A stretch of DNA of 64,000 bases from Eledone cirrhosa (Eukaryota). Under the pieces are notes generated by a model. That model was given only the letters and a program-made list of their open reading frames with translations. It was not told the origin of the DNA and ran no database searches. The position numbers and the translations under genes were made by a program. Of the stretch, positions 1 to 64,000 are shown piece after piece. The stretch's first letter is position 1; each line of letters starts with the position of its first letter. The stretch is taken from positions 85,902-149,901 of the forward strand of contig CAXHJY010000050.1 of assembly GCA_964016885.1 (NCBI GenBank), written 5' to 3'.

Positions 1-938
1 TGCTCAGAACTGTACTGAAGGAGGGGACAATAGGCCAGGGGATGTCCAAGGAGGAAATAACATCAAGGAGAAAGAGCAGCCTTCAGGAAAAATCCCTTCA
101 TAGTATCTTCTTTGAGAAAACTGAATTTAGAGATCCACAGACATGGAACTGGTTGAGAAGAGGAGACCTTAAAAAGGCTACAGAAGGAATGTTAATGGCT
201 GCGCAGGAGCAGGCCCTCAAAACGAAGTGGTTGAAACACCATATTTACAAAGAGGAGGCTAGCCCACTGTGCAGGATCTGTGGAGAGAGAGAGAGGAGAC
301 TGTGGCTCACATTGTATCCGAGTGTAAATACCTAGCCCAGACCCACTATAAGGGCTGGAGACATGATGTGATGGGCAGGGTGATCCACTGGCACCTGTGC
401 AAAGTAAACAATTTACCACATTCTGAGAAATAGTATGAGCATAAGCCAGAGGCGGTGATGGAGAACGATCAGGTGAAGGTGCTGTGGGATTTTAGGATAC
501 AGACGGACAAGAAACTGGAACACAATAGACCTGACCTGGTGGTTGTGGACAAAGAAAAAAGATCGTGCCTGATTGTGGATGTGGCCTGCCCATTCGACAC
601 GAGAGTGCAAGAGAAGGAGAGGGAGAAAATTAACCGATACCAGGACTTAAAGTGGGAGGTAAAAAGGATTTGGAACTGCCATGAAGTCAAAGTGATCCCG
701 ATTGTCATAGGCGCACTAGGGACTATCTCAAAAAGTTTCCAGGGATGGTTAAAGAAGATTGGCCCCTTCACGCTTTTTGGAACGCTTCAAAAGGCATGCT
801 TGCTGGGAACAGCAAGAACCCTCCGATACGTCCTGAATATCTGAGGCTGCAGGTAGTGGCTTGATATTCATTTCAACAAACTTTCCAGTTAACTAACATC
901 AATGACTGAGACTCAAAGAGTAATAACAACAATAATAA
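1..938 (+). mobile_element. 3' end of an R4/Dong-like non-LTR retrotransposon (CCHC + restriction-like endonuclease), disrupted, with 3' UTR and (AAT/AAC)n tail
   Basis: ORFs 42-335 and 455-844 give LKKATEGMLMAAQEQAL, CRICG, WDFRIQTD, NRPDLVV, IVDVACPFD, KINRYQDL and PIVIGALG. These match the C-terminus of the intact element at 60011-63661. Frameshift and stop present. Confidence 0.9.
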
Positions 939-1121
939 TTGTTTCTACTTTAGGCACAAGGCCAGCAATTACCCAGTGCATTACTGGTACTTTATTTTAT
1001 CGACCCCGTAAGGATGAAAGGCAAAGTCAACCTCGGCGGGATTTGAACTCAGATCGTAAAGGGACGTAATTATGCTGGAAAGCATGGCGTCCGACCCTCT
1101 ACCGATACTGCCAATCCACTG
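939..1121 (-). mobile_element. SINE family A (tRNA-like head, central GCCTTTCATCCTTACGGGGTCGATAAAATAAAGTACCAG domain)
   Basis: Reverse complement of the copy at 2558-2746; B-box-like GAGTTCAAATCC. Confidence 0.85.
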
Positions 1122-1277
1122 CAATGTCCGTTTTCAATTGTTTCGATACTCCATATAATATTTCTGGATCAGATGACTATATTATTCTCTACATTCCTTA
1201 CATCAAACTAAAATATGTTGACAATCTTTTAATAATGTCTTCCTTCTGAAGTTTGTGGTCTTGTTTTGCTTAACTAA

Positions 1278-1314
<37 letters not shown>

Positions 1315-1810
1315 CGTTTCTGAATTTGCTTAGCAAGATTCTTTATCTGAAAACGTGTGTTGAAACCGATATTGTCACACTTTGGGAGGGTCATGTTGCC
1401 AATAAGAAACATACACATTTTTCTGGATACCTGCCGATGAGCACGGGAATGGAATTTTTCACTTTTTTATATTATCGTTGCGAAACTTATTTGAGTTTTG
1501 AAATGTAAATTTGTCTACGGAACAGGTTTGGGTTTTGAAATTAAAATTTGTCCAGGTATCACGGCTATTGTCAATATGGGTTTGTTTTTATTAATTTATT
1601 ATTTTAAAGCGAGACAGGCAAACTGTATTAATCTAATTAGTATTTTTCAATCTAGCTAACTTGGTCATTTGCAATACAAACACATATATGATTATATTAG
1701 TGTTTATCATATATTAATTTATATTAACTTGTATTTCACGGCTCAGAAATACTTCTTTCTTTGAGCTAATTAATTGTAAAAGACTGTTTGAGTTTATAAC
1801 TCTATATATA

Positions 1811-1872
<62 letters not shown>

Positions 1873-1934
1873 CATATATATATATAATACATATATATAT
1901 ATATATAATACATATATATATATAATACATATAT

Positions 1935-1969
<35 letters not shown>

Positions 1970-2033
1970 TACATATATATATATATATATAATACATACA
2001 TATATATATATATAATACATACATATATATATG

Positions 2034-2092
2034 AGTTTCAGAAGATCCCGTTAAGGGTGAAAGCAGCGATTCTTTGTTTAAACTTTAATCTG
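2034..2092 (+). ncRNA. 5'-truncated copy of the CAGAAGA-core hammerhead-like family
   Basis: AGTTT CAGAAGA TCCCGTTAAGGGT GAAA GCAGCGATTCTTTGT TT AAACT. Confidence 0.5.
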
Positions 2093-2100
2093 TGATTTTA

Positions 2101-2149
<49 letters not shown>

Positions 2150-2178
2150 ATACATATATATATATATATAATACATAT

Positions 2179-2210
<32 letters not shown>

Positions 2211-2313
2211 ATATATATATATATAATATATGTATAATATATATATAATACATTTATATATAATATATATATATATATAATATATATATAATTCATATAT
2301 ATATATATATATA

Positions 2314-2373
<60 letters not shown>

Positions 2374-2374
2374 C

Positions 2375-2408
<34 letters not shown>

Positions 2409-2412
2409 ATAC

Positions 2413-2479
<67 letters not shown>

Positions 2480-2557
2480 ATATACATATATTTAATACAT
2501 ATATAATATATAATATATAATATATATATATATAATACATATTATATATATATATAT

Positions 2558-2746
2558 GGCGGTGGTGGATTGGCAGTATCGGTAGAGGGTCGGACGCCAT
2601 GCTTTCCAGCAGAGTTACGTCCCTTTACGATCTGAGTTCAAATCCCGCCGAGGTTGACTTTGCCTTTCATCCTTACGGGGTCGATAAAATAAAGTACCAG
2701 TAATGCACTGGGTAATTTGCTGGCCTTGTGCCAAATGTAGAAACAT
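2558..2746 (+). mobile_element. SINE family A, full length
   Basis: TGGCAGTATCGGTAGAG A-box-like, GAGTTCAAATCCC B-box-like, conserved central domain; more than 10 copies in the window. Confidence 0.85.
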
Positions 2747-2844
2747 TTATATATATAATACATATATATATTATATATATATATATATATAATACATATA
2801 TATATAATATATATAATATATATGTATATATAATACATACATAA

Positions 2845-2882
<38 letters not shown>

Positions 2883-2898
2883 CATATATATATATATA

Positions 2899-3150
2899 TA
2901 TTTATTAAAATAACAGATTAAAGTTTAAGCAAAGAATCGCTGCTTTCACCCTTAACGGGATCTTCTGAAACTAACAGATTGACTTTGTTAGTTTCAGAAG
3001 ACCCCGTTAAGGGTGAAAGCAGCGATTCTTTGCTTAAACTTTAATCTGTTATTTTAATAAATATTTGCTCTACGGTTCTTATATATTTGATATATATTTA
3101 TCCTTATCGAGACCTCTTTGGATTTTAGTCTTCAAATTTATTATTATTAC
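2899..3150. mobile_element. Foldback module carrying two opposed CAGAAGA-core HHR-like motifs (2914-2976 minus, partial; 2975-3048 plus)
   Basis: Inverted arms at about 2899-2976 and 2986-3064; homologous to 14146-14445 and 26460-26665. Confidence 0.75.
2975..3048 (+). ncRNA. Type I hammerhead-like fold, variant core CAGAAGA
   Basis: Stem I CAGATTGA/TTAATCTG plus AGTTT/AAACT with a CTTTGTT bulge; stem II CCC/GGG with loop GTTAA; GAAA; stem III AGCAG/TTGCT; predicted triplet CUU. Confidence 0.65.
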
Positions 3151-3945
3151 TATATATATATATATATAATACATATATATATATGTATGTATATATATAT
3201 ATATATTTAACTTTTCTAATTTTATTAAATGGGTATAATGATATATTTCAGAGTATTTATTGATACTCTGTCCCCCTCTACATAAAAGACACTTACACAT
3301 ATATATCTATATCACACACAGGATGGCATGTTATTTTCGGAGGAAGAAACAATGCAATTATATTGTAAACGAGAAATTTGAAAGACAGTGATCTTTGTAA
3401 TCCATCAATATATTTATAATAAAATCATAGAAATCAATAGGTCTGATTATAGACTATTATACAATTCTCGCACTACCTGAGACATACGTCGTATTTAAAG
3501 CTAGTTTTGATGTTATAGAGGAACATATTGTGGAATCGTAATATCCTACAGGTCTTCTCATTACTCTATCTCTGTGATGGCGTCTCATATGGTCTGTTTT
3601 TAGAAAATATCTTCAACATTTGATCTTCATAGATTTACATCAGCACAATTGCAGACATTTCTATTTAATAATCATTCCCTGTTACGAGTTTCTACTGTAA
3701 TAAAATCAGGATAATCGACATCAGAATCATGGCTACTGCTGGTAATATTCTGAGAAACAGAATTCATCAGTGTCATGTCAAGACAGCAATCAAGAAATTC
3801 TGCCATATTTAGATACATTTTATAGAATTTGCTGAATATAATATTTTCTTTGGTACTGATCATTATTATTATTATTTGAAGTTGTCTGTTGGGGGTGGGT
3901 AAGAGGGGACGAACGATGTTTTATAATTAAGCAGAGAACTTTCCG

Positions 3946-3999
3946 AGAAGAAGAAGAAGAAGAAGAAGAAGAAGAAGAAGAAGAAGAAGAAGAAGAAGA
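3946..3999. repeat. (AAG)n microsatellite
   Basis: Direct reading. Confidence 0.95.
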
Positions 4000-4024
4000 C
4001 CCTCCGATACTATCTCTCTAAAGT

Positions 4025-4282
4025 ATAAAGTCAGTCTCAACCCCAGAGGCTCATCAGGCCGATGCTTATCCTGGTTTCCGTGGCCTAAAGAGTCTGAAAA
4101 TACAAGACACTTCCCCATGGACAAAACACCAGTCCATCACAGGGTTAAACCCACAGCTGAATATACTGGAGCAATATGAAGTATTTTACTCTAGACCACA
4201 ACTCACAACCCAGCTCTGGAATCAAACCCACAACTTTATGATCGTAAGTCCAACACACTTAGCCCTAGGCAACACAACTCCG
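4025..4282 (-). mobile_element. tRNA-derived SINE, second family
   Basis: The minus strand starts with a tRNA-like head (GGGTTTGATTCC B-box-like) followed by a SINE-type body. Confidence 0.55.
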
Positions 4283-5631
4283 TTATAGTTTGAATACTAG
4301 TTACAATATCTAATATAAATCACTTTGTCACAGTGTTGTTTGATTTTTCTTCTCGTTGCCGCGGAACAATTTTCTCACATTCTCTGTCTTCTCTCTGTAA
4401 AACCAACATTATTTAGAATCCCTTTTTTTTTTATCGAATTTCGTTTGAATGATTGATCTATCGTAAGGCTATCTGTATTCCAGCAGAAATCTTTGAACAA
4501 CAAATTTCCAGCAGATATGTCCGTCTTAAGCACCAGTACATCTCCCTGAACTTGTGAAGTGGCATGCTATATTTTATCTCGAGTTTTCCTCATTCTATTT
4601 TTACTTTATAACCTATCTTACTACTACAGATTATTATTACTATCTAGGTAGTCAACAGATATTACGTATACTTCAATGATATCGATTTAGTCTTTATGAC
4701 ATACAAAAGAAAAGTTAAAAAATCTGAAATGAAAATAACATAGAAGACAATGAGAAGTGATATAAAACATCGTTGGAATAAAGCTTGAAACAGACACATG
4801 TAGTTGAAATATCCATTCAATAAAACAGAGCTAAAAATATTTCCTATAGGATACTGATGTCTAGATTTTATAACGACTAAACGGAAAAAATATACTTTTT
4901 CCATTTCACAAGAAGTGAGATTATGGCCATGCAAAGGATTCAGTACATTGTAATTTCCGAGGAAGAGTTAGATATGAGACAAATATCATTGAATATAAAT
5001 ATTCTGTCATAATAGTTCGTGGGAAATACATCACAAGATGTTGCTGTTATCTACTTCGGTTCAGCTTTGATAAACCTCAATGATTCCAGACATATAACGA
5101 CCTATTATGGTTCTACAACTTTCAAAGATAGATTTACTGATGCACTGATATATTGCATTTTTACCAATACACATATACATACAGATACACGCATACAGAG
5201 GCACACATAGGCACAGGCAGACACATATATACACGCATCTACACAATACAAGGACTCACTCACACAAACACATACACACATTCACAAAGACAGGCACATA
5301 CGTAAACATAGACACAACACAAGACACGCTCACACACATATATACACACACACACATTTTTATCAATTCACATACATCACATAAACACCATACAAGGGCA
5401 CACGCCCACAAACACATACACATAACACACACTCATATATATATATATGTATATGTATATATATATGTATATATATATTACACACACACATACATATTAT
5501 ATATACATATAATTACAAAAGATTCTGACGTTACATAACCCATCTTGGATACCATGTCGAAATAGTTTTCAAGTTATTACACGATGGCTGCTCTGATATA
5601 TATATATATATAGAGAGAGAGAGTGTGGTGT

Positions 5632-5664
<33 letters not shown>

Positions 5665-6544
5665 TGTGTGTGTGTGTGTGAGAGAGAGAGTGTGTTTGTG
5701 TTAGAAAGAGAAAGAGAATGTGTGAGAGAGAGAGAGAGAGTGTGTGAGAGAGAGAGAGAGAGAGTGTGTGTGTGAGAGAGAGAGAGAGTAAGAGAGAGAG
5801 AGTGTGTGTGTGAGAGAGAGAAAGAGAGAGAGAGTGAGTGTATGTGTGAGAAGGAGAGAAAGAGAGAGAGAGAGAGAGTGTGTGTGTGTGTGTGTGAGAG
5901 ACAGAGAGTGGAGAGCAAACTGAAGAGAATAAATGCTAAGTCACACTGGTCCAGAACTTACATAACCTTTACCATTTAACAAACATACACAGTCACAAAC
6001 ACATATACAAACACACACATGCATACACATAGACATACACAGAGACACACAGACTCATACATACACACACCAACATACACACAGACGCACACAGATACAC
6101 AGAGACACAGACACACACGTACACATACAGACAGAGACATCCGCAGACACAGACATATTAATACAAAGACTGATGTGCTCATGCGTGGAGATGTTATAAA
6201 ACAACTTATATATATTACATAGACGCACATACAGAGAGACACATACGTACACATACACACAGACACAAATACAGACATAGTCACACAGACACACACAGAG
6301 ATATGTATATATAAATACGTACGCACAAATACAGACATAGTCACACAGACACACACACAGATATGTATATATAAATACGTACACGTATATTTCTCACGTT
6401 TTTCTTGCATAAACATTTCTTTAGATAATCACACGGTAGGCTGTTTTAGAAAATTGCTTTGAAAGAAACTATATACACACAAACTATAATAAACATACTG
6501 TCGTATCATTATATATCGTCTGTAGATTGAAAGAATTATAAGAA

Positions 6545-6945
6545 CGACTGACAGAGTTTAACCATGTAGTCATTCAACTTCTTACTACATGTAGAGTTTA
6601 ACCATGTAGTCATATATAAAACTACTTCTTACTACATGTAGAGTTTAACAATGTAGCCATATATATACAACTACTTTAACCATAATACATACAACTACTT
6701 CTTACTACATGTAGAGTTTAACCATGTGGTAATACATATAACTATATCTTACTACATGTAGCGTTTAACCATATAGTAATACATATAACTATTTCTTACT
6801 ACATGTAGAGTTTAACCATGTAGTAATACATATAACTATTTCTTACTGCATGTAGAGTTTAGCATGTAGTTATAAATACATATAACTATTTATAACTACA
6901 TGTAGAGTTTAGCCATGTAGTTATAAATACATATAACTACATCTT
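6545..6945. repeat. Minisatellite, about 45-bp unit TTCTTACTACATGTAGAGTTTAACCATGTAGTAATACATATAACTA
   Basis: About 8 tandem imperfect copies, each with the palindrome CTACATGTAG. Confidence 0.9.
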
Positions 6946-7465
6946 ATGAACCTTTCAGTCCACCCCCGAACTCTAATCAATTTTTCTATTGTTAAAAAAC
7001 GTCTGACGGTAAATATGTTAATGTTGCGATTTCATAAAATTTACATGTGACCGATTTATTTTGTTGGGCCTCAGATGTTGATTTCTGTTTATTTCTGTTA
7101 TATGATGTAAATGTTATCAAGCATATGTACAGGCTGCTACCTTTGTAGGGCTGAGATCTACTTCCACGTCTTACTTTGTCTTATTAACATTTAAAGATTT
7201 GCTGTTGGCACACAGGTTTCACAAAAATTCTGACTTCTGATATATATAAATATATATGTATGCACTGCTCACCACTATCTGCACAGATTTGGCTACCCGC
7301 AGGTGTTGAGCCTCTGGGGAAACGACTTTTCTATTCTTGGGGCGGCCAGCGCGTGGGCCCCCATTTGCTCACAATAGTGAGAGATTGGGAGAGTGAGAGG
7401 GACAGAGGCAGTGACAGTGGGAGTTTGGTCCTTAAGTGTTCGGACGTGGTGTATATATGTATGGA

Positions 7466-7618
7466 CACACTAGAAGAGGAAGACCAAGGTTAACGTATGT
7501 TGATTCCCTAAGGACAGACACTGGTCTGTTGGAGACGCAGGACATGGCAGCGATAATGAGGGACAGAGACCTCTGGAGAGAACTCGTCCATGGATCTCGG
7601 GAATTTTACCCGCCTTAG
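7466..7618 (+). mobile_element. 3' terminal fragment of an RTE-group LINE
   Basis: RRGRPRLTYVDSLRTDTG...MRDRDLWRELV is a typical RTE-type C-terminus. Confidence 0.65.
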
Positions 7619-7642
7619 ATATATATATATATATATATATAA

Positions 7643-9541
7643 GATCACAAATCTAACTTTAACTCTAATCCTTCTATTAGACTTATATGTCCCTCCAAAT
7701 CAGATATTGGAATAATTAGCAAAAAAATTTTAGATAGAGTCATCCCACAAATAAGAAAATACGTTATTTTACCACTCTGGGAAAACACCTCCCAGGTAAT
7801 TAATTGGTTTAAAAATATTAGGTGTAAATCTTCTGCTTCTTTCCTACAATTTGATATAGATAATTACTATTCTTCTATATCACCCATACTCCTGAACAAA
7901 GCATTAATATTTGCTAAAAATAGATCTAATTTAACTTCGGATGACATTAACATTATTACACATGCTAGACAAACACTTATTGAATTTCAGAATGAATACT
8001 GGACCAGAAACACATACATTAATCTTTTTGATATTACTATGGGTTCAAGCGATTCCGCCCAAATTACTGATCTTGTGGGCCTCTTTCTCCTTTTCAACAT
8101 AAATGCCTCTTTTCCCCACCTCAAAGGTGGTTTATATCGTGATGACTGTCTTCTTCTTTCTAACAACCTTAGCCTTTCAGAAATCGAAAAAAACAAAAAG
8201 CATATTAGAACTTTCCTTAAAGACTATTATAATCTTAATATTACTTTTGAAAAAACAAGTAAAGTAGTAAATTTCCTAGATATAACTTTAGATTTAGCTA
8301 CGGGTATATACCAACCTTACCATAAACCTAACCAAAACTTACATTACATACACTCACAATCTAATCACCCTAAATCTATCCTTAAAAACCTTGCATATAA
8401 TATATCACTTAGAATTTCTAACCTTTCTTCTAACCAAGATGTATTTGATAAAAATGCGACCTTTTATAATGAAGCTCTAGATAGAAGTGGCCACAAAAAT
8501 AGATTAGAGTATATACCTTCTACTAAAAATACTGAAAGCATACAGCATAATATTACCAACAAACACCAAATGAAAAGTACACACCTAAATGCCACCCACA
8601 ATATACCCCAAAATAATAAATCTTCTAATATAAAGTATAGTAACCCTCAAAAAACTACTCATCATACAACTATAATAAATATTAATAATAAAACTCCTAA
8701 TAAAAAAGATAAAACACCTAAATCTACAAATATAACTAAAAATAGTTGTGGTGAGATCATTAACATTAATCCTCCTAGTAAAAATCATGATACAACATAT
8801 AAAAATAATAAAAATAATAAACAACATAGAAACCGTAATAGACGAGTTACTTGGTATAATGCTCCTTTTAATTTACAAGTTAAGGATAATATTGCTAAAA
8901 AATTTTTTTATATCCTTGAGAAAAACTTCCCGCCAAACCACAAATACCATCAAATCTTAAATAGGTCTACAGTTAAATTCTCATACTCTACAACAAATAA
9001 CATAAAACAAAATATAAGTGCATATAATGCATATAAATGTAAGAAAACCATAAGTATACCACCAGTACATCAAATTAACAATAATATCTCCTCAAATACA
9101 GAATTAACGAAAGGATGTAACTGTAGAAACAAAACAAACTGCCCATTAAAAGGGAATTGTCTTGTTAACAACATAGTCTATAAATGTAATGTTAAAACTA
9201 AAGATTCTATTTGCTCATATATAGGAGCTACCTCTAACAATTTTAAGACAAGGTATAATACCCACAAACATAGCTTTAAAAATGCCGCACTGGCTAATAC
9301 AACATCTCTAGCAGAAAAAATCAATAGTTATAAAAATAAAAATATAAAATATGATTTGACCTGGAGTGTGCTCAAAAGAGCCACCCCTTATCAAAATAAT
9401 AGAAAGGAATGTAGATTATGTTCCCAAGAACTATTTGAAATAATGAAGTCTAGGGATATCTTATTAAATAAACGACAGGAATTAATTATATCGTGTAATC
9501 ATAAACTAAAAAAAACATTTAAATATTATAAACCTAATTAA
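7643..9541 (+). CDS. Penelope-like element polyprotein (reverse transcriptase + C-terminal GIY-YIG endonuclease), 5'-truncated open frame
   Basis: The frame is open upstream of the ATG at 8039 (DHKSNF..IRLICPSKSDIG..FLQFDIDNYYSSI). Motifs: TMGSSDSAQITDLVG, GGLYRDD, VNFLDITLDL, CNCRNKTNCPLKGNC, IVYKC..SYIGAT..FKTRYNTH, CRLC, LLNKRQELIISCNH. Abuts (TA)n at its 5' end. Confidence 0.92.
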   Translation, partial: DHKSNFNSNPSIRLICPSKSDIGIISKKILDRVIPQIRKYVILPLWENTSQVINWFKNIRCKSSASFLQFDIDNYYSSISPILLNKALIFAKNRSNLTSDDINIITHARQTLIEFQNEYWTRNTYINLFDITMGSSDSAQITDLVGLFLLFNINASFPHLKGGLYRDDCLLLSNNLSLSEIEKNKKHIRTFLKDYYNLNITFEKTSKVVNFLDITLDLATGIYQPYHKPNQNLHYIHSQSNHPKSILKNLAYNISLRISNLSSNQDVFDKNATFYNEALDRSGHKNRLEYIPSTKNTESIQHNITNKHQMKSTHLNATHNIPQNNKSSNIKYSNPQKTTHHTTIININNKTPNKKDKTPKSTNITKNSCGEIININPPSKNHDTTYKNNKNNKQHRNRNRRVTWYNAPFNLQVKDNIAKKFFYILEKNFPPNHKYHQILNRSTVKFSYSTTNNIKQNISAYNAYKCKKTISIPPVHQINNNISSNTELTKGCNCRNKTNCPLKGNCLVNNIVYKCNVKTKDSICSYIGATSNNFKTRYNTHKHSFKNAALANTTSLAEKINSYKNKNIKYDLTWSVLKRATPYQNNRKECRLCSQELFEIMKSRDILLNKRQELIISCNHKLKKTFKYYKPN

Positions 9542-10029
9542 TAACATTATTCTAGAAATTAATTTAATTTAAATGTTAGTTAACCTATAAATTTAATTTA
9601 ATTAATATTTTATTACAGATGAGAAAATATTATGTAATCATAAATTTTGAAAAACCTTTAAATATTACTAATATATACTCAGTAATTTAATTTATAGATT
9701 AATTTTAATTTATTTAAACCTTTTTATTATAATTTTTTTTATTATAATTTTTTTTATTATAATTCTTTTACAGATAAAATATAACAAAATAATATCATGT
9801 ATCCAATGACGGAGAAAGAATTTTTAGTATTATAGACCTAATTAATATACATTTTGGAAATATATTTATTATTTGGTTTTAGTTTTAATCAACCTAAAAC
9901 TTTAATTTTAATTTGCTTAAAATTAGTATCCTTGTACAGACGAATTGCAGAATGTCATGTAATCATAGAATGGGATGTGTTTTGGATATATACCTAGTTA
10001 ATATATTCTGTGCAATTTTTTGAAAAAGA

Positions 10030-11299
10030 TATGTATATGTATATGTATATGTATATGTGTGTGTTGTGTATGTGTATCTGTATGTATGTTTATGTGAGTA
10101 TATATGTATATATGTGTATATATATGTATATATATATATATATATGTGTGTATATGTATGTATATGTGTATGTGTATATATATGTATATGTATGCGTATT
10201 AATTTTGATTTTGATTTTTATTTGCATATAATTATATTATGCTATTGATGAAATACAATATCTGCTTTATGTATTGTATACCTAATTAACATATACTAAT
10301 TAACGTATACTATTGAAATAAATATATAATTTTTAATTTAGTTAACATATAATTTATATGCTACTACCGATGTAATACTTTATTTTATTTTTATTTGGGT
10401 TTCTTTTCCCTATTACTAAATTCATCTCCTAATATTGATACCATAACGTTATTAACTTTAATTTAGTTATAATGTAATTAATAATCTACTACTGTTTGAC
10501 TTCATAATTCTGCTTCAAATATTATAAACCTAACTAATTTACACCTTAGAAATCAATATGTTGACTATCTTTGGTTTAGTTAACATATGATTAATGGTAT
10601 ACTTATTTATTTTGAGATGCATAGATTTCGTATTTCCTAGCACTGAAAATATGTAAGAACATACATTGAATTAAGATACGGAAAATATTATATGTTTCTT
10701 GAAACATATATTTACTTTGATCCCCTTCTCCAAACCCCCCCTTTCCCCCATACTATTATCATCTGTATTTGTAAGCGTATATGTATGAATATATATGTAG
10801 GTGGGTGTCTATATAAGTTTTGGTATTTATTTCTAAATATAAAAATACATATATGAGCATGTAAATATGAATGTAAGATTGAGTGTGTATATATGATTGT
10901 ACATACATATGTATGTATATATATGTATATATATGTATTATATATGTATGTGTATGTGAATGTGTGGTAAGTATATGTGTATGTATATGTATGTATGTGT
11001 ATGTATGTGTATGCTTGTATATAGGAATATATATATGTGTATATATGTATGTATATGTATATGCGTGTATGTATGTATGTGTATATGTGTTGTGTATATA
11101 TTTGTATGTCTCTCTATTTATATGTTTATCTTCGTATCTATGTGATATATGTGTGTGTGTGTGCACGTATGCATATGTATGTGTTTGTGTGTGTTTGTAT
11201 GTGTGTGTGTATATATGTGTATGTGTGCACACTCACATACACATATATATATATATATATGTGAGTGTGTATGTGTGTCTGTGTGTGTGTGTGTGTGTG

Positions 11300-11347
<48 letters not shown>

Positions 11348-11487
11348 GATATATATATATATATATATATGTATATAGGTGTCTATGTGTGAATATATGT
11401 CTTTATTCGTATGTGTGTATTTATGTATGTATATATTTATGTGTATGTATGTATGTGTATGTATGTATGTATATATATATATATATG

Positions 11488-11520
<33 letters not shown>

Positions 11521-11806
11521 ATATTATTCTTTATTATTATTGTAATATAACTTATGTGTATATGTGTATAAGTGAGGTTGTGTATGTATATATACTATGT
11601 GTATATATAAGAGTAATGAAATATATATATATATATATATATGTGCATGTCTGTTTTTTATGTGTGTGTATATATATATATGTATGTGTGTATATATATA
11701 TATATATGTATGTATACGTGTGTGTATGTGGATATATATATATATATATACATGTGGGTGTTTGTATGTGTATTTATGGTGGTATGAGTGTGTGGATATA
11801 TATGTT

Positions 11807-11837
<31 letters not shown>

Positions 11838-11844
11838 GAGTCTA

Positions 11845-11897
<53 letters not shown>

Positions 11898-12240
11898 GTA
11901 TGTGTATGTATGTGTGTGTGTATGTATATATATGTGTGTGTATGTATGTGTGTATATATATATATCTCTATTAATGCGTGTGTGTATGTATATACATATG
12001 CGTTTTTTTATTATTATTTTCATTTGTATGTCTGAGTTTGGTGAGGTGGTTTTGTTTTTTATGTGTATACACATATATGGAAGCGTATGTATTTATTTAT
12101 ATGAGTATAAGTAGGTGCATATGTATGTATGATTATATATCTAATTCTATGTATGATGGTACATCTATATATATATATATATATGTATATGCGTGTGTAT
12201 GTAAGTTGTGTGTGTATGTATCTTTATGTCTATGTGAGTG

Positions 12241-12291
<51 letters not shown>

Positions 12292-12380
12292 CGATGTGCG
12301 TATATGTATGTACATGTATATACATGTATGTGTGTATGTATGTGTATGTATATTTAGATGTATGGGTATGTATGTGTATA

Positions 12381-12437
<57 letters not shown>

Positions 12438-12680
12438 ATATATATGTATATGGATATATATCTTTATTATCTATTTTTTATATATATGTGTATGTGTGTA
12501 TGTGTTGCGCGTGTGTGTGTGTGTATATATATCTTTTTATATGTGTATGTGTATGTTCGTGTAAGTGTATGTGTGTGTATGACTGTATACGTATGTGTGT
12601 ATGTGTGTATGCGTAAATATCTCTATGTGCGCGTACATGTATGTATGTGTATGTATATCTGTATGTGTATGTACATTATA
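10030..12680. repeat. Degenerate (TA)/(TG)/(TATG) microsatellite region in the 3' flank of the Penelope element
   Basis: Direct reading; the ORFs here are low-complexity artefacts. Confidence 0.9.
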
Positions 12681-13597
12681 TTATATTTATTATATTTTAT
12701 TGTTTTTATTTTTTTATTTTTCTTAATTTATAGATACATTTATATTAGGCAGTCTGCTCTGACAATCTAATACTGACCCCTCCCCCCCCTCCCACCTAAT
12801 TTCTGTATCTTGATCTTGAAATGTGTGTGCCAGTGTTTTATGTGAGTGACTTAATTTCTATTTGCTTATGATTTTATATCCACATATATAAATGTGAGTG
12901 GGGGAGTGTGTGTGTTTGTATGTTCGTGGTTATGTGTATATTTATGCATATACGCGCATGTATGTGTGATTATACTGATATGTGTGAGTATGAAAAAAAT
13001 ATATTTATATGCTTGACTCCATAAGTATCATTGCGCATCTTATCAGCGCATTAAGCTTACAGAGATATTAACCTTGAAATTTTGTGTTTACATCCATCTT
13101 TTTAGTATGCACATACAAATTATACACACATTATTGTAAAATATGTGTAAGGATTTTACATGTATATACACACACCAAACTGCTTTTAACCCTTTGTGTT
13201 TTCATTGGTCAATTTTGAACTGATATTTTGAATTGTTGTTATTATCAATAAATATACTTCATTATTTCTGAAGACGGCGTATATATGTGTTAGGTATGTA
13301 TATTTAATCTTGATAATTTGTATAATTTTGTATAATTTTGTACATAGATCTGTTGAATATGCATACCAATTATAACACATATATACCCTAGAAACGATCG
13401 TTAAATAGTGAACTTTTTTTGTTTAATATAAGGAATTGTTTGTTCATTATTTGTTTAATATTTTATCTTGACTCTGTATACCGTTTATCTTTCACCGAAA
13501 GTGGATTTTCATTACATCTCTTCTTTCCATGATATCCGGAATACATTGAGTTCTTCATACGGATTGGACACTACCGTAAACTCTTGGTAGATTTATC

Positions 13598-13658
<61 letters not shown>

Positions 13659-13759
13659 ATATATATTTTGAGTATATGTTGGTTGTATACCAACACCTCA
13701 GTATGCAGATTGGAGCACTCGACGAGTGCGCAGGTTGGTTTCGTTACTCCGGAGTAATG

Positions 13760-14445
<686 letters not shown>

Positions 14446-14549
14446 TATATATATATATGAAAGTCGATTGACTTTCGTCAAATCGGACCGAGGAAACAAT
14501 GTTTCCATTGGTCTTTCCAATTGTTAATACTATCTATCATTCGCAACCC

Positions 14550-14856
<307 letters not shown>

Positions 14857-15469
14857 TTAAAACAATGAAATAAAAATCAAGTCATTAGAAATATACTTCA
14901 CTGCTTTACAATCGTTTCTAGGTGATAATATTACATCGTAACTATACTTCGTTATCGATCTATGTAAGGTTAGTTACAAAATATCAGATAAGGAGAATAT
15001 TTACTTACATGCATATCACCAGCTGTTGTCAAAATGACTTGATTGTTTATTCCATTGTTTTAACTTATATCATGACTCTGTTTTCCTTTTAATATTTTAT
15101 TGTTTTCCGGGATTTATTTTAACCTACAACATTTTCAACATATGGATTACATTGAGTTCTTCATGCAGACTAGACCCCACAACTTACCGTGGATACTCTC
15201 TCGTTCACGATTTCACCGAACTTATATTCATGGAAATTTGGGACTTGACTCGTTCTTCCTCACTTTTCGTTGCTTCACCATCTTTGTTTGTTTACACTCT
15301 CGTGTCCCCTTTATTTACGTGTCCCAACGACTTTTTTTAGCCGTTGCTCGCACCAACCGGAGGTATATGGTCTTTAAAGCGATGAAATACCAATGATGGT
15401 TGGAAGATCACTGATGAAGGACTAACTTTATTTATATGTATCCCATTTGCAACCACGCAGCACGTTTAT

Positions 15470-15560
<91 letters not shown>

Positions 15561-15566
<6 letters not shown>

Positions 15567-15755
15567 TAAACGGAATAGAAAATGCTGACAAATTGTTCAC
15601 AGTTGAACAATGGTTTAATTAGGAATAAAAGAGTATTAGTAATTGTATGGTTTAGTATTCAGTTGTGGTTTTAAGTTTTTAAGTTTTTACCGGTTGCGCA
15701 TTTCTAAATGCTTTTCAAAAATAATTTTGAGATAGAGTGTCCGTGTTGTTTGTTC
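15561..15755. repeat. Dispersed copy of the arm of the 24792-25196 palindrome (contains the GCAA HHR-like motif on the minus strand, 15684-15721)
   Basis: Near identity to 24796-24990. Confidence 0.85.
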
Positions 15756-15934
15756 TATATATATAAATGAAGTAATTCCGTCGGAAAAGTTGTTTTTAAA
15801 ATCCAAATTCAATAAACAGACCAGGATTTTTTCATTCTGAGGATTGAAAGCAAAATCTTTTGCTTTTAAGAAACCACTGGTAAATAGAATAATTGCCTTA
15901 TGTTGTTTATTACATAACTATATATATATATATA

Positions 15935-16175
15935 TATATATGTGAATATAGACATAGAATATTCGAAAATATTCTGTATGTTTATAATAAACATTTTGAA
16001 GACCTAATCGCTATAGAATAGAATACGTCACGTATTACAATTAGATTCTCGATAAAAGCAAGGGAAGTAATCTACGCGTTTCATTCTTGTTAGAAATCTT
16101 CAGGACTACATATCCTGTGCTTTTATAAACATACAGAATATTTTCGAATATTCTATGTCTATATTCACATATATA
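15935..16175. mobile_element. Short element with about 55-bp terminal inverted repeats and an internal HHR
   Basis: TGTGAATATAGACATAGAATATTCGAAAATATTCTGTATGTTTATAA and its reverse complement at about 16123-16169. Confidence 0.8.
16052..16126 (-). ncRNA. Type I hammerhead ribozyme with extended stem I
   Basis: Minus strand ATAAAAGCA..GTAGTC CTGAAGA T-TTCT-AACA-AGAA-T GAAA CGCG TA GATTAC..TGCTTTTAT; palindromic ACGCGT stem III; GUA triplet. Confidence 0.8.
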
Positions 16176-16196
16176 TCGCTATTTCAGAGCATTTAT

Positions 16197-16296
<100 letters not shown>

Positions 16297-16301
16297 ATAC
16301 A

Positions 16302-16357
<56 letters not shown>

Positions 16358-16856
16358 TGTATGTATATGATGCCGGCAAGCATGTGTCTGTAAATATGTG
16401 TTTTATTGTATAATATGCACATTTTTATATGTCTAATATACTTTGAAACAATACAGATAGGGTTCAGAAAAAAAAAGTGATTATAATTGTTTTCTAAACA
16501 AGAAATATTCTTAGAAAATTGATTTATAAACATTACTAATGAGACATTGCTTCATTTTGACTGCCACATTGTCTTTCTTGCTCACATCTATTTCATCTAA
16601 TTCAGTAAAGCGCTATGCCTAATTAAGAATCCTTATGTTGATCTGTAAATCAAATTGGGATGTTTTGGCACCAGATACAGCCGCACCAGACACCTTTGTG
16701 TTTAAGGGGTAACAACATCCGTTCATGTAATCACAAACGCATTTCTGTTTTTGTTTTCGTACATTTTCCATTCTTCTAGATTATTTTGTATAACTTATAT
16801 ATTTTAGGGATAAATCATTCTATTCTATTAAACAAACAATCTATGGCACTGAATTG

Positions 16857-17042
16857 AATTGGCAGTATCGGTAGAGCTTCAGACACCATGCTTTACAGTA
16901 TAAAGTTATGGCCCTTTACGTTCTGAGTTCAAATCCCGCCGAGGTTAACTTTGCTTTTCATCCTTACGGGGTCGATAACATAAAGTAAAGTACCAGTAAT
17001 GATCTGGGATAATTGCTGACATTGTGCCAAAAGTAGAAACAA
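16857..17042 (+). mobile_element. SINE family A
   Basis: Homology to 2558-2746. Confidence 0.85.
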
Positions 17043-17139
17043 TTATATAAATAAATGCAATATTATACACAAAACGCCAGCACCAACAGTTTTGCAAGCG
17101 ATGTCAACATGAATGGACCTGTTATATTTATCTAAAGAC

Positions 17140-17320
17140 ATTTTTTCCAATTCCAACCCACCCGTCCCCTCAATCATCTTATTTCTCGTTCTTTCTTCTG
17201 ATGAAGGACTAGCGTCGGAAACGTTAAGACCCTGTTGCTGCTATATCAAGCGTTAACCTAATATATCCCTTCCATATACTGTACCGATTGTATTGTTATT
17301 TCTGTTTACCTTTTACATAC
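17140..17320 (+). mobile_element. About 180-bp repeat (second copy 18013-18190) containing a minimal HHR at 17194-17229
   Basis: TCTT CTGATGA AGGACTAGCGTCG GAAA CG TT AAGA; palindromic ACGT stem III. Confidence 0.7.
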
Positions 17321-17353
17321 ATATATATACATAGAAAGTAGTTCGAAAACAAG

Positions 17354-17505
17354 TTAGCAAACCATACTCAAGGACGCGCGTTTCATCCAATGGATTGTCA
17401 ACTCGAGTGACGTTGTGCTGAAAATGGAAGTGTATATTCAACTCAACCTCACTCGAGTTGAGAATCCGTTGGGTGAAACGCGTGTCCTTGAGTATGGTTT
17501 GCTAA
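17354..17505. mobile_element. Foldback module with two opposed U3-A8 HHR-like motifs (17366-17408 minus; 17451-17493 plus)
   Basis: ACTCGAG TTGAGAA TCCGTTGGGT GAAA CGCGTG TC CTTGAGT; 7-bp stem I; GUC triplet. Confidence 0.65.
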
Positions 17506-17574
17506 TTTGTGTGGAACTAACATTCTACTGAACTCGTCCTATGGAATAAGTACTACGGATATAACCTCCCGTTG

Positions 17575-17650
<76 letters not shown>

Positions 17651-17689
17651 CACACACACCAACACATGTATATATATATATATATATAT

Positions 17690-17930
17690 GATAAAATAAT
17701 AAAACACAACTCACAAAACAAGATGGTGTAGGGCAGAACAAAGGAGGGACACAAAATAACAAATCAGTCACTAAGGAGGTCACAGAATGTATGACGAAAG
17801 AGTTTTGACAATAAATAAACAAGTATGCGGTTACTGAACCAACCAACCGGAAATTTGTAATAAATTGAAGTGAAAACAAACAGGTGCGTGTGTTTTTATT
17901 GGCAGCATGACCCTCCCAAAGTATAACAAC
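17690..17930 (+). mobile_element. Dispersed repeat family (related to 1310-1415 and 18490-18800) with a decayed HHR at 17767-17809
   Basis: GTCA CTAAGGA GGTCAC..ATGAC GAAA GAGT TT TGAC; shared ATACTTTGGGAGGGTCAT motif. Confidence 0.6.
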
Positions 17931-18012
17931 AACACACACACACACACATATATGTATGTATTTAATAAAATGATACAAAAGTAACTTAGGAAAGCTTACG
18001 ACTTAATGAAGA

Positions 18013-18190
18013 ATTTTTTCCAATTCCATCCCACCCCCTCAATCTATTTTATTTCTCATTCTTTCTTCTGATGAAGGACTAACGTCCAAAACGTTAAGAC
18101 CCTCTTCCTGCTATATCAAGTGTTAAACTAATATATACCTTCCATATACTGTACCGATTGTATTGTTATTTCTGTTTAACTTTTACATAC
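18013..18190 (+). mobile_element. Second copy of 17140-17320; HHR with GAAA changed to AAAA
   Basis: CTGATGA AGGACTAACGTCC AAAACGTTAAGA at 18068-18099. Confidence 0.7.
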
Positions 18191-18350
<160 letters not shown>

Positions 18351-18375
18351 CACACACACACACACACATACACAC

Positions 18376-18424
<49 letters not shown>

Positions 18425-18489
18425 CATATATATATACATATACATATATATATATACTTTTCAGACAACTTCAAAAACGAAATATATAT

Positions 18490-18794
18490 ATATTACGTTT
18501 TTGAATTTGTTTTGCAAGATTTCTTATCTGAAAACATGTGCTGAAACAGATACTGTTATACTTTGGGAGGGTCATAACCATCTTGGTGTAGGACAGAACA
18601 ATGGAGAGACAAAATAAAAACTCAGTGACTGCGGAGGTCACAGAATGTGTGACGAAACAGCTTTGACAATATATAAACAGCCATCCTGTTATTGAACCAA
18701 CCAACCAACCAAACAGAAATTTATAATACATTGAAGTGAAAACCAACAGGTGCCAGGTGCGTGTGATTTTATTGGGAGCATGACCCTCCCAAAG

Positions 18795-18800
<6 letters not shown>
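18490..18800 (+). mobile_element. Repeat family copy with an internal inverted ATACTTTGGGAGGGTCAT and a decayed HHR (18625-18667)
   Basis: CTGCGGA GGTCAC AGAATGT GTGAC GAAA CAGC TT TGAC. Confidence 0.6.
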
Positions 18801-18879
<79 letters not shown>

Positions 18880-19536
18880 TCGCTCTGATCGATCGATAAG
18901 ATCCCAGACCCCATTCGCTTGCCGAGTGGGATGGACCTCGTCAAATCGGACCAAAGTAACAATGTTTCTATTAATCTTTCCATTGCTGATACTATTTATC
19001 AGTCGCAACTCCTCACAGAAGATAAATATAATTATTTACTAACACCACCACAACATCTCAATTTTACAGTTTATCTCCAGTTACACAGTGTAAACAACAT
19101 TTGCTCTCTACACGAACTTAAACAACTAAAACAAATTTCACAAACACTAAGACGTGAACAATGAATACTGCCGTATGCGTGTAGTTTACACATCTTGTGT
19201 GCGTGGCCTACACATCTTGTGTGTATGGTTTACACAGCTTTACTTCTGTCTCTCCTTGTTCGCCCATTTATTCCTGCAATGGTCGTGTGAGCGGAGTCCT
19301 CCAACCCACCTTCCAGTGAGCTTGTCCTGTCAGAAGCAACCGTCTCTAATTGATCCGGCTAGATTCCCCCAGGCGAGACCAACAACATAAACTTCACTTA
19401 AACGGAGTTCTGTTAGTCAATCTTGCCAGGATTTAAGTATTTATGTGAGAAGGAATCTTCCAGTTCTTGTAAGTATGTTTCATTGAAATTTTACTTTAAT
19501 TGTTTAACATTCAAAACTACTATCGGTATCCACATA

Positions 19537-19632
19537 TATGAGGGTGAGCTGAAACGTTCAGAGGCTGATTATGAAGGAGTGATGCTAGAGCTGTGAAATT
19601 CTGCATGCATTAATTTCAGCTCTTCTTATCAT
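19537..19632. mobile_element. Tiny mariner-like MITE
   Basis: TATGAGGGTGAGCTGAAA ... TTTCAGCTCTTCTTATCATA imperfect TIRs with TA ends. Confidence 0.5.
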
Positions 19633-19635
19633 ATA

Positions 19636-19740
19636 TACAAGGTTTCGCCCAAAAATGTAAACACAAAGGCTGTGCATTTTAATAAATATTGCCCGAACAG
19701 GTAATCAAATTGTGTATACGTTTTTTGGGGAAACCTTATA
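19636..19740. mobile_element. Tiny Tc1/mariner-like MITE
   Basis: TACAAGGTTTCGCCCAAAAATGTAAACAC ... GTGTATACGTTTTTTGGGGAAACCTTATA TIRs with TA flanks. Confidence 0.6.
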
Positions 19741-19750
19741 TATCTATATT

Positions 19751-19831
<81 letters not shown>

Positions 19832-19835
19832 GTAT

Positions 19836-19933
<98 letters not shown>

Positions 19934-20080
19934 CTGCGCTTTCTAGCAACAAGCCTTCCCGCCGTAAGCAACCAATCACATTCTTTCTAACTTGACCACT
20001 GCCACATTGCGATTCTTAGCAATTTTTGAATCTAATTTTGGCGCGATCACTTTGGAAAACTAAATGTCTAATTTTGAGTT

Positions 20081-20160
20081 TGTCTCCTGATGAATCCTAA
20101 CTCTGTATATTTCCTATTAATTGGATATCTAAAGATACGGATGAAACCATGGTAGAGATA
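20081..20160 (+). ncRNA. Type I hammerhead ribozyme with a long stem II insertion
   Basis: TGTCTC CTGATGA ATCC-(41 nt)-GGAT GAAA CCATGG TA GAGATA; palindromic ACCATGGT; GUA triplet. Confidence 0.8.
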
Positions 20161-21120
20161 TAATTACGGTATGTACACATTTCTTCTAAGTTTGAATTTA
20201 CACCTAATTGTGTATGGTTGATGGTATATTTAGTCAGTTTCTACATGCTGTCGAAATGTTGGATAAATACTCTATTGGGGCCACCGCGAAGAGGCCAGTT
20301 TCGGTTATTTGTCGGAGATTTCTTCATAAGAGCCTTTATTCTTATAGCTTGGTCTAATTGATTTTTATATGGTTAATTATGCTGATTGGGAGAGGAAATG
20401 GTATATATTTTATCTAATAATTCTTAAGACATGATTTATGATATATATATACACACAAGCATCGGAATTAGAGTATTCTGCAGTTCACAGCAATAACCAT
20501 ATTAGCTCAAAGAAGAACAGAGAACTTTCAACTGAGCCCGAATACAAATATATTACACAGAGAGAAGTGTGTTACACAGTGAGATGTGTGTAAAGAATTA
20601 TTACATGTGAGTTTTACCGTTTCTGTATGGAAAACAACACATACAGCTTAGCAATTAAATAGAAAGAACACTAAGTCAGAATCAAATCTCCGAAGTAGAG
20701 TTTAACTCTTGTATATATATATATATATATGTTACTTTCATTTGTATTACTATCTCCTAGACCTAATGATTAATTGATTAATTTAATTTGACAATTCCAT
20801 TGATTGGTTAATTATTTAAGTTTGTTTAATAACGGTCTGGTTGAGTGTTTAATTCAGCTTGTGTATGGAATTTTTTCCATTGCTGATAATTTGAATTTGA
20901 CCGCCATAAATCGGCGTTACCTCCCTTTGGAGTAACATGTGCTATCACAGCGGGATTTGGGTTAGAACGAAAGCCTCTTGAGAAAGCAAGTCCTCTGTTC
21001 GATCTTCCAGAAACCTAACTTGTATAAGCAGATTTTGTTGATTTCGGATTTACAGAAACCTCCCTTAGATAGTCAATAATTTCGAAGTGATGGTCCAGGT
21101 ATGTTATATATACAGATATG

Positions 21121-21205
<85 letters not shown>

Positions 21206-21414
21206 ATGTATGTGTATGTATTTTTTCTCACTAGTCAGTTCTTTCGTTACTACAGATCACGCAGCTGAATTAGCGGTCGCTATCTTCAATTTGCAAAGCC
21301 CTTTAAACTGTACGTTATTACTCTGAGGCCTATACCTTGTCGAGTGCTTGGCTGCACTGCTGAAGGCATTCGTTGGCTTAGCTGCTGCTTGAACTTCGAA
21401 TATGCTGTACTTTC

Positions 21415-21491
<77 letters not shown>

Positions 21492-21749
21492 TACAAGAAG
21501 TTTTGATTTCGAAGCTTCATTTGAGTGAGGCTTCATGTGACATCTGGTTACACGCCTTGGTCTTGGTCGGAGATATACAGTTGTGTTGTTAATTCTTTCA
21601 AATTGGTCTACCATAAAATCTCCGTGACCATCAACATCAAATAGTGGATGAATTGTCTTTCATTGCCAAGGGTGTGGTGATTTTTTAGAAATAACTCGAT
21701 CGAAAGTTGGATCTATAGTACATCCGATAACAGCCATTTGACACCACTC

Positions 21750-21985
21750 CAGAAATGCCGCAGCGGAGGCCAAACTCTCCAAATACCGGTCGCTCTCCGA
21801 TAGGTTTGTGGTCGTGCCCTTGGCGGTGGAGATTTCTGGTGTCCTCGGCCCTAGGGCTACTTCCCTACTCACCACCTGGCCAGCCGCAGGTGTGAGCCTC
21901 GCGAGTTTGAATGGCTTTTCCAGCGCGTCTCCCTTGTCGTCCTCCGGGGAAACGCCTTCTCCATTCTGTCCGCTGGGGCTGTGGA
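21750..21985 (+). pseudogene. 3' fragment of a CRE-like non-LTR element (RLE C-terminus)
   Basis: AAAEAKLSKYRSLSDRFVVVPLAVEISGVLGP, then in a shifted frame EWLFQRVSLVVLRGNAFSIL. Confidence 0.7.
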
Positions 21986-22156
21986 GAGGCCATCAATATG
22001 ATTGACTGACTTGACATAGAGTAGAAACAGAAGACATTGGTCAGTTCACTCATTTGTTTTTATGTTATATGTACATGAACGGAAGCATGAAGAACAATTT
22101 GGTTGGTCTTTTTATTAATCCCTAACATATCGATAAACCTGTATTATTTGCCTGTA

Positions 22157-22327
22157 AGGCGGTAGAGGATCGGACATGATTTCCAGCATAGTTATATCCC
22201 TTTACGATATGAGTTCAAATCCCGCTAAGATTAACTTTGCCTTTCATCCTTACGGGGTCGATAGAGTAAAGTACCAGTAATACACTGGGATAATTGCTGG
22301 TCTTGTGCCAAAAGTAGAAACAATTAT
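22157..22327 (+). mobile_element. SINE family A
   Basis: Homology to 2558-2746. Confidence 0.8.
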
Positions 22328-23526
22328 TTGCCTGTAGAGCCTATCCTGCTTCAGAGTTGTCCTCTCGAACCACTAACAAGCTAGGGATTTCTGAAAGTTG
22401 CCTCCAGACCCTAGAGAGAAAGTCCTTCAGAATAATCTTCTATTCGGCATCTCCACATTCCTCTCTTCAAATGGAAAATTTAGAAATAACAATAATGTGG
22501 CGTGTTTTCTTTCTAAAAAATGTGATTTGAAAGAGGCTCTGTAATTGTATGTTACGGTGAACAATTTCAACTAATCAATGGACGTTTTATTCCGGATTAA
22601 CATGTGATCAGTAGGATGTCTTATGGAGGCGGTGAGACGTGCAATACAGAAGATATGATAAATTCTCCTAGAAATGTTTCACAAAACAAAAAAGAACATC
22701 GTAGAAGTGTGCAGCAGTTAAATGTTTATTGAATTGTATCATTGAAATATTAGCAGATGTTGAACACGTCAAGACAAGTGGAACTCTTGAAATCAATTGA
22801 AAAGAAAGTAAAAGAAAAAAAAAACAAAAAAAAACGCAAAAGACAAACAAAAGCAAAAGCAGAACAGAAAATAAACAACCAAAAAAACTATTGAACTGAT
22901 GTTGAAAAACAGAAAGAGAAATAAAAGCAATGTTATGAAGTCTAAATCAATCAAAGATTGGTTCTACTTGGTGCCAACCTAAGAACCAGTCTTTTGCCAA
23001 ATGTAATGTAATTTTTCAATTTACCATTTTTATTATTTAATTAATCTTCTTTATTTTTCTCCTCAATTAGTTAACGTAATATTTCCTCATTATCAGTAAT
23101 AATGGAGAAGTAAATCCCATGTCCATCTCATCAACGATTTCTCAATGACATTTCTATTTTTTTCATAATTTGGTTGGTTGGTTGGTTTGTGCACTGGCTG
23201 AGACAATTGAAACCTCTCGCAGTATCTTCTTTGTGGTCTTAACTAAGAACTAAATTAGATTTTCCACACTAATGACTAATTCCTGATCTTTATTTGATAT
23301 GGAAACATTTAATTAATGTTCTGGCTTGGAATGTCACATGAAAGCTAGAGAATCGGCTTTCTGTAGCACGATATAGATAATAAAACTGAAGCCGCTTATT
23401 GCGATCAATTTCAGAAGATGCCGTTCCATAACGATAACCAATTAACACTTCGTCTTACAAAAGGAGTTTACGAAGTTCTAATATTCTAAAAATAACTGTC
23501 ATTAAATAAGTTTATTTTGATAATAA

Positions 23527-24310
23527 TTGTTTCTAACATAAGCAAAAGAAGAGTGACCGAGGAGATGGAGAAGTGGATTAAATACAATATAGTATTTTAC
23601 TGGTACTTTATTTTATTAAATCCCAACAGTTGAAAAGCGAATTTGTCCTAGGTGTAATATAAGCTCAGAATATATAAACCGCAACAAATAGTACTAAGCA
23701 TTTGGTCAACGCCCTAACGCCTCTGCTAATCCATAGCTCGTAACTTTAACTTATACTTTAGAGCAAAAGGCCAGTCATTTTGAGGGGAAAGGAAAATTGA
23801 GTAAATAGACCCTAGTACCTAACTGGTATCGTATTTTATCGATCACAAAATGATGAAAGGCAAATTGACCTTGGGTGTGATTGAATTCAGAACGTAAAGA
23901 ACTTGTTAGTGTATCGGAAAAATACTCAAGTAATAAAGTTACGGAACATAAATACAGACACAAACGTACACACTCACACACACATTTTTATATAAGACTG
24001 GCTTTTGCAGTTTCCGTCTACCAAATTCCACTCACAAAACACTGGTCAACCCCGGGCTGTAGTAGAAGACACTTGTCCAAGGTGTCATGCAGCAGGACTA
24101 AACTCAGAACCAACCATGTCTACACCTATATATATATATATATTTATAAATAATTATTTTTGGTAGTTTCTTTATAGTTTAGTTATTATAACAACTAAGT
24201 GCCGACATGTCTGTGGAATACCCAATACTCAGCCACGTTCACGTTAATTTCACGAACAGACTTTTCCATTGATCACAACAACAGGTACACTCATCGTCAA
24301 AAGTGACGAA
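23527..24310 (-). mobile_element. Cluster of older degraded SINE copies
   Basis: Diverged CTGGTACTTTATTTTAT and GAAAGGCAAA motifs at about 23600 and 23825; tRNA-SINE remnants at about 23990-24310. Confidence 0.55.
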
Positions 24311-24791
24311 GGCACATTCTGATTCCTAACGAGATTAGAAATTCATGAAATCTGTTTATATTGTTATGAATTTCTTGAAAGTTATCGTAGTAGTTGCAGT
24401 TGTTAGTGTTATCGTGTTTATCGAAGCCACACAAGCTTGTCCTTCTATTACAAGAATTTGGCAGAGATAAAATTACTGTTGATAGATGACAACTATTAAT
24501 GGCTTTAATTCTAGTCGTTTAGATAATTAGTTGACAGTAGAACATGAGCAATATTGATTACAGAAGATTTGTTAGCAAAAAAAGGTAAAAACTCACAGAG
24601 CATACACACACACATATATATGTTTATATATATGTATATGAATATATTTGTATATGTATATATATATATTTGTATATGTATATATTTGTATATGTATATA
24701 TATATATATATGTATATATGTATATATATACATACACATGCATATATATATATATATAGTTAAAAGAATAGAGGTGTAACACACAAGTTAT

Positions 24792-25196
24792 TATATATTG
24801 GTAAACGGAATAGAAAATGCTGACAAATTGTTCACAGTTGAAAAATGGTTTAATTAGGAATAAAAGAGTATTAGTGATTGTATGGGTTAGTATTCAGTTG
24901 TGGTTTTAAGTTTTTAAGTTTTTACCGGTTGCGCATTTCTAAATGCTTTTCAAAAATAATTTTGAGATAGAGTGTCCGTGCTGTTTGCTCTGATCTGAGC
25001 AAACAGCACGGACACTCTATCTCAAAATTATTTTTGAAAAGCATTTAGAAATGCGCAACCGGTAAAAACTTAAAAACTTAAAACCACAACTGAATACTAA
25101 ACCCATACAATCACTAATACTCTTTTATTCCTAATTAAACCATTTTTCAACTGTGAACAATTTGTCAGCATTTTCTATTCCGTTTACCAATATATA
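24792..25196. repeat. Near-perfect palindrome, about 200-bp arms, 6-nt spacer TGATCT (24991-24996)
   Basis: Direct comparison of the arms; each carries TTGAAAA GCATTT-AG-AAATGC GCAA CCGG TA. Confidence 0.9.
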
Positions 25197-25231
25197 TAGA
25201 TGTGAGAAAAAACAAAGACGCTCCATCTCAA

Positions 25232-25275
25232 TTCTACTTTTGAAAAGCAGAAGAACTGCGAAACCGGTAAAGGAA
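25232..25275 (+). ncRNA. Minimal HHR, U3-A8 variant
   Basis: CTT TTGAAAA GCAG-AAGAA-CTGC GAAA CCGG TA AAG; palindromic ACCGGT; GUA triplet; short stem I. Confidence 0.6.
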
Positions 25276-25353
25276 CCAAATAAATACATATTTAAAAAAA
25301 AAAAGACTCCAGTTGCATTTTCGATTTCATCTTTTTTCCTTATATATATATAA

Positions 25354-26287
<934 letters not shown>

Positions 26288-26419
26288 AATTCTGGTAATA
26301 TTATTACAACAATATGACCCTCCCCAAGTATAACAATATATATATATATACAAATATATATACATACATATATATATATACATACATATATATATATACA
26401 TACATATGTATATATATAC

Positions 26420-26463
<44 letters not shown>

Positions 26464-26579
26464 ATAATAATAAAATTGAAGACTAAAATCCAGAGAGGGC
26501 TCGTCACCATGAACCAAAGTATCGTCTTCCTGTCTTCCTCCGGTTGCAACGTTTTTTGAAATATCCAGTTCTGCGTTTA

Positions 26580-26653
26580 CAGATTGACTTTGTTAGTTTC
26601 AGAAGATCCCGTTAAGGGTGAAAGCAGCGATTCTTTGCTTAAACTTTAATCTG
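26580..26653 (+). ncRNA. Complete CAGAAGA-core hammerhead-like fold
   Basis: CAGATTGA CTTTGTT AGTTT CAGAAGA TCCC GTTAA GGGT GAAA GCAG CGATTC TTTGC TT AAACT TTAATCTG. Confidence 0.65.
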
Positions 26654-26682
26654 TTATTTTAATAAATAATAAATATATATAT

Positions 26683-26761
<79 letters not shown>

Positions 26762-27267
26762 TATACATGCATAAATGTGCATGCACAGATATGTACATAC
26801 ATAAACACACATATGCACACACATGCATACTCTCACGCATGCACCCTCTCACACACATAATTGCATATAAATACATATACATCCATAATCAGACATACAT
26901 ACAAACACATACATACATATACACATAAGAATTTCAACAACCTTAACAATATTATGAGCGTTGTAGTAACTAATTTCACAGGTTGTGTAAATTCACAGGA
27001 GTAAAAAAGAAAATTATTTGACAGTGTCATTTTTCTTCCTTCATTTTCTCAAGAGAAATAAAAACATTTCAGTAAATAAGTTTATAAATGTTTATTTTTT
27101 CTCTCTAGATGTAGAATATCAAACATTTATCAGGAATCTCTCGCTACATTTATATATCTAGTCTCTATTTGACATTTTCATATTAAACATAAAAGATCCA
27201 GCTTTATTATTTTTTTCGTGCTGTATTTAACACTGATTCAGTAACTCTATTTTGTATGAAACTGTAG

Positions 27268-27620
27268 TCACATCATGGCCGAATGGTAAAGATGTTTGTT
27301 TGGCAATCACTAGGTTTCGGGTTCGATTCCAATGTGATGCATTTTAGGTAAATATCATTTTTCCTAACATCGAGTTGACCTATGGCTTGCAAGTGAAATT
27401 GGGCAGATAGAAACTATTTAGAAACAGGTTGGATGGAGTGTATCTGTAATTCATAGGATCACCAATGTTACATACTGCGTCACACTGAATCTCCCTGTGA
27501 ATTACATTAAGAATACACGTGTCTGTGGAATGCTCAGTCATTTTCATGTTAATTTCATGAACAGGCTTTTCAATAGATTAAATAACTGGAACAGTCATCG
27601 TCGAAACCAATGGAGATCCA
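27268..27620 (+). mobile_element. tRNA-derived SINE, degraded
   Basis: TGGCCGAATGGTAA A-box and GGGTTCGATTCC B-box. Confidence 0.65.
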
Positions 27621-27877
27621 TTTCACGTGATGTGTGCGTGTATAAGTTGTGTGTAGTTAAAAGTAATTTGACTGTTATTTATAGCACGTTGTGTCTCACG
27701 AGATCTTATAGAATATCTACAATAAAAAACATTTATCTTCTCTGCCAAAACAAGGCAGAAATAACACACACACACAAACACACACAAGCATTCACACGCT
27801 ATAACACTCCCTGTCATACACAGACACACACACACACAGACACACACACACACACACACACTCTATAACACTCCCTG

Positions 27878-27915
<38 letters not shown>

Positions 27916-27929
27916 CTCTCTTACTGAAA

Positions 27930-28255
27930 TAATTGTTTCTACTATTGGCACAAGGCCAGCAATATCCAGTACATTACTGGTACTTTATCTTATCGACCCC
28001 GTAAGGATGAAAGGCAAAGTTAACTTCGGAGGGATTTGAACTCAGAATGGCAAGGGCCGTAACTCTATGCGTCAAAGCATGGCGTCCGACCCTCTACCGA
28101 TACTGCCAATACTGAAATAATTGTTTCTGATTCAGGCACAAGGCCAACAATTTGGAGGAGGGGAAAGTCAATTAAATCCACCCCAGTACATCATTGTTAC
28201 TTTATTTTATCGACCCCGTAAGGATGAAAGCAAAGTTAACCTGGGCGGGATTTAA
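27930..28255 (-). mobile_element. Two tandem SINE family A copies (27930-28110 and 28118-28255)
   Basis: Homology to 939-1121. Confidence 0.85.
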
Positions 28256-28269
28256 ATTCTTTAGGATCT

Positions 28270-30337
28270 CTTCTTCACTAAAAGACATACCTTTACCTAA
28301 GAATAAGGACTTTCTAAAACAACTCATCGAAAAATAGGACTCGTTTATAAGAAGACTTAGATGGCGTGCTTTTCATTTCGATAAAAAATCTGATACGAAA
28401 GAAAATATTTCCAATCTTGATGGACTCTTCAAATCCAAAAAGAATCCACCTTCCAACAAACTATTAATGGAATTTGAAAATTAGATTATTTCTATCATAC
28501 AAAACATTAAATTTAAGAAAACCAGTTTGTAGGCCAGGATTACCTCAAATGTCTCAAAAATAATATAGAAAACTTTGAAAAAACGGAAAAAATTCTTGTT
28601 AAATCAGATAAATCAACAATCTTTACGGAATGCAAAAGGATAATTAAAATAATCTTATATTGAAGGAATTAAGGAAAAATTACAAAAGAGCAACCAATGA
28701 CGACCTTGAAAGACTAAATACTGAAGCTTCTTATATAATGCAAGAATTAGGCATCGAAAATAGGACTTCATACCTAGGAAACCAAAAATTAATTTAAGGA
28801 CCATAAAAGAAATTTTGAAATTGAATTACCAGTTAGACTGATTGCACCATCTAAATTGGGCCTTGGCATACTTAGCAAGAATATTTTAGATAGAATCATA
28901 CCACAACTTAAGGAAATATCTTATTTAAAATTATGGAAATAATGAAGTTATTGACTGGTTTAAGGACATTAAATATAAACATAACAATAAATTCATTCAA
29001 TTGGATATTGCTAATTATTACTCATCTATCACTCCTAATTTACTTAATAAAGCCCTTACATATGCATTTAAATATACTGATTTAACTAACAATGAAATGC
29101 ACATTATCTTTACTGCACGTAAAACATTAATTAAATTTAGCAACCACCTTTGCAGATAGGGATAACAATTTCGATATCACTATGGGGTCATTGGACTCGG
29201 CGCAATTAACGGATCTTGTGGGTTTTTTTTATTAACAATACTTTACATAGGAAAATACCAGAGATGACCGGTGGTTTATATCGTTACGATATGCTATTGC
29301 TTATTGAAAATAATAATAATTGTGAAATAAATAGAAAAAGAAAAGAAATTATACAATTTTTTAATAGCGTTAATCTTAAAGTAGAAGTAGAGAATAATTA
29401 TAAAATAGTTAATTTTTTAGATGTAACTTTAAACCTTAATACTGGTCTTTATTATCCATTTCATAAAATCAATGAGAATTTAAACTATGTTAACTTTAAT
29501 TCCAATCACCCAGATCCGTTAAAAACACTATTGTAAATTCTGTGCAGCAACGTATTTCTAGAATTTCAGCGAATAAAAATATATTTGAAGATAGGGCACA
29601 ATATTATAACGAAGCGTTAAGTAGAGCAGGCTATAGTAATGAAATTAAATATATTGATAATAAGGATGTGCCAATTAACCATAACTATAAATATAATTAT
29701 AATAGGAAACCTTGCACTAACTCGAAAATCAAAAGAAGAAATAGAACTAGAAATATATTATGGTTCGCTCCCACTTTCTCATTAAGTATTAAAACACCAA
29801 TAGCTAAATTATTTTTTAAAGCTCTAGATAAGTGCTTTCCTAAGACACACAGATATTACTCAATAGACATACTATTAAACTCTCATATTCCACCACTATG
29901 AATTTAGCGCAGAATATTAATAGAATTAATAATAGAAACTTAAAACCTAACCAGAATAGCATTAATACCTCTAGCAATATCCAATATAATGTTACGGCTC
30001 CCAATGATATAAATTCAAATAAATATAATTGTACAAATATAACTAACTGTTCTCTAAATAATAACTGTTTAGTTAAAAATATAGTATACAAGTGTAATGT
30101 CAAAACCAATGAAAATTCCTTTATCTATGTCGGCTCTACTTCCACAGACCTCAAATCTCGTTTCAATAACCATAAATGTTCCTTTACGAATATTGGTAAA
30201 AAATCTTCAACTTCTCTATCCAAAACTTGCTCCCTTTGCGTTGAAGAAATATTCTTTATACTAAAAAGTAAGAACTCTATTAATTTGCGAAATAATTTAT
30301 TTAGTTCTTGTAAACATCGTTTAAACTCAACTTTTAG

Positions 30338-30340
<3 letters not shown>
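28270..30340 (+). pseudogene. Second Penelope-like element (RT + GIY-YIG), near full length but with many stops and frameshifts
   Basis: SLKDIPLPK..FIRRLRWRAFHF; FIQLDIANYYSSI; TMGSLDSAQLTDLVG; GGLYRYD; IVNFLDVTLNL; IVYKCNVKT..IYVGSTS..KSRFNNHK; CSLC; SCKH. Confidence 0.9.
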
Positions 30341-30369
<29 letters not shown>

Positions 30370-30689
30370 ATATATGGTTAATCTCCTTTACATAATGTTT
30401 TCTATATCCAACCACCTACAACCTCATCCTTCAGATTATATCTATATATGATTTATATATATTTAATTTACTTTCTATTATCTCTACCTCATAAATATAC
30501 TTTATATTTATAACCTTTTTTTTATATGACTACTTGAAATTCTTTTAAGGAAAATTTTCCTTGAAAAACTTTATGAAGGTTTTAGAAAATTCTTTGAAAG
30601 ATATAGAAAAACCATTATTTTCATATCTTCCAATATTTTATATCTTCAAACATTTTTAATATATGTATCCAAATATTTATATATATGTG

Positions 30690-30950
30690 GAATAACATAT
30701 GGTTTTTATATATAGGTTTTTATATATATATGTGGAATAACCTATGGTTTATGTTTTAACTATATTCTTAAGATACATTTTTTAAAACTTTAAAACAAGT
30801 ATGACTTCTTATAAAATAACCTATGGTTTATGTTTTAATTATATTCTTAAGATAAATTTATGACTTCTTATAAAATAACATGGTTTATGTTTTAATTATA
30901 TTCTTAAGATAACATTTTAAAACTTTATAACCTCTATGACTTCTCATAAA
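30690..30950. repeat. Local imperfect tandem repeat (ATAACCTATGGTTTATGTTTTAATTATATTCTTAAGATA unit) in the PLE 3' region
   Basis: 3-4 copies visible. Confidence 0.75.
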
Positions 30951-31992
30951 AATAATAAAAAAATCTTTAAAAAAAAAATCTTTTCGAAAAGTTTTTTTAT
31001 GTATCCTTGGAGTCATTTGAGTTCTTAAAAAATCACTTCTAACTTCCTTATACTTCCTTACTGTTTTTATAATATAATTAAGTAGTTATTCCTTTGTAAA
31101 CTCTCGTAAACTTTCATAAATTTAGAATTATTTGGATGTTTAAGTTTTGACTTAAACTATTAATAAATATAATTTTGCCAAACTTACTTTAATCAAATAA
31201 ACTATACTAGATTTTCTCTAATGTAAAATACTATACATTTAAATAATTTATAATCCATAACATACACATCTAAACCAATATATTATTACTAATACATCTT
31301 AATATAATATAAATACTTCTGTTTTAATTTTAATTTTTAATTTTTTAAATTTTTAATATTAATATTAAATTAAATCTCTAATATTAAAGGTAAATTTTAA
31401 TCTTTAATTTTGATTTTTAATTTTTAATTTTAATATAATTTTTCAACCTATCATTATAAATATTATAATCACAACGTAATGAACTCTACATTCTAAATAT
31501 TATTCTTCCACGTTAATCTTATTTCTTCTTTCACTTCTTCTTTCACTTAGATATATTTACGCTATGTATATTTTTCCATTAAAACTTATTTCTTCATTCA
31601 CTCTGTCTATCTCCACTATCACTATGCATAATCGTTCTTTCTTTCCTCTTCTCTCTTTCTCCTTCCATTTCTTTTTTTTCTCTCCCTTACATATCATCTT
31701 CTTCCAACAGTTTAATTTAAATAAACCGTTATCTTTTCAACTTTTCGGACACTCATTTGCATACTCACTCATAACTTTGTATTACTCTCAATAAAATATT
31801 ATCTCCACTATCCAGGAAGCTCCAACCGTTAAGGTTGTCTTTTTTCCGGGTATGTCAATATTTATTTATAAAAAAAATCTGTATTTTATCTGATGAAAGC
31901 GCACCATAATTTGCCTTGGTTGCCCTTCAAATATATATAATAAAATAAATATGGTTTTATAAATATAGTTTCCATTTATTAATATATTGTAT

Positions 31993-32034
<42 letters not shown>

Positions 32035-32142
32035 TAATTTAATATATCTACTAACATAAGAGCACAGATGTACGCCAATGCCAGCAAATACACAGGTTAT
32101 GTCATAGTACCTAGGTGGTTCGATGCAGGAGAATGCAGAACA

Positions 32143-32262
32143 ATAATATAAAAGACGTAAAATAAGAAAATTTTTTAAAATTTTTTTAAATTTAAGTAAG
32201 TAAGTTAATTTTTTTAAAAAAATTTTTAAAAAAATTTTCCTATTTTACGTCTTTTATATATA
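32143..32262. repeat. AT-rich inverted repeat
   Basis: ATATAAAAGACGTAAAATAAGAAAATTTTTT ... AAAAAATTTTCCTATTTTACGTCTTTTATAT. Confidence 0.75.
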
Positions 32263-32293
32263 TATATATATATAACAAAGAAAGTGTGGTAAG

Positions 32294-32367
<74 letters not shown>

Positions 32368-33224
32368 TACATGGTTAGATATTAAACATTTCTAAATATA
32401 AGATATGTTAACACTACCTCCAAATAGTTGAATATTTAGTTTTTCATGCTCAATACAAAAATCCTATTATCTTATTCAAAATTGAACAGAAATAATCACC
32501 TTGTCGTATTTTTATCAATACAGACACGATAAGACCTTTGTATAGAACTAAATATATATGTGACTCCTATCTTCCTACATAAATACGTTTTAAACAAAAG
32601 GATATCTCATTTGAAAGGATTTTCGAACACGCATATGATGTAGTGTAATCGCCGAAATAATGTAGTTATTGCAAAATAAAGCCAAGTATATATTTAAATA
32701 ATGATTAAAATAAAAATATAAAATAACGGATTTTAATGAAACACAATCTAAAATAAAGTTTATATATAAAATATATTATGGATAATTCACTCTATATTAC
32801 AAAATATTTAAGTATTCACCAAAATATTATCTTTCAATCGCCAGACAAAAATTTCATACATGACACGTTGTAGGGCTTTCATCTAATTTAAATTGAAATC
32901 AGATAAGATTTGTAAGAGGCAAATATTTTATATCTTGGAATGAAGAAATTTAATCAAATATACTTCTTCATTCCGTGAGATGTTATTTGTAAGAACTTTA
33001 ACTAAATATAGTTCTTCATTCCTAGATCTAGAATGTTTGCCCCATTAGTTGTTCAAGTAATTGTATAATTAGATGGAATGCAATGATTATTCTAAGTGGG
33101 ATGAAATATCAGGGTAGATAAAGGAGCCAATCCCCAGAAACTTTCCCAGAAAATTATTAGTAAGAGGAAAGAACTTGGCCTTAAATTTTTGGAGCGCCCA
33201 GAAACTAATTAAATTCCAACTTTA

Positions 33225-33515
33225 ATCCACAATTTATTTTGATTGAACTTACCGTGCCATTTAAAAGTAGATTAGAAGAAGCACACGCATTCAAGATCGA
33301 AAAATACGCCAGTTTGTCCAACAGTCTGAGGGAAGCCGACTTCTGAGTCAAAGTTATCGCTATAGAGGTTGGAGCCTGAGGCTTTGTGGGCAAATCTTCC
33401 TACAATTTAATGAAACAACTTTCAGTTTCTGGGAAGACAAGGACCAAAGCTCTAAAGGCAATATCAAAGGCATCAGGGAAGAGTTCCAGCTGGATCTGGT
33501 CGAGGAGGAACAACA
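33225..33515 (+). pseudogene. 3' fragment of a HERO-like non-LTR element (RLE C-terminus)
   Basis: FILIELTVPFKSRLEEAHAFKIEKYASL..VIAIEVGA*GFVG..SSSWIWSRR. Confidence 0.75.
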
Positions 33516-34020
33516 ATGACCCCCATACAACCTGGGAAGCATCGTGTCTGTATTTTAATGCACGCCATTTTTAACTATGAGTCAGTTTTGTAATGTTGGT
33601 GACAGTTTTGTTGAGGTCTAAACGCTCCCATGATTACCATCGTTATTTTTCTAATTCAAGAAACCCTTTAAATATAAGTTTGAAAGCAGAGGCAACAGAA
33701 AGAAGTTCCAGCTAGATAATGTCAACAAAATCTCTATGCAGTTTAAATACATAGGAAGTCTCTTATTTCCGAGTGACTAAATGTCGACAGAAGGGCACAC
33801 AGGAGTTCTGACCTGGTTGCGACCTGGCTCCCTTAAAGTATAAGAAGTTAAGGGCCGAAAAAATCGCTTGAGCGGGGTTTCTTCCCTGAAGAACTTCTGC
33901 CATCCAGTTCTCCTAAGCGTTTTTAATCACTATTGATGTATTTTCTCTCTAAAGTCTTTCCTCAGCATATATCTACCTTCTTCCCTGGCTCAATTATCTA
34001 CATGCATCCATGCATGTATG

Positions 34021-34087
<67 letters not shown>

Positions 34088-35069
34088 TTAACTATCTACA
34101 CAGGTAAAAACTAAACCAAGCCCCCTCTAGGTCTAAAGAGACGGAGAGAAGTGGAGAGAGAGAATGATAGAGATATAGTGAGGAAGACATATAGAGAAAA
34201 AATCGACCCCACCATTTGTCTGGTACTTTATTTAACGATCTCAACAGGATAAGAAGCAAAGTAAACCTCCCTGGGATTTGAACTTAGAAAGTAGAAGGCC
34301 GGAACGAATAACGAAAAAGCATTATATCCGACGCCTTAACGACACTGCCAAATCACCGCCTTGCTTATATAGGCACCATTGTTTAAAAAAGAAATAGGCT
34401 GTAAGTTAAAGAGAGTGAGGACTACTGGATAATTACAATTGTTCAGTCATGCTGCAGAGTTGAGATCAATCCTTCCCGTGAGCAATGTTATGATAACTTC
34501 TCACAACTCGCAATCAATAATTAAGTTCCGTCAGTTCCGAGCTAAAACAAAATCGATATAAATGAATGTTAACAAGCTTAGGAAAAGTGTATATAAGTTC
34601 ATATATAATGCTTTGAGCTAATAACATTGATATTTAACACATGATGAAATCACAGGTGTCAGCAGCATTGAAATAATAACAATCCTAGCAATTTAGCGAG
34701 TTGAATAATAATGAAGATTGCTTATTTCAAAGTAATCGTCGATAATAATTTAACTTACACACTGTTAAAATACATACATATTTTCAAATTGGATGTTGCT
34801 AATCATATGAAAATATAATCTATTGATGCACATCTAATGTTTTTCCTAAAAACAAAGTTAATTTACCAAGTCATAAATTTTATTTGTAATTCACGTAAAG
34901 AATCTCTTTCTGCCTTAATAGATTTTATACGTAAAATAATTTCTAAACAAATGGCAGACATTAGCCATGTGTGGGAATGATAGTTTCTGCTTGAATGCCA
35001 CACAGTAAAAGAATTAATAACAGATATTTACAGTGGAGATCATCATGATAATAGTAAAAATATTTTATC

Positions 35070-35571
35070 GCTAGAGCGTCGGATACCATGCTTTGTGGCA
35101 TAGAGTTTCGGCCGTTTAAGTTCGAATCCCGCCGAGGTTAGCTTTGCCTTTCATCCTTACACCAGTAATGCATTGTGTCGATTTAATCGACTTTCTCATC
35201 TCCTCAAATTGCTGGCCTTGTGCCTATAGTATAACTCAGAGGGTCGGACGCAATGCTTTCTAGCATAGTTACGTCCCTTTATGATTTGAGTTCAAATCCC
35301 GCCGAGGTTAACTTTGCCTTTCATCTTTACGGGGTCGATAAAATAAAGTGCCAGTAATGTACTGAAATAATTGCTGGCCTTGTGTCAAAAGTAGAACAAT
35401 TATTATTATTAGCCATCAGTGAAGACGTGTTATTGGGAACTCCACAACGAAGTGCATTTTCAAGACGCTTCGTTTGTATTAATTGTTATAATTGTTTCTA
35501 CTTTTGCCACAAGGCCAGCTATTACCACAGTGTATTACTGGTACTTTATTTTATCGACCCCGTAAGGATGA
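35070..35571. mobile_element. Three SINE family A copies (35070-35232 +, 35238-35400 +, 35490-35571 -)
   Basis: Homology to 2558-2746. Confidence 0.8.
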
Positions 35572-35865
35572 ATTGTTATAATGTTTTTAAAAAAGGGTTG
35601 TAAGAGTTTCGTTTTTACCCTGTGAAGAGGCGACTTTAAAATATTTGCGCCTTTTGGCCCAAATATTTGGACGATTGAACTACTTTATATTTTATTTTCT
35701 GTGACCGGCTCAGCTACTTAAACATTAATTTCATGGGCAGGCTGTTCTGTTTATGAACAACCAGGACACTAATCTTCGAAACTGACATTGGTCCATCGAT
35801 TTGAATTGATTTTAAATCGTACCGAAACCACAATTTCTCATTTAGATCGTATTTGATATGAATGG

Positions 35866-35958
<93 letters not shown>
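35866..35958. repeat. (CTAT)n microsatellite
   Basis: Direct reading. Confidence 0.95.
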
Positions 35959-35959
<1 letters not shown>

Positions 35960-36249
35960 CGTGGTTGATAGACGGGCATTACTTCGCTCCGGATTTTTTA
36001 CGGATTATTGTTAAAAAAACTGTGAGTTCCTTGTTCAATTTGTTAGTATTGTTTAGTTTAACCCCTTGTCTTGGCCTTCAGACGTTGAGTTAACTAATTT
36101 TCGCCGCTTTTGTGGGCGAAATTTTCATCTCAAAAATCTGTGTAGACTTTCAACCTCGCTCACTGTAGTGAGTGCCACGCCCACTAAGAAAAGTGGTGGA
36201 GGGAAGATAGGAGTACAAAGCTTGCAGCCTTCCACCCTCACCTTATCGA

Positions 36250-37950
36250 AAAAATTGTAAATATTGCAACCACGGAACCAAACCCGGTAAATAATACCAG
36301 CACCAACAACAAGAACAATGACAATAACACCACAACCAACAACTGCAACAATAACAACACCAAGGAAAATATGAACAACATCAACAACAGTGACAACAAC
36401 AACAGCAACAAGAAAGACAACAACACCAAAACAACGTTCGCACAAACTGTAAAAAAACAAAACTATACCCGCCAATTGACATAACTAATGCAAAACAACT
36501 ACTACAAGACGCAAAACAATACGTGACTTTTGGACAAAACGGTGCTTTTAGCATCAATTCTCCGCAGGTATTACGTAGAGAGGCTGTCCTGAAAACCACA
36601 GTTTTCAGGACAATATCTAACGAAACTAGAAAACCAGTTCAATTATCACAAAATGAAATTGAGCTGGTTCTAAAAGATGCAATTAAGGACATAACCTTCA
36701 TCCAAAGAGGAAAACTGTTTGGTAGCATTTCGGTGTTAATGAAAGACCAGCCAACGGCACAAAAATACGCTGTATCACCCATTGTGTTCCCCCGTTTCAC
36801 CTTTTTTCCCACACACGGGAAAAAGGACACAAAAAATAAAATTTATGAGTATCACACCAAATGTAAATATTTGGTGGATACTATGTGGATTCATTGATTT
36901 TGATGAAGACAGGATAATCTCAGTAGGAAAGTCCTCCAGAGGTGTATTTAGTGGGACTAGCGTAGAAGTTCTGGTGCAAATGATCCCAGAACGAATAGCT
37001 AATATCCCACAACGCGTGCCTCTGGACGGGCTAACCTATATAAACATTTCAGTGGAGGGTAGGCGGCCGTGATGTTACCACTGCTTAAGAAGGGGTCACC
37101 CGAGGGCTGCCTGTCCTCAATTAACGAGTCAAAAACAAAAAGGCTCTTCTGCCAACCCCGAACACAACAACACAACCACCACCACCACCACCACCACCAC
37201 CACCACCACCACCACCACCACCACCACCACCACAACAACAACAACCACAACAACACGGAAAAATAACAACACAAGACACTGTCCCACCCAACCCCTCCCC
37301 ACCTAAAACAAATACAAAAGCAACCACAACAAAACCCCAAAATATACCCCTCCCCAACAACACGGAAGAGGACTCCGTATCAACGTCACCCAGTGAGGAC
37401 GAGGGCGAACCCTTTCAACAGGTGAAAAGGAAAAAAAGACGGCACCACATTAACAAAAATGCAACAAACACACAACCACCAGCACAAACAGAATAAACAT
37501 CACAAACAAAAAAACCCACCCCTCCCGAAAACATAACACGTACTACAAAACGCAAACACGCACAAGAACAACGAACAAAAACAAACACAACTCAACAAAA
37601 ACACTATACATACATTAACAAGAACAATAAAACTTTCATGAAAGCAATAGACAATAACCCTTGGGTGGAAACCGAAGGGATCACTTTCACCTACGCACCT
37701 AAAGATGATTAGTGTCCCAATGGATACCTATATAACACTGAAAAAGAACCATCCAATGGATGTGGGGCTCCCTGCACCAAACCACTTAACCGCGTCCTAT
37801 TGAAATGTTTCCCCACCCCCACCTCAGACACACACACCCCACATAACACCCCAACCCCACCACACACTGATGTGCCCCCCCACAAATAAACCCTTCCAAC
37901 ACCCCCATGGAAATTGTGCAGCCAGGTCTCCAGGAGACGAAGAGGTAAGA
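36250..37950 (+). pseudogene. ORF1 (gag-like, CCHC knuckle) of a Tx1/L1-like LINE, disrupted
   Basis: VEGRRP*CYHCLRRGHPRAACP at about 37052-37117; N/T/P-rich low-complexity segments; directly precedes ORF2. Confidence 0.7.
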
Positions 37951-37986
37951 AATTTCCTTTCCTCTTCCTTTTAACTCTTCAGCAAC

Positions 37987-39932
37987 ATGGCCAATATAAG
38001 AGTTGGATGTGTAAATGCACGCGGCCTGGGGATGTCCTGGAACCAGGGCAAACTCTTCAATGACCTCAGGTCGCACAGAGTGGATGTAATGGCTATTTGC
38101 GGTCCAGGATCAGCAGCGTGCACCAACTGGCCTCCATCTTCGGCGACTTTGAGATCTACGCATCTCTCTGTCAGCCGGGGGGTGGGAATAGGGTTGTCGT
38201 TCTGCTGCGAAAACATCTGGGTCTTGCCACACAGAAGGTACACCTGGAACCGGAGGGTCGACTGGTGGTTCTAGACGTCGGCAGTAGTGAAGGTGGAGCC
38301 TTCAGGCTGGTGGTAGCGTATCTGGGACACCGCGACCGGATTTCTTCCGACGCCTAGAGACTTTTCTGTGAACGTCTCGCTCCTTGCTTTTAGTGGAGGA
38401 CTGGAATGGTATCCTGGATGCACGTTGGGACTATGTAGAGGTATGTCCCGATAGAGGGTGTGTAACAGCCTCAAACAGTTAATAGGCCAATTTGATCTGA
38501 CCGATAGATATCGCCTAGATTTTCCGACTGTGCCACTGTGGATGTGGACTAATCGTAACGAAACATCTAGGTCGTATCTCGATAGGTTCCTAGTTAGAAA
38601 TAAAGATAGGGACATATTAAGCTGTCCACGAATGTTCATGGTTAAATATTCGGATCACAAGTTGGTAACCGGAGTGGTCAACCTTGATAGAACCCATAGA
38701 GAAGGACCCGGTTACTGGAAGCTAAACTTGTCCTTACCGACAAACAAAGCTTACAGTAAGCGGATTAGCACTCTAGTTAAGCAGCGGTTGACGGGGGAAA
38801 TTGTCAACAGCAGGTTGTGGGGCTTTCTCAAGAGAGAAATTAGAATAGAATCGATAGGTTTTAGTGAGGAATTAGCATCAGATAGGAAGAGAACTGAAAG
38901 AGAATTGATAGATAGAGTAGAAGAGGCGATTAGGAGTGGCAACGTGGCCGGCATGCTGGCGTCAAGAACGGCTCTAGACCAGTTCTTTGACGCAAAGCAC
39001 GAGGACTGCGTTGTCAGGAGTAAAATACGTGCTCTGGGAAACGAGGGAGCCAAAGCTGTTAGCTGGGCCCGAGTGACAGAGACAAAAAGTGGAAACAAGT
39101 CCACGATTAGGTCTATGAAGGACCAGGATGGACGGGTGATCCTTGAACCTGGGCAAATCTGCGCGGCCTTTCAACGGCGGTTTTCACGACTGTTCGGGAG
39201 GGGCGGCGGGCCGGGTGAGGCCATGGATTCCAGTCCATACCTCGACGGTCTGCCGCGTCTCTCGGACGGAGAGGCGAAGTCATGCGAAAGGCCGTTTTCA
39301 GTCGCTAAAATAGGGGAAGCGCTGAGCCAATGCGGCAAACGCAAATCTCCGGGTCTCGATGGTCTACCATACGTAGTTTATGTAGCGATGCCGGACTTGT
39401 TCTCCGGTCTCCTCGTTGCAACTGTCAACACAACGGGAGAATTCCCAGTTCTGTGACCAAGGGCGTAGTCACACTAGTCAGGGGGATGACATAGATAACT
39501 TCAGGCCCATAACTCTGCTAAACACAGAGTTAAAGATTTTGGCCAAGGTGTTAGCGAAGAGGTTGGCGCTTGTCGTCAGGAACCTGGTGGGAGAAGCGCA
39601 GAAATGCGCAATCCCGTCCAGGTCCATACACGACTACCTCCACCTCATGCGATACATCGTAGAGAGGGTAGGGAACGAACCCGGCTTTGGTGGGGCCCTG
39701 ATCAACTTGGATCAATCTAAGGCGTTCGATAGGGTCGACCATCGGTACCTGGATACGGTGCTCGCGGCCGCAGGCTTCGGACCCGTTTTCAGGGGCTGGA
39801 TTGCTGCAATGCACAGCAGCAACACCTGCTCGAGGGTCAAGGTGAACGGCTACCTCTCGGAGTCGTTCCAAATCACGCGATCCATCCGACAGGGATGCGC
39901 TCTCTCCTCCGTTCTGTATGTGCTGGCTCTAC
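37987..39932 (+). pseudogene. ORF2 (AP endonuclease + partial RT) of a Tx1/L1-like LINE, frameshifted and 3'-truncated
   Basis: VGCVNARGL, SRSYLDRFLV, YSDHKLV, GPGYWKLN, KSPGLDGLP, NFRPITLLNTELKILAKVLAKRL, INLDQSKAFDRVDH, IRQGCALS. Confidence 0.9.
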
Positions 39933-39986
<54 letters not shown>

Positions 39987-39990
39987 GTGT

Positions 39991-40033
<43 letters not shown>

Positions 40034-40052
40034 TGTGTGTGTGTGTGTGTGT

Positions 40053-40152
<100 letters not shown>

Positions 40153-41005
40153 ATGGAACATAGACTAATAGATATAGCTAGAGGGAATGATATTCGATTG
40201 AATAAAAATTCGTGCATTCAGGATTTGTGATTACAAAATCCTGATCAGGATACGGGAAATAAATTTATATGTTTGCTAGAAGACACAAGAGTTAAGTTAG
40301 TTGGTGTAACGCGATTATTGAAGCAGTAATTGTCTGCAGTGAAAAGTACAATAATAAATATATTCGTTTTATAGCAGTCAAACATTATTAAGAACAAAAA
40401 CCGACTACTACGCTCCACCAAAATGTCACGAATAAATAGATTTTATGTTTCTTTATGCTGTTTTGAAACAAAAAAAAAAGACAATCACCGAACCCCAAAC
40501 ACCATAAAAGGTATTTATAAAAATATCACCATAGCAGTTCGTTTCGAATAAGAGATTTAGTTGTTAAAATGTCACGTTACTTACTTTCTACCGATTAATT
40601 ATATCTTGAAGGGATAATCCTTCTTGTTTCAATCATTTATTATTGATTAAAGCGACAATTAGTGATGAAAGGCTCCGAGATATTTTATTTTAGATTATCA
40701 CACCCTATATTTTAATTATCCAATTAGTTGTCGTGACAAACGTCACCATTTCATTTAATATTACAGATACAAGACAATAAAAAAGCGACACAAAACACCA
40801 CGAAATATACATACGTACCCCCCCCCCCTATATATATATATATATATATATATTCAGTAATTATAGAATGTTCGGTTCTTTTGTTATGTTCGCATGACAT
40901 ACATGTATGCATGCATACATACATGCATACACATACACAAACAGATACAAATGCACGTATATGTATATTATATATATATATATATATACATACACATGTC
41001 TCTCA

Positions 41006-41038
<33 letters not shown>

Positions 41039-41109
41039 CATACATGCATACATACACATATATACATACATACACATACAGACATATATATCTGTATATA
41101 TGTGTGTGC

Positions 41110-41161
<52 letters not shown>

Positions 41162-41499
41162 ATATAATTGCTGGTAGGCTGCCATCTAGAAAAAAGTCTA
41201 TGCGATGTCAGTAGGCCACTATCTAACATATTTGATTTTATTCTAACATATCTTCTTTATCTTTTCCTGACTTTCCCTGACTTCCTAAACTCTATCCATT
41301 TATCCTGTTCCACCTTCCTGACTCATATATTTTTTATTTTCTATACCAACTGTAAAATCTAATACTTATCAGTTAGCTGTTCCACATATTGTTAATCAGA
41401 CGATATGTGGTGACTGTCAGCTGATCAATAATTTATATGAATAAGGAATATTTTGTGGTTCCAACACTTCAGACGGATTCGTCACGAAGGAAACAGAGC

Positions 41500-41583
41500 C
41501 AAACTCAGAAGAGCCACTTTTTATCAACTCAGTAACTCAGTATATATATATATATACTGAGTTGATAAAAAGTGGCTCTTCTG

Positions 41584-41588
<5 letters not shown>
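41500..41588. repeat. Short inverted repeat around (TA)n
   Basis: AAACTCAGAAGAGCCACTTTTTATCAACTCAGTA and its reverse complement. Confidence 0.8.
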
Positions 41589-41631
<43 letters not shown>

Positions 41632-41832
41632 TTTATTTTGTTTGACCTGTTTAGCTTGATTTGTTTTTTTGGCTCAGGTGGTTAATGCCTTCTTAACCAC
41701 TTTTTCAGTTTGTATGGCGTTTTAACATATTGATTAGCTCTAGTTTTCTTAACTATTGGAGCCCTTGCCAGCATTTCTACGATTTTGCGTTTCGTTTCGC
41801 TTTTACTACCAGCCGAAATACGATTCTCGGTG

Positions 41833-41915
<83 letters not shown>

Positions 41916-42549
41916 TATACTTTGCGGTGTATATTCTTGCTCTTTACATTCTGGACTCAAATTTGCCTGTCTTACTTTCGGGGGTCGATAAAATAAAATT
42001 ACCAACTTGCATTGATGTCGATAAATTCACTGCTACTATTGGCAGACTTGGATATAAATGGGAAACAATATTAGTAATTTGTTAAACATTGCTCACAAGA
42101 ATCGACTAATGGAATATCTAAGATTATTAAAAAAACTGTTTTTTTTTGAAAATCTTTACCGGTTCGCATCTTATCAACGTTTCTATATCGGGAGGGGCTT
42201 TCCTATCATGTTTTTCGTTAACACTTCATATATATGTTCAGAATACTGTTTGTATCCCGTCTTTGTTTAATCTCGGCGGAGTCATAAGGTCTCAGGCCAT
42301 AATCGTTGTTATATTTTATTAAATGTTGGTATGTGTTTGTATCGTCCGCATGTCACAGGTATAGGTTTCCTTTTTCATACATTTGTAGACAGTAATATAT
42401 ACTATACGAGAGACACACACACTCACAAGAATATGTATATAATGTGTGTGTGTTTTTCTGTGCATCTGTAATGGATATGTGTGCATATGTACATATATAT
42501 AATATGTATGTATGTATCTATCTATCTATTTATCTGTCTGTCTCCCTCT

Positions 42550-42591
<42 letters not shown>

Positions 42592-42791
42592 GTATATGTA
42601 TACGCCTCCCGCCCCCATATATATATATATACACATATATTTGTATACATGTATTTTCGATATACAATAAAAGCATTTAAAAGTGAAACTTGGTCGTATG
42701 AAACATAATGTAAACACTTTGATATAGCATCGAGTTCTCAAAAATATACCACCTTCAGTAATCAATAAATTTACTGAATAACCTAATATAG

Positions 42792-42864
<73 letters not shown>

Positions 42865-44621
42865 TGAGTCTGTGTATGTATGATCGTTAGGGAGATACAA
42901 AGAGAGGAGGAGAGAGGTGTTGATTTGAATCCTGCTCACTCATTTATTCTCTATTTCTGGTTTAAGCGACTTCTACTACGTTAGATGTGACATAAAAATA
43001 CACATTGAAATTATAATCGATTAAGAGGCTGGAAAATAAATGTACGCCATTGAATAGAACAACGGTGTCGTTTATCATCCAGTATTTATATATGTTAGTG
43101 ATATTATAATATGGCGGCTGTTGGTAGTAGAGCCCTCTGCATGGTGACAGAAATCTCGATGTAAAAAGAATGGACGGCTATCATATTATTTGTCAAGTAA
43201 TTTTGTGCGTTTGTTCCATTTCTAGTTATCTGAAATACTTTCTCGGTTGGCAATTGCATTTGTGTTGTAAATTGGTGGGATGAAAACAAAGTCTTTTAGT
43301 TGAAATATCAGAGATGTCAAATCTATTATCTAACCGAATACTAATACAAATATATAATACTATTAAAATAACGACATGATAATGCACAAATATGGAAATG
43401 TTATCATAAATCGTGATAGACATATTATCGATTTTTACGCATTATCACAAGGCGATAACTTTGAAGGCGTATAATCGATTGAAGCGACCAAGTATATGGT
43501 TGGTATTAATTTTTTCAACCAAGCGAGATGAAAGTTTCCATTAACATTATGACAGACATAATATTAATGCCACTGAATATATTGTATGTGTTGTGTCTTT
43601 GTGTGACTCTTCCATAGCTATCATGAGAGAGTATTCTCCTAAGGGACAGATCTTTCCGTATTATATTCAGCTAGTAGACACGTAACAATATCAGGTTTGT
43701 GTTATTTTTCGAAATTCGATCTGTGTCATATGGTATGTCCGTTTGAATATATAACACGTATATGACAGTTTTGAACACAGAAAACTAGTTGACTAGGCAC
43801 CATCATAATTATGAAGAACAAACTCTATAATATATTACACAAAATTCTTAGCACCATTGCCATTAAGCTATTTACAGCCAAGCAACGTAAGCTATTGTTT
43901 ATAAAGAAGCGATTCTTTCCTGAGACCACATGCCCATAGTATCGGAGTTGTGATCTCTTCAATTCGTAGATCTATGGATCTATAACTTATACCTGAGTTG
44001 TCGGGTTGCCGGCGTGGCATAAAGTCTAGGACACATTAAATTGGCGGAGATCATCCGTCACCATGTCTGAGCACAGCCGATGTCTTCTAGAGAAGGAGAA
44101 AATGAGATTGTAGAAGTGAGAAAGAGATATAAAGAAATACTCGACCTCAGTATTATTGGATGAGTAGTTTCTCAGTCGATACCAAAAGTATAAAACGCAA
44201 TGTCGACCTCGGTGGGATTTGAACTCGGAGAGAGGGAGAGAGAGAGAGAGACAAAGAGAGAGAGAGGGGGAGGGGGAGAAAGAGAGAGGGAGAGAGAGAG
44301 AGAGAAAGAGACTGAGAAAGCGAAAGAAAAAGTCTCAGAACGAATACCGCAAGTTATTCTATCCGATATTTTAATCACTCTACCAATCTACTGCTTAAAA
44401 AACATGGAAATATTTACATGTTATAAAGATCAATAAACGAAATACTTTAAGAAGAAGGAACAAGTCAGCGTTTATTCAGTGGAGGCATCATTTACTGCAA
44501 ATGAGGAGTAATTGAAATAACAATTTTATACATTTAAAGTGATTTAAAAGCCTGTTGCTTTCCCTGATTACCTGACGTGAATTATTTATAAAGGCGGACA
44601 ATTGAACAAACTGTTGCCGTT

Positions 44622-44634
44622 GTTACTACTACTA

Positions 44635-44675
<41 letters not shown>

Positions 44676-44677
44676 AT

Positions 44678-44748
<71 letters not shown>

Positions 44749-44824
44749 GTGCTACTACTACTGCTACTGCTACTACTACTGCTGCTCCTGCTGCTCCTGC
44801 TGCTGCTACAACAACAACAACAAA

Positions 44825-44880
<56 letters not shown>

Positions 44881-44895
44881 GTTATTATTATTATC
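44622..44895. repeat. (CTA)n/(CTG)n trinucleotide microsatellite
   Basis: Direct reading. Confidence 0.95.
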
Positions 44896-44899
44896 ATTG

Positions 44900-45105
44900 G
44901 AGTGGCAGTATTGGTAGATGTCGGACACCCTGCTTGGCAGCATAGAGTTACGGCTCTTTATGTTCTGAGTTCAAATTCCACCAAGTTTAGCTTTGCCTTT
45001 CATACTTACTGGGTTGATAAAATAAAGTACCAGTAACGCACGGGGTCGATTTAATCGACTTCCCCCTCCCTAAATTGCTGGCCTTGTGCCTATACTAGAA
45101 ATAAT
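44900..45105 (+). mobile_element. SINE family A
   Basis: Homology to 2558-2746. Confidence 0.8.
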
Positions 45106-45809
45106 TATTACCCATACACACATGCAGCTGCACACACACACACACACATATATATATATGTACTCTGAATGAATGAAAAATCAAACTTCAATATTATTGA
45201 ATTGAAAAGATCGAAATAGTTGATACAAAATATATATAATACTGGATCAATAAACCTAGAAATATCTGCAACTACAGGTAAAAAAATAGTTTGATTCTGT
45301 TAATTATACTTAATTTTATTTTTAATACATTACATTCTTATAACATGGATTCATTTTTGTCTTACCTCCAACTGATAATATTTCGCTATAGTATAGATTT
45401 TTTTCCATACTATAAGGTAAAATTAATTCAATATGACAATATATTTGGGGAATATATAAAATATACATAGATGTTCTCATTTCATTCATCACTGGAACTC
45501 ATAAAACCTCTATTTATTTCTTTTTGTTCATAATGTAGTTTTATCACGGGAAATGTTTGATATCTGGTTTTGCAGTTCGCCTATAAAATTATGCATTTAT
45601 AGCCAAAGAAAATAATAGAAGAAAGGAAAAAATTATTTCGAGTTTATATTAAAGTTATTATCGTTTTCTTCCGTTTATTTCATGCAAAGAAAACTTTGTA
45701 CCTCTTTAAGACTTAAGTTTCTATGGAAGCGAGAAATAGTTAATTGATTTGATGATTGTGTAAATTCGTTAATGCAGTTATGTTCTTTAAGCATAAAATA
45801 TACTTCTTA

Positions 45810-46545
45810 TCAAGTATATCCAGAGTTTCTGAACGAAGTGACGTCATTGGATATCAGGATGCAACAGATATTTGTATTCTTGAGAAACTTGAGTTGTTCA
45901 AGTAGAATTTCTTGAAAAAAGACATTTACTGTATAGAATCTACATTTTATTTCAATAGCATGCTGGTAACTTGCCAACACTTTCACTGGAATCTTTTTCA
46001 ACACAATACACCCGTTTCGATTTATTCCCAAACACATTGTCCATTTAAAAGAATGCCTTCTTTGATATACTATGTATCAAAGAATCGATCGTCGTTAACT
46101 GATTGATAATCGATTGCTATTTTCTCAGTTCAAAACTGGTCATTGTTCCCAGTTGCAAATGTCTTTGTTTGTTTTTATGTTACACCAAGGAAGTTTATAC
46201 GACATAAACCTACAAGCTTCTCTATCATATTTACCTAAAATCATTCTGTTTGTTAGAGAAACATAGTATCATGTCTCAAGGCATTTTCTTTCAATGATTT
46301 CCATATATTTGTAATGCTGATTCAATATTTAGAAACATGAAGGAGGATACACAAGAAAGACACTAAGATAAGTGATTATAAGAAACAACGACTGCTATTC
46401 TCTGGAGACGCATGGAACACAATTCTTTCTGTTTCGTTTCTATTTTTCAACAAATCTTGTAACTTTTTTGTATTTCAATGTTGTAGTACTTGCTGAATGT
46501 AAATAACCACCCCCTCTGTGGTCTTGAACACGTTTTGGCATACCT
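45810..46545 (-). pseudogene. Possible highly decayed DNA transposase (Sola-like?)
   Basis: GMPKRVQDHRGG..., ...IKTNKDICN... weakly recall Sola-type motifs; many stops. Confidence 0.2.
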
Positions 46546-47289
46546 TTGCTGATTACTGCTGATTAATACACAGCTGTATGGTTTAGGAATTAGCTTTGAG
46601 TTCAATCTTACTGCATTACACCCTGGGCAATTATTTTATACCATTGCCTCCTGCCGTCCTACACTTATGAGTAGAATTTAGTAGATGGACACTGTGTGGA
46701 TGTTTGTCTTAATAATTGGAAATGTTCGTGGTTGAGCGATCTAATTTATAGCCTAATTTAACGGCACTACTTGGCCTTTGGTTCTCTTTAGTGCTGCCCA
46801 GTATTTGGACTTTGCCCAGTATCTGGACGTTGTTTCTAGTTTGAAGGTAGCACGACATCATAATTTAATATTTCCCAATGCACTACCCAAGAATGCAGTG
46901 TTTTGTTTCAAAGTTTCTGTCTCCCCTCACAATTTCAGAGACCTACAAAATTCATATTCAATAATACCATATTTCTCCCTTTGGCAAAGCCACAATAAAC
47001 AACAAGAAGAATGTATCGTTGTATTATGAAGAGATAGGAGTACTTTTGAAGCTAGATACTACTTAATTTTAGAATGTTGAGGTTAAGTTGTTTACCAGCT
47101 ACATATATTGTAACGATAGTTGTATATGGCTGGTTAACGTATTATTTGTCTGCTCACGGTTGGCAAAGATCAGGGTCTGTGAAATTATATATTCGTATAT
47201 TGTAGCGCCATTTAGACTTGCATCAGTGTCAACTATAAAAATATACTGACTATGACAACAAAAATTGTCATGTAAAATTATTGGGAGTG

Positions 47290-48160
47290 CCATGCGTCTA
47301 AACTAACGGGCGCACTCATTAAATTATTAGAGAATATGGAGGAAAATATTAAGTGTTTGGGCTGATAGTCTGTAATTGCCTCATTTGTCACTACTACAAG
47401 ATGTTAACCACTAAAAGCTGTTAGATTTAATTAATTTTTTGAATCAAAAAGGCTCTGAGGCGGTGATTCAAAGTTCTGTTTCCTCTCCTCGTGGTTGGTT
47501 TGAAAAGTTTAAGAAACGATCCATTCATCTTACTATCAGCAGGCATTATTGGAAGGACGTCTATTTCAATTGAAAGATATTATAAGAGAAAGGTGAATGT
47601 TCCAGGAATTTTGTTATCAATATAAACGAATGCAGGCTGTTTTGGAAACGTTTACTCCCCTAAACCATTTATCTCAATCGAGAGAAAAATGGCATGAAGG
47701 CATAAAGCAGCAACATATTGTCTTACGTTGTTGTTAAAAATATACCACGCATACTTGAAACTCAAGCCATTGCTTGATTTTTATCATACTGATACTCCAA
47801 GATTAATGGATTTCGTCTCCAAAGGCAATTTGCTTTTTATATGGAAATTTATCAGAAAAGTTAGTTTTACATAGGATATATTTTTACATGGAAATTTATT
47901 AGAAAAGAAGTTTGTTTTACATAGGATATATATACTGAATCGTTCGCAAAACATTTCTGTCCTGAAGACAAACATCATTGTGAGAAGAATTTCAAGCCAA
48001 AAGCACTTCTGCTTTTGTATAACGCTCCAAGTACTTCGTCAAATCTCGATTCATTTCCAGAGTACGTATATTTTTTAAACGTAAGTTTTTTCTCTTTCAA
48101 CCAAATACAACTTCACTACTAAAGTTTATGAATAAGGAATTTATTTCTGTTTCTATATTA
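47290..48160 (+). pseudogene. Decayed Tigger/pogo DDE transposase
   Basis: RGWFEKFKKR; ININECRLFWKRLLPKPFISIE..HKAATYCLTLLL; KALLLLYNAP; PNTTSLL. Confidence 0.75.
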
Positions 48161-48615
48161 AATGATCTTTGAAAAAATTTAAGTCTTAATATATTTATGG
48201 TCACTGTTATTTTTATTGTTTCATATGTTTTACTTGTTCTATATACTAAAGAAAGTGTGTATATTTTTTAATTGAATTGAATTTAGTTTAATACGTAGAA
48301 TATTTCCTATATATGGAAATGCAGTGTAGAGCTACGGCATTGTAAACAAGTATATATATGTTTTCAATATAAAAAAAAAGGAATGTCTGCTTAAAAGGTG
48401 TTTTTTCCCTTTGATGACAAAGAATCTGATACTGAAATAAATATGTAGAACATACTAATTTCGTTAATCGAAGTATTGGCGCCCCGTCCCACTCACCTCC
48501 ACCACATATACGGATAATATTCTACATGTTTTATGTAAATGAGTAAACACATTTCATCCATACATTTCTGTATATCTATATGTAGCAACATTCTCACTCA
48601 TCTTTTCACTCTCTC

Positions 48616-49158
<543 letters not shown>

Positions 49159-49759
49159 TACGATACCTATATACATACACACACACACACATATATATAT
49201 ATGTGTGCGTGTGTATGCGTGTAAAATGCATAACATACATACAAGTTAGATGTATGAATTCATTTTAGAATATTCTCTAAATATAAAAACATTATTTATT
49301 GTTCAATAGAAGCAAGTAGCATACTTTGATGCTTTTGTATTCATTTTGTCGTAGTTTTACGCCGTGTGAACTTTTGCGATTTGTGAATATGGTATCTGAT
49401 AGACATATTAGTTGTTCATGCGTGTTTTCTTCATTTATAAAGAAAAAAGTTAGGTTTTCAAAAAAATTCAGTGAAGCAGAAAGGCAAATTGGAACGTTTT
49501 TATTGTAAGTTTTACGGATATAATGCAGTCGGAAATATTGAGAGAGTCACAATTTCAATGTAAAGGCAACACATCCAAACGATTGGTAAAACCTGAAGAA
49601 TGAACTATAATTCCCAGTACAAGATAATATTATAAGCTGTTAACCATTTCCATGTGTTACAAAATACATGTTATTTTCTCCCATGTTATTTTATTGTGTC
49701 TGTCATAGAACGTTTTATGTTGGTCTTCCATTTTTATTAAATATATAATTGTAGTTTTG

Positions 49760-49960
49760 CACCCCGTAAAATCTGTCCAGCGATTATTTTCTGAGACATT
49801 GTAGACTCTCGAGCAAGATTGTTGAATAACATCCATAAGCTTGGCTGGTCTCGCTTGGAGATCAAGCCGGACCAGTTGGAGAGGGCTGATTCTGACAGGA
49901 CCCGCTGGAACGATGTTTGAGGACTCTTCCCCGCTCTCATGGCCCTCTCAGGAATAATTG
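49760..49960 (+). pseudogene. 3' fragment of an RTE (Rex3/Expander-like) LINE
   Basis: RARLLNNIHKLGWSRLEIKPDQLERADSDRTRW..GLFP. Confidence 0.6.
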
Positions 49961-51041
49961 GGCGAAAAAGATGAAGAGGGAAAAGAAAGAATTGTAGTAA
50001 TAGTATTCAAGTGACAAACTATTGAACATTAGTGCCTAACCACAACACAAGCGACTCATTACTGTTTTGAAAGATTAAAGAAACTCACAGGATAATGTTG
50101 TCGAGAAGGTCTTTGATTTTAGGCAGCTGTATGAGAACGTATTTGGTACTATAAAACAATAACAGTGGCAACAATATCACTATCAATAATACAAATATTA
50201 TCAACACATATTATCAACCTTATTACCAACACATTCAATGCACAGACTGTGTTGACGTGAAAGGTGTAATAATGTGAGTAAATACAAATATCATTGTGGA
50301 TGGAGGATCTCAAACTTACAGCTGTTAATAGATATAAATCTCAACATTATTGGTAGATAGATTATAAATAATAAAACCATGCATTTACAGAGGATGTGTG
50401 TATTCAATAAATTCAACACTAGTATATGCTAGGTACTTATTTTACACAACATAATTGGATGAACGGAACAATATAGCAAAACAGGAACTTAAATCAGAAT
50501 ACAGACAATTGAAAGGGTTTCCATCCAATGTTTCTTTTTATATTTTTACAGCCCGTCAAAGGAAGGAGCCCTGCGAGGTAGGGTCGCTGTTGCATTGTCC
50601 ACGGCAATGCTTCTGCGGTCTTGTCCGCGGCACGCATCCCCAACATCACTGCGCCCTAGGCCTAGAGCCGTCACCCCCTTCCTCTTCCCATTTTTCTGTG
50701 ACCCCAGAGCTATTGTGCTTCCCTCCATTTTCCGTTTTTAAATATTTGTAATGTTGTTGTTGTTTGAGATAGTTTTGTGTATGATTTATGTTTTTAGGTT
50801 TTATTATTCTAGAATATTATGGCATCAGATCGGTTATCTATAATATTATAAAGCTGAACGTCGTATGTATGTATGTATTATGTATGTATGTATCCTACAC
50901 ACCTCCCTATAGTTTCTTAGTTTTACTCTCTCCGTCGCTCTTCCTTCTCTCTATAATAGATCATTCCCCCTCTCTATAATTTAACTGCTTTACTCTCTCT
51001 GTCGCTCTTCACTCTCAAATATTATAAAGCTGAGCGTCGTC

Positions 51042-51114
<73 letters not shown>

Positions 51115-51348
51115 TTTCACCCTTTCTATAATTTAACTGCTTTACTCTCTGTCTCTCTTCACTCTCTATATGACAACACTCTTTTACTTTCCGGAGCGTC
51201 GTATGTATGTTTATTTCAAGAGGATAATCTCCTTCAAATTCGGTCAATACACAAGCAGGTAATAGATACATCAAAAGGCAACCCTCTTAGAGAGACAGAG
51301 AGTGAAAGAGACAGATTAGGAAAATTACACACACACACACACATCTAA

Positions 51349-51440
<92 letters not shown>

Positions 51441-51618
51441 GAGAGAGAGGAGAGAGAGCGAGACAGGGAAAGAGAAACAGAGGGACGGGCAAGAAGGTAA
51501 TACAAACATCTAAAATTATTTGGATACAAATATCATAGTATAATGGTTGCAGAACAAAAATGCAGACAAATATAATAATGTATGTATCCCACACACCTTT
51601 TCTGTCGTCGCTCGCATA

Positions 51619-51699
<81 letters not shown>

Positions 51700-51809
51700 A
51701 CACATACTTTCATACCTGATTTCGCCAATTGCCGAATAACATCAAAACAAAATACACAGACTCACACATGCACATACACACATATACAACCACACACATA
51801 TCTATACTT

Positions 51810-51841
<32 letters not shown>

Positions 51842-51851
51842 TGTATGTATG

Positions 51852-51882
<31 letters not shown>

Positions 51883-52599
51883 TTTTTGTATTCTGAAACA
51901 TCAAAATACAACAACTTTTTGGTCACTGGACTCGGGAATGTCACGACAGAAGTTTGTGGAAGTTACACAATTATTTTAGTATATTTTAGCTGAGCAATCC
52001 TTATTTATATTTTACATTTTACATTTACTTACATCTCAATATAACATGGCTAAAATTCAAATTTTGCAAAGAGAAGAAAACGGTCAAATGAACTAGATAC
52101 ATCTCACTGTCCCCACCACCACAATAACGTCTACACTCTCTCCCCACCATCACATGTCATTACCATACCATACCCTATCTAGACTAAAGTCATCGACTTG
52201 TTGTCAAACTCTCTACTCTCTGTTGAATGTGTATATATATATGTGTGTATGTATATGTGTGTATATACATCACTCAGTCAAACGACCAAATTTCAACCCC
52301 AACATCTACAACAACAACAACACCGGCACTAATGTTTACAGCAACAAGAGCTTCAGAATTAACTGAAATGAATATTTACAACAACAACAACAGCGGCATC
52401 AAAACATAAAAAAAGGAAGGGAAAAGAAAAGAAAAGAAAAGGGAAGAAAAAAAAACAAAAAAAAACTCAAAATAACAAAACACACACACACACGCACACA
52501 ACACAACAACAACATACATTGCCACCACCACCACCGCCACCGCCGCCGCCATCACCATCACCAGCGACCGGGCCTTAAGAAAACAACTTTAATAATAAT

Positions 52600-52745
52600 T
52601 TTTCTGCTTTTGGCACGGATCCAGCGACTGGCCAGCGCATCACTGGTACTCTCTTTTGTTGACTCCGTGGGGTTGAAGGGCAAAGTTGATCTCGGCGGGA
52701 TTTGAGCTCAGAGCGTGGAGAGCCATAACTCTATGCTGTAAAGCA
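52600..52745 (-). mobile_element. SINE family A
   Basis: Homology to 939-1121. Confidence 0.75.
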
Positions 52746-52848
52746 ATTATAATAATATTGGACTGTAATACGATCGGCTTCAACTATACAAACTTTTGAA
52801 AGTCAACAGTTGACATAATCTTGTAATCTTGTATCAGTAATGACGGTA

Positions 52849-52879
<31 letters not shown>

Positions 52880-53013
52880 CGTGTAAGTGAGTAGAGTAGC
52901 GTGTGTGTGTGTTTGTTTGTATGTATGTGTTGCTGTGTGCGCGCATATGTATGCGTGTGTGTGTATGTCGTACGTATAAGTGTCAATAAGTGAGTTTTTT
53001 TTTTTTTTTTTTT

Positions 53014-53315
53014 GCGCGGGGACATAGAAATAATCGGGCTGGATGCCCGATCGCGCAGTTAAAGCACTGGGAGTGAAGAACCCCTAGCCCTTGTCAGGGC
53101 CTTCTTCTAGGAGAAGGCATCTCAGGAAACTGGGTTAACTCCGATATAAAACCTGCGGCTCAGTAGTTACCGATGATGTTGATCTTTTCTTTTCGGGTTA
53201 TAGCTACTGTCGCTCAGGGAGTGGGATTGGCTCAGTGCACAGTCTTTCCTCACTTTAAAAATATTCGTCACGCACAGGCATTGCACGAGTACATTAATAA
53301 TTATTAATAGTGTAC

Positions 53316-53357
<42 letters not shown>

Positions 53358-56300
53358 TATTATTACTTTTTTTTTTTCAATTCAATGATGTTCCAGAACA
53401 ATGTAAAAGAGATAATTGGCAATTTAAGTTCTGGAACAAAAAAGATCATTGGCAATAAGGGCAGGGGCCCCAAGTTATCACAGCCTGGGCCCGCTCGTCA
53501 TCGTGCCATTGTAATAGAGCCAAACAAGGCATTTAGTCTTGGCTGCTGGAACGTACGGACGCTGCTTGGCAGGGATTCCTTGGAGCGTCCTGAACGAAGG
53601 ACCGCTCTTGTTGCAAAGGAGCTTCGACGTTACGATCTTGACATCGTGGCTTTATCTGAGACGAGGTTAGCTGGAGATGGTCATCTTACGGAATTTTGTG
53701 GAGAATATACATTCTTCTGGAAAGGAAGAGATGAAGGAACCAGAAGAGAGGCTGGGGTAGGATTTGCTGTTAAGACTGTACTTGTGAATAAATTAGAAGA
53801 ATTCCCAGTAGGGATTAGTGAGCGTCTTATGTCCATGAGAGTTCCGCTGGACAGAGGAAGATATGCTACCCTGGTGAGTGTGTATGCTCCAACTATGAAT
53901 TCTGTCGATGAAGAAAAACTGTCCTTTTACCATGCTTTGAAATGTGTTCTAAGAAATATCCCTCAGGCAGACAAAGTCATCGTGCTTGGTGACTTTAATG
54001 CTAGAGTGGGTAGGGATTTTAACACATGGAATGTAATCGGAAGGCATGGGGTGGGAAAGTGTAACAGCAATGGTATGCTCCTGCTGCAGATGTGTGAGGA
54101 GCTGGATCTGTGTGTTCCAACAAAAGAACAAATTCAAGACCACATGGATGCATCCTGCATCTAAGGAATGGCATCTTTTGGACTACGTCCTAGTCAGGAT
54201 GCGTGACAGACAGGATGTGCAGTGTGTTCGTGTTCTTCGTGGAGCTGAGTGCTGGACGGACCACAGCCTGGTACGCGCAAAAGTGAAACTAATCACCAAA
54301 CGTAAAATCCGGGCTCCTGGTGTTGCCCTGCTCAAAAGATTGAATGCTGCTCGTCTTAAGGATAAAAATGTGAAGAGGACATTGGAAGAAGAGATGCAGG
54401 CTGCAGATCTTGGTGAGGATTGGCCGACCCTTAAAAAATCGGTTTATGATGTAGGCAGGCGTGTTCTGGGATTGGTGCAGAGAAAACATCAGGACTGGTT
54501 TAATGAGAATGATGTACATATAGAAGACTTGTTGGCTGATAAGAGGCGTGCTCTGTCACGCTACTTGACGGCAAAACCACAGGAGAGGAATACGTTGCAT
54601 GAGGAGCTCAGGGATGTAAAATCACGTGTTAGGCGGAGTCTTTCTCAGATGAAGGATCAGTGGTGGAGTGAGAAGGCTGGTGAGATACAAACTGCGTCTG
54701 ATTCCAATAACACAAAGCTGTTTTACAGTCTCTTGCGTGAGGTTTATGGACCGTCTTCTTCTCTGGTGACACCGCTTCGCAGCAAGGATGGCAAAGAACT
54801 TCTTCGTGACTCACAGGGAATTCTACGAAGGTGGCGAGAGCACTTTGATGATCTTTCGAATCAGCCGTCTGTCGTCAGTGAAGATTTCCTCAATCTCATT
54901 CCGGAAAGTCCTGTGAAAGTAGCTCTCGCAGAACCTCCGACGCTTGTGGAGGTTGCAGTGGCTATTTCGAAGCTGAACAGTGGAAGATCTCCAGGTATGG
55001 ATGGCATACATGCTGAGCTCCTACAATATGGTGGTGAGAGACTCCTGCAACATCTGCACTCTTTGTTTGGAAGGATATGGGCTAATGAATCCGTACCTGA
55101 GGACTGGAGAGATGCAGGTAATTGTGGTCTTGTACAAGGGAAAGGGTAACAGGAATGATTGTGGGAACTACAGAGGTATATCATTGCTTTCTGTCGTAGG
55201 GAGAGTTTTATGTAGGGTGCTTCTGGACCGTCTGCTGACACACATTGCAGATTGTGTTCTTCCTGAAAGTCAATCTGGTTTTCGTGCTGGACGCGGCACT
55301 ACTGATATGATCTTTTCAGCTAGACAGCTCCAGGAGAAGTGCATTGAACAAGGCTTGGATCTGTATCAGGTTTTTGTCGATCTGACAAAGGCTTTCGATA
55401 CTGTCAACAGAGAGGCATTATGGAAGGTTCTCCAGAAACTTGGTTGCCCTGATAAGTTCCTTGCTTTAGTTAGGTCTTTCCATGACGACATGAGGGCTTG
55501 GATTAATGTCGGAGGTAACATGTCGGAGCCTATCTCAGTAAAAAAATGGAGTGAAACAGGGGGATATTCCAGCACCGACCCTGTTTGCCATATACTTTGC
55601 AATGGTTTTCTGTATTGCATTCAGGAATTACGAGCCTGGTGTTTACATCCGATATCGAACCTCAGGCAGCATATTTAACATCAGGCGCTTTGCTGCGAAG
55701 ACAAAGGTATTTACATCAATCATAAGAGACCTCTTGTATGCAGATGATTGCGATCTTGTAGCGCACACAGAGAGTGATATGCAGCACATTTTTTGACGCT
55801 TGCACTGCCCTGGGTTTGACTGTCAGTCTCAAGAAAACCGTCGTCATGTACCAACCTGCCCCTAGTAAGCAGTACACTGAACCAAACATCTATGTGTATG
55901 GCAAACGACTTGGAGTGGTTGATCAGTTTGTCTACCTGGGAAGCACTGTCAATCGATACGGCAACCTTGACAGTGAAATCTCACTTAGTATTGGGAAAGC
56001 AAGTGATGATTTCGGAAAGCTAGAAAGGCGACTCTGGGGTCGGCGAGACATATGCAGGAGGACAAAGGTAAAGGTGTACAGGGCATGTGTACTCTCTTGT
56101 CTTCTTTATGCCTGCGAGACCTGGGTCACATATCGACACCACCTTAAGCAATTGGAGCGTTTCCATCAGATGTGTCTCAGACGGATCCATGGCGTTCACT
56201 GGAGGGACCACATCAATGATGTCGAGATTTTGGAAAGCTCTATGTGTGACAGTATAGAAGCTCTTGTGCTTAAGCAGCGACTCCGTTGGAGTGGTCACCT

Positions 56301-56915
56301 TGCCAGGATGAAGGATTCTAGAATACCAAAACAACTCTTCTATGGAGAGTTGGTTAAAGGAAAACGACCGCCACATAAACCAAAAAAGAAGTATAAGGAT
56401 TCCTTGAAAGCCTCTCTGAAAGACGCTAACATCTCTGCTGATACATGGGAAAATATTGCTGCTGATCGTAATAAATGTAGAAAGACTGTATATGAGGGAA
56501 AAGTTGCCTTTGAGGCATCTTGAATCGCACACGAGAAAGTAAAGCGGGATGTGAGGAAGGGCATTGCTGTTGCACTTCCAGACGGCGAGGGTCCTCCTAT
56601 GGTGCTGACATGCAGCGTCTGTGCGAGACTCTGCCTAAGCAAAGCTGGACTCGAAAGTCATCTTCGCAGTCATAAAGTAAGACCAGTGGTTGACTACCAG
56701 GCTGCTGTTGGAGATGCTACTCATCATGCTTGCCAAACATGTGGTAGAGAATGTAAATCAGCAGGAGGGCTCAAGCGACATGCAAAAGTACACGAACTCC
56801 AACCACAACCGACTATTCCCAGTGAATGTTTTGGTTGCCGACTCTGTGCAAGACATTTTAGATCATTGGCTGGGCTAAAAAGCCACATTCGATCGCAGCA
56901 CTGTTAGTTGTTATC

Positions 56916-56942
<27 letters not shown>
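53014..56942 (+). mobile_element. Near full-length RTE-clade LINE (structured 5' UTR, APE, RT, three C2H2 fingers, (TG)n end), with several frameshifts and a stop
   Basis: GCWNVRTLL, DIVALSETRL, SVYAPT, LGDFNARVG, WHLLDYV, WTDHSLV, NYRGISLLS, QSGFRAGR, FVDLTKAFDTV, KQGD, LLYADD, FVYLGS, LRWSGH; ORF pieces 53310-56907. Confidence 0.93.
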
Positions 56943-56949
<7 letters not shown>

Positions 56950-57027
56950 GCTTATGTGCGTGCATGTGTGTGTATATATATATGAATATGTATATCATTA
57001 TTGTTGTTGTCGTTATTATTATTATTG

Positions 57028-57059
<32 letters not shown>

Positions 57060-57132
57060 GTTATTAATGTATGTGTGTGTGTGTGTACATGTGTGGTGTA
57101 TGTGTATGTATGTGTGTATGTATATATGTATG

Positions 57133-57167
<35 letters not shown>

Positions 57168-57216
57168 CTTTTTTTTTTTTTAAATTTATTTATTTATTTA
57201 TTATTATTATTACAGT

Positions 57217-59820
57217 TGCATTTATCTTGCTTTATGTTCATACGAGTTATCACCAAGTCACAACCAGTGACCTCAAGAGACAACAAGGTCCGCCATGTTC
57301 AAGAAAGAACATACATATTCACACATGCATCTTTAGTGTTTAGACTTGTGATGTACTTATATTGACAGAATCTTCCTTAGTATATGGGCAGTTCCCATTA
57401 GTACTATCTTTTGTATTTCTCCTATATGCGGGTTTCCTGGGATTTGCGATAAGTAATCATTAGACCCCTTAGGTATCATTCCCAGAGCGCCTACAACCAC
57501 TGGTATTGTTTTAGTTCTCAATTTCCATATTTTTCCAATTTCTATCTCCAGGTCCTTATACTTGCTCAATTTTTCAAATGTTTTTATAGATACATTCTTG
57601 TCTATTGGAACAGACATATCAATTAGCAGGCATACCCTCTTTTGAAAGTCCTTCAATATTATATCAGGTCGATTTGCATCTATTTTTCAGTCTGTTTGGA
57701 TGCTAAAGTTCCACAAGATTGAGATGTGATCTTTTTCAAGTATGGGAGGTGGTTGATGCTCCCACCAATTCTTTTGATGGGGCAGGTCAAAATGATTACA
57801 CATTATCCAATGTATGTATTGTGCTGCTCTGTCATGCCTGTTTAGGTATTCGGTTGGAGCTATAGGACTGCACATGGAAATTATATGGTCAATGGTCTCT
57901 GGTTCTTTTTTGCATACACGGCATAATGGGCTGCACCCATTTTTTATTATGTTGGCTTGGTAATTTTTTGTTGGCAGACACTGATCTTGTGCCGATATAA
58001 TCAGTCCTTCAGTCTCCGATTTCAGTCCAGAGGATGCAAACCACTGATGGGTTAAAGTTTTGTCAACATCAGGATTGTTAGCTCGTTCTGTGTGTTTTCC
58101 ATACAGAGGCTTTTCTTGCCATTTCTTAGCCAGTTTCTGTAGCAGTTCTTTCTTTGCAGTTACTTTTACCTGCTTTGCTTTTTCTGTGTTTTCCATTTCA
58201 GCAGTAAATGGGACTTCTGAAATTTGTAGTCCATTACTGTATCTTTGTGCATCTTTTGTAATGGAATATGATCTTTTCATGCTTTCGTGTTTCAAAACGA
58301 GTTTGATCATCCAATCATGTGATTCCCTAAGATATGTAGATAATCCAATTGTTGCAGTTTTCAACTCAATGTCTAACTGGATTAACCCACGTCCTCCTTC
58401 TTTCCTCGGGAGATATATTCTATCTATATCTGCCTTAGGGTGATGCATTCTGTGCATGGTTAAGAATTTTCGAATTTTTGTATCGAGCCTACGGATCTCT
58501 GTGCTTGACCAGTTGATGACATTGTAACTGTTTATGGCATCGATCCTATTCCTTGCATTCAAATCCGTTCTTAAGATTGCTCTTACTCTGCGGTAACATT
58601 CCTTCCTTATCCTTTCCCTCATTGTCGAGTGCTTGATTCCGTCTCCTTCACAAACACCTAGATATTTGTAAGTTTTTTCTTGATCAAGTTCTCTTATCAC
58701 GTTCCCCCGATCAAGATTAATGTCTGAACTCTTCAGCAGCTTTCCTCTGGTGAACGTTGCTTTGGCGCATTTATCTAGTCCAAACTCCATTTTAATGTCA
58801 TCACTGAACTGCTTCACAGTGGATAATAGCCCTTGCAATTGTTCATCATTTTTTGCAAATAGTTTCAGGTCATCCATGTAGAACAGGTGATTAATGGTTT
58901 TGTCATAGACTTTATATCCATGTTTTGTTTCATTGAGCATTTTACTTAATGGTATAAGTGCGATGCAGAATAAAAGCGGTGATAAAGAGTCACCCTGAAA
59001 AATTCCACAATTAATGTTAACTTCTCCAGCTTCCAGTGATTTTGTTTCACTATTCAAAAGGAGTGTCGTTTTCCATGTCTTCATACTGAATGACAAAAAC
59101 CTCCTGACAACGGGGGATACTTTGAAAATCTCTAAACATTTTTCAATCCAACTGTGTGGCAAACTATCAAATGCTTTTTTATAATCTATCCAAGCAATCG
59201 ATAGATTTTTGTGTCTATTATGACAATCTTCCAGTATCATTTTGTTAACCAGAAGCTGATCCTTACAGCCATATGAGCCTCGTTTACACCCTTTCTGCTC
59301 AATGGGAAATAGGTCATTTGTTATCAGGTGGTCATATGTGTATTCAGTTAGGACTGATGTTAAAATTTTATACATTGTGGTCAAGCAAGTTATCGGTCTG
59401 TAATTTTTGGGATTGTTTGTCTCATCATTCTTCGGAAGCAGGAATGTAATGCCGTTAACTAGCCATGAAGGTATCTTTTCTGGCTCCTTAACTATTTCAT
59501 TGTAAAGTTGGGCTAACAGCTCATGAGACTCTGTGAAGGCATTTATCCAAAAGTTTTGTATTTTGTCTTTTCCTGGGGATTTCCATTTGCTGGTTTTTCT
59601 TATAGCCAAGCGCAACTGTTCAACTGTTATATTTTCCCATGTTTGTTCCTCAAGGTGAGCTGTATCTTTCATTTGTCTGTCTATCCATGGGGCATGTATG
59701 TTATGAACTTTTTCTTCGGCCCAGATCTTTTCCCAGAATTCTTGCACTTCCTCCTTGGGTGGTAATGATTTAGCAGCTATTGTTGACTTACCAATTTTTC
59801 TGTAGAAGTTTCTTTGGTTG

Positions 59821-59825
<5 letters not shown>
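57217..59825 (-). mobile_element. 5'-truncated tandem copy of the Dong/R4 element (RT + RLE), with a frameshift near 57686 and a 27-bp in-frame deletion
   Basis: Near-identical to 59871-62506; ORFs 57687-59747 and 57357-57656; TAA-type tail at about 57190-57212. Confidence 0.95.

Positions 59826-59869
<44 letters not shown>
59826..59869. repeat. (TAA)n tail/target between the two Dong-like copies
   Basis: Direct reading. Confidence 0.95.
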
Positions 59870-59870
<1 letters not shown>

Positions 59871-62800
59871 TGCATTTATCTTGCTTTATGTTTATACGAG
59901 TTATCACCAAGTCACAACCAGTGACCTCAAGAGACAACAAGGTCCGCCATGTTCAAGAAAGAACACACATATTCACACATGCATCCTTAGTGTTTAGACT
60001 TGTGATGTACTTATATTGACAGGATCTTCCTTAGTATATGGGCAGTTCCCATTAGTACTATCTTTTGTATTTCTCCTATACGCGGGTTTCCTGGGATTTG
60101 CGATAAGTAGTCGTTAGACCCCTTAGGTATCATTCCCAGAGCGCCTACAACCACTGGTATTGTTTTAGTTCTCAATTTCCACATTTTTCCAATTTCTATC
60201 TCCAGGTCTTTATACTTGCTCAATTTTTCAAATGTTTTTATAGATACATTCTTGTCTATTGGAACAGACATATCAATTAGCAGGCATACCCTCCTTTGAA
60301 AGTCCTTCAATATTATATCAGGTCTATTTGCATCTATTTTTCGGTCTGTTTGGATGCTAAAGTTCCACAAGATTGAGATGTGATCTTTTTCAAGTATGGG
60401 AGGTGGTTGATGCTCCCACCAATTCTTTTGATGGGGCAGGTCAAAATGCTTGCACATTATCCAATGTATGTATTGTGCAGCTCTGTCATGCCTGTTTAGG
60501 TATTCGGTTGGAGCTATAGGACTGCACATTGAAATTATATGGTCAATGGTCTCTGGTTGTTTTTTGCATACACGGCATAATGGGCTGCACCCATTTTTTA
60601 TTATGTTGGCTTGGTAATTTTTTGTTGGCAGACACTGATCTTGTGCGGATATAATCAGTCCTTCAGTCTCCGATTTCAGTCCAGAGGATGCCAACCACTG
60701 ATGGGTTAAAGTTTTGTCAACATCAGGATTGTTAGCTCGCTCTGGGTATTTTCCATACAGAGGCTTTTCTTGCCATTTCTTAGCCAGTTTCTGTAGCAGT
60801 TCTTTCTTTGCAGTTACTTTTACCTGCTTTGCTTTTTCTGTGTTTTCCATTTCAGCAGTAAATGGGACTTCTGAAATTTGTAGTCCATTACTGTATCTTT
60901 GTGCATCTTTTGTAATGGAATATGATCTTTTGGTGCTTTCGTGTTTCAAAACGAGTTTGATCATCCAATCATGTGATTCCCTTAGATATGTGGATAATCC
61001 AATTGTTGCAGTTTTCAACGCAATGTCTAACTGGATTAACCCACGTCCTCCTTCTTTCCTAGGGAGATATATTCTATCTATGTCTGCCTTAGGGTGATGC
61101 ATTCTGTGCATGGTTAAGAATTTTCGGATTTTTGTATCGAGCCTACGGATCTCTGTGCTTGACCAGTTGATGACATTGTAACTGTAGGTTACTACTGGTA
61201 TGGCAAGCGTGTTTATGGCATCGATCCTATTCCTTGCATTCAATTCCGTTCTTAAGATTGCTCTGACTCTGCGGTAACATTCCTTCCTTATCCTTTCCCT
61301 CATTGTCGAGTGCTTGATTCCGTCTCCTTCACAAACACCTAGATATTTGTAAGTTTGTTCTTGATCAAGCTCTCTTATCACGTTCCCCCGATCAAGATTA
61401 ATGTCTGAACTCTTCAGCAGCTTTCCTCTGGTGAACGTTGCTTTGGCGCATTTATCCAGTCCAAACTCCATTTTAATGTCATCACTGAACTGCTTCACAG
61501 TGGATAATAGCCCTTGCAATTGTTCATCATTTTTTGCAAATAGTTTCAGGTCATCCATGTAGAACAGGTGATTAATGGTTTTGTCATAGACTCTATATCC
61601 ATGTTTTGTTTCATTGAGCATTTTACTTAATGGTATAAGTGCGATGCAGAATAAAAGCGGTGATAAAGAGTCACCCTGAAAAATTCCACAATTAATGTTA
61701 ACTTCTCCAGCTTCCAGTGATTTTGTTTCACTATTCCAAAGGAGTGTCGTTCTCCATGTCCTCATACTGAATGACAAAAACCTCCTGATAACGGGGGATA
61801 TTTTGAAAATCTCTAAACATTTTTCAATCCAACTGTGTGGCAAACTATCAAATGCTTTTTTATAATCTATCCAAGCGATCGATAGATTTTTGTGTCTATT
61901 ATGACAATCTTCCAGTATCATTTTGTTAACCAGAAGCTGATCCTTACAGCCATATGAGCCTCGTTTACACCCTTTCTGCTCAATGGGAAATAGGTCATTT
62001 GTTATCAGGTGGTCATATGTGTATTCAGTTAGGACTGATGTTAAAATTTTATACATTGTGGTCAAGCAGGTTATCGGTCTGTAATTTTTGGGATTGTTTG
62101 TCTCATCATTCTTCGGTAGCAGGAATGTAATGCCGTTAACTAGCCATGATGGTATCTTTTCTGGCTCCTTAACTATTTCATTGTAAAGTTGGGCTAACAG
62201 CTCATGAGACTCTGTGAAGGCATTTATCCAAAAGTTTTGTATTTTGTCTTTTCCTGGGGATTTCCATTTGCTGGTTTTTCTTAGAGCCAAGCGCAGCTGT
62301 TCAACTGTTATATTTTCCCATGTTTGTTCTTCAAGGTGAGCTGTTTCTTTCATTTGTCTGTCTATCCATGGGGCATGTATGTTATGAACTTTTTCTTCGG
62401 CCCAGATCTTTTCCCAGAATTCTTGCACTTCCTCCTTGGGTGGTATTGATTTAGCAGTTATTGTTGACTTACCAATTTTTCTGTAGAAGTTTCTTTGGTT
62501 GTTTTTGAACATATTATTGTCCTTATAGAATCTAGATCGTTTTTCAAAGCGCCTTATACGAGTAGCTTTGGCCGACACTTTTTGCTTGATTGTTTCTATC
62601 AGCATGTCTATGTCACATGTTGATCTTATACTGTACTTTTTTTTCAATTTTCTAAGTTTAGTTTGTTTAACATGTTCACCTACTTTATAGTTTGTTAAAA
62701 TTTCTATGTCAGATCGGAGAAGGTTTATTTGGCGATTGATGTTATCTTGCCAAGTAGATTTCTTGTGGGAATTCCTTTGTTTTTTCATCTTCACTCCACA

Positions 62801-63830
62801 TAAGTGAGTGGTGACTTTAGCCGATGCATAATAGAGATGATTTAAGTCAGTAATGCTTAGTTTGTTTGTGATGATAATGTTTTTGAGAATTATGTTAGTC
62901 TTGTGTATTATCTTTTGGTTCTGTTTGGAGTTCTGGATCTTAGGGAGGGTGTCTCGTTCCCCCATGTCAGATTCTTTCATTTTCATCCATTCGATCATAA
63001 TTTCATCCTTCAAGTTGGCAAGTTCATTTTCATTCATTTCTTTATCATTTACGATCTCATTATTTTCATTTGGAGTTTCATCCTGAGCATGCACTCCCTC
63101 CACTTTTTCGCTCCTTTCTTTAATTTGTTCTGTTGCCAGTGATTCCGCCCCAACTCTGGGATTCGAAGTGTTACAGTTTACCTCGTTTTCACTGACACAT
63201 GCTTCATTTTCCCTTCGCTGACTTTGTGCTACTAGCTTGATCTGATCAATTTCTATATCAGTTAGTAACTTTTTTCTTACAATATTTCTTCGTATATTGG
63301 CTAGTTTGTTACTGTCAATATAGCCTCTGTTTTCGGGATGTTTCTTTTTCCAGTTGATATATGTTTGCTCTGTATTCGATGTATTTGATGGGTAGTACAT
63401 GGCAGTGTAGAAAGCCTCAAGGACTTCTTTATTATCTTCCCTTGACCATTTTTCTCTCTTTTTCTTTGGATTTCTTGGTGGTGAGCATGGAGGGCCAACA
63501 GTAGGAGTATTCCGGTTATGGGAGGTCTCCAGCTCCGAAGTGATGGGAAGGTTTGAACCATTAGCTGATTTTTCGACCCCAGTCTGGTTCCTCTCTGAGG
63601 GACGCGGCCCTTTTTTACCCGGGTGACGGCCGATCCGGTATGAGATTTCATCATTAGACATCTACTTTATTTTGTCGCGTTTTATCCTTATCCGCCAAGG
63701 GGTAATCTTTTCGTGTTACCACTTCTAGAACGAGTGTCAACCAAGACTAGAGGGGTCGTTCTCCCCTAGAGACATGGCTATTCCCCGCCGGCCGCCATCC
63801 CGGTATTTCTTGGTCACGGGGTTTTCTTTT
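59870..63830 (-). mobile_element. Full-length R4/Dong-like element including 5' and 3' UTRs
   Basis: GC-rich structured 5' UTR at about 63662-63822; 3' UTR 59870-60010 shared with the tandem copy; (TAA)n tail. Confidence 0.9.
60011..63661 (-). CDS. Intact single-ORF R4/Dong-like non-LTR retrotransposon protein (RT + CCHC + restriction-like endonuclease), 1216 aa
   Basis: KWKSPGKD, NYRPITCL, WIDYKKAFDS, GIFQGDSLSPLLFC, HLFYMDDLK, YKYLG, CRVC..ETIDHIISMC, RHD, NRPDI, LIDMSVP, KLSKYKDL, PVVVGALG; no APE domain. Confidence 0.96.
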   Translation of the reverse strand: MSNDEISYRIGRHPGKKGPRPSERNQTGVEKSANGSNLPITSELETSHNRNTPTVGPPCSPPRNPKKKREKWSREDNKEVLEAFYTAMYYPSNTSNTEQTYINWKKKHPENRGYIDSNKLANIRRNIVRKKLLTDIEIDQIKLVAQSQRRENEACVSENEVNCNTSNPRVGAESLATEQIKERSEKVEGVHAQDETPNENNEIVNDKEMNENELANLKDEIMIEWMKMKESDMGERDTLPKIQNSKQNQKIIHKTNIILKNIIITNKLSITDLNHLYYASAKVTTHLCGVKMKKQRNSHKKSTWQDNINRQINLLRSDIEILTNYKVGEHVKQTKLRKLKKKYSIRSTCDIDMLIETIKQKVSAKATRIRRFEKRSRFYKDNNMFKNNQRNFYRKIGKSTITAKSIPPKEEVQEFWEKIWAEEKVHNIHAPWIDRQMKETAHLEEQTWENITVEQLRLALRKTSKWKSPGKDKIQNFWINAFTESHELLAQLYNEIVKEPEKIPSWLVNGITFLLPKNDETNNPKNYRPITCLTTMYKILTSVLTEYTYDHLITNDLFPIEQKGCKRGSYGCKDQLLVNKMILEDCHNRHKNLSIAWIDYKKAFDSLPHSWIEKCLEIFKISPVIRRFLSFSMRTWRTTLLWNSETKSLEAGEVNINCGIFQGDSLSPLLFCIALIPLSKMLNETKHGYRVYDKTINHLFYMDDLKLFAKNDEQLQGLLSTVKQFSDDIKMEFGLDKCAKATFTRGKLLKSSDINLDRGNVIRELDQEQTYKYLGVCEGDGIKHSTMRERIRKECYRRVRAILRTELNARNRIDAINTLAIPVVTYSYNVINWSSTEIRRLDTKIRKFLTMHRMHHPKADIDRIYLPRKEGGRGLIQLDIALKTATIGLSTYLRESHDWMIKLVLKHESTKRSYSITKDAQRYSNGLQISEVPFTAEMENTEKAKQVKVTAKKELLQKLAKKWQEKPLYGKYPERANNPDVDKTLTHQWLASSGLKSETEGLIISAQDQCLPTKNYQANIIKNGCSPLCRVCKKQPETIDHIISMCSPIAPTEYLNRHDRAAQYIHWIMCKHFDLPHQKNWWEHQPPPILEKDHISILWNFSIQTDRKIDANRPDIILKDFQRRVCLLIDMSVPIDKNVSIKTFEKLSKYKDLEIEIGKMWKLRTKTIPVVVGALGMIPKGSNDYLSQIPGNPRIGEIQKIVLMGTAHILRKILSI

Positions 63831-64000
63831 TGTTGTTTTTTTTAAATTGTTATTATCATGAGTGGTTCCTTAATGTGAGCATTGCGTGGCTTAAGAATGA
63901 AATTATTAATAATTGTCTCCACTCCAGGCCAGCAATCACCCAGTGCATTACAATAATATAATATACTTTTTGTTGTAGTTGGCTGTTATTGCTGCTGGTT

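Follow-up and report, generated by a model that had tools for sequence, protein, structure and literature searches.

The motif at positions 26580-26653 (+) of the window, by which we mean the whole 64-kb stretch of DNA analysed, lies within a 5′-truncated 3′ end of a retroelement (26507..26668, +). This copy belongs to a family that we call family A, is inserted in (TA)n and, compared over 162 bp, matches the 3′ pLTR that terminates the full-length copy L048 at 98.8 % identity. An inverted fragment of the optional 3′ tail (26458..26503, −; 95.7-97.8 % identical to the L048 tail) abuts it. Stem I of the motif is bipartite. Its distal part has 8 bp with one G-U pair (26580-26587 with 26646-26653) and could be extended to 9 bp, its proximal part has 5 bp (26595-26599 with 26641-26645), and a one-sided U-rich bulge of 7 nt (26588-26594) separates the two on the 5′ side, the 3′ strand running through 26641-26653. 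Between subfamilies the letters of the 5′ strand vary in the bulge and not in the stem. The core C3-A4-G5-A6-A7-G8-A9 occupies 26600-26606, with A4 at 26601, and is followed by stem II (26607-26619), which consists of a U10.1-U11.1 mismatch, three CCC/GGG pairs and the loop GUUAA. The sequence G12-A13-A14 (26620-26622) opens a block that extends over stem III (AGCAG/UUGCU, 5 bp with one G-U pair and a 7-nt loop) and ends with the CUU triplet (26620-26640). Cleavage is predicted after CUU, between 26640 and 26641. All parts named in the original prediction (stem III, bipartite stem I, bulge, GUUAA loop and CUU) are present.

The layout is that of a type I hammerhead, with three possible stems around the core (5+8, 3 and 5 bp) and stem I open, and C3-G8, G5, A6, A9, G12-A13-A14, A15.1-U16.1 and H17 are all in place. 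The canonical CUGANGA core with the U4 of the U-turn is not there, as position 4 is A, and because of this replacement we would keep the motif, judged by its sequence, out of the canonical hammerhead class. The original prediction named CAGAAGA as the departure from the usual core and missed a second one: the textbook G10.1-C11.1 closing pair is absent and U10.1-U11.1 stands in its place. In the subfamily consensuses loop II starts with G and ends with A, and together with the U-rich bulge it fits the published R-Nn-A loop 2 motif (PMC2632901).

The window contains the heptamer CAGAAGA 20 times, while 5.7 occurrences would be expected. Six copies of the motif had been predicted, starting at 2034, 2914 (−), 2975, 14256 (−), 14361 and 26580, and all six are there and read CAGAAGA. 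Besides the one described above, they lie in a copy truncated within stem I (2034..2108, +), in a copy with the complete motif and 3′ tail (2974..3153, +) and its inverted truncated partner (2898..2976, −), and in an inverted copy with tail and a poly-U bulge (14151..14338, −) and its forward partner (14351..14450, +), both of a middle-aged subfamily. The fold was also said to be complete, which is true at 26580 and fails in three other copies: in those at 2034 and 2914, with 12 and 5 differences, respectively, to the copy at 26580, the distal 5′ strand is missing, and in the one at 14256 a stem II pair is broken. The triplet of the copy at 2034 is UUU and not CUU. The copies at 2914/2975 and 14256/14361 form inverted pairs of the type made by one insertion, so the six copies are not independent and go back to about four insertions, all of a single master sequence. 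By themselves they are unable to demonstrate selection. They are 5′-truncated ends of one young Penelope-like retrotransposon (PLE) of the Hydra clade.

The full-length copy L048 consists of an inverted truncated copy (2293-2849), a pLTR (2848-3308), an ORF (3349-5475) and a second pLTR (6106-6566). Both pLTRs are 98.5 % alike, the first holds the motif and a tail of ~90 nt, and a 3′ UTR follows the ORF. The ORF codes for 708 aa with a reverse transcriptase (RT; YRDD) together with a GIY-YIG domain (IVY...YIG) at the C-terminus. As in the copy L176, the motif is found in both pLTRs, in one case close to the 3′ terminus of the element, in the other ~160 nt before the start codon at which the 708-aa RT/GIY-YIG frame begins. 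At several loci, a GIY-YIG frame was seen ~1 kb upstream of the motif. The single RT + GIY-YIG ORF, the pLTR, the inverted truncated copy and the optional tail are features of EN+ Penelope-like elements. A Pfam search of the element protein gave no match at E<=0.1, and at least 120 protein homologues had 39-57 % identity to it. The assignment to the Hydra clade was made by its defining motifs (RWK-like, DKT, CxCX5C linker, CxxC and CxH) and (TA)n targets; the protein contains RWR at 37-39, SDKT at 114, CNCRNRADC at 566, CDLC at 661 and CKH at 689, and the insertions are flanked by (TA)n. The motif is thus the pLTR hammerhead reported for this clade, and its position in the pLTR and the homology within the clade, neither of which had entered into the original prediction, are the reasons why we, in agreement with that prediction, call it a hammerhead. 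The family is young, with young copies 1.7 % off their consensus (n=72). Copy 3′ ends form two clusters beyond the predicted cut, one at 29 nt with 82 of 232 segments and the other at 117 nt with 58. GT-AG introns are present in the 3′ UTR, with donors at L048:5556 and 5588 and a common acceptor at ~6306; they are demonstrated by the spliced retrocopies L149, L152, L014 and L162, and by eye in L001. We noticed also a non-autonomous derivative with tandem rearranged units (L180 and L190-L198), the second motif of which lacks C3 and stem I.

The two nearest PLE families found in the genome, B and C, carry hammerheads at the place matching that of family A. Family C (51-53 % aa identity; L173-L175 and L179) has the known U3-A8 core, a long stem III of 6 bp whose loop is the palindrome GAGCTC, and a GUC site. 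Family B (44-49 % aa identity) has a CUGAAGA core and a stem II insertion of ~110 nt (hammerhead at L081:304). A 5′-truncated copy of family B, a second and very young Hydra-like PLE also seen at L081 and L082, lies in the window at 7643-9541 (+). All 150 scored matches of this family are 100 % identical over 139 aa, its frames are 830 aa long and its tandem unit measures ~6 kb. Several other repeats were recorded on the way. The window contains an inverted pair of small hammerheads at 17401 (−) and 17458 (+) with U3-A8 cores (UUGACAA and UUGAGAA) and GUC sites, canonical-core hammerheads of other repeat families at 16103 (−) and 20087 (+), and a decayed copy of a further PLE family with RT and GIY-YIG fragments at 28600-30340 (+). 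A near-perfect 100-bp palindrome at 24944-25043, probably a fold-back repeat, attracts spurious Rfam miRNA matches. Non-LTR elements, labelled by eye, are represented by a tandem pair including an RT frame of 1216 aa (57687-63661, −), an RTE-like frame (53301-56907, +) and an L1/Tx1-like fragment (38455-40168, +). The tandem array at L045 is retrozyme-like, every unit of ~490 bp containing a CUGAUGA hammerhead. Of 166 Rfam matches (E<=1), the 150 listed include no hammerhead, not even for the canonical-core motifs of the window. The suggestion that standard searches miss the motif therefore holds for Rfam, but the miss is not specific to A4.

To see whether A4 is a property of the family, as had been proposed, or a product of decay, we turned to the whole genome. 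A 34-mer with position 4 left free had 15,854 exact matches, of which 15,697 read A and 157 another letter. These non-A copies, counted with the flanks GTTT and AGCG required, were T in 39, G in 37 and C in 24 cases (hand count among 100 listed of the 157), a split expected of background mutation. A looser A4 pattern matched 26,001 times in the 3.0-Gb genome, i.e. in ~26,000 copies, with 0 matches for reversed controls. The older subfamilies, which are 75-82 % identical to the young element, give the same picture. Using a core-side anchor, A4 was present in 94 of 100 copies listed (hand count), and an anchor ending before the core yielded, among 100 listed of 111, 93 copies with A, 3 with C and none with U, 4 being broken (hand count). 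All subfamilies examined carry A4, and the proposal that it is a family trait is upheld.

We also searched genome-wide for a CUGAAGA consensus that would reduce the A4 copies to a dead sub-lineage, and none emerged. The U4 pattern (CUGAAGA) had 1,026 matches. Thirty of them were fetched, and 28 turned out to be perfect fold-back junctions centred on position 4 (27 recognised by script, 1 by eye), the remaining two being truncated copies without the distal strand. Nine further candidates for old U4 relics comprised six fold-backs, one truncated U4 copy, one G4 copy and one unrelated or badly decayed sequence. One decayed U4 copy with a full stem was found at L119. Because the near-palindrome TTC-A-GAA is centred on position 4, an inverted junction there shows CAG on one strand but CTG on the opposite strand, and in this way the fold-backs fake CTG. 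A live CUGAAGA sister lineage was thus rejected, as the CUGAAGA matches are mostly such junctions. Perfect fold-back junctions centred on core position 4 number ~1,000 (examples at L083-L112), and this junction hot spot mimics canonical cores in pattern searches. In 555 kb of fetched loci scanned with a descriptor, no other repeated family had A4, and the other repeated hammerhead families seen in the genome are all U4.

Three further candidate explanations were considered and dropped. A minus-strand hammerhead (GAAAC...GUC) was rejected by eye, as a CUGANGA partner is not conserved from one subfamily to another. That A4 arose because of a U-rich 'anti-hammerhead' helix upstream does not fit the middle subfamily, in which the facing letter is C. 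Rebuilding of CUG by splicing found no 3′ UTR donor with a fitting exon end. As a separate observation, contigs of two further organisms (7 and 46 records, low depth) match the motif closely but possibly do not come from independent species; one contig from the first of them spans position 4 without a difference, among the matches listed, and we leave it out of the evidence.

Next, we compared consensuses of young and old copies. None of the 45 stem and core positions changed, while 3-5 of 13 loop and N7 positions (Fisher p 0.0003-0.009), 32-34 of 100 positions of the upstream flank (p ~1e-6) and 10 of its nearest 40 positions (p 0.0003) did, in a comparison that follows one lineage path, takes its position classes from the model and scores flank gaps as differences. 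The young consensus was made from 20 copies and the old ones from 16, 14 and, pooled, 30 decayed copies, which were picked by a pattern that stops before the scored stretch. For the 10 unpaired core positions alone the result is 0 of 10, with p ~0.02-0.06 at a flank rate of 0.25-0.33. N7 is the only core position that varies (U7 in 25 of 100 old copies listed, hand count), and its drift, the G...A loop II and the pyrimidine-rich bulge form a hammerhead-like pattern. The stems are invariant between subfamilies, so there are no compensatory changes and no covariation. As stems and core did not change while loops and flanks did, the fold and core were maintained after A4 arose. This points to selection on the fold and does not imply the chemistry.

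In hammerheads the U-turn is formed by U4, which also touches the phosphate that lies between A6 and N7; an A cannot do this in the same way. Ambros and Flores reportedly observed in 1998 that, in a viroid hammerhead, U4C was active and U4A and U4G were inactive. In a full pairwise mutagenesis of a type III construct, single and double mutants of the CUGA region were all of low activity and could not be rescued, with the exception of the C3-G8 swap (PMC9901934). We expect the intrinsic activity to be low. Natural core variants can nevertheless retain low activity, and U4C sustains a viroid in vivo (PMC3088659). Using RNAfold, the hammerhead reached -13.5 kcal/mol as compared to -15.6 kcal/mol for the minimum-energy fold, a gap of 2.1, and its weight was ~0.001, with A4-U11.1 pairing at p 0.39 in the competing fold. 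Four U4 hammerhead copies from the same genome also stayed below 0.04, so this test of the fold is weak. None of the 232 aligned segments, a sample biased to core-bearing copies, started or ended at the cut site, and junctions at the cut site are not in excess (by eye, ~30 of 100 listed of 667, versus ~60 of 100 listed of 919 at C3). The lack of copy ends agrees with the anole PLE, which likewise has no cut-site ends, and the hammerhead of which cut only with protein, its insertion not needing the cutting (PMC11167929).

Weighing this evidence, we give roughly even credence to the motif being an attenuated type I hammerhead of the Hydra-clade pLTR, probably dependent on assistance from the protein of the element itself, which would cut slowly after CUU despite A4. 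Tandem copies would be transcribed from a pLTR and stems I-III would fold in the transcript. The U-rich bulge may then dock on the G...A loop II, and G12 and G8 would carry out the cut at 26640/26641. A4 would weaken the U-turn and add a competing A4-U11.1 pairing. As a result, most of the RNA would escape cutting and be available as template, and slow cleavage would be tolerated or favoured. A further and more tentative proposal, which we regard as possible and short of probable, is that of a natural hammerhead that cuts without the U-turn uridine in a lineage of ~26,000 copies, rescued by the loop-bulge contact or by the protein of the element, and in which A may be imposed by a second role of the catalytic core as a splice acceptor, keeping mRNA and template RNA apart.

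The same conservation would be seen if U4A had ended cleavage and the three-way junction had been retained as an element for RT/endonuclease binding or positioning upstream of the two copy-end sites, and we consider this rather unlikely, yet deserving serious attention. The 0 of 45 changes speak for selection on the fold and not on chemistry, U-turn mutants are weak (PMC9901934), and in the anole PLE insertion in vitro is unaffected by cleavage mutants, uncut RNA being the main substrate (PMC11167929). Moreover, the 3′ ends of copies at +29/+117 nt are reminiscent of the PLE tail, which is delimited by two start sites of the RT, and Naiad elements spread without canonical hammerheads (PMC8557442). 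What such a binding role need not preserve is the set G8, G12, G5, A6, A13, A14 and non-G17, all of which are kept while only N7 drifts, an objection to which we attach modest weight. Loss of the ribozyme could also have been a neutral event, by one mutation in a master copy that was then amplified, with the motif looking intact because the family is young. Copy number alone is indeed uninformative about selection, since young copies are only 1.7 % from the consensus, and a single site would stay unchanged by chance over such divergence about three times in four. However, A4 was already present in the subfamilies of 75-82 % identity, and no stem or core position has changed since, in contrast to the loops and flanks. 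On these comparisons the neutral relic seems largely refuted, and we hold it to be very improbable.

The remaining alternative concerns a dual coding of the core, in which C3-A4-G5 (26600-26602) would be a 3′ splice acceptor with A4 in the invariant AG; splicing would destroy the ribozyme in the mRNA, and unspliced RNA would keep it. Upstream of the core, UUGAY resembles a branch point and is followed by a run of pyrimidines, which forms the bulge and remains rich in pyrimidines in the old subfamilies, and by UUUCAG. A distance of only ~15 nt, however, separates UUGAY from the AG, and a U-rich stretch is general before PLE hammerheads in the supplement consensus of PMC4209133. The element has real introns and the intron of Drosophila virilis Penelope ends at the start of helix I (PMC4209133), but in family A the two GT donors just past the stop codon are joined to the acceptor ~104 nt upstream of the core. 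In the 51 copies in which donor 1 does not stand before G, it led to the upstream acceptor in 7, to another AG in 1 and to the core in 0. Donor exon ends were seen in 0 of the first 100 of 919 copies without C3. A recurrent junction at the core AG (11 of 100) belongs to the rearranged non-autonomous derivative, with no donor found. The zero core junctions are not decisive, as RNA spliced at the core might not be copied. We estimate the acceptor to be improbable, if somewhat less so than the neutral relic; it can be combined with the slowly cutting ribozyme, as the two readings are mutually compatible.

Whichever reading is right, the A4 family offers a direct test of the need for self-cutting in Penelope-like elements, and the U4 and U3-A8 sister families in the same genome provide matched controls. 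If it cleaves, the CUGA rule in hammerhead search descriptors gains a high-copy natural exception, and a search for CAGA cores everywhere would be justified. Should it not cleave, a lineage of Penelope-like elements was amplified through several subfamilies with a hammerhead of conserved fold that does not cut, which bears on the open question of the role of hammerheads for these elements.

We found no report of a natural U4A core in the literature searched, which did not extend to subscription journals, figures, bioRxiv supplements and Repbase/Dfam, so that an earlier mention is possible. The natural variants named in the texts consulted include U3-A8, U4C and U10.1-U11.1 (PMC3088659) as well as A6C, with U4A not among them, and the variants of Perreault et al. 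(2011; PMC3088659) are rare single cases, unlike a state fixed in ~26,000 copies. The anole Poseidon element PAc resembles family A in having a pLTR hammerhead by the start codon and two preferred 3′ ends that define the tail. It belongs to another clade, however, and its C3 and G8 were tested and its cleavage demonstrated (PMC11167929). Minimal PLE hammerheads share the pLTR site and thousands of solo, tandem and inverted copies. They include U3-A8 core variants and show low activity in vitro, and U4A is not described for them in the available text (PMC4209133). They are almost without helix III and thought to be dimeric, whereas family A can close helix III as a monomer.

The closest relatives are the hammerheads of Hydra-clade PLEs (PMC8557442), which are also of type I, on the sense strand, near the 3′ end and associated with (TA)n targets; they share the protein motifs of the clade, and triplets ending in U are common among them. 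Stem III differs, having 5 bp and a 7-nt loop in family A versus mostly 3-4 bp and tiny loops in the listed Hydra hammerheads. The hammerhead sequence of Hydra-1_Obim differs as well, and a 12-nt word of the family A motif is absent from the available supplement. All 26 published Hydra-clade rows have CUGA, in contrast to CAGA in family A, and 14 of 26 rows in File S2 close stem II with U10.1-U11.1 (hand count). As the Hydra rows read CUGA in 26 of 26 and U-U in 14 of 26 cases, U10.1-U11.1 was inherited, which leaves U4A as the one true departure. The family A motif descends from the PLE hammerheads of the pLTR, whose way of working it probably shares. These hammerheads and U10.1-U11.1 were already known; what appears to be new is a U4A core fixed in ~26,000 copies.
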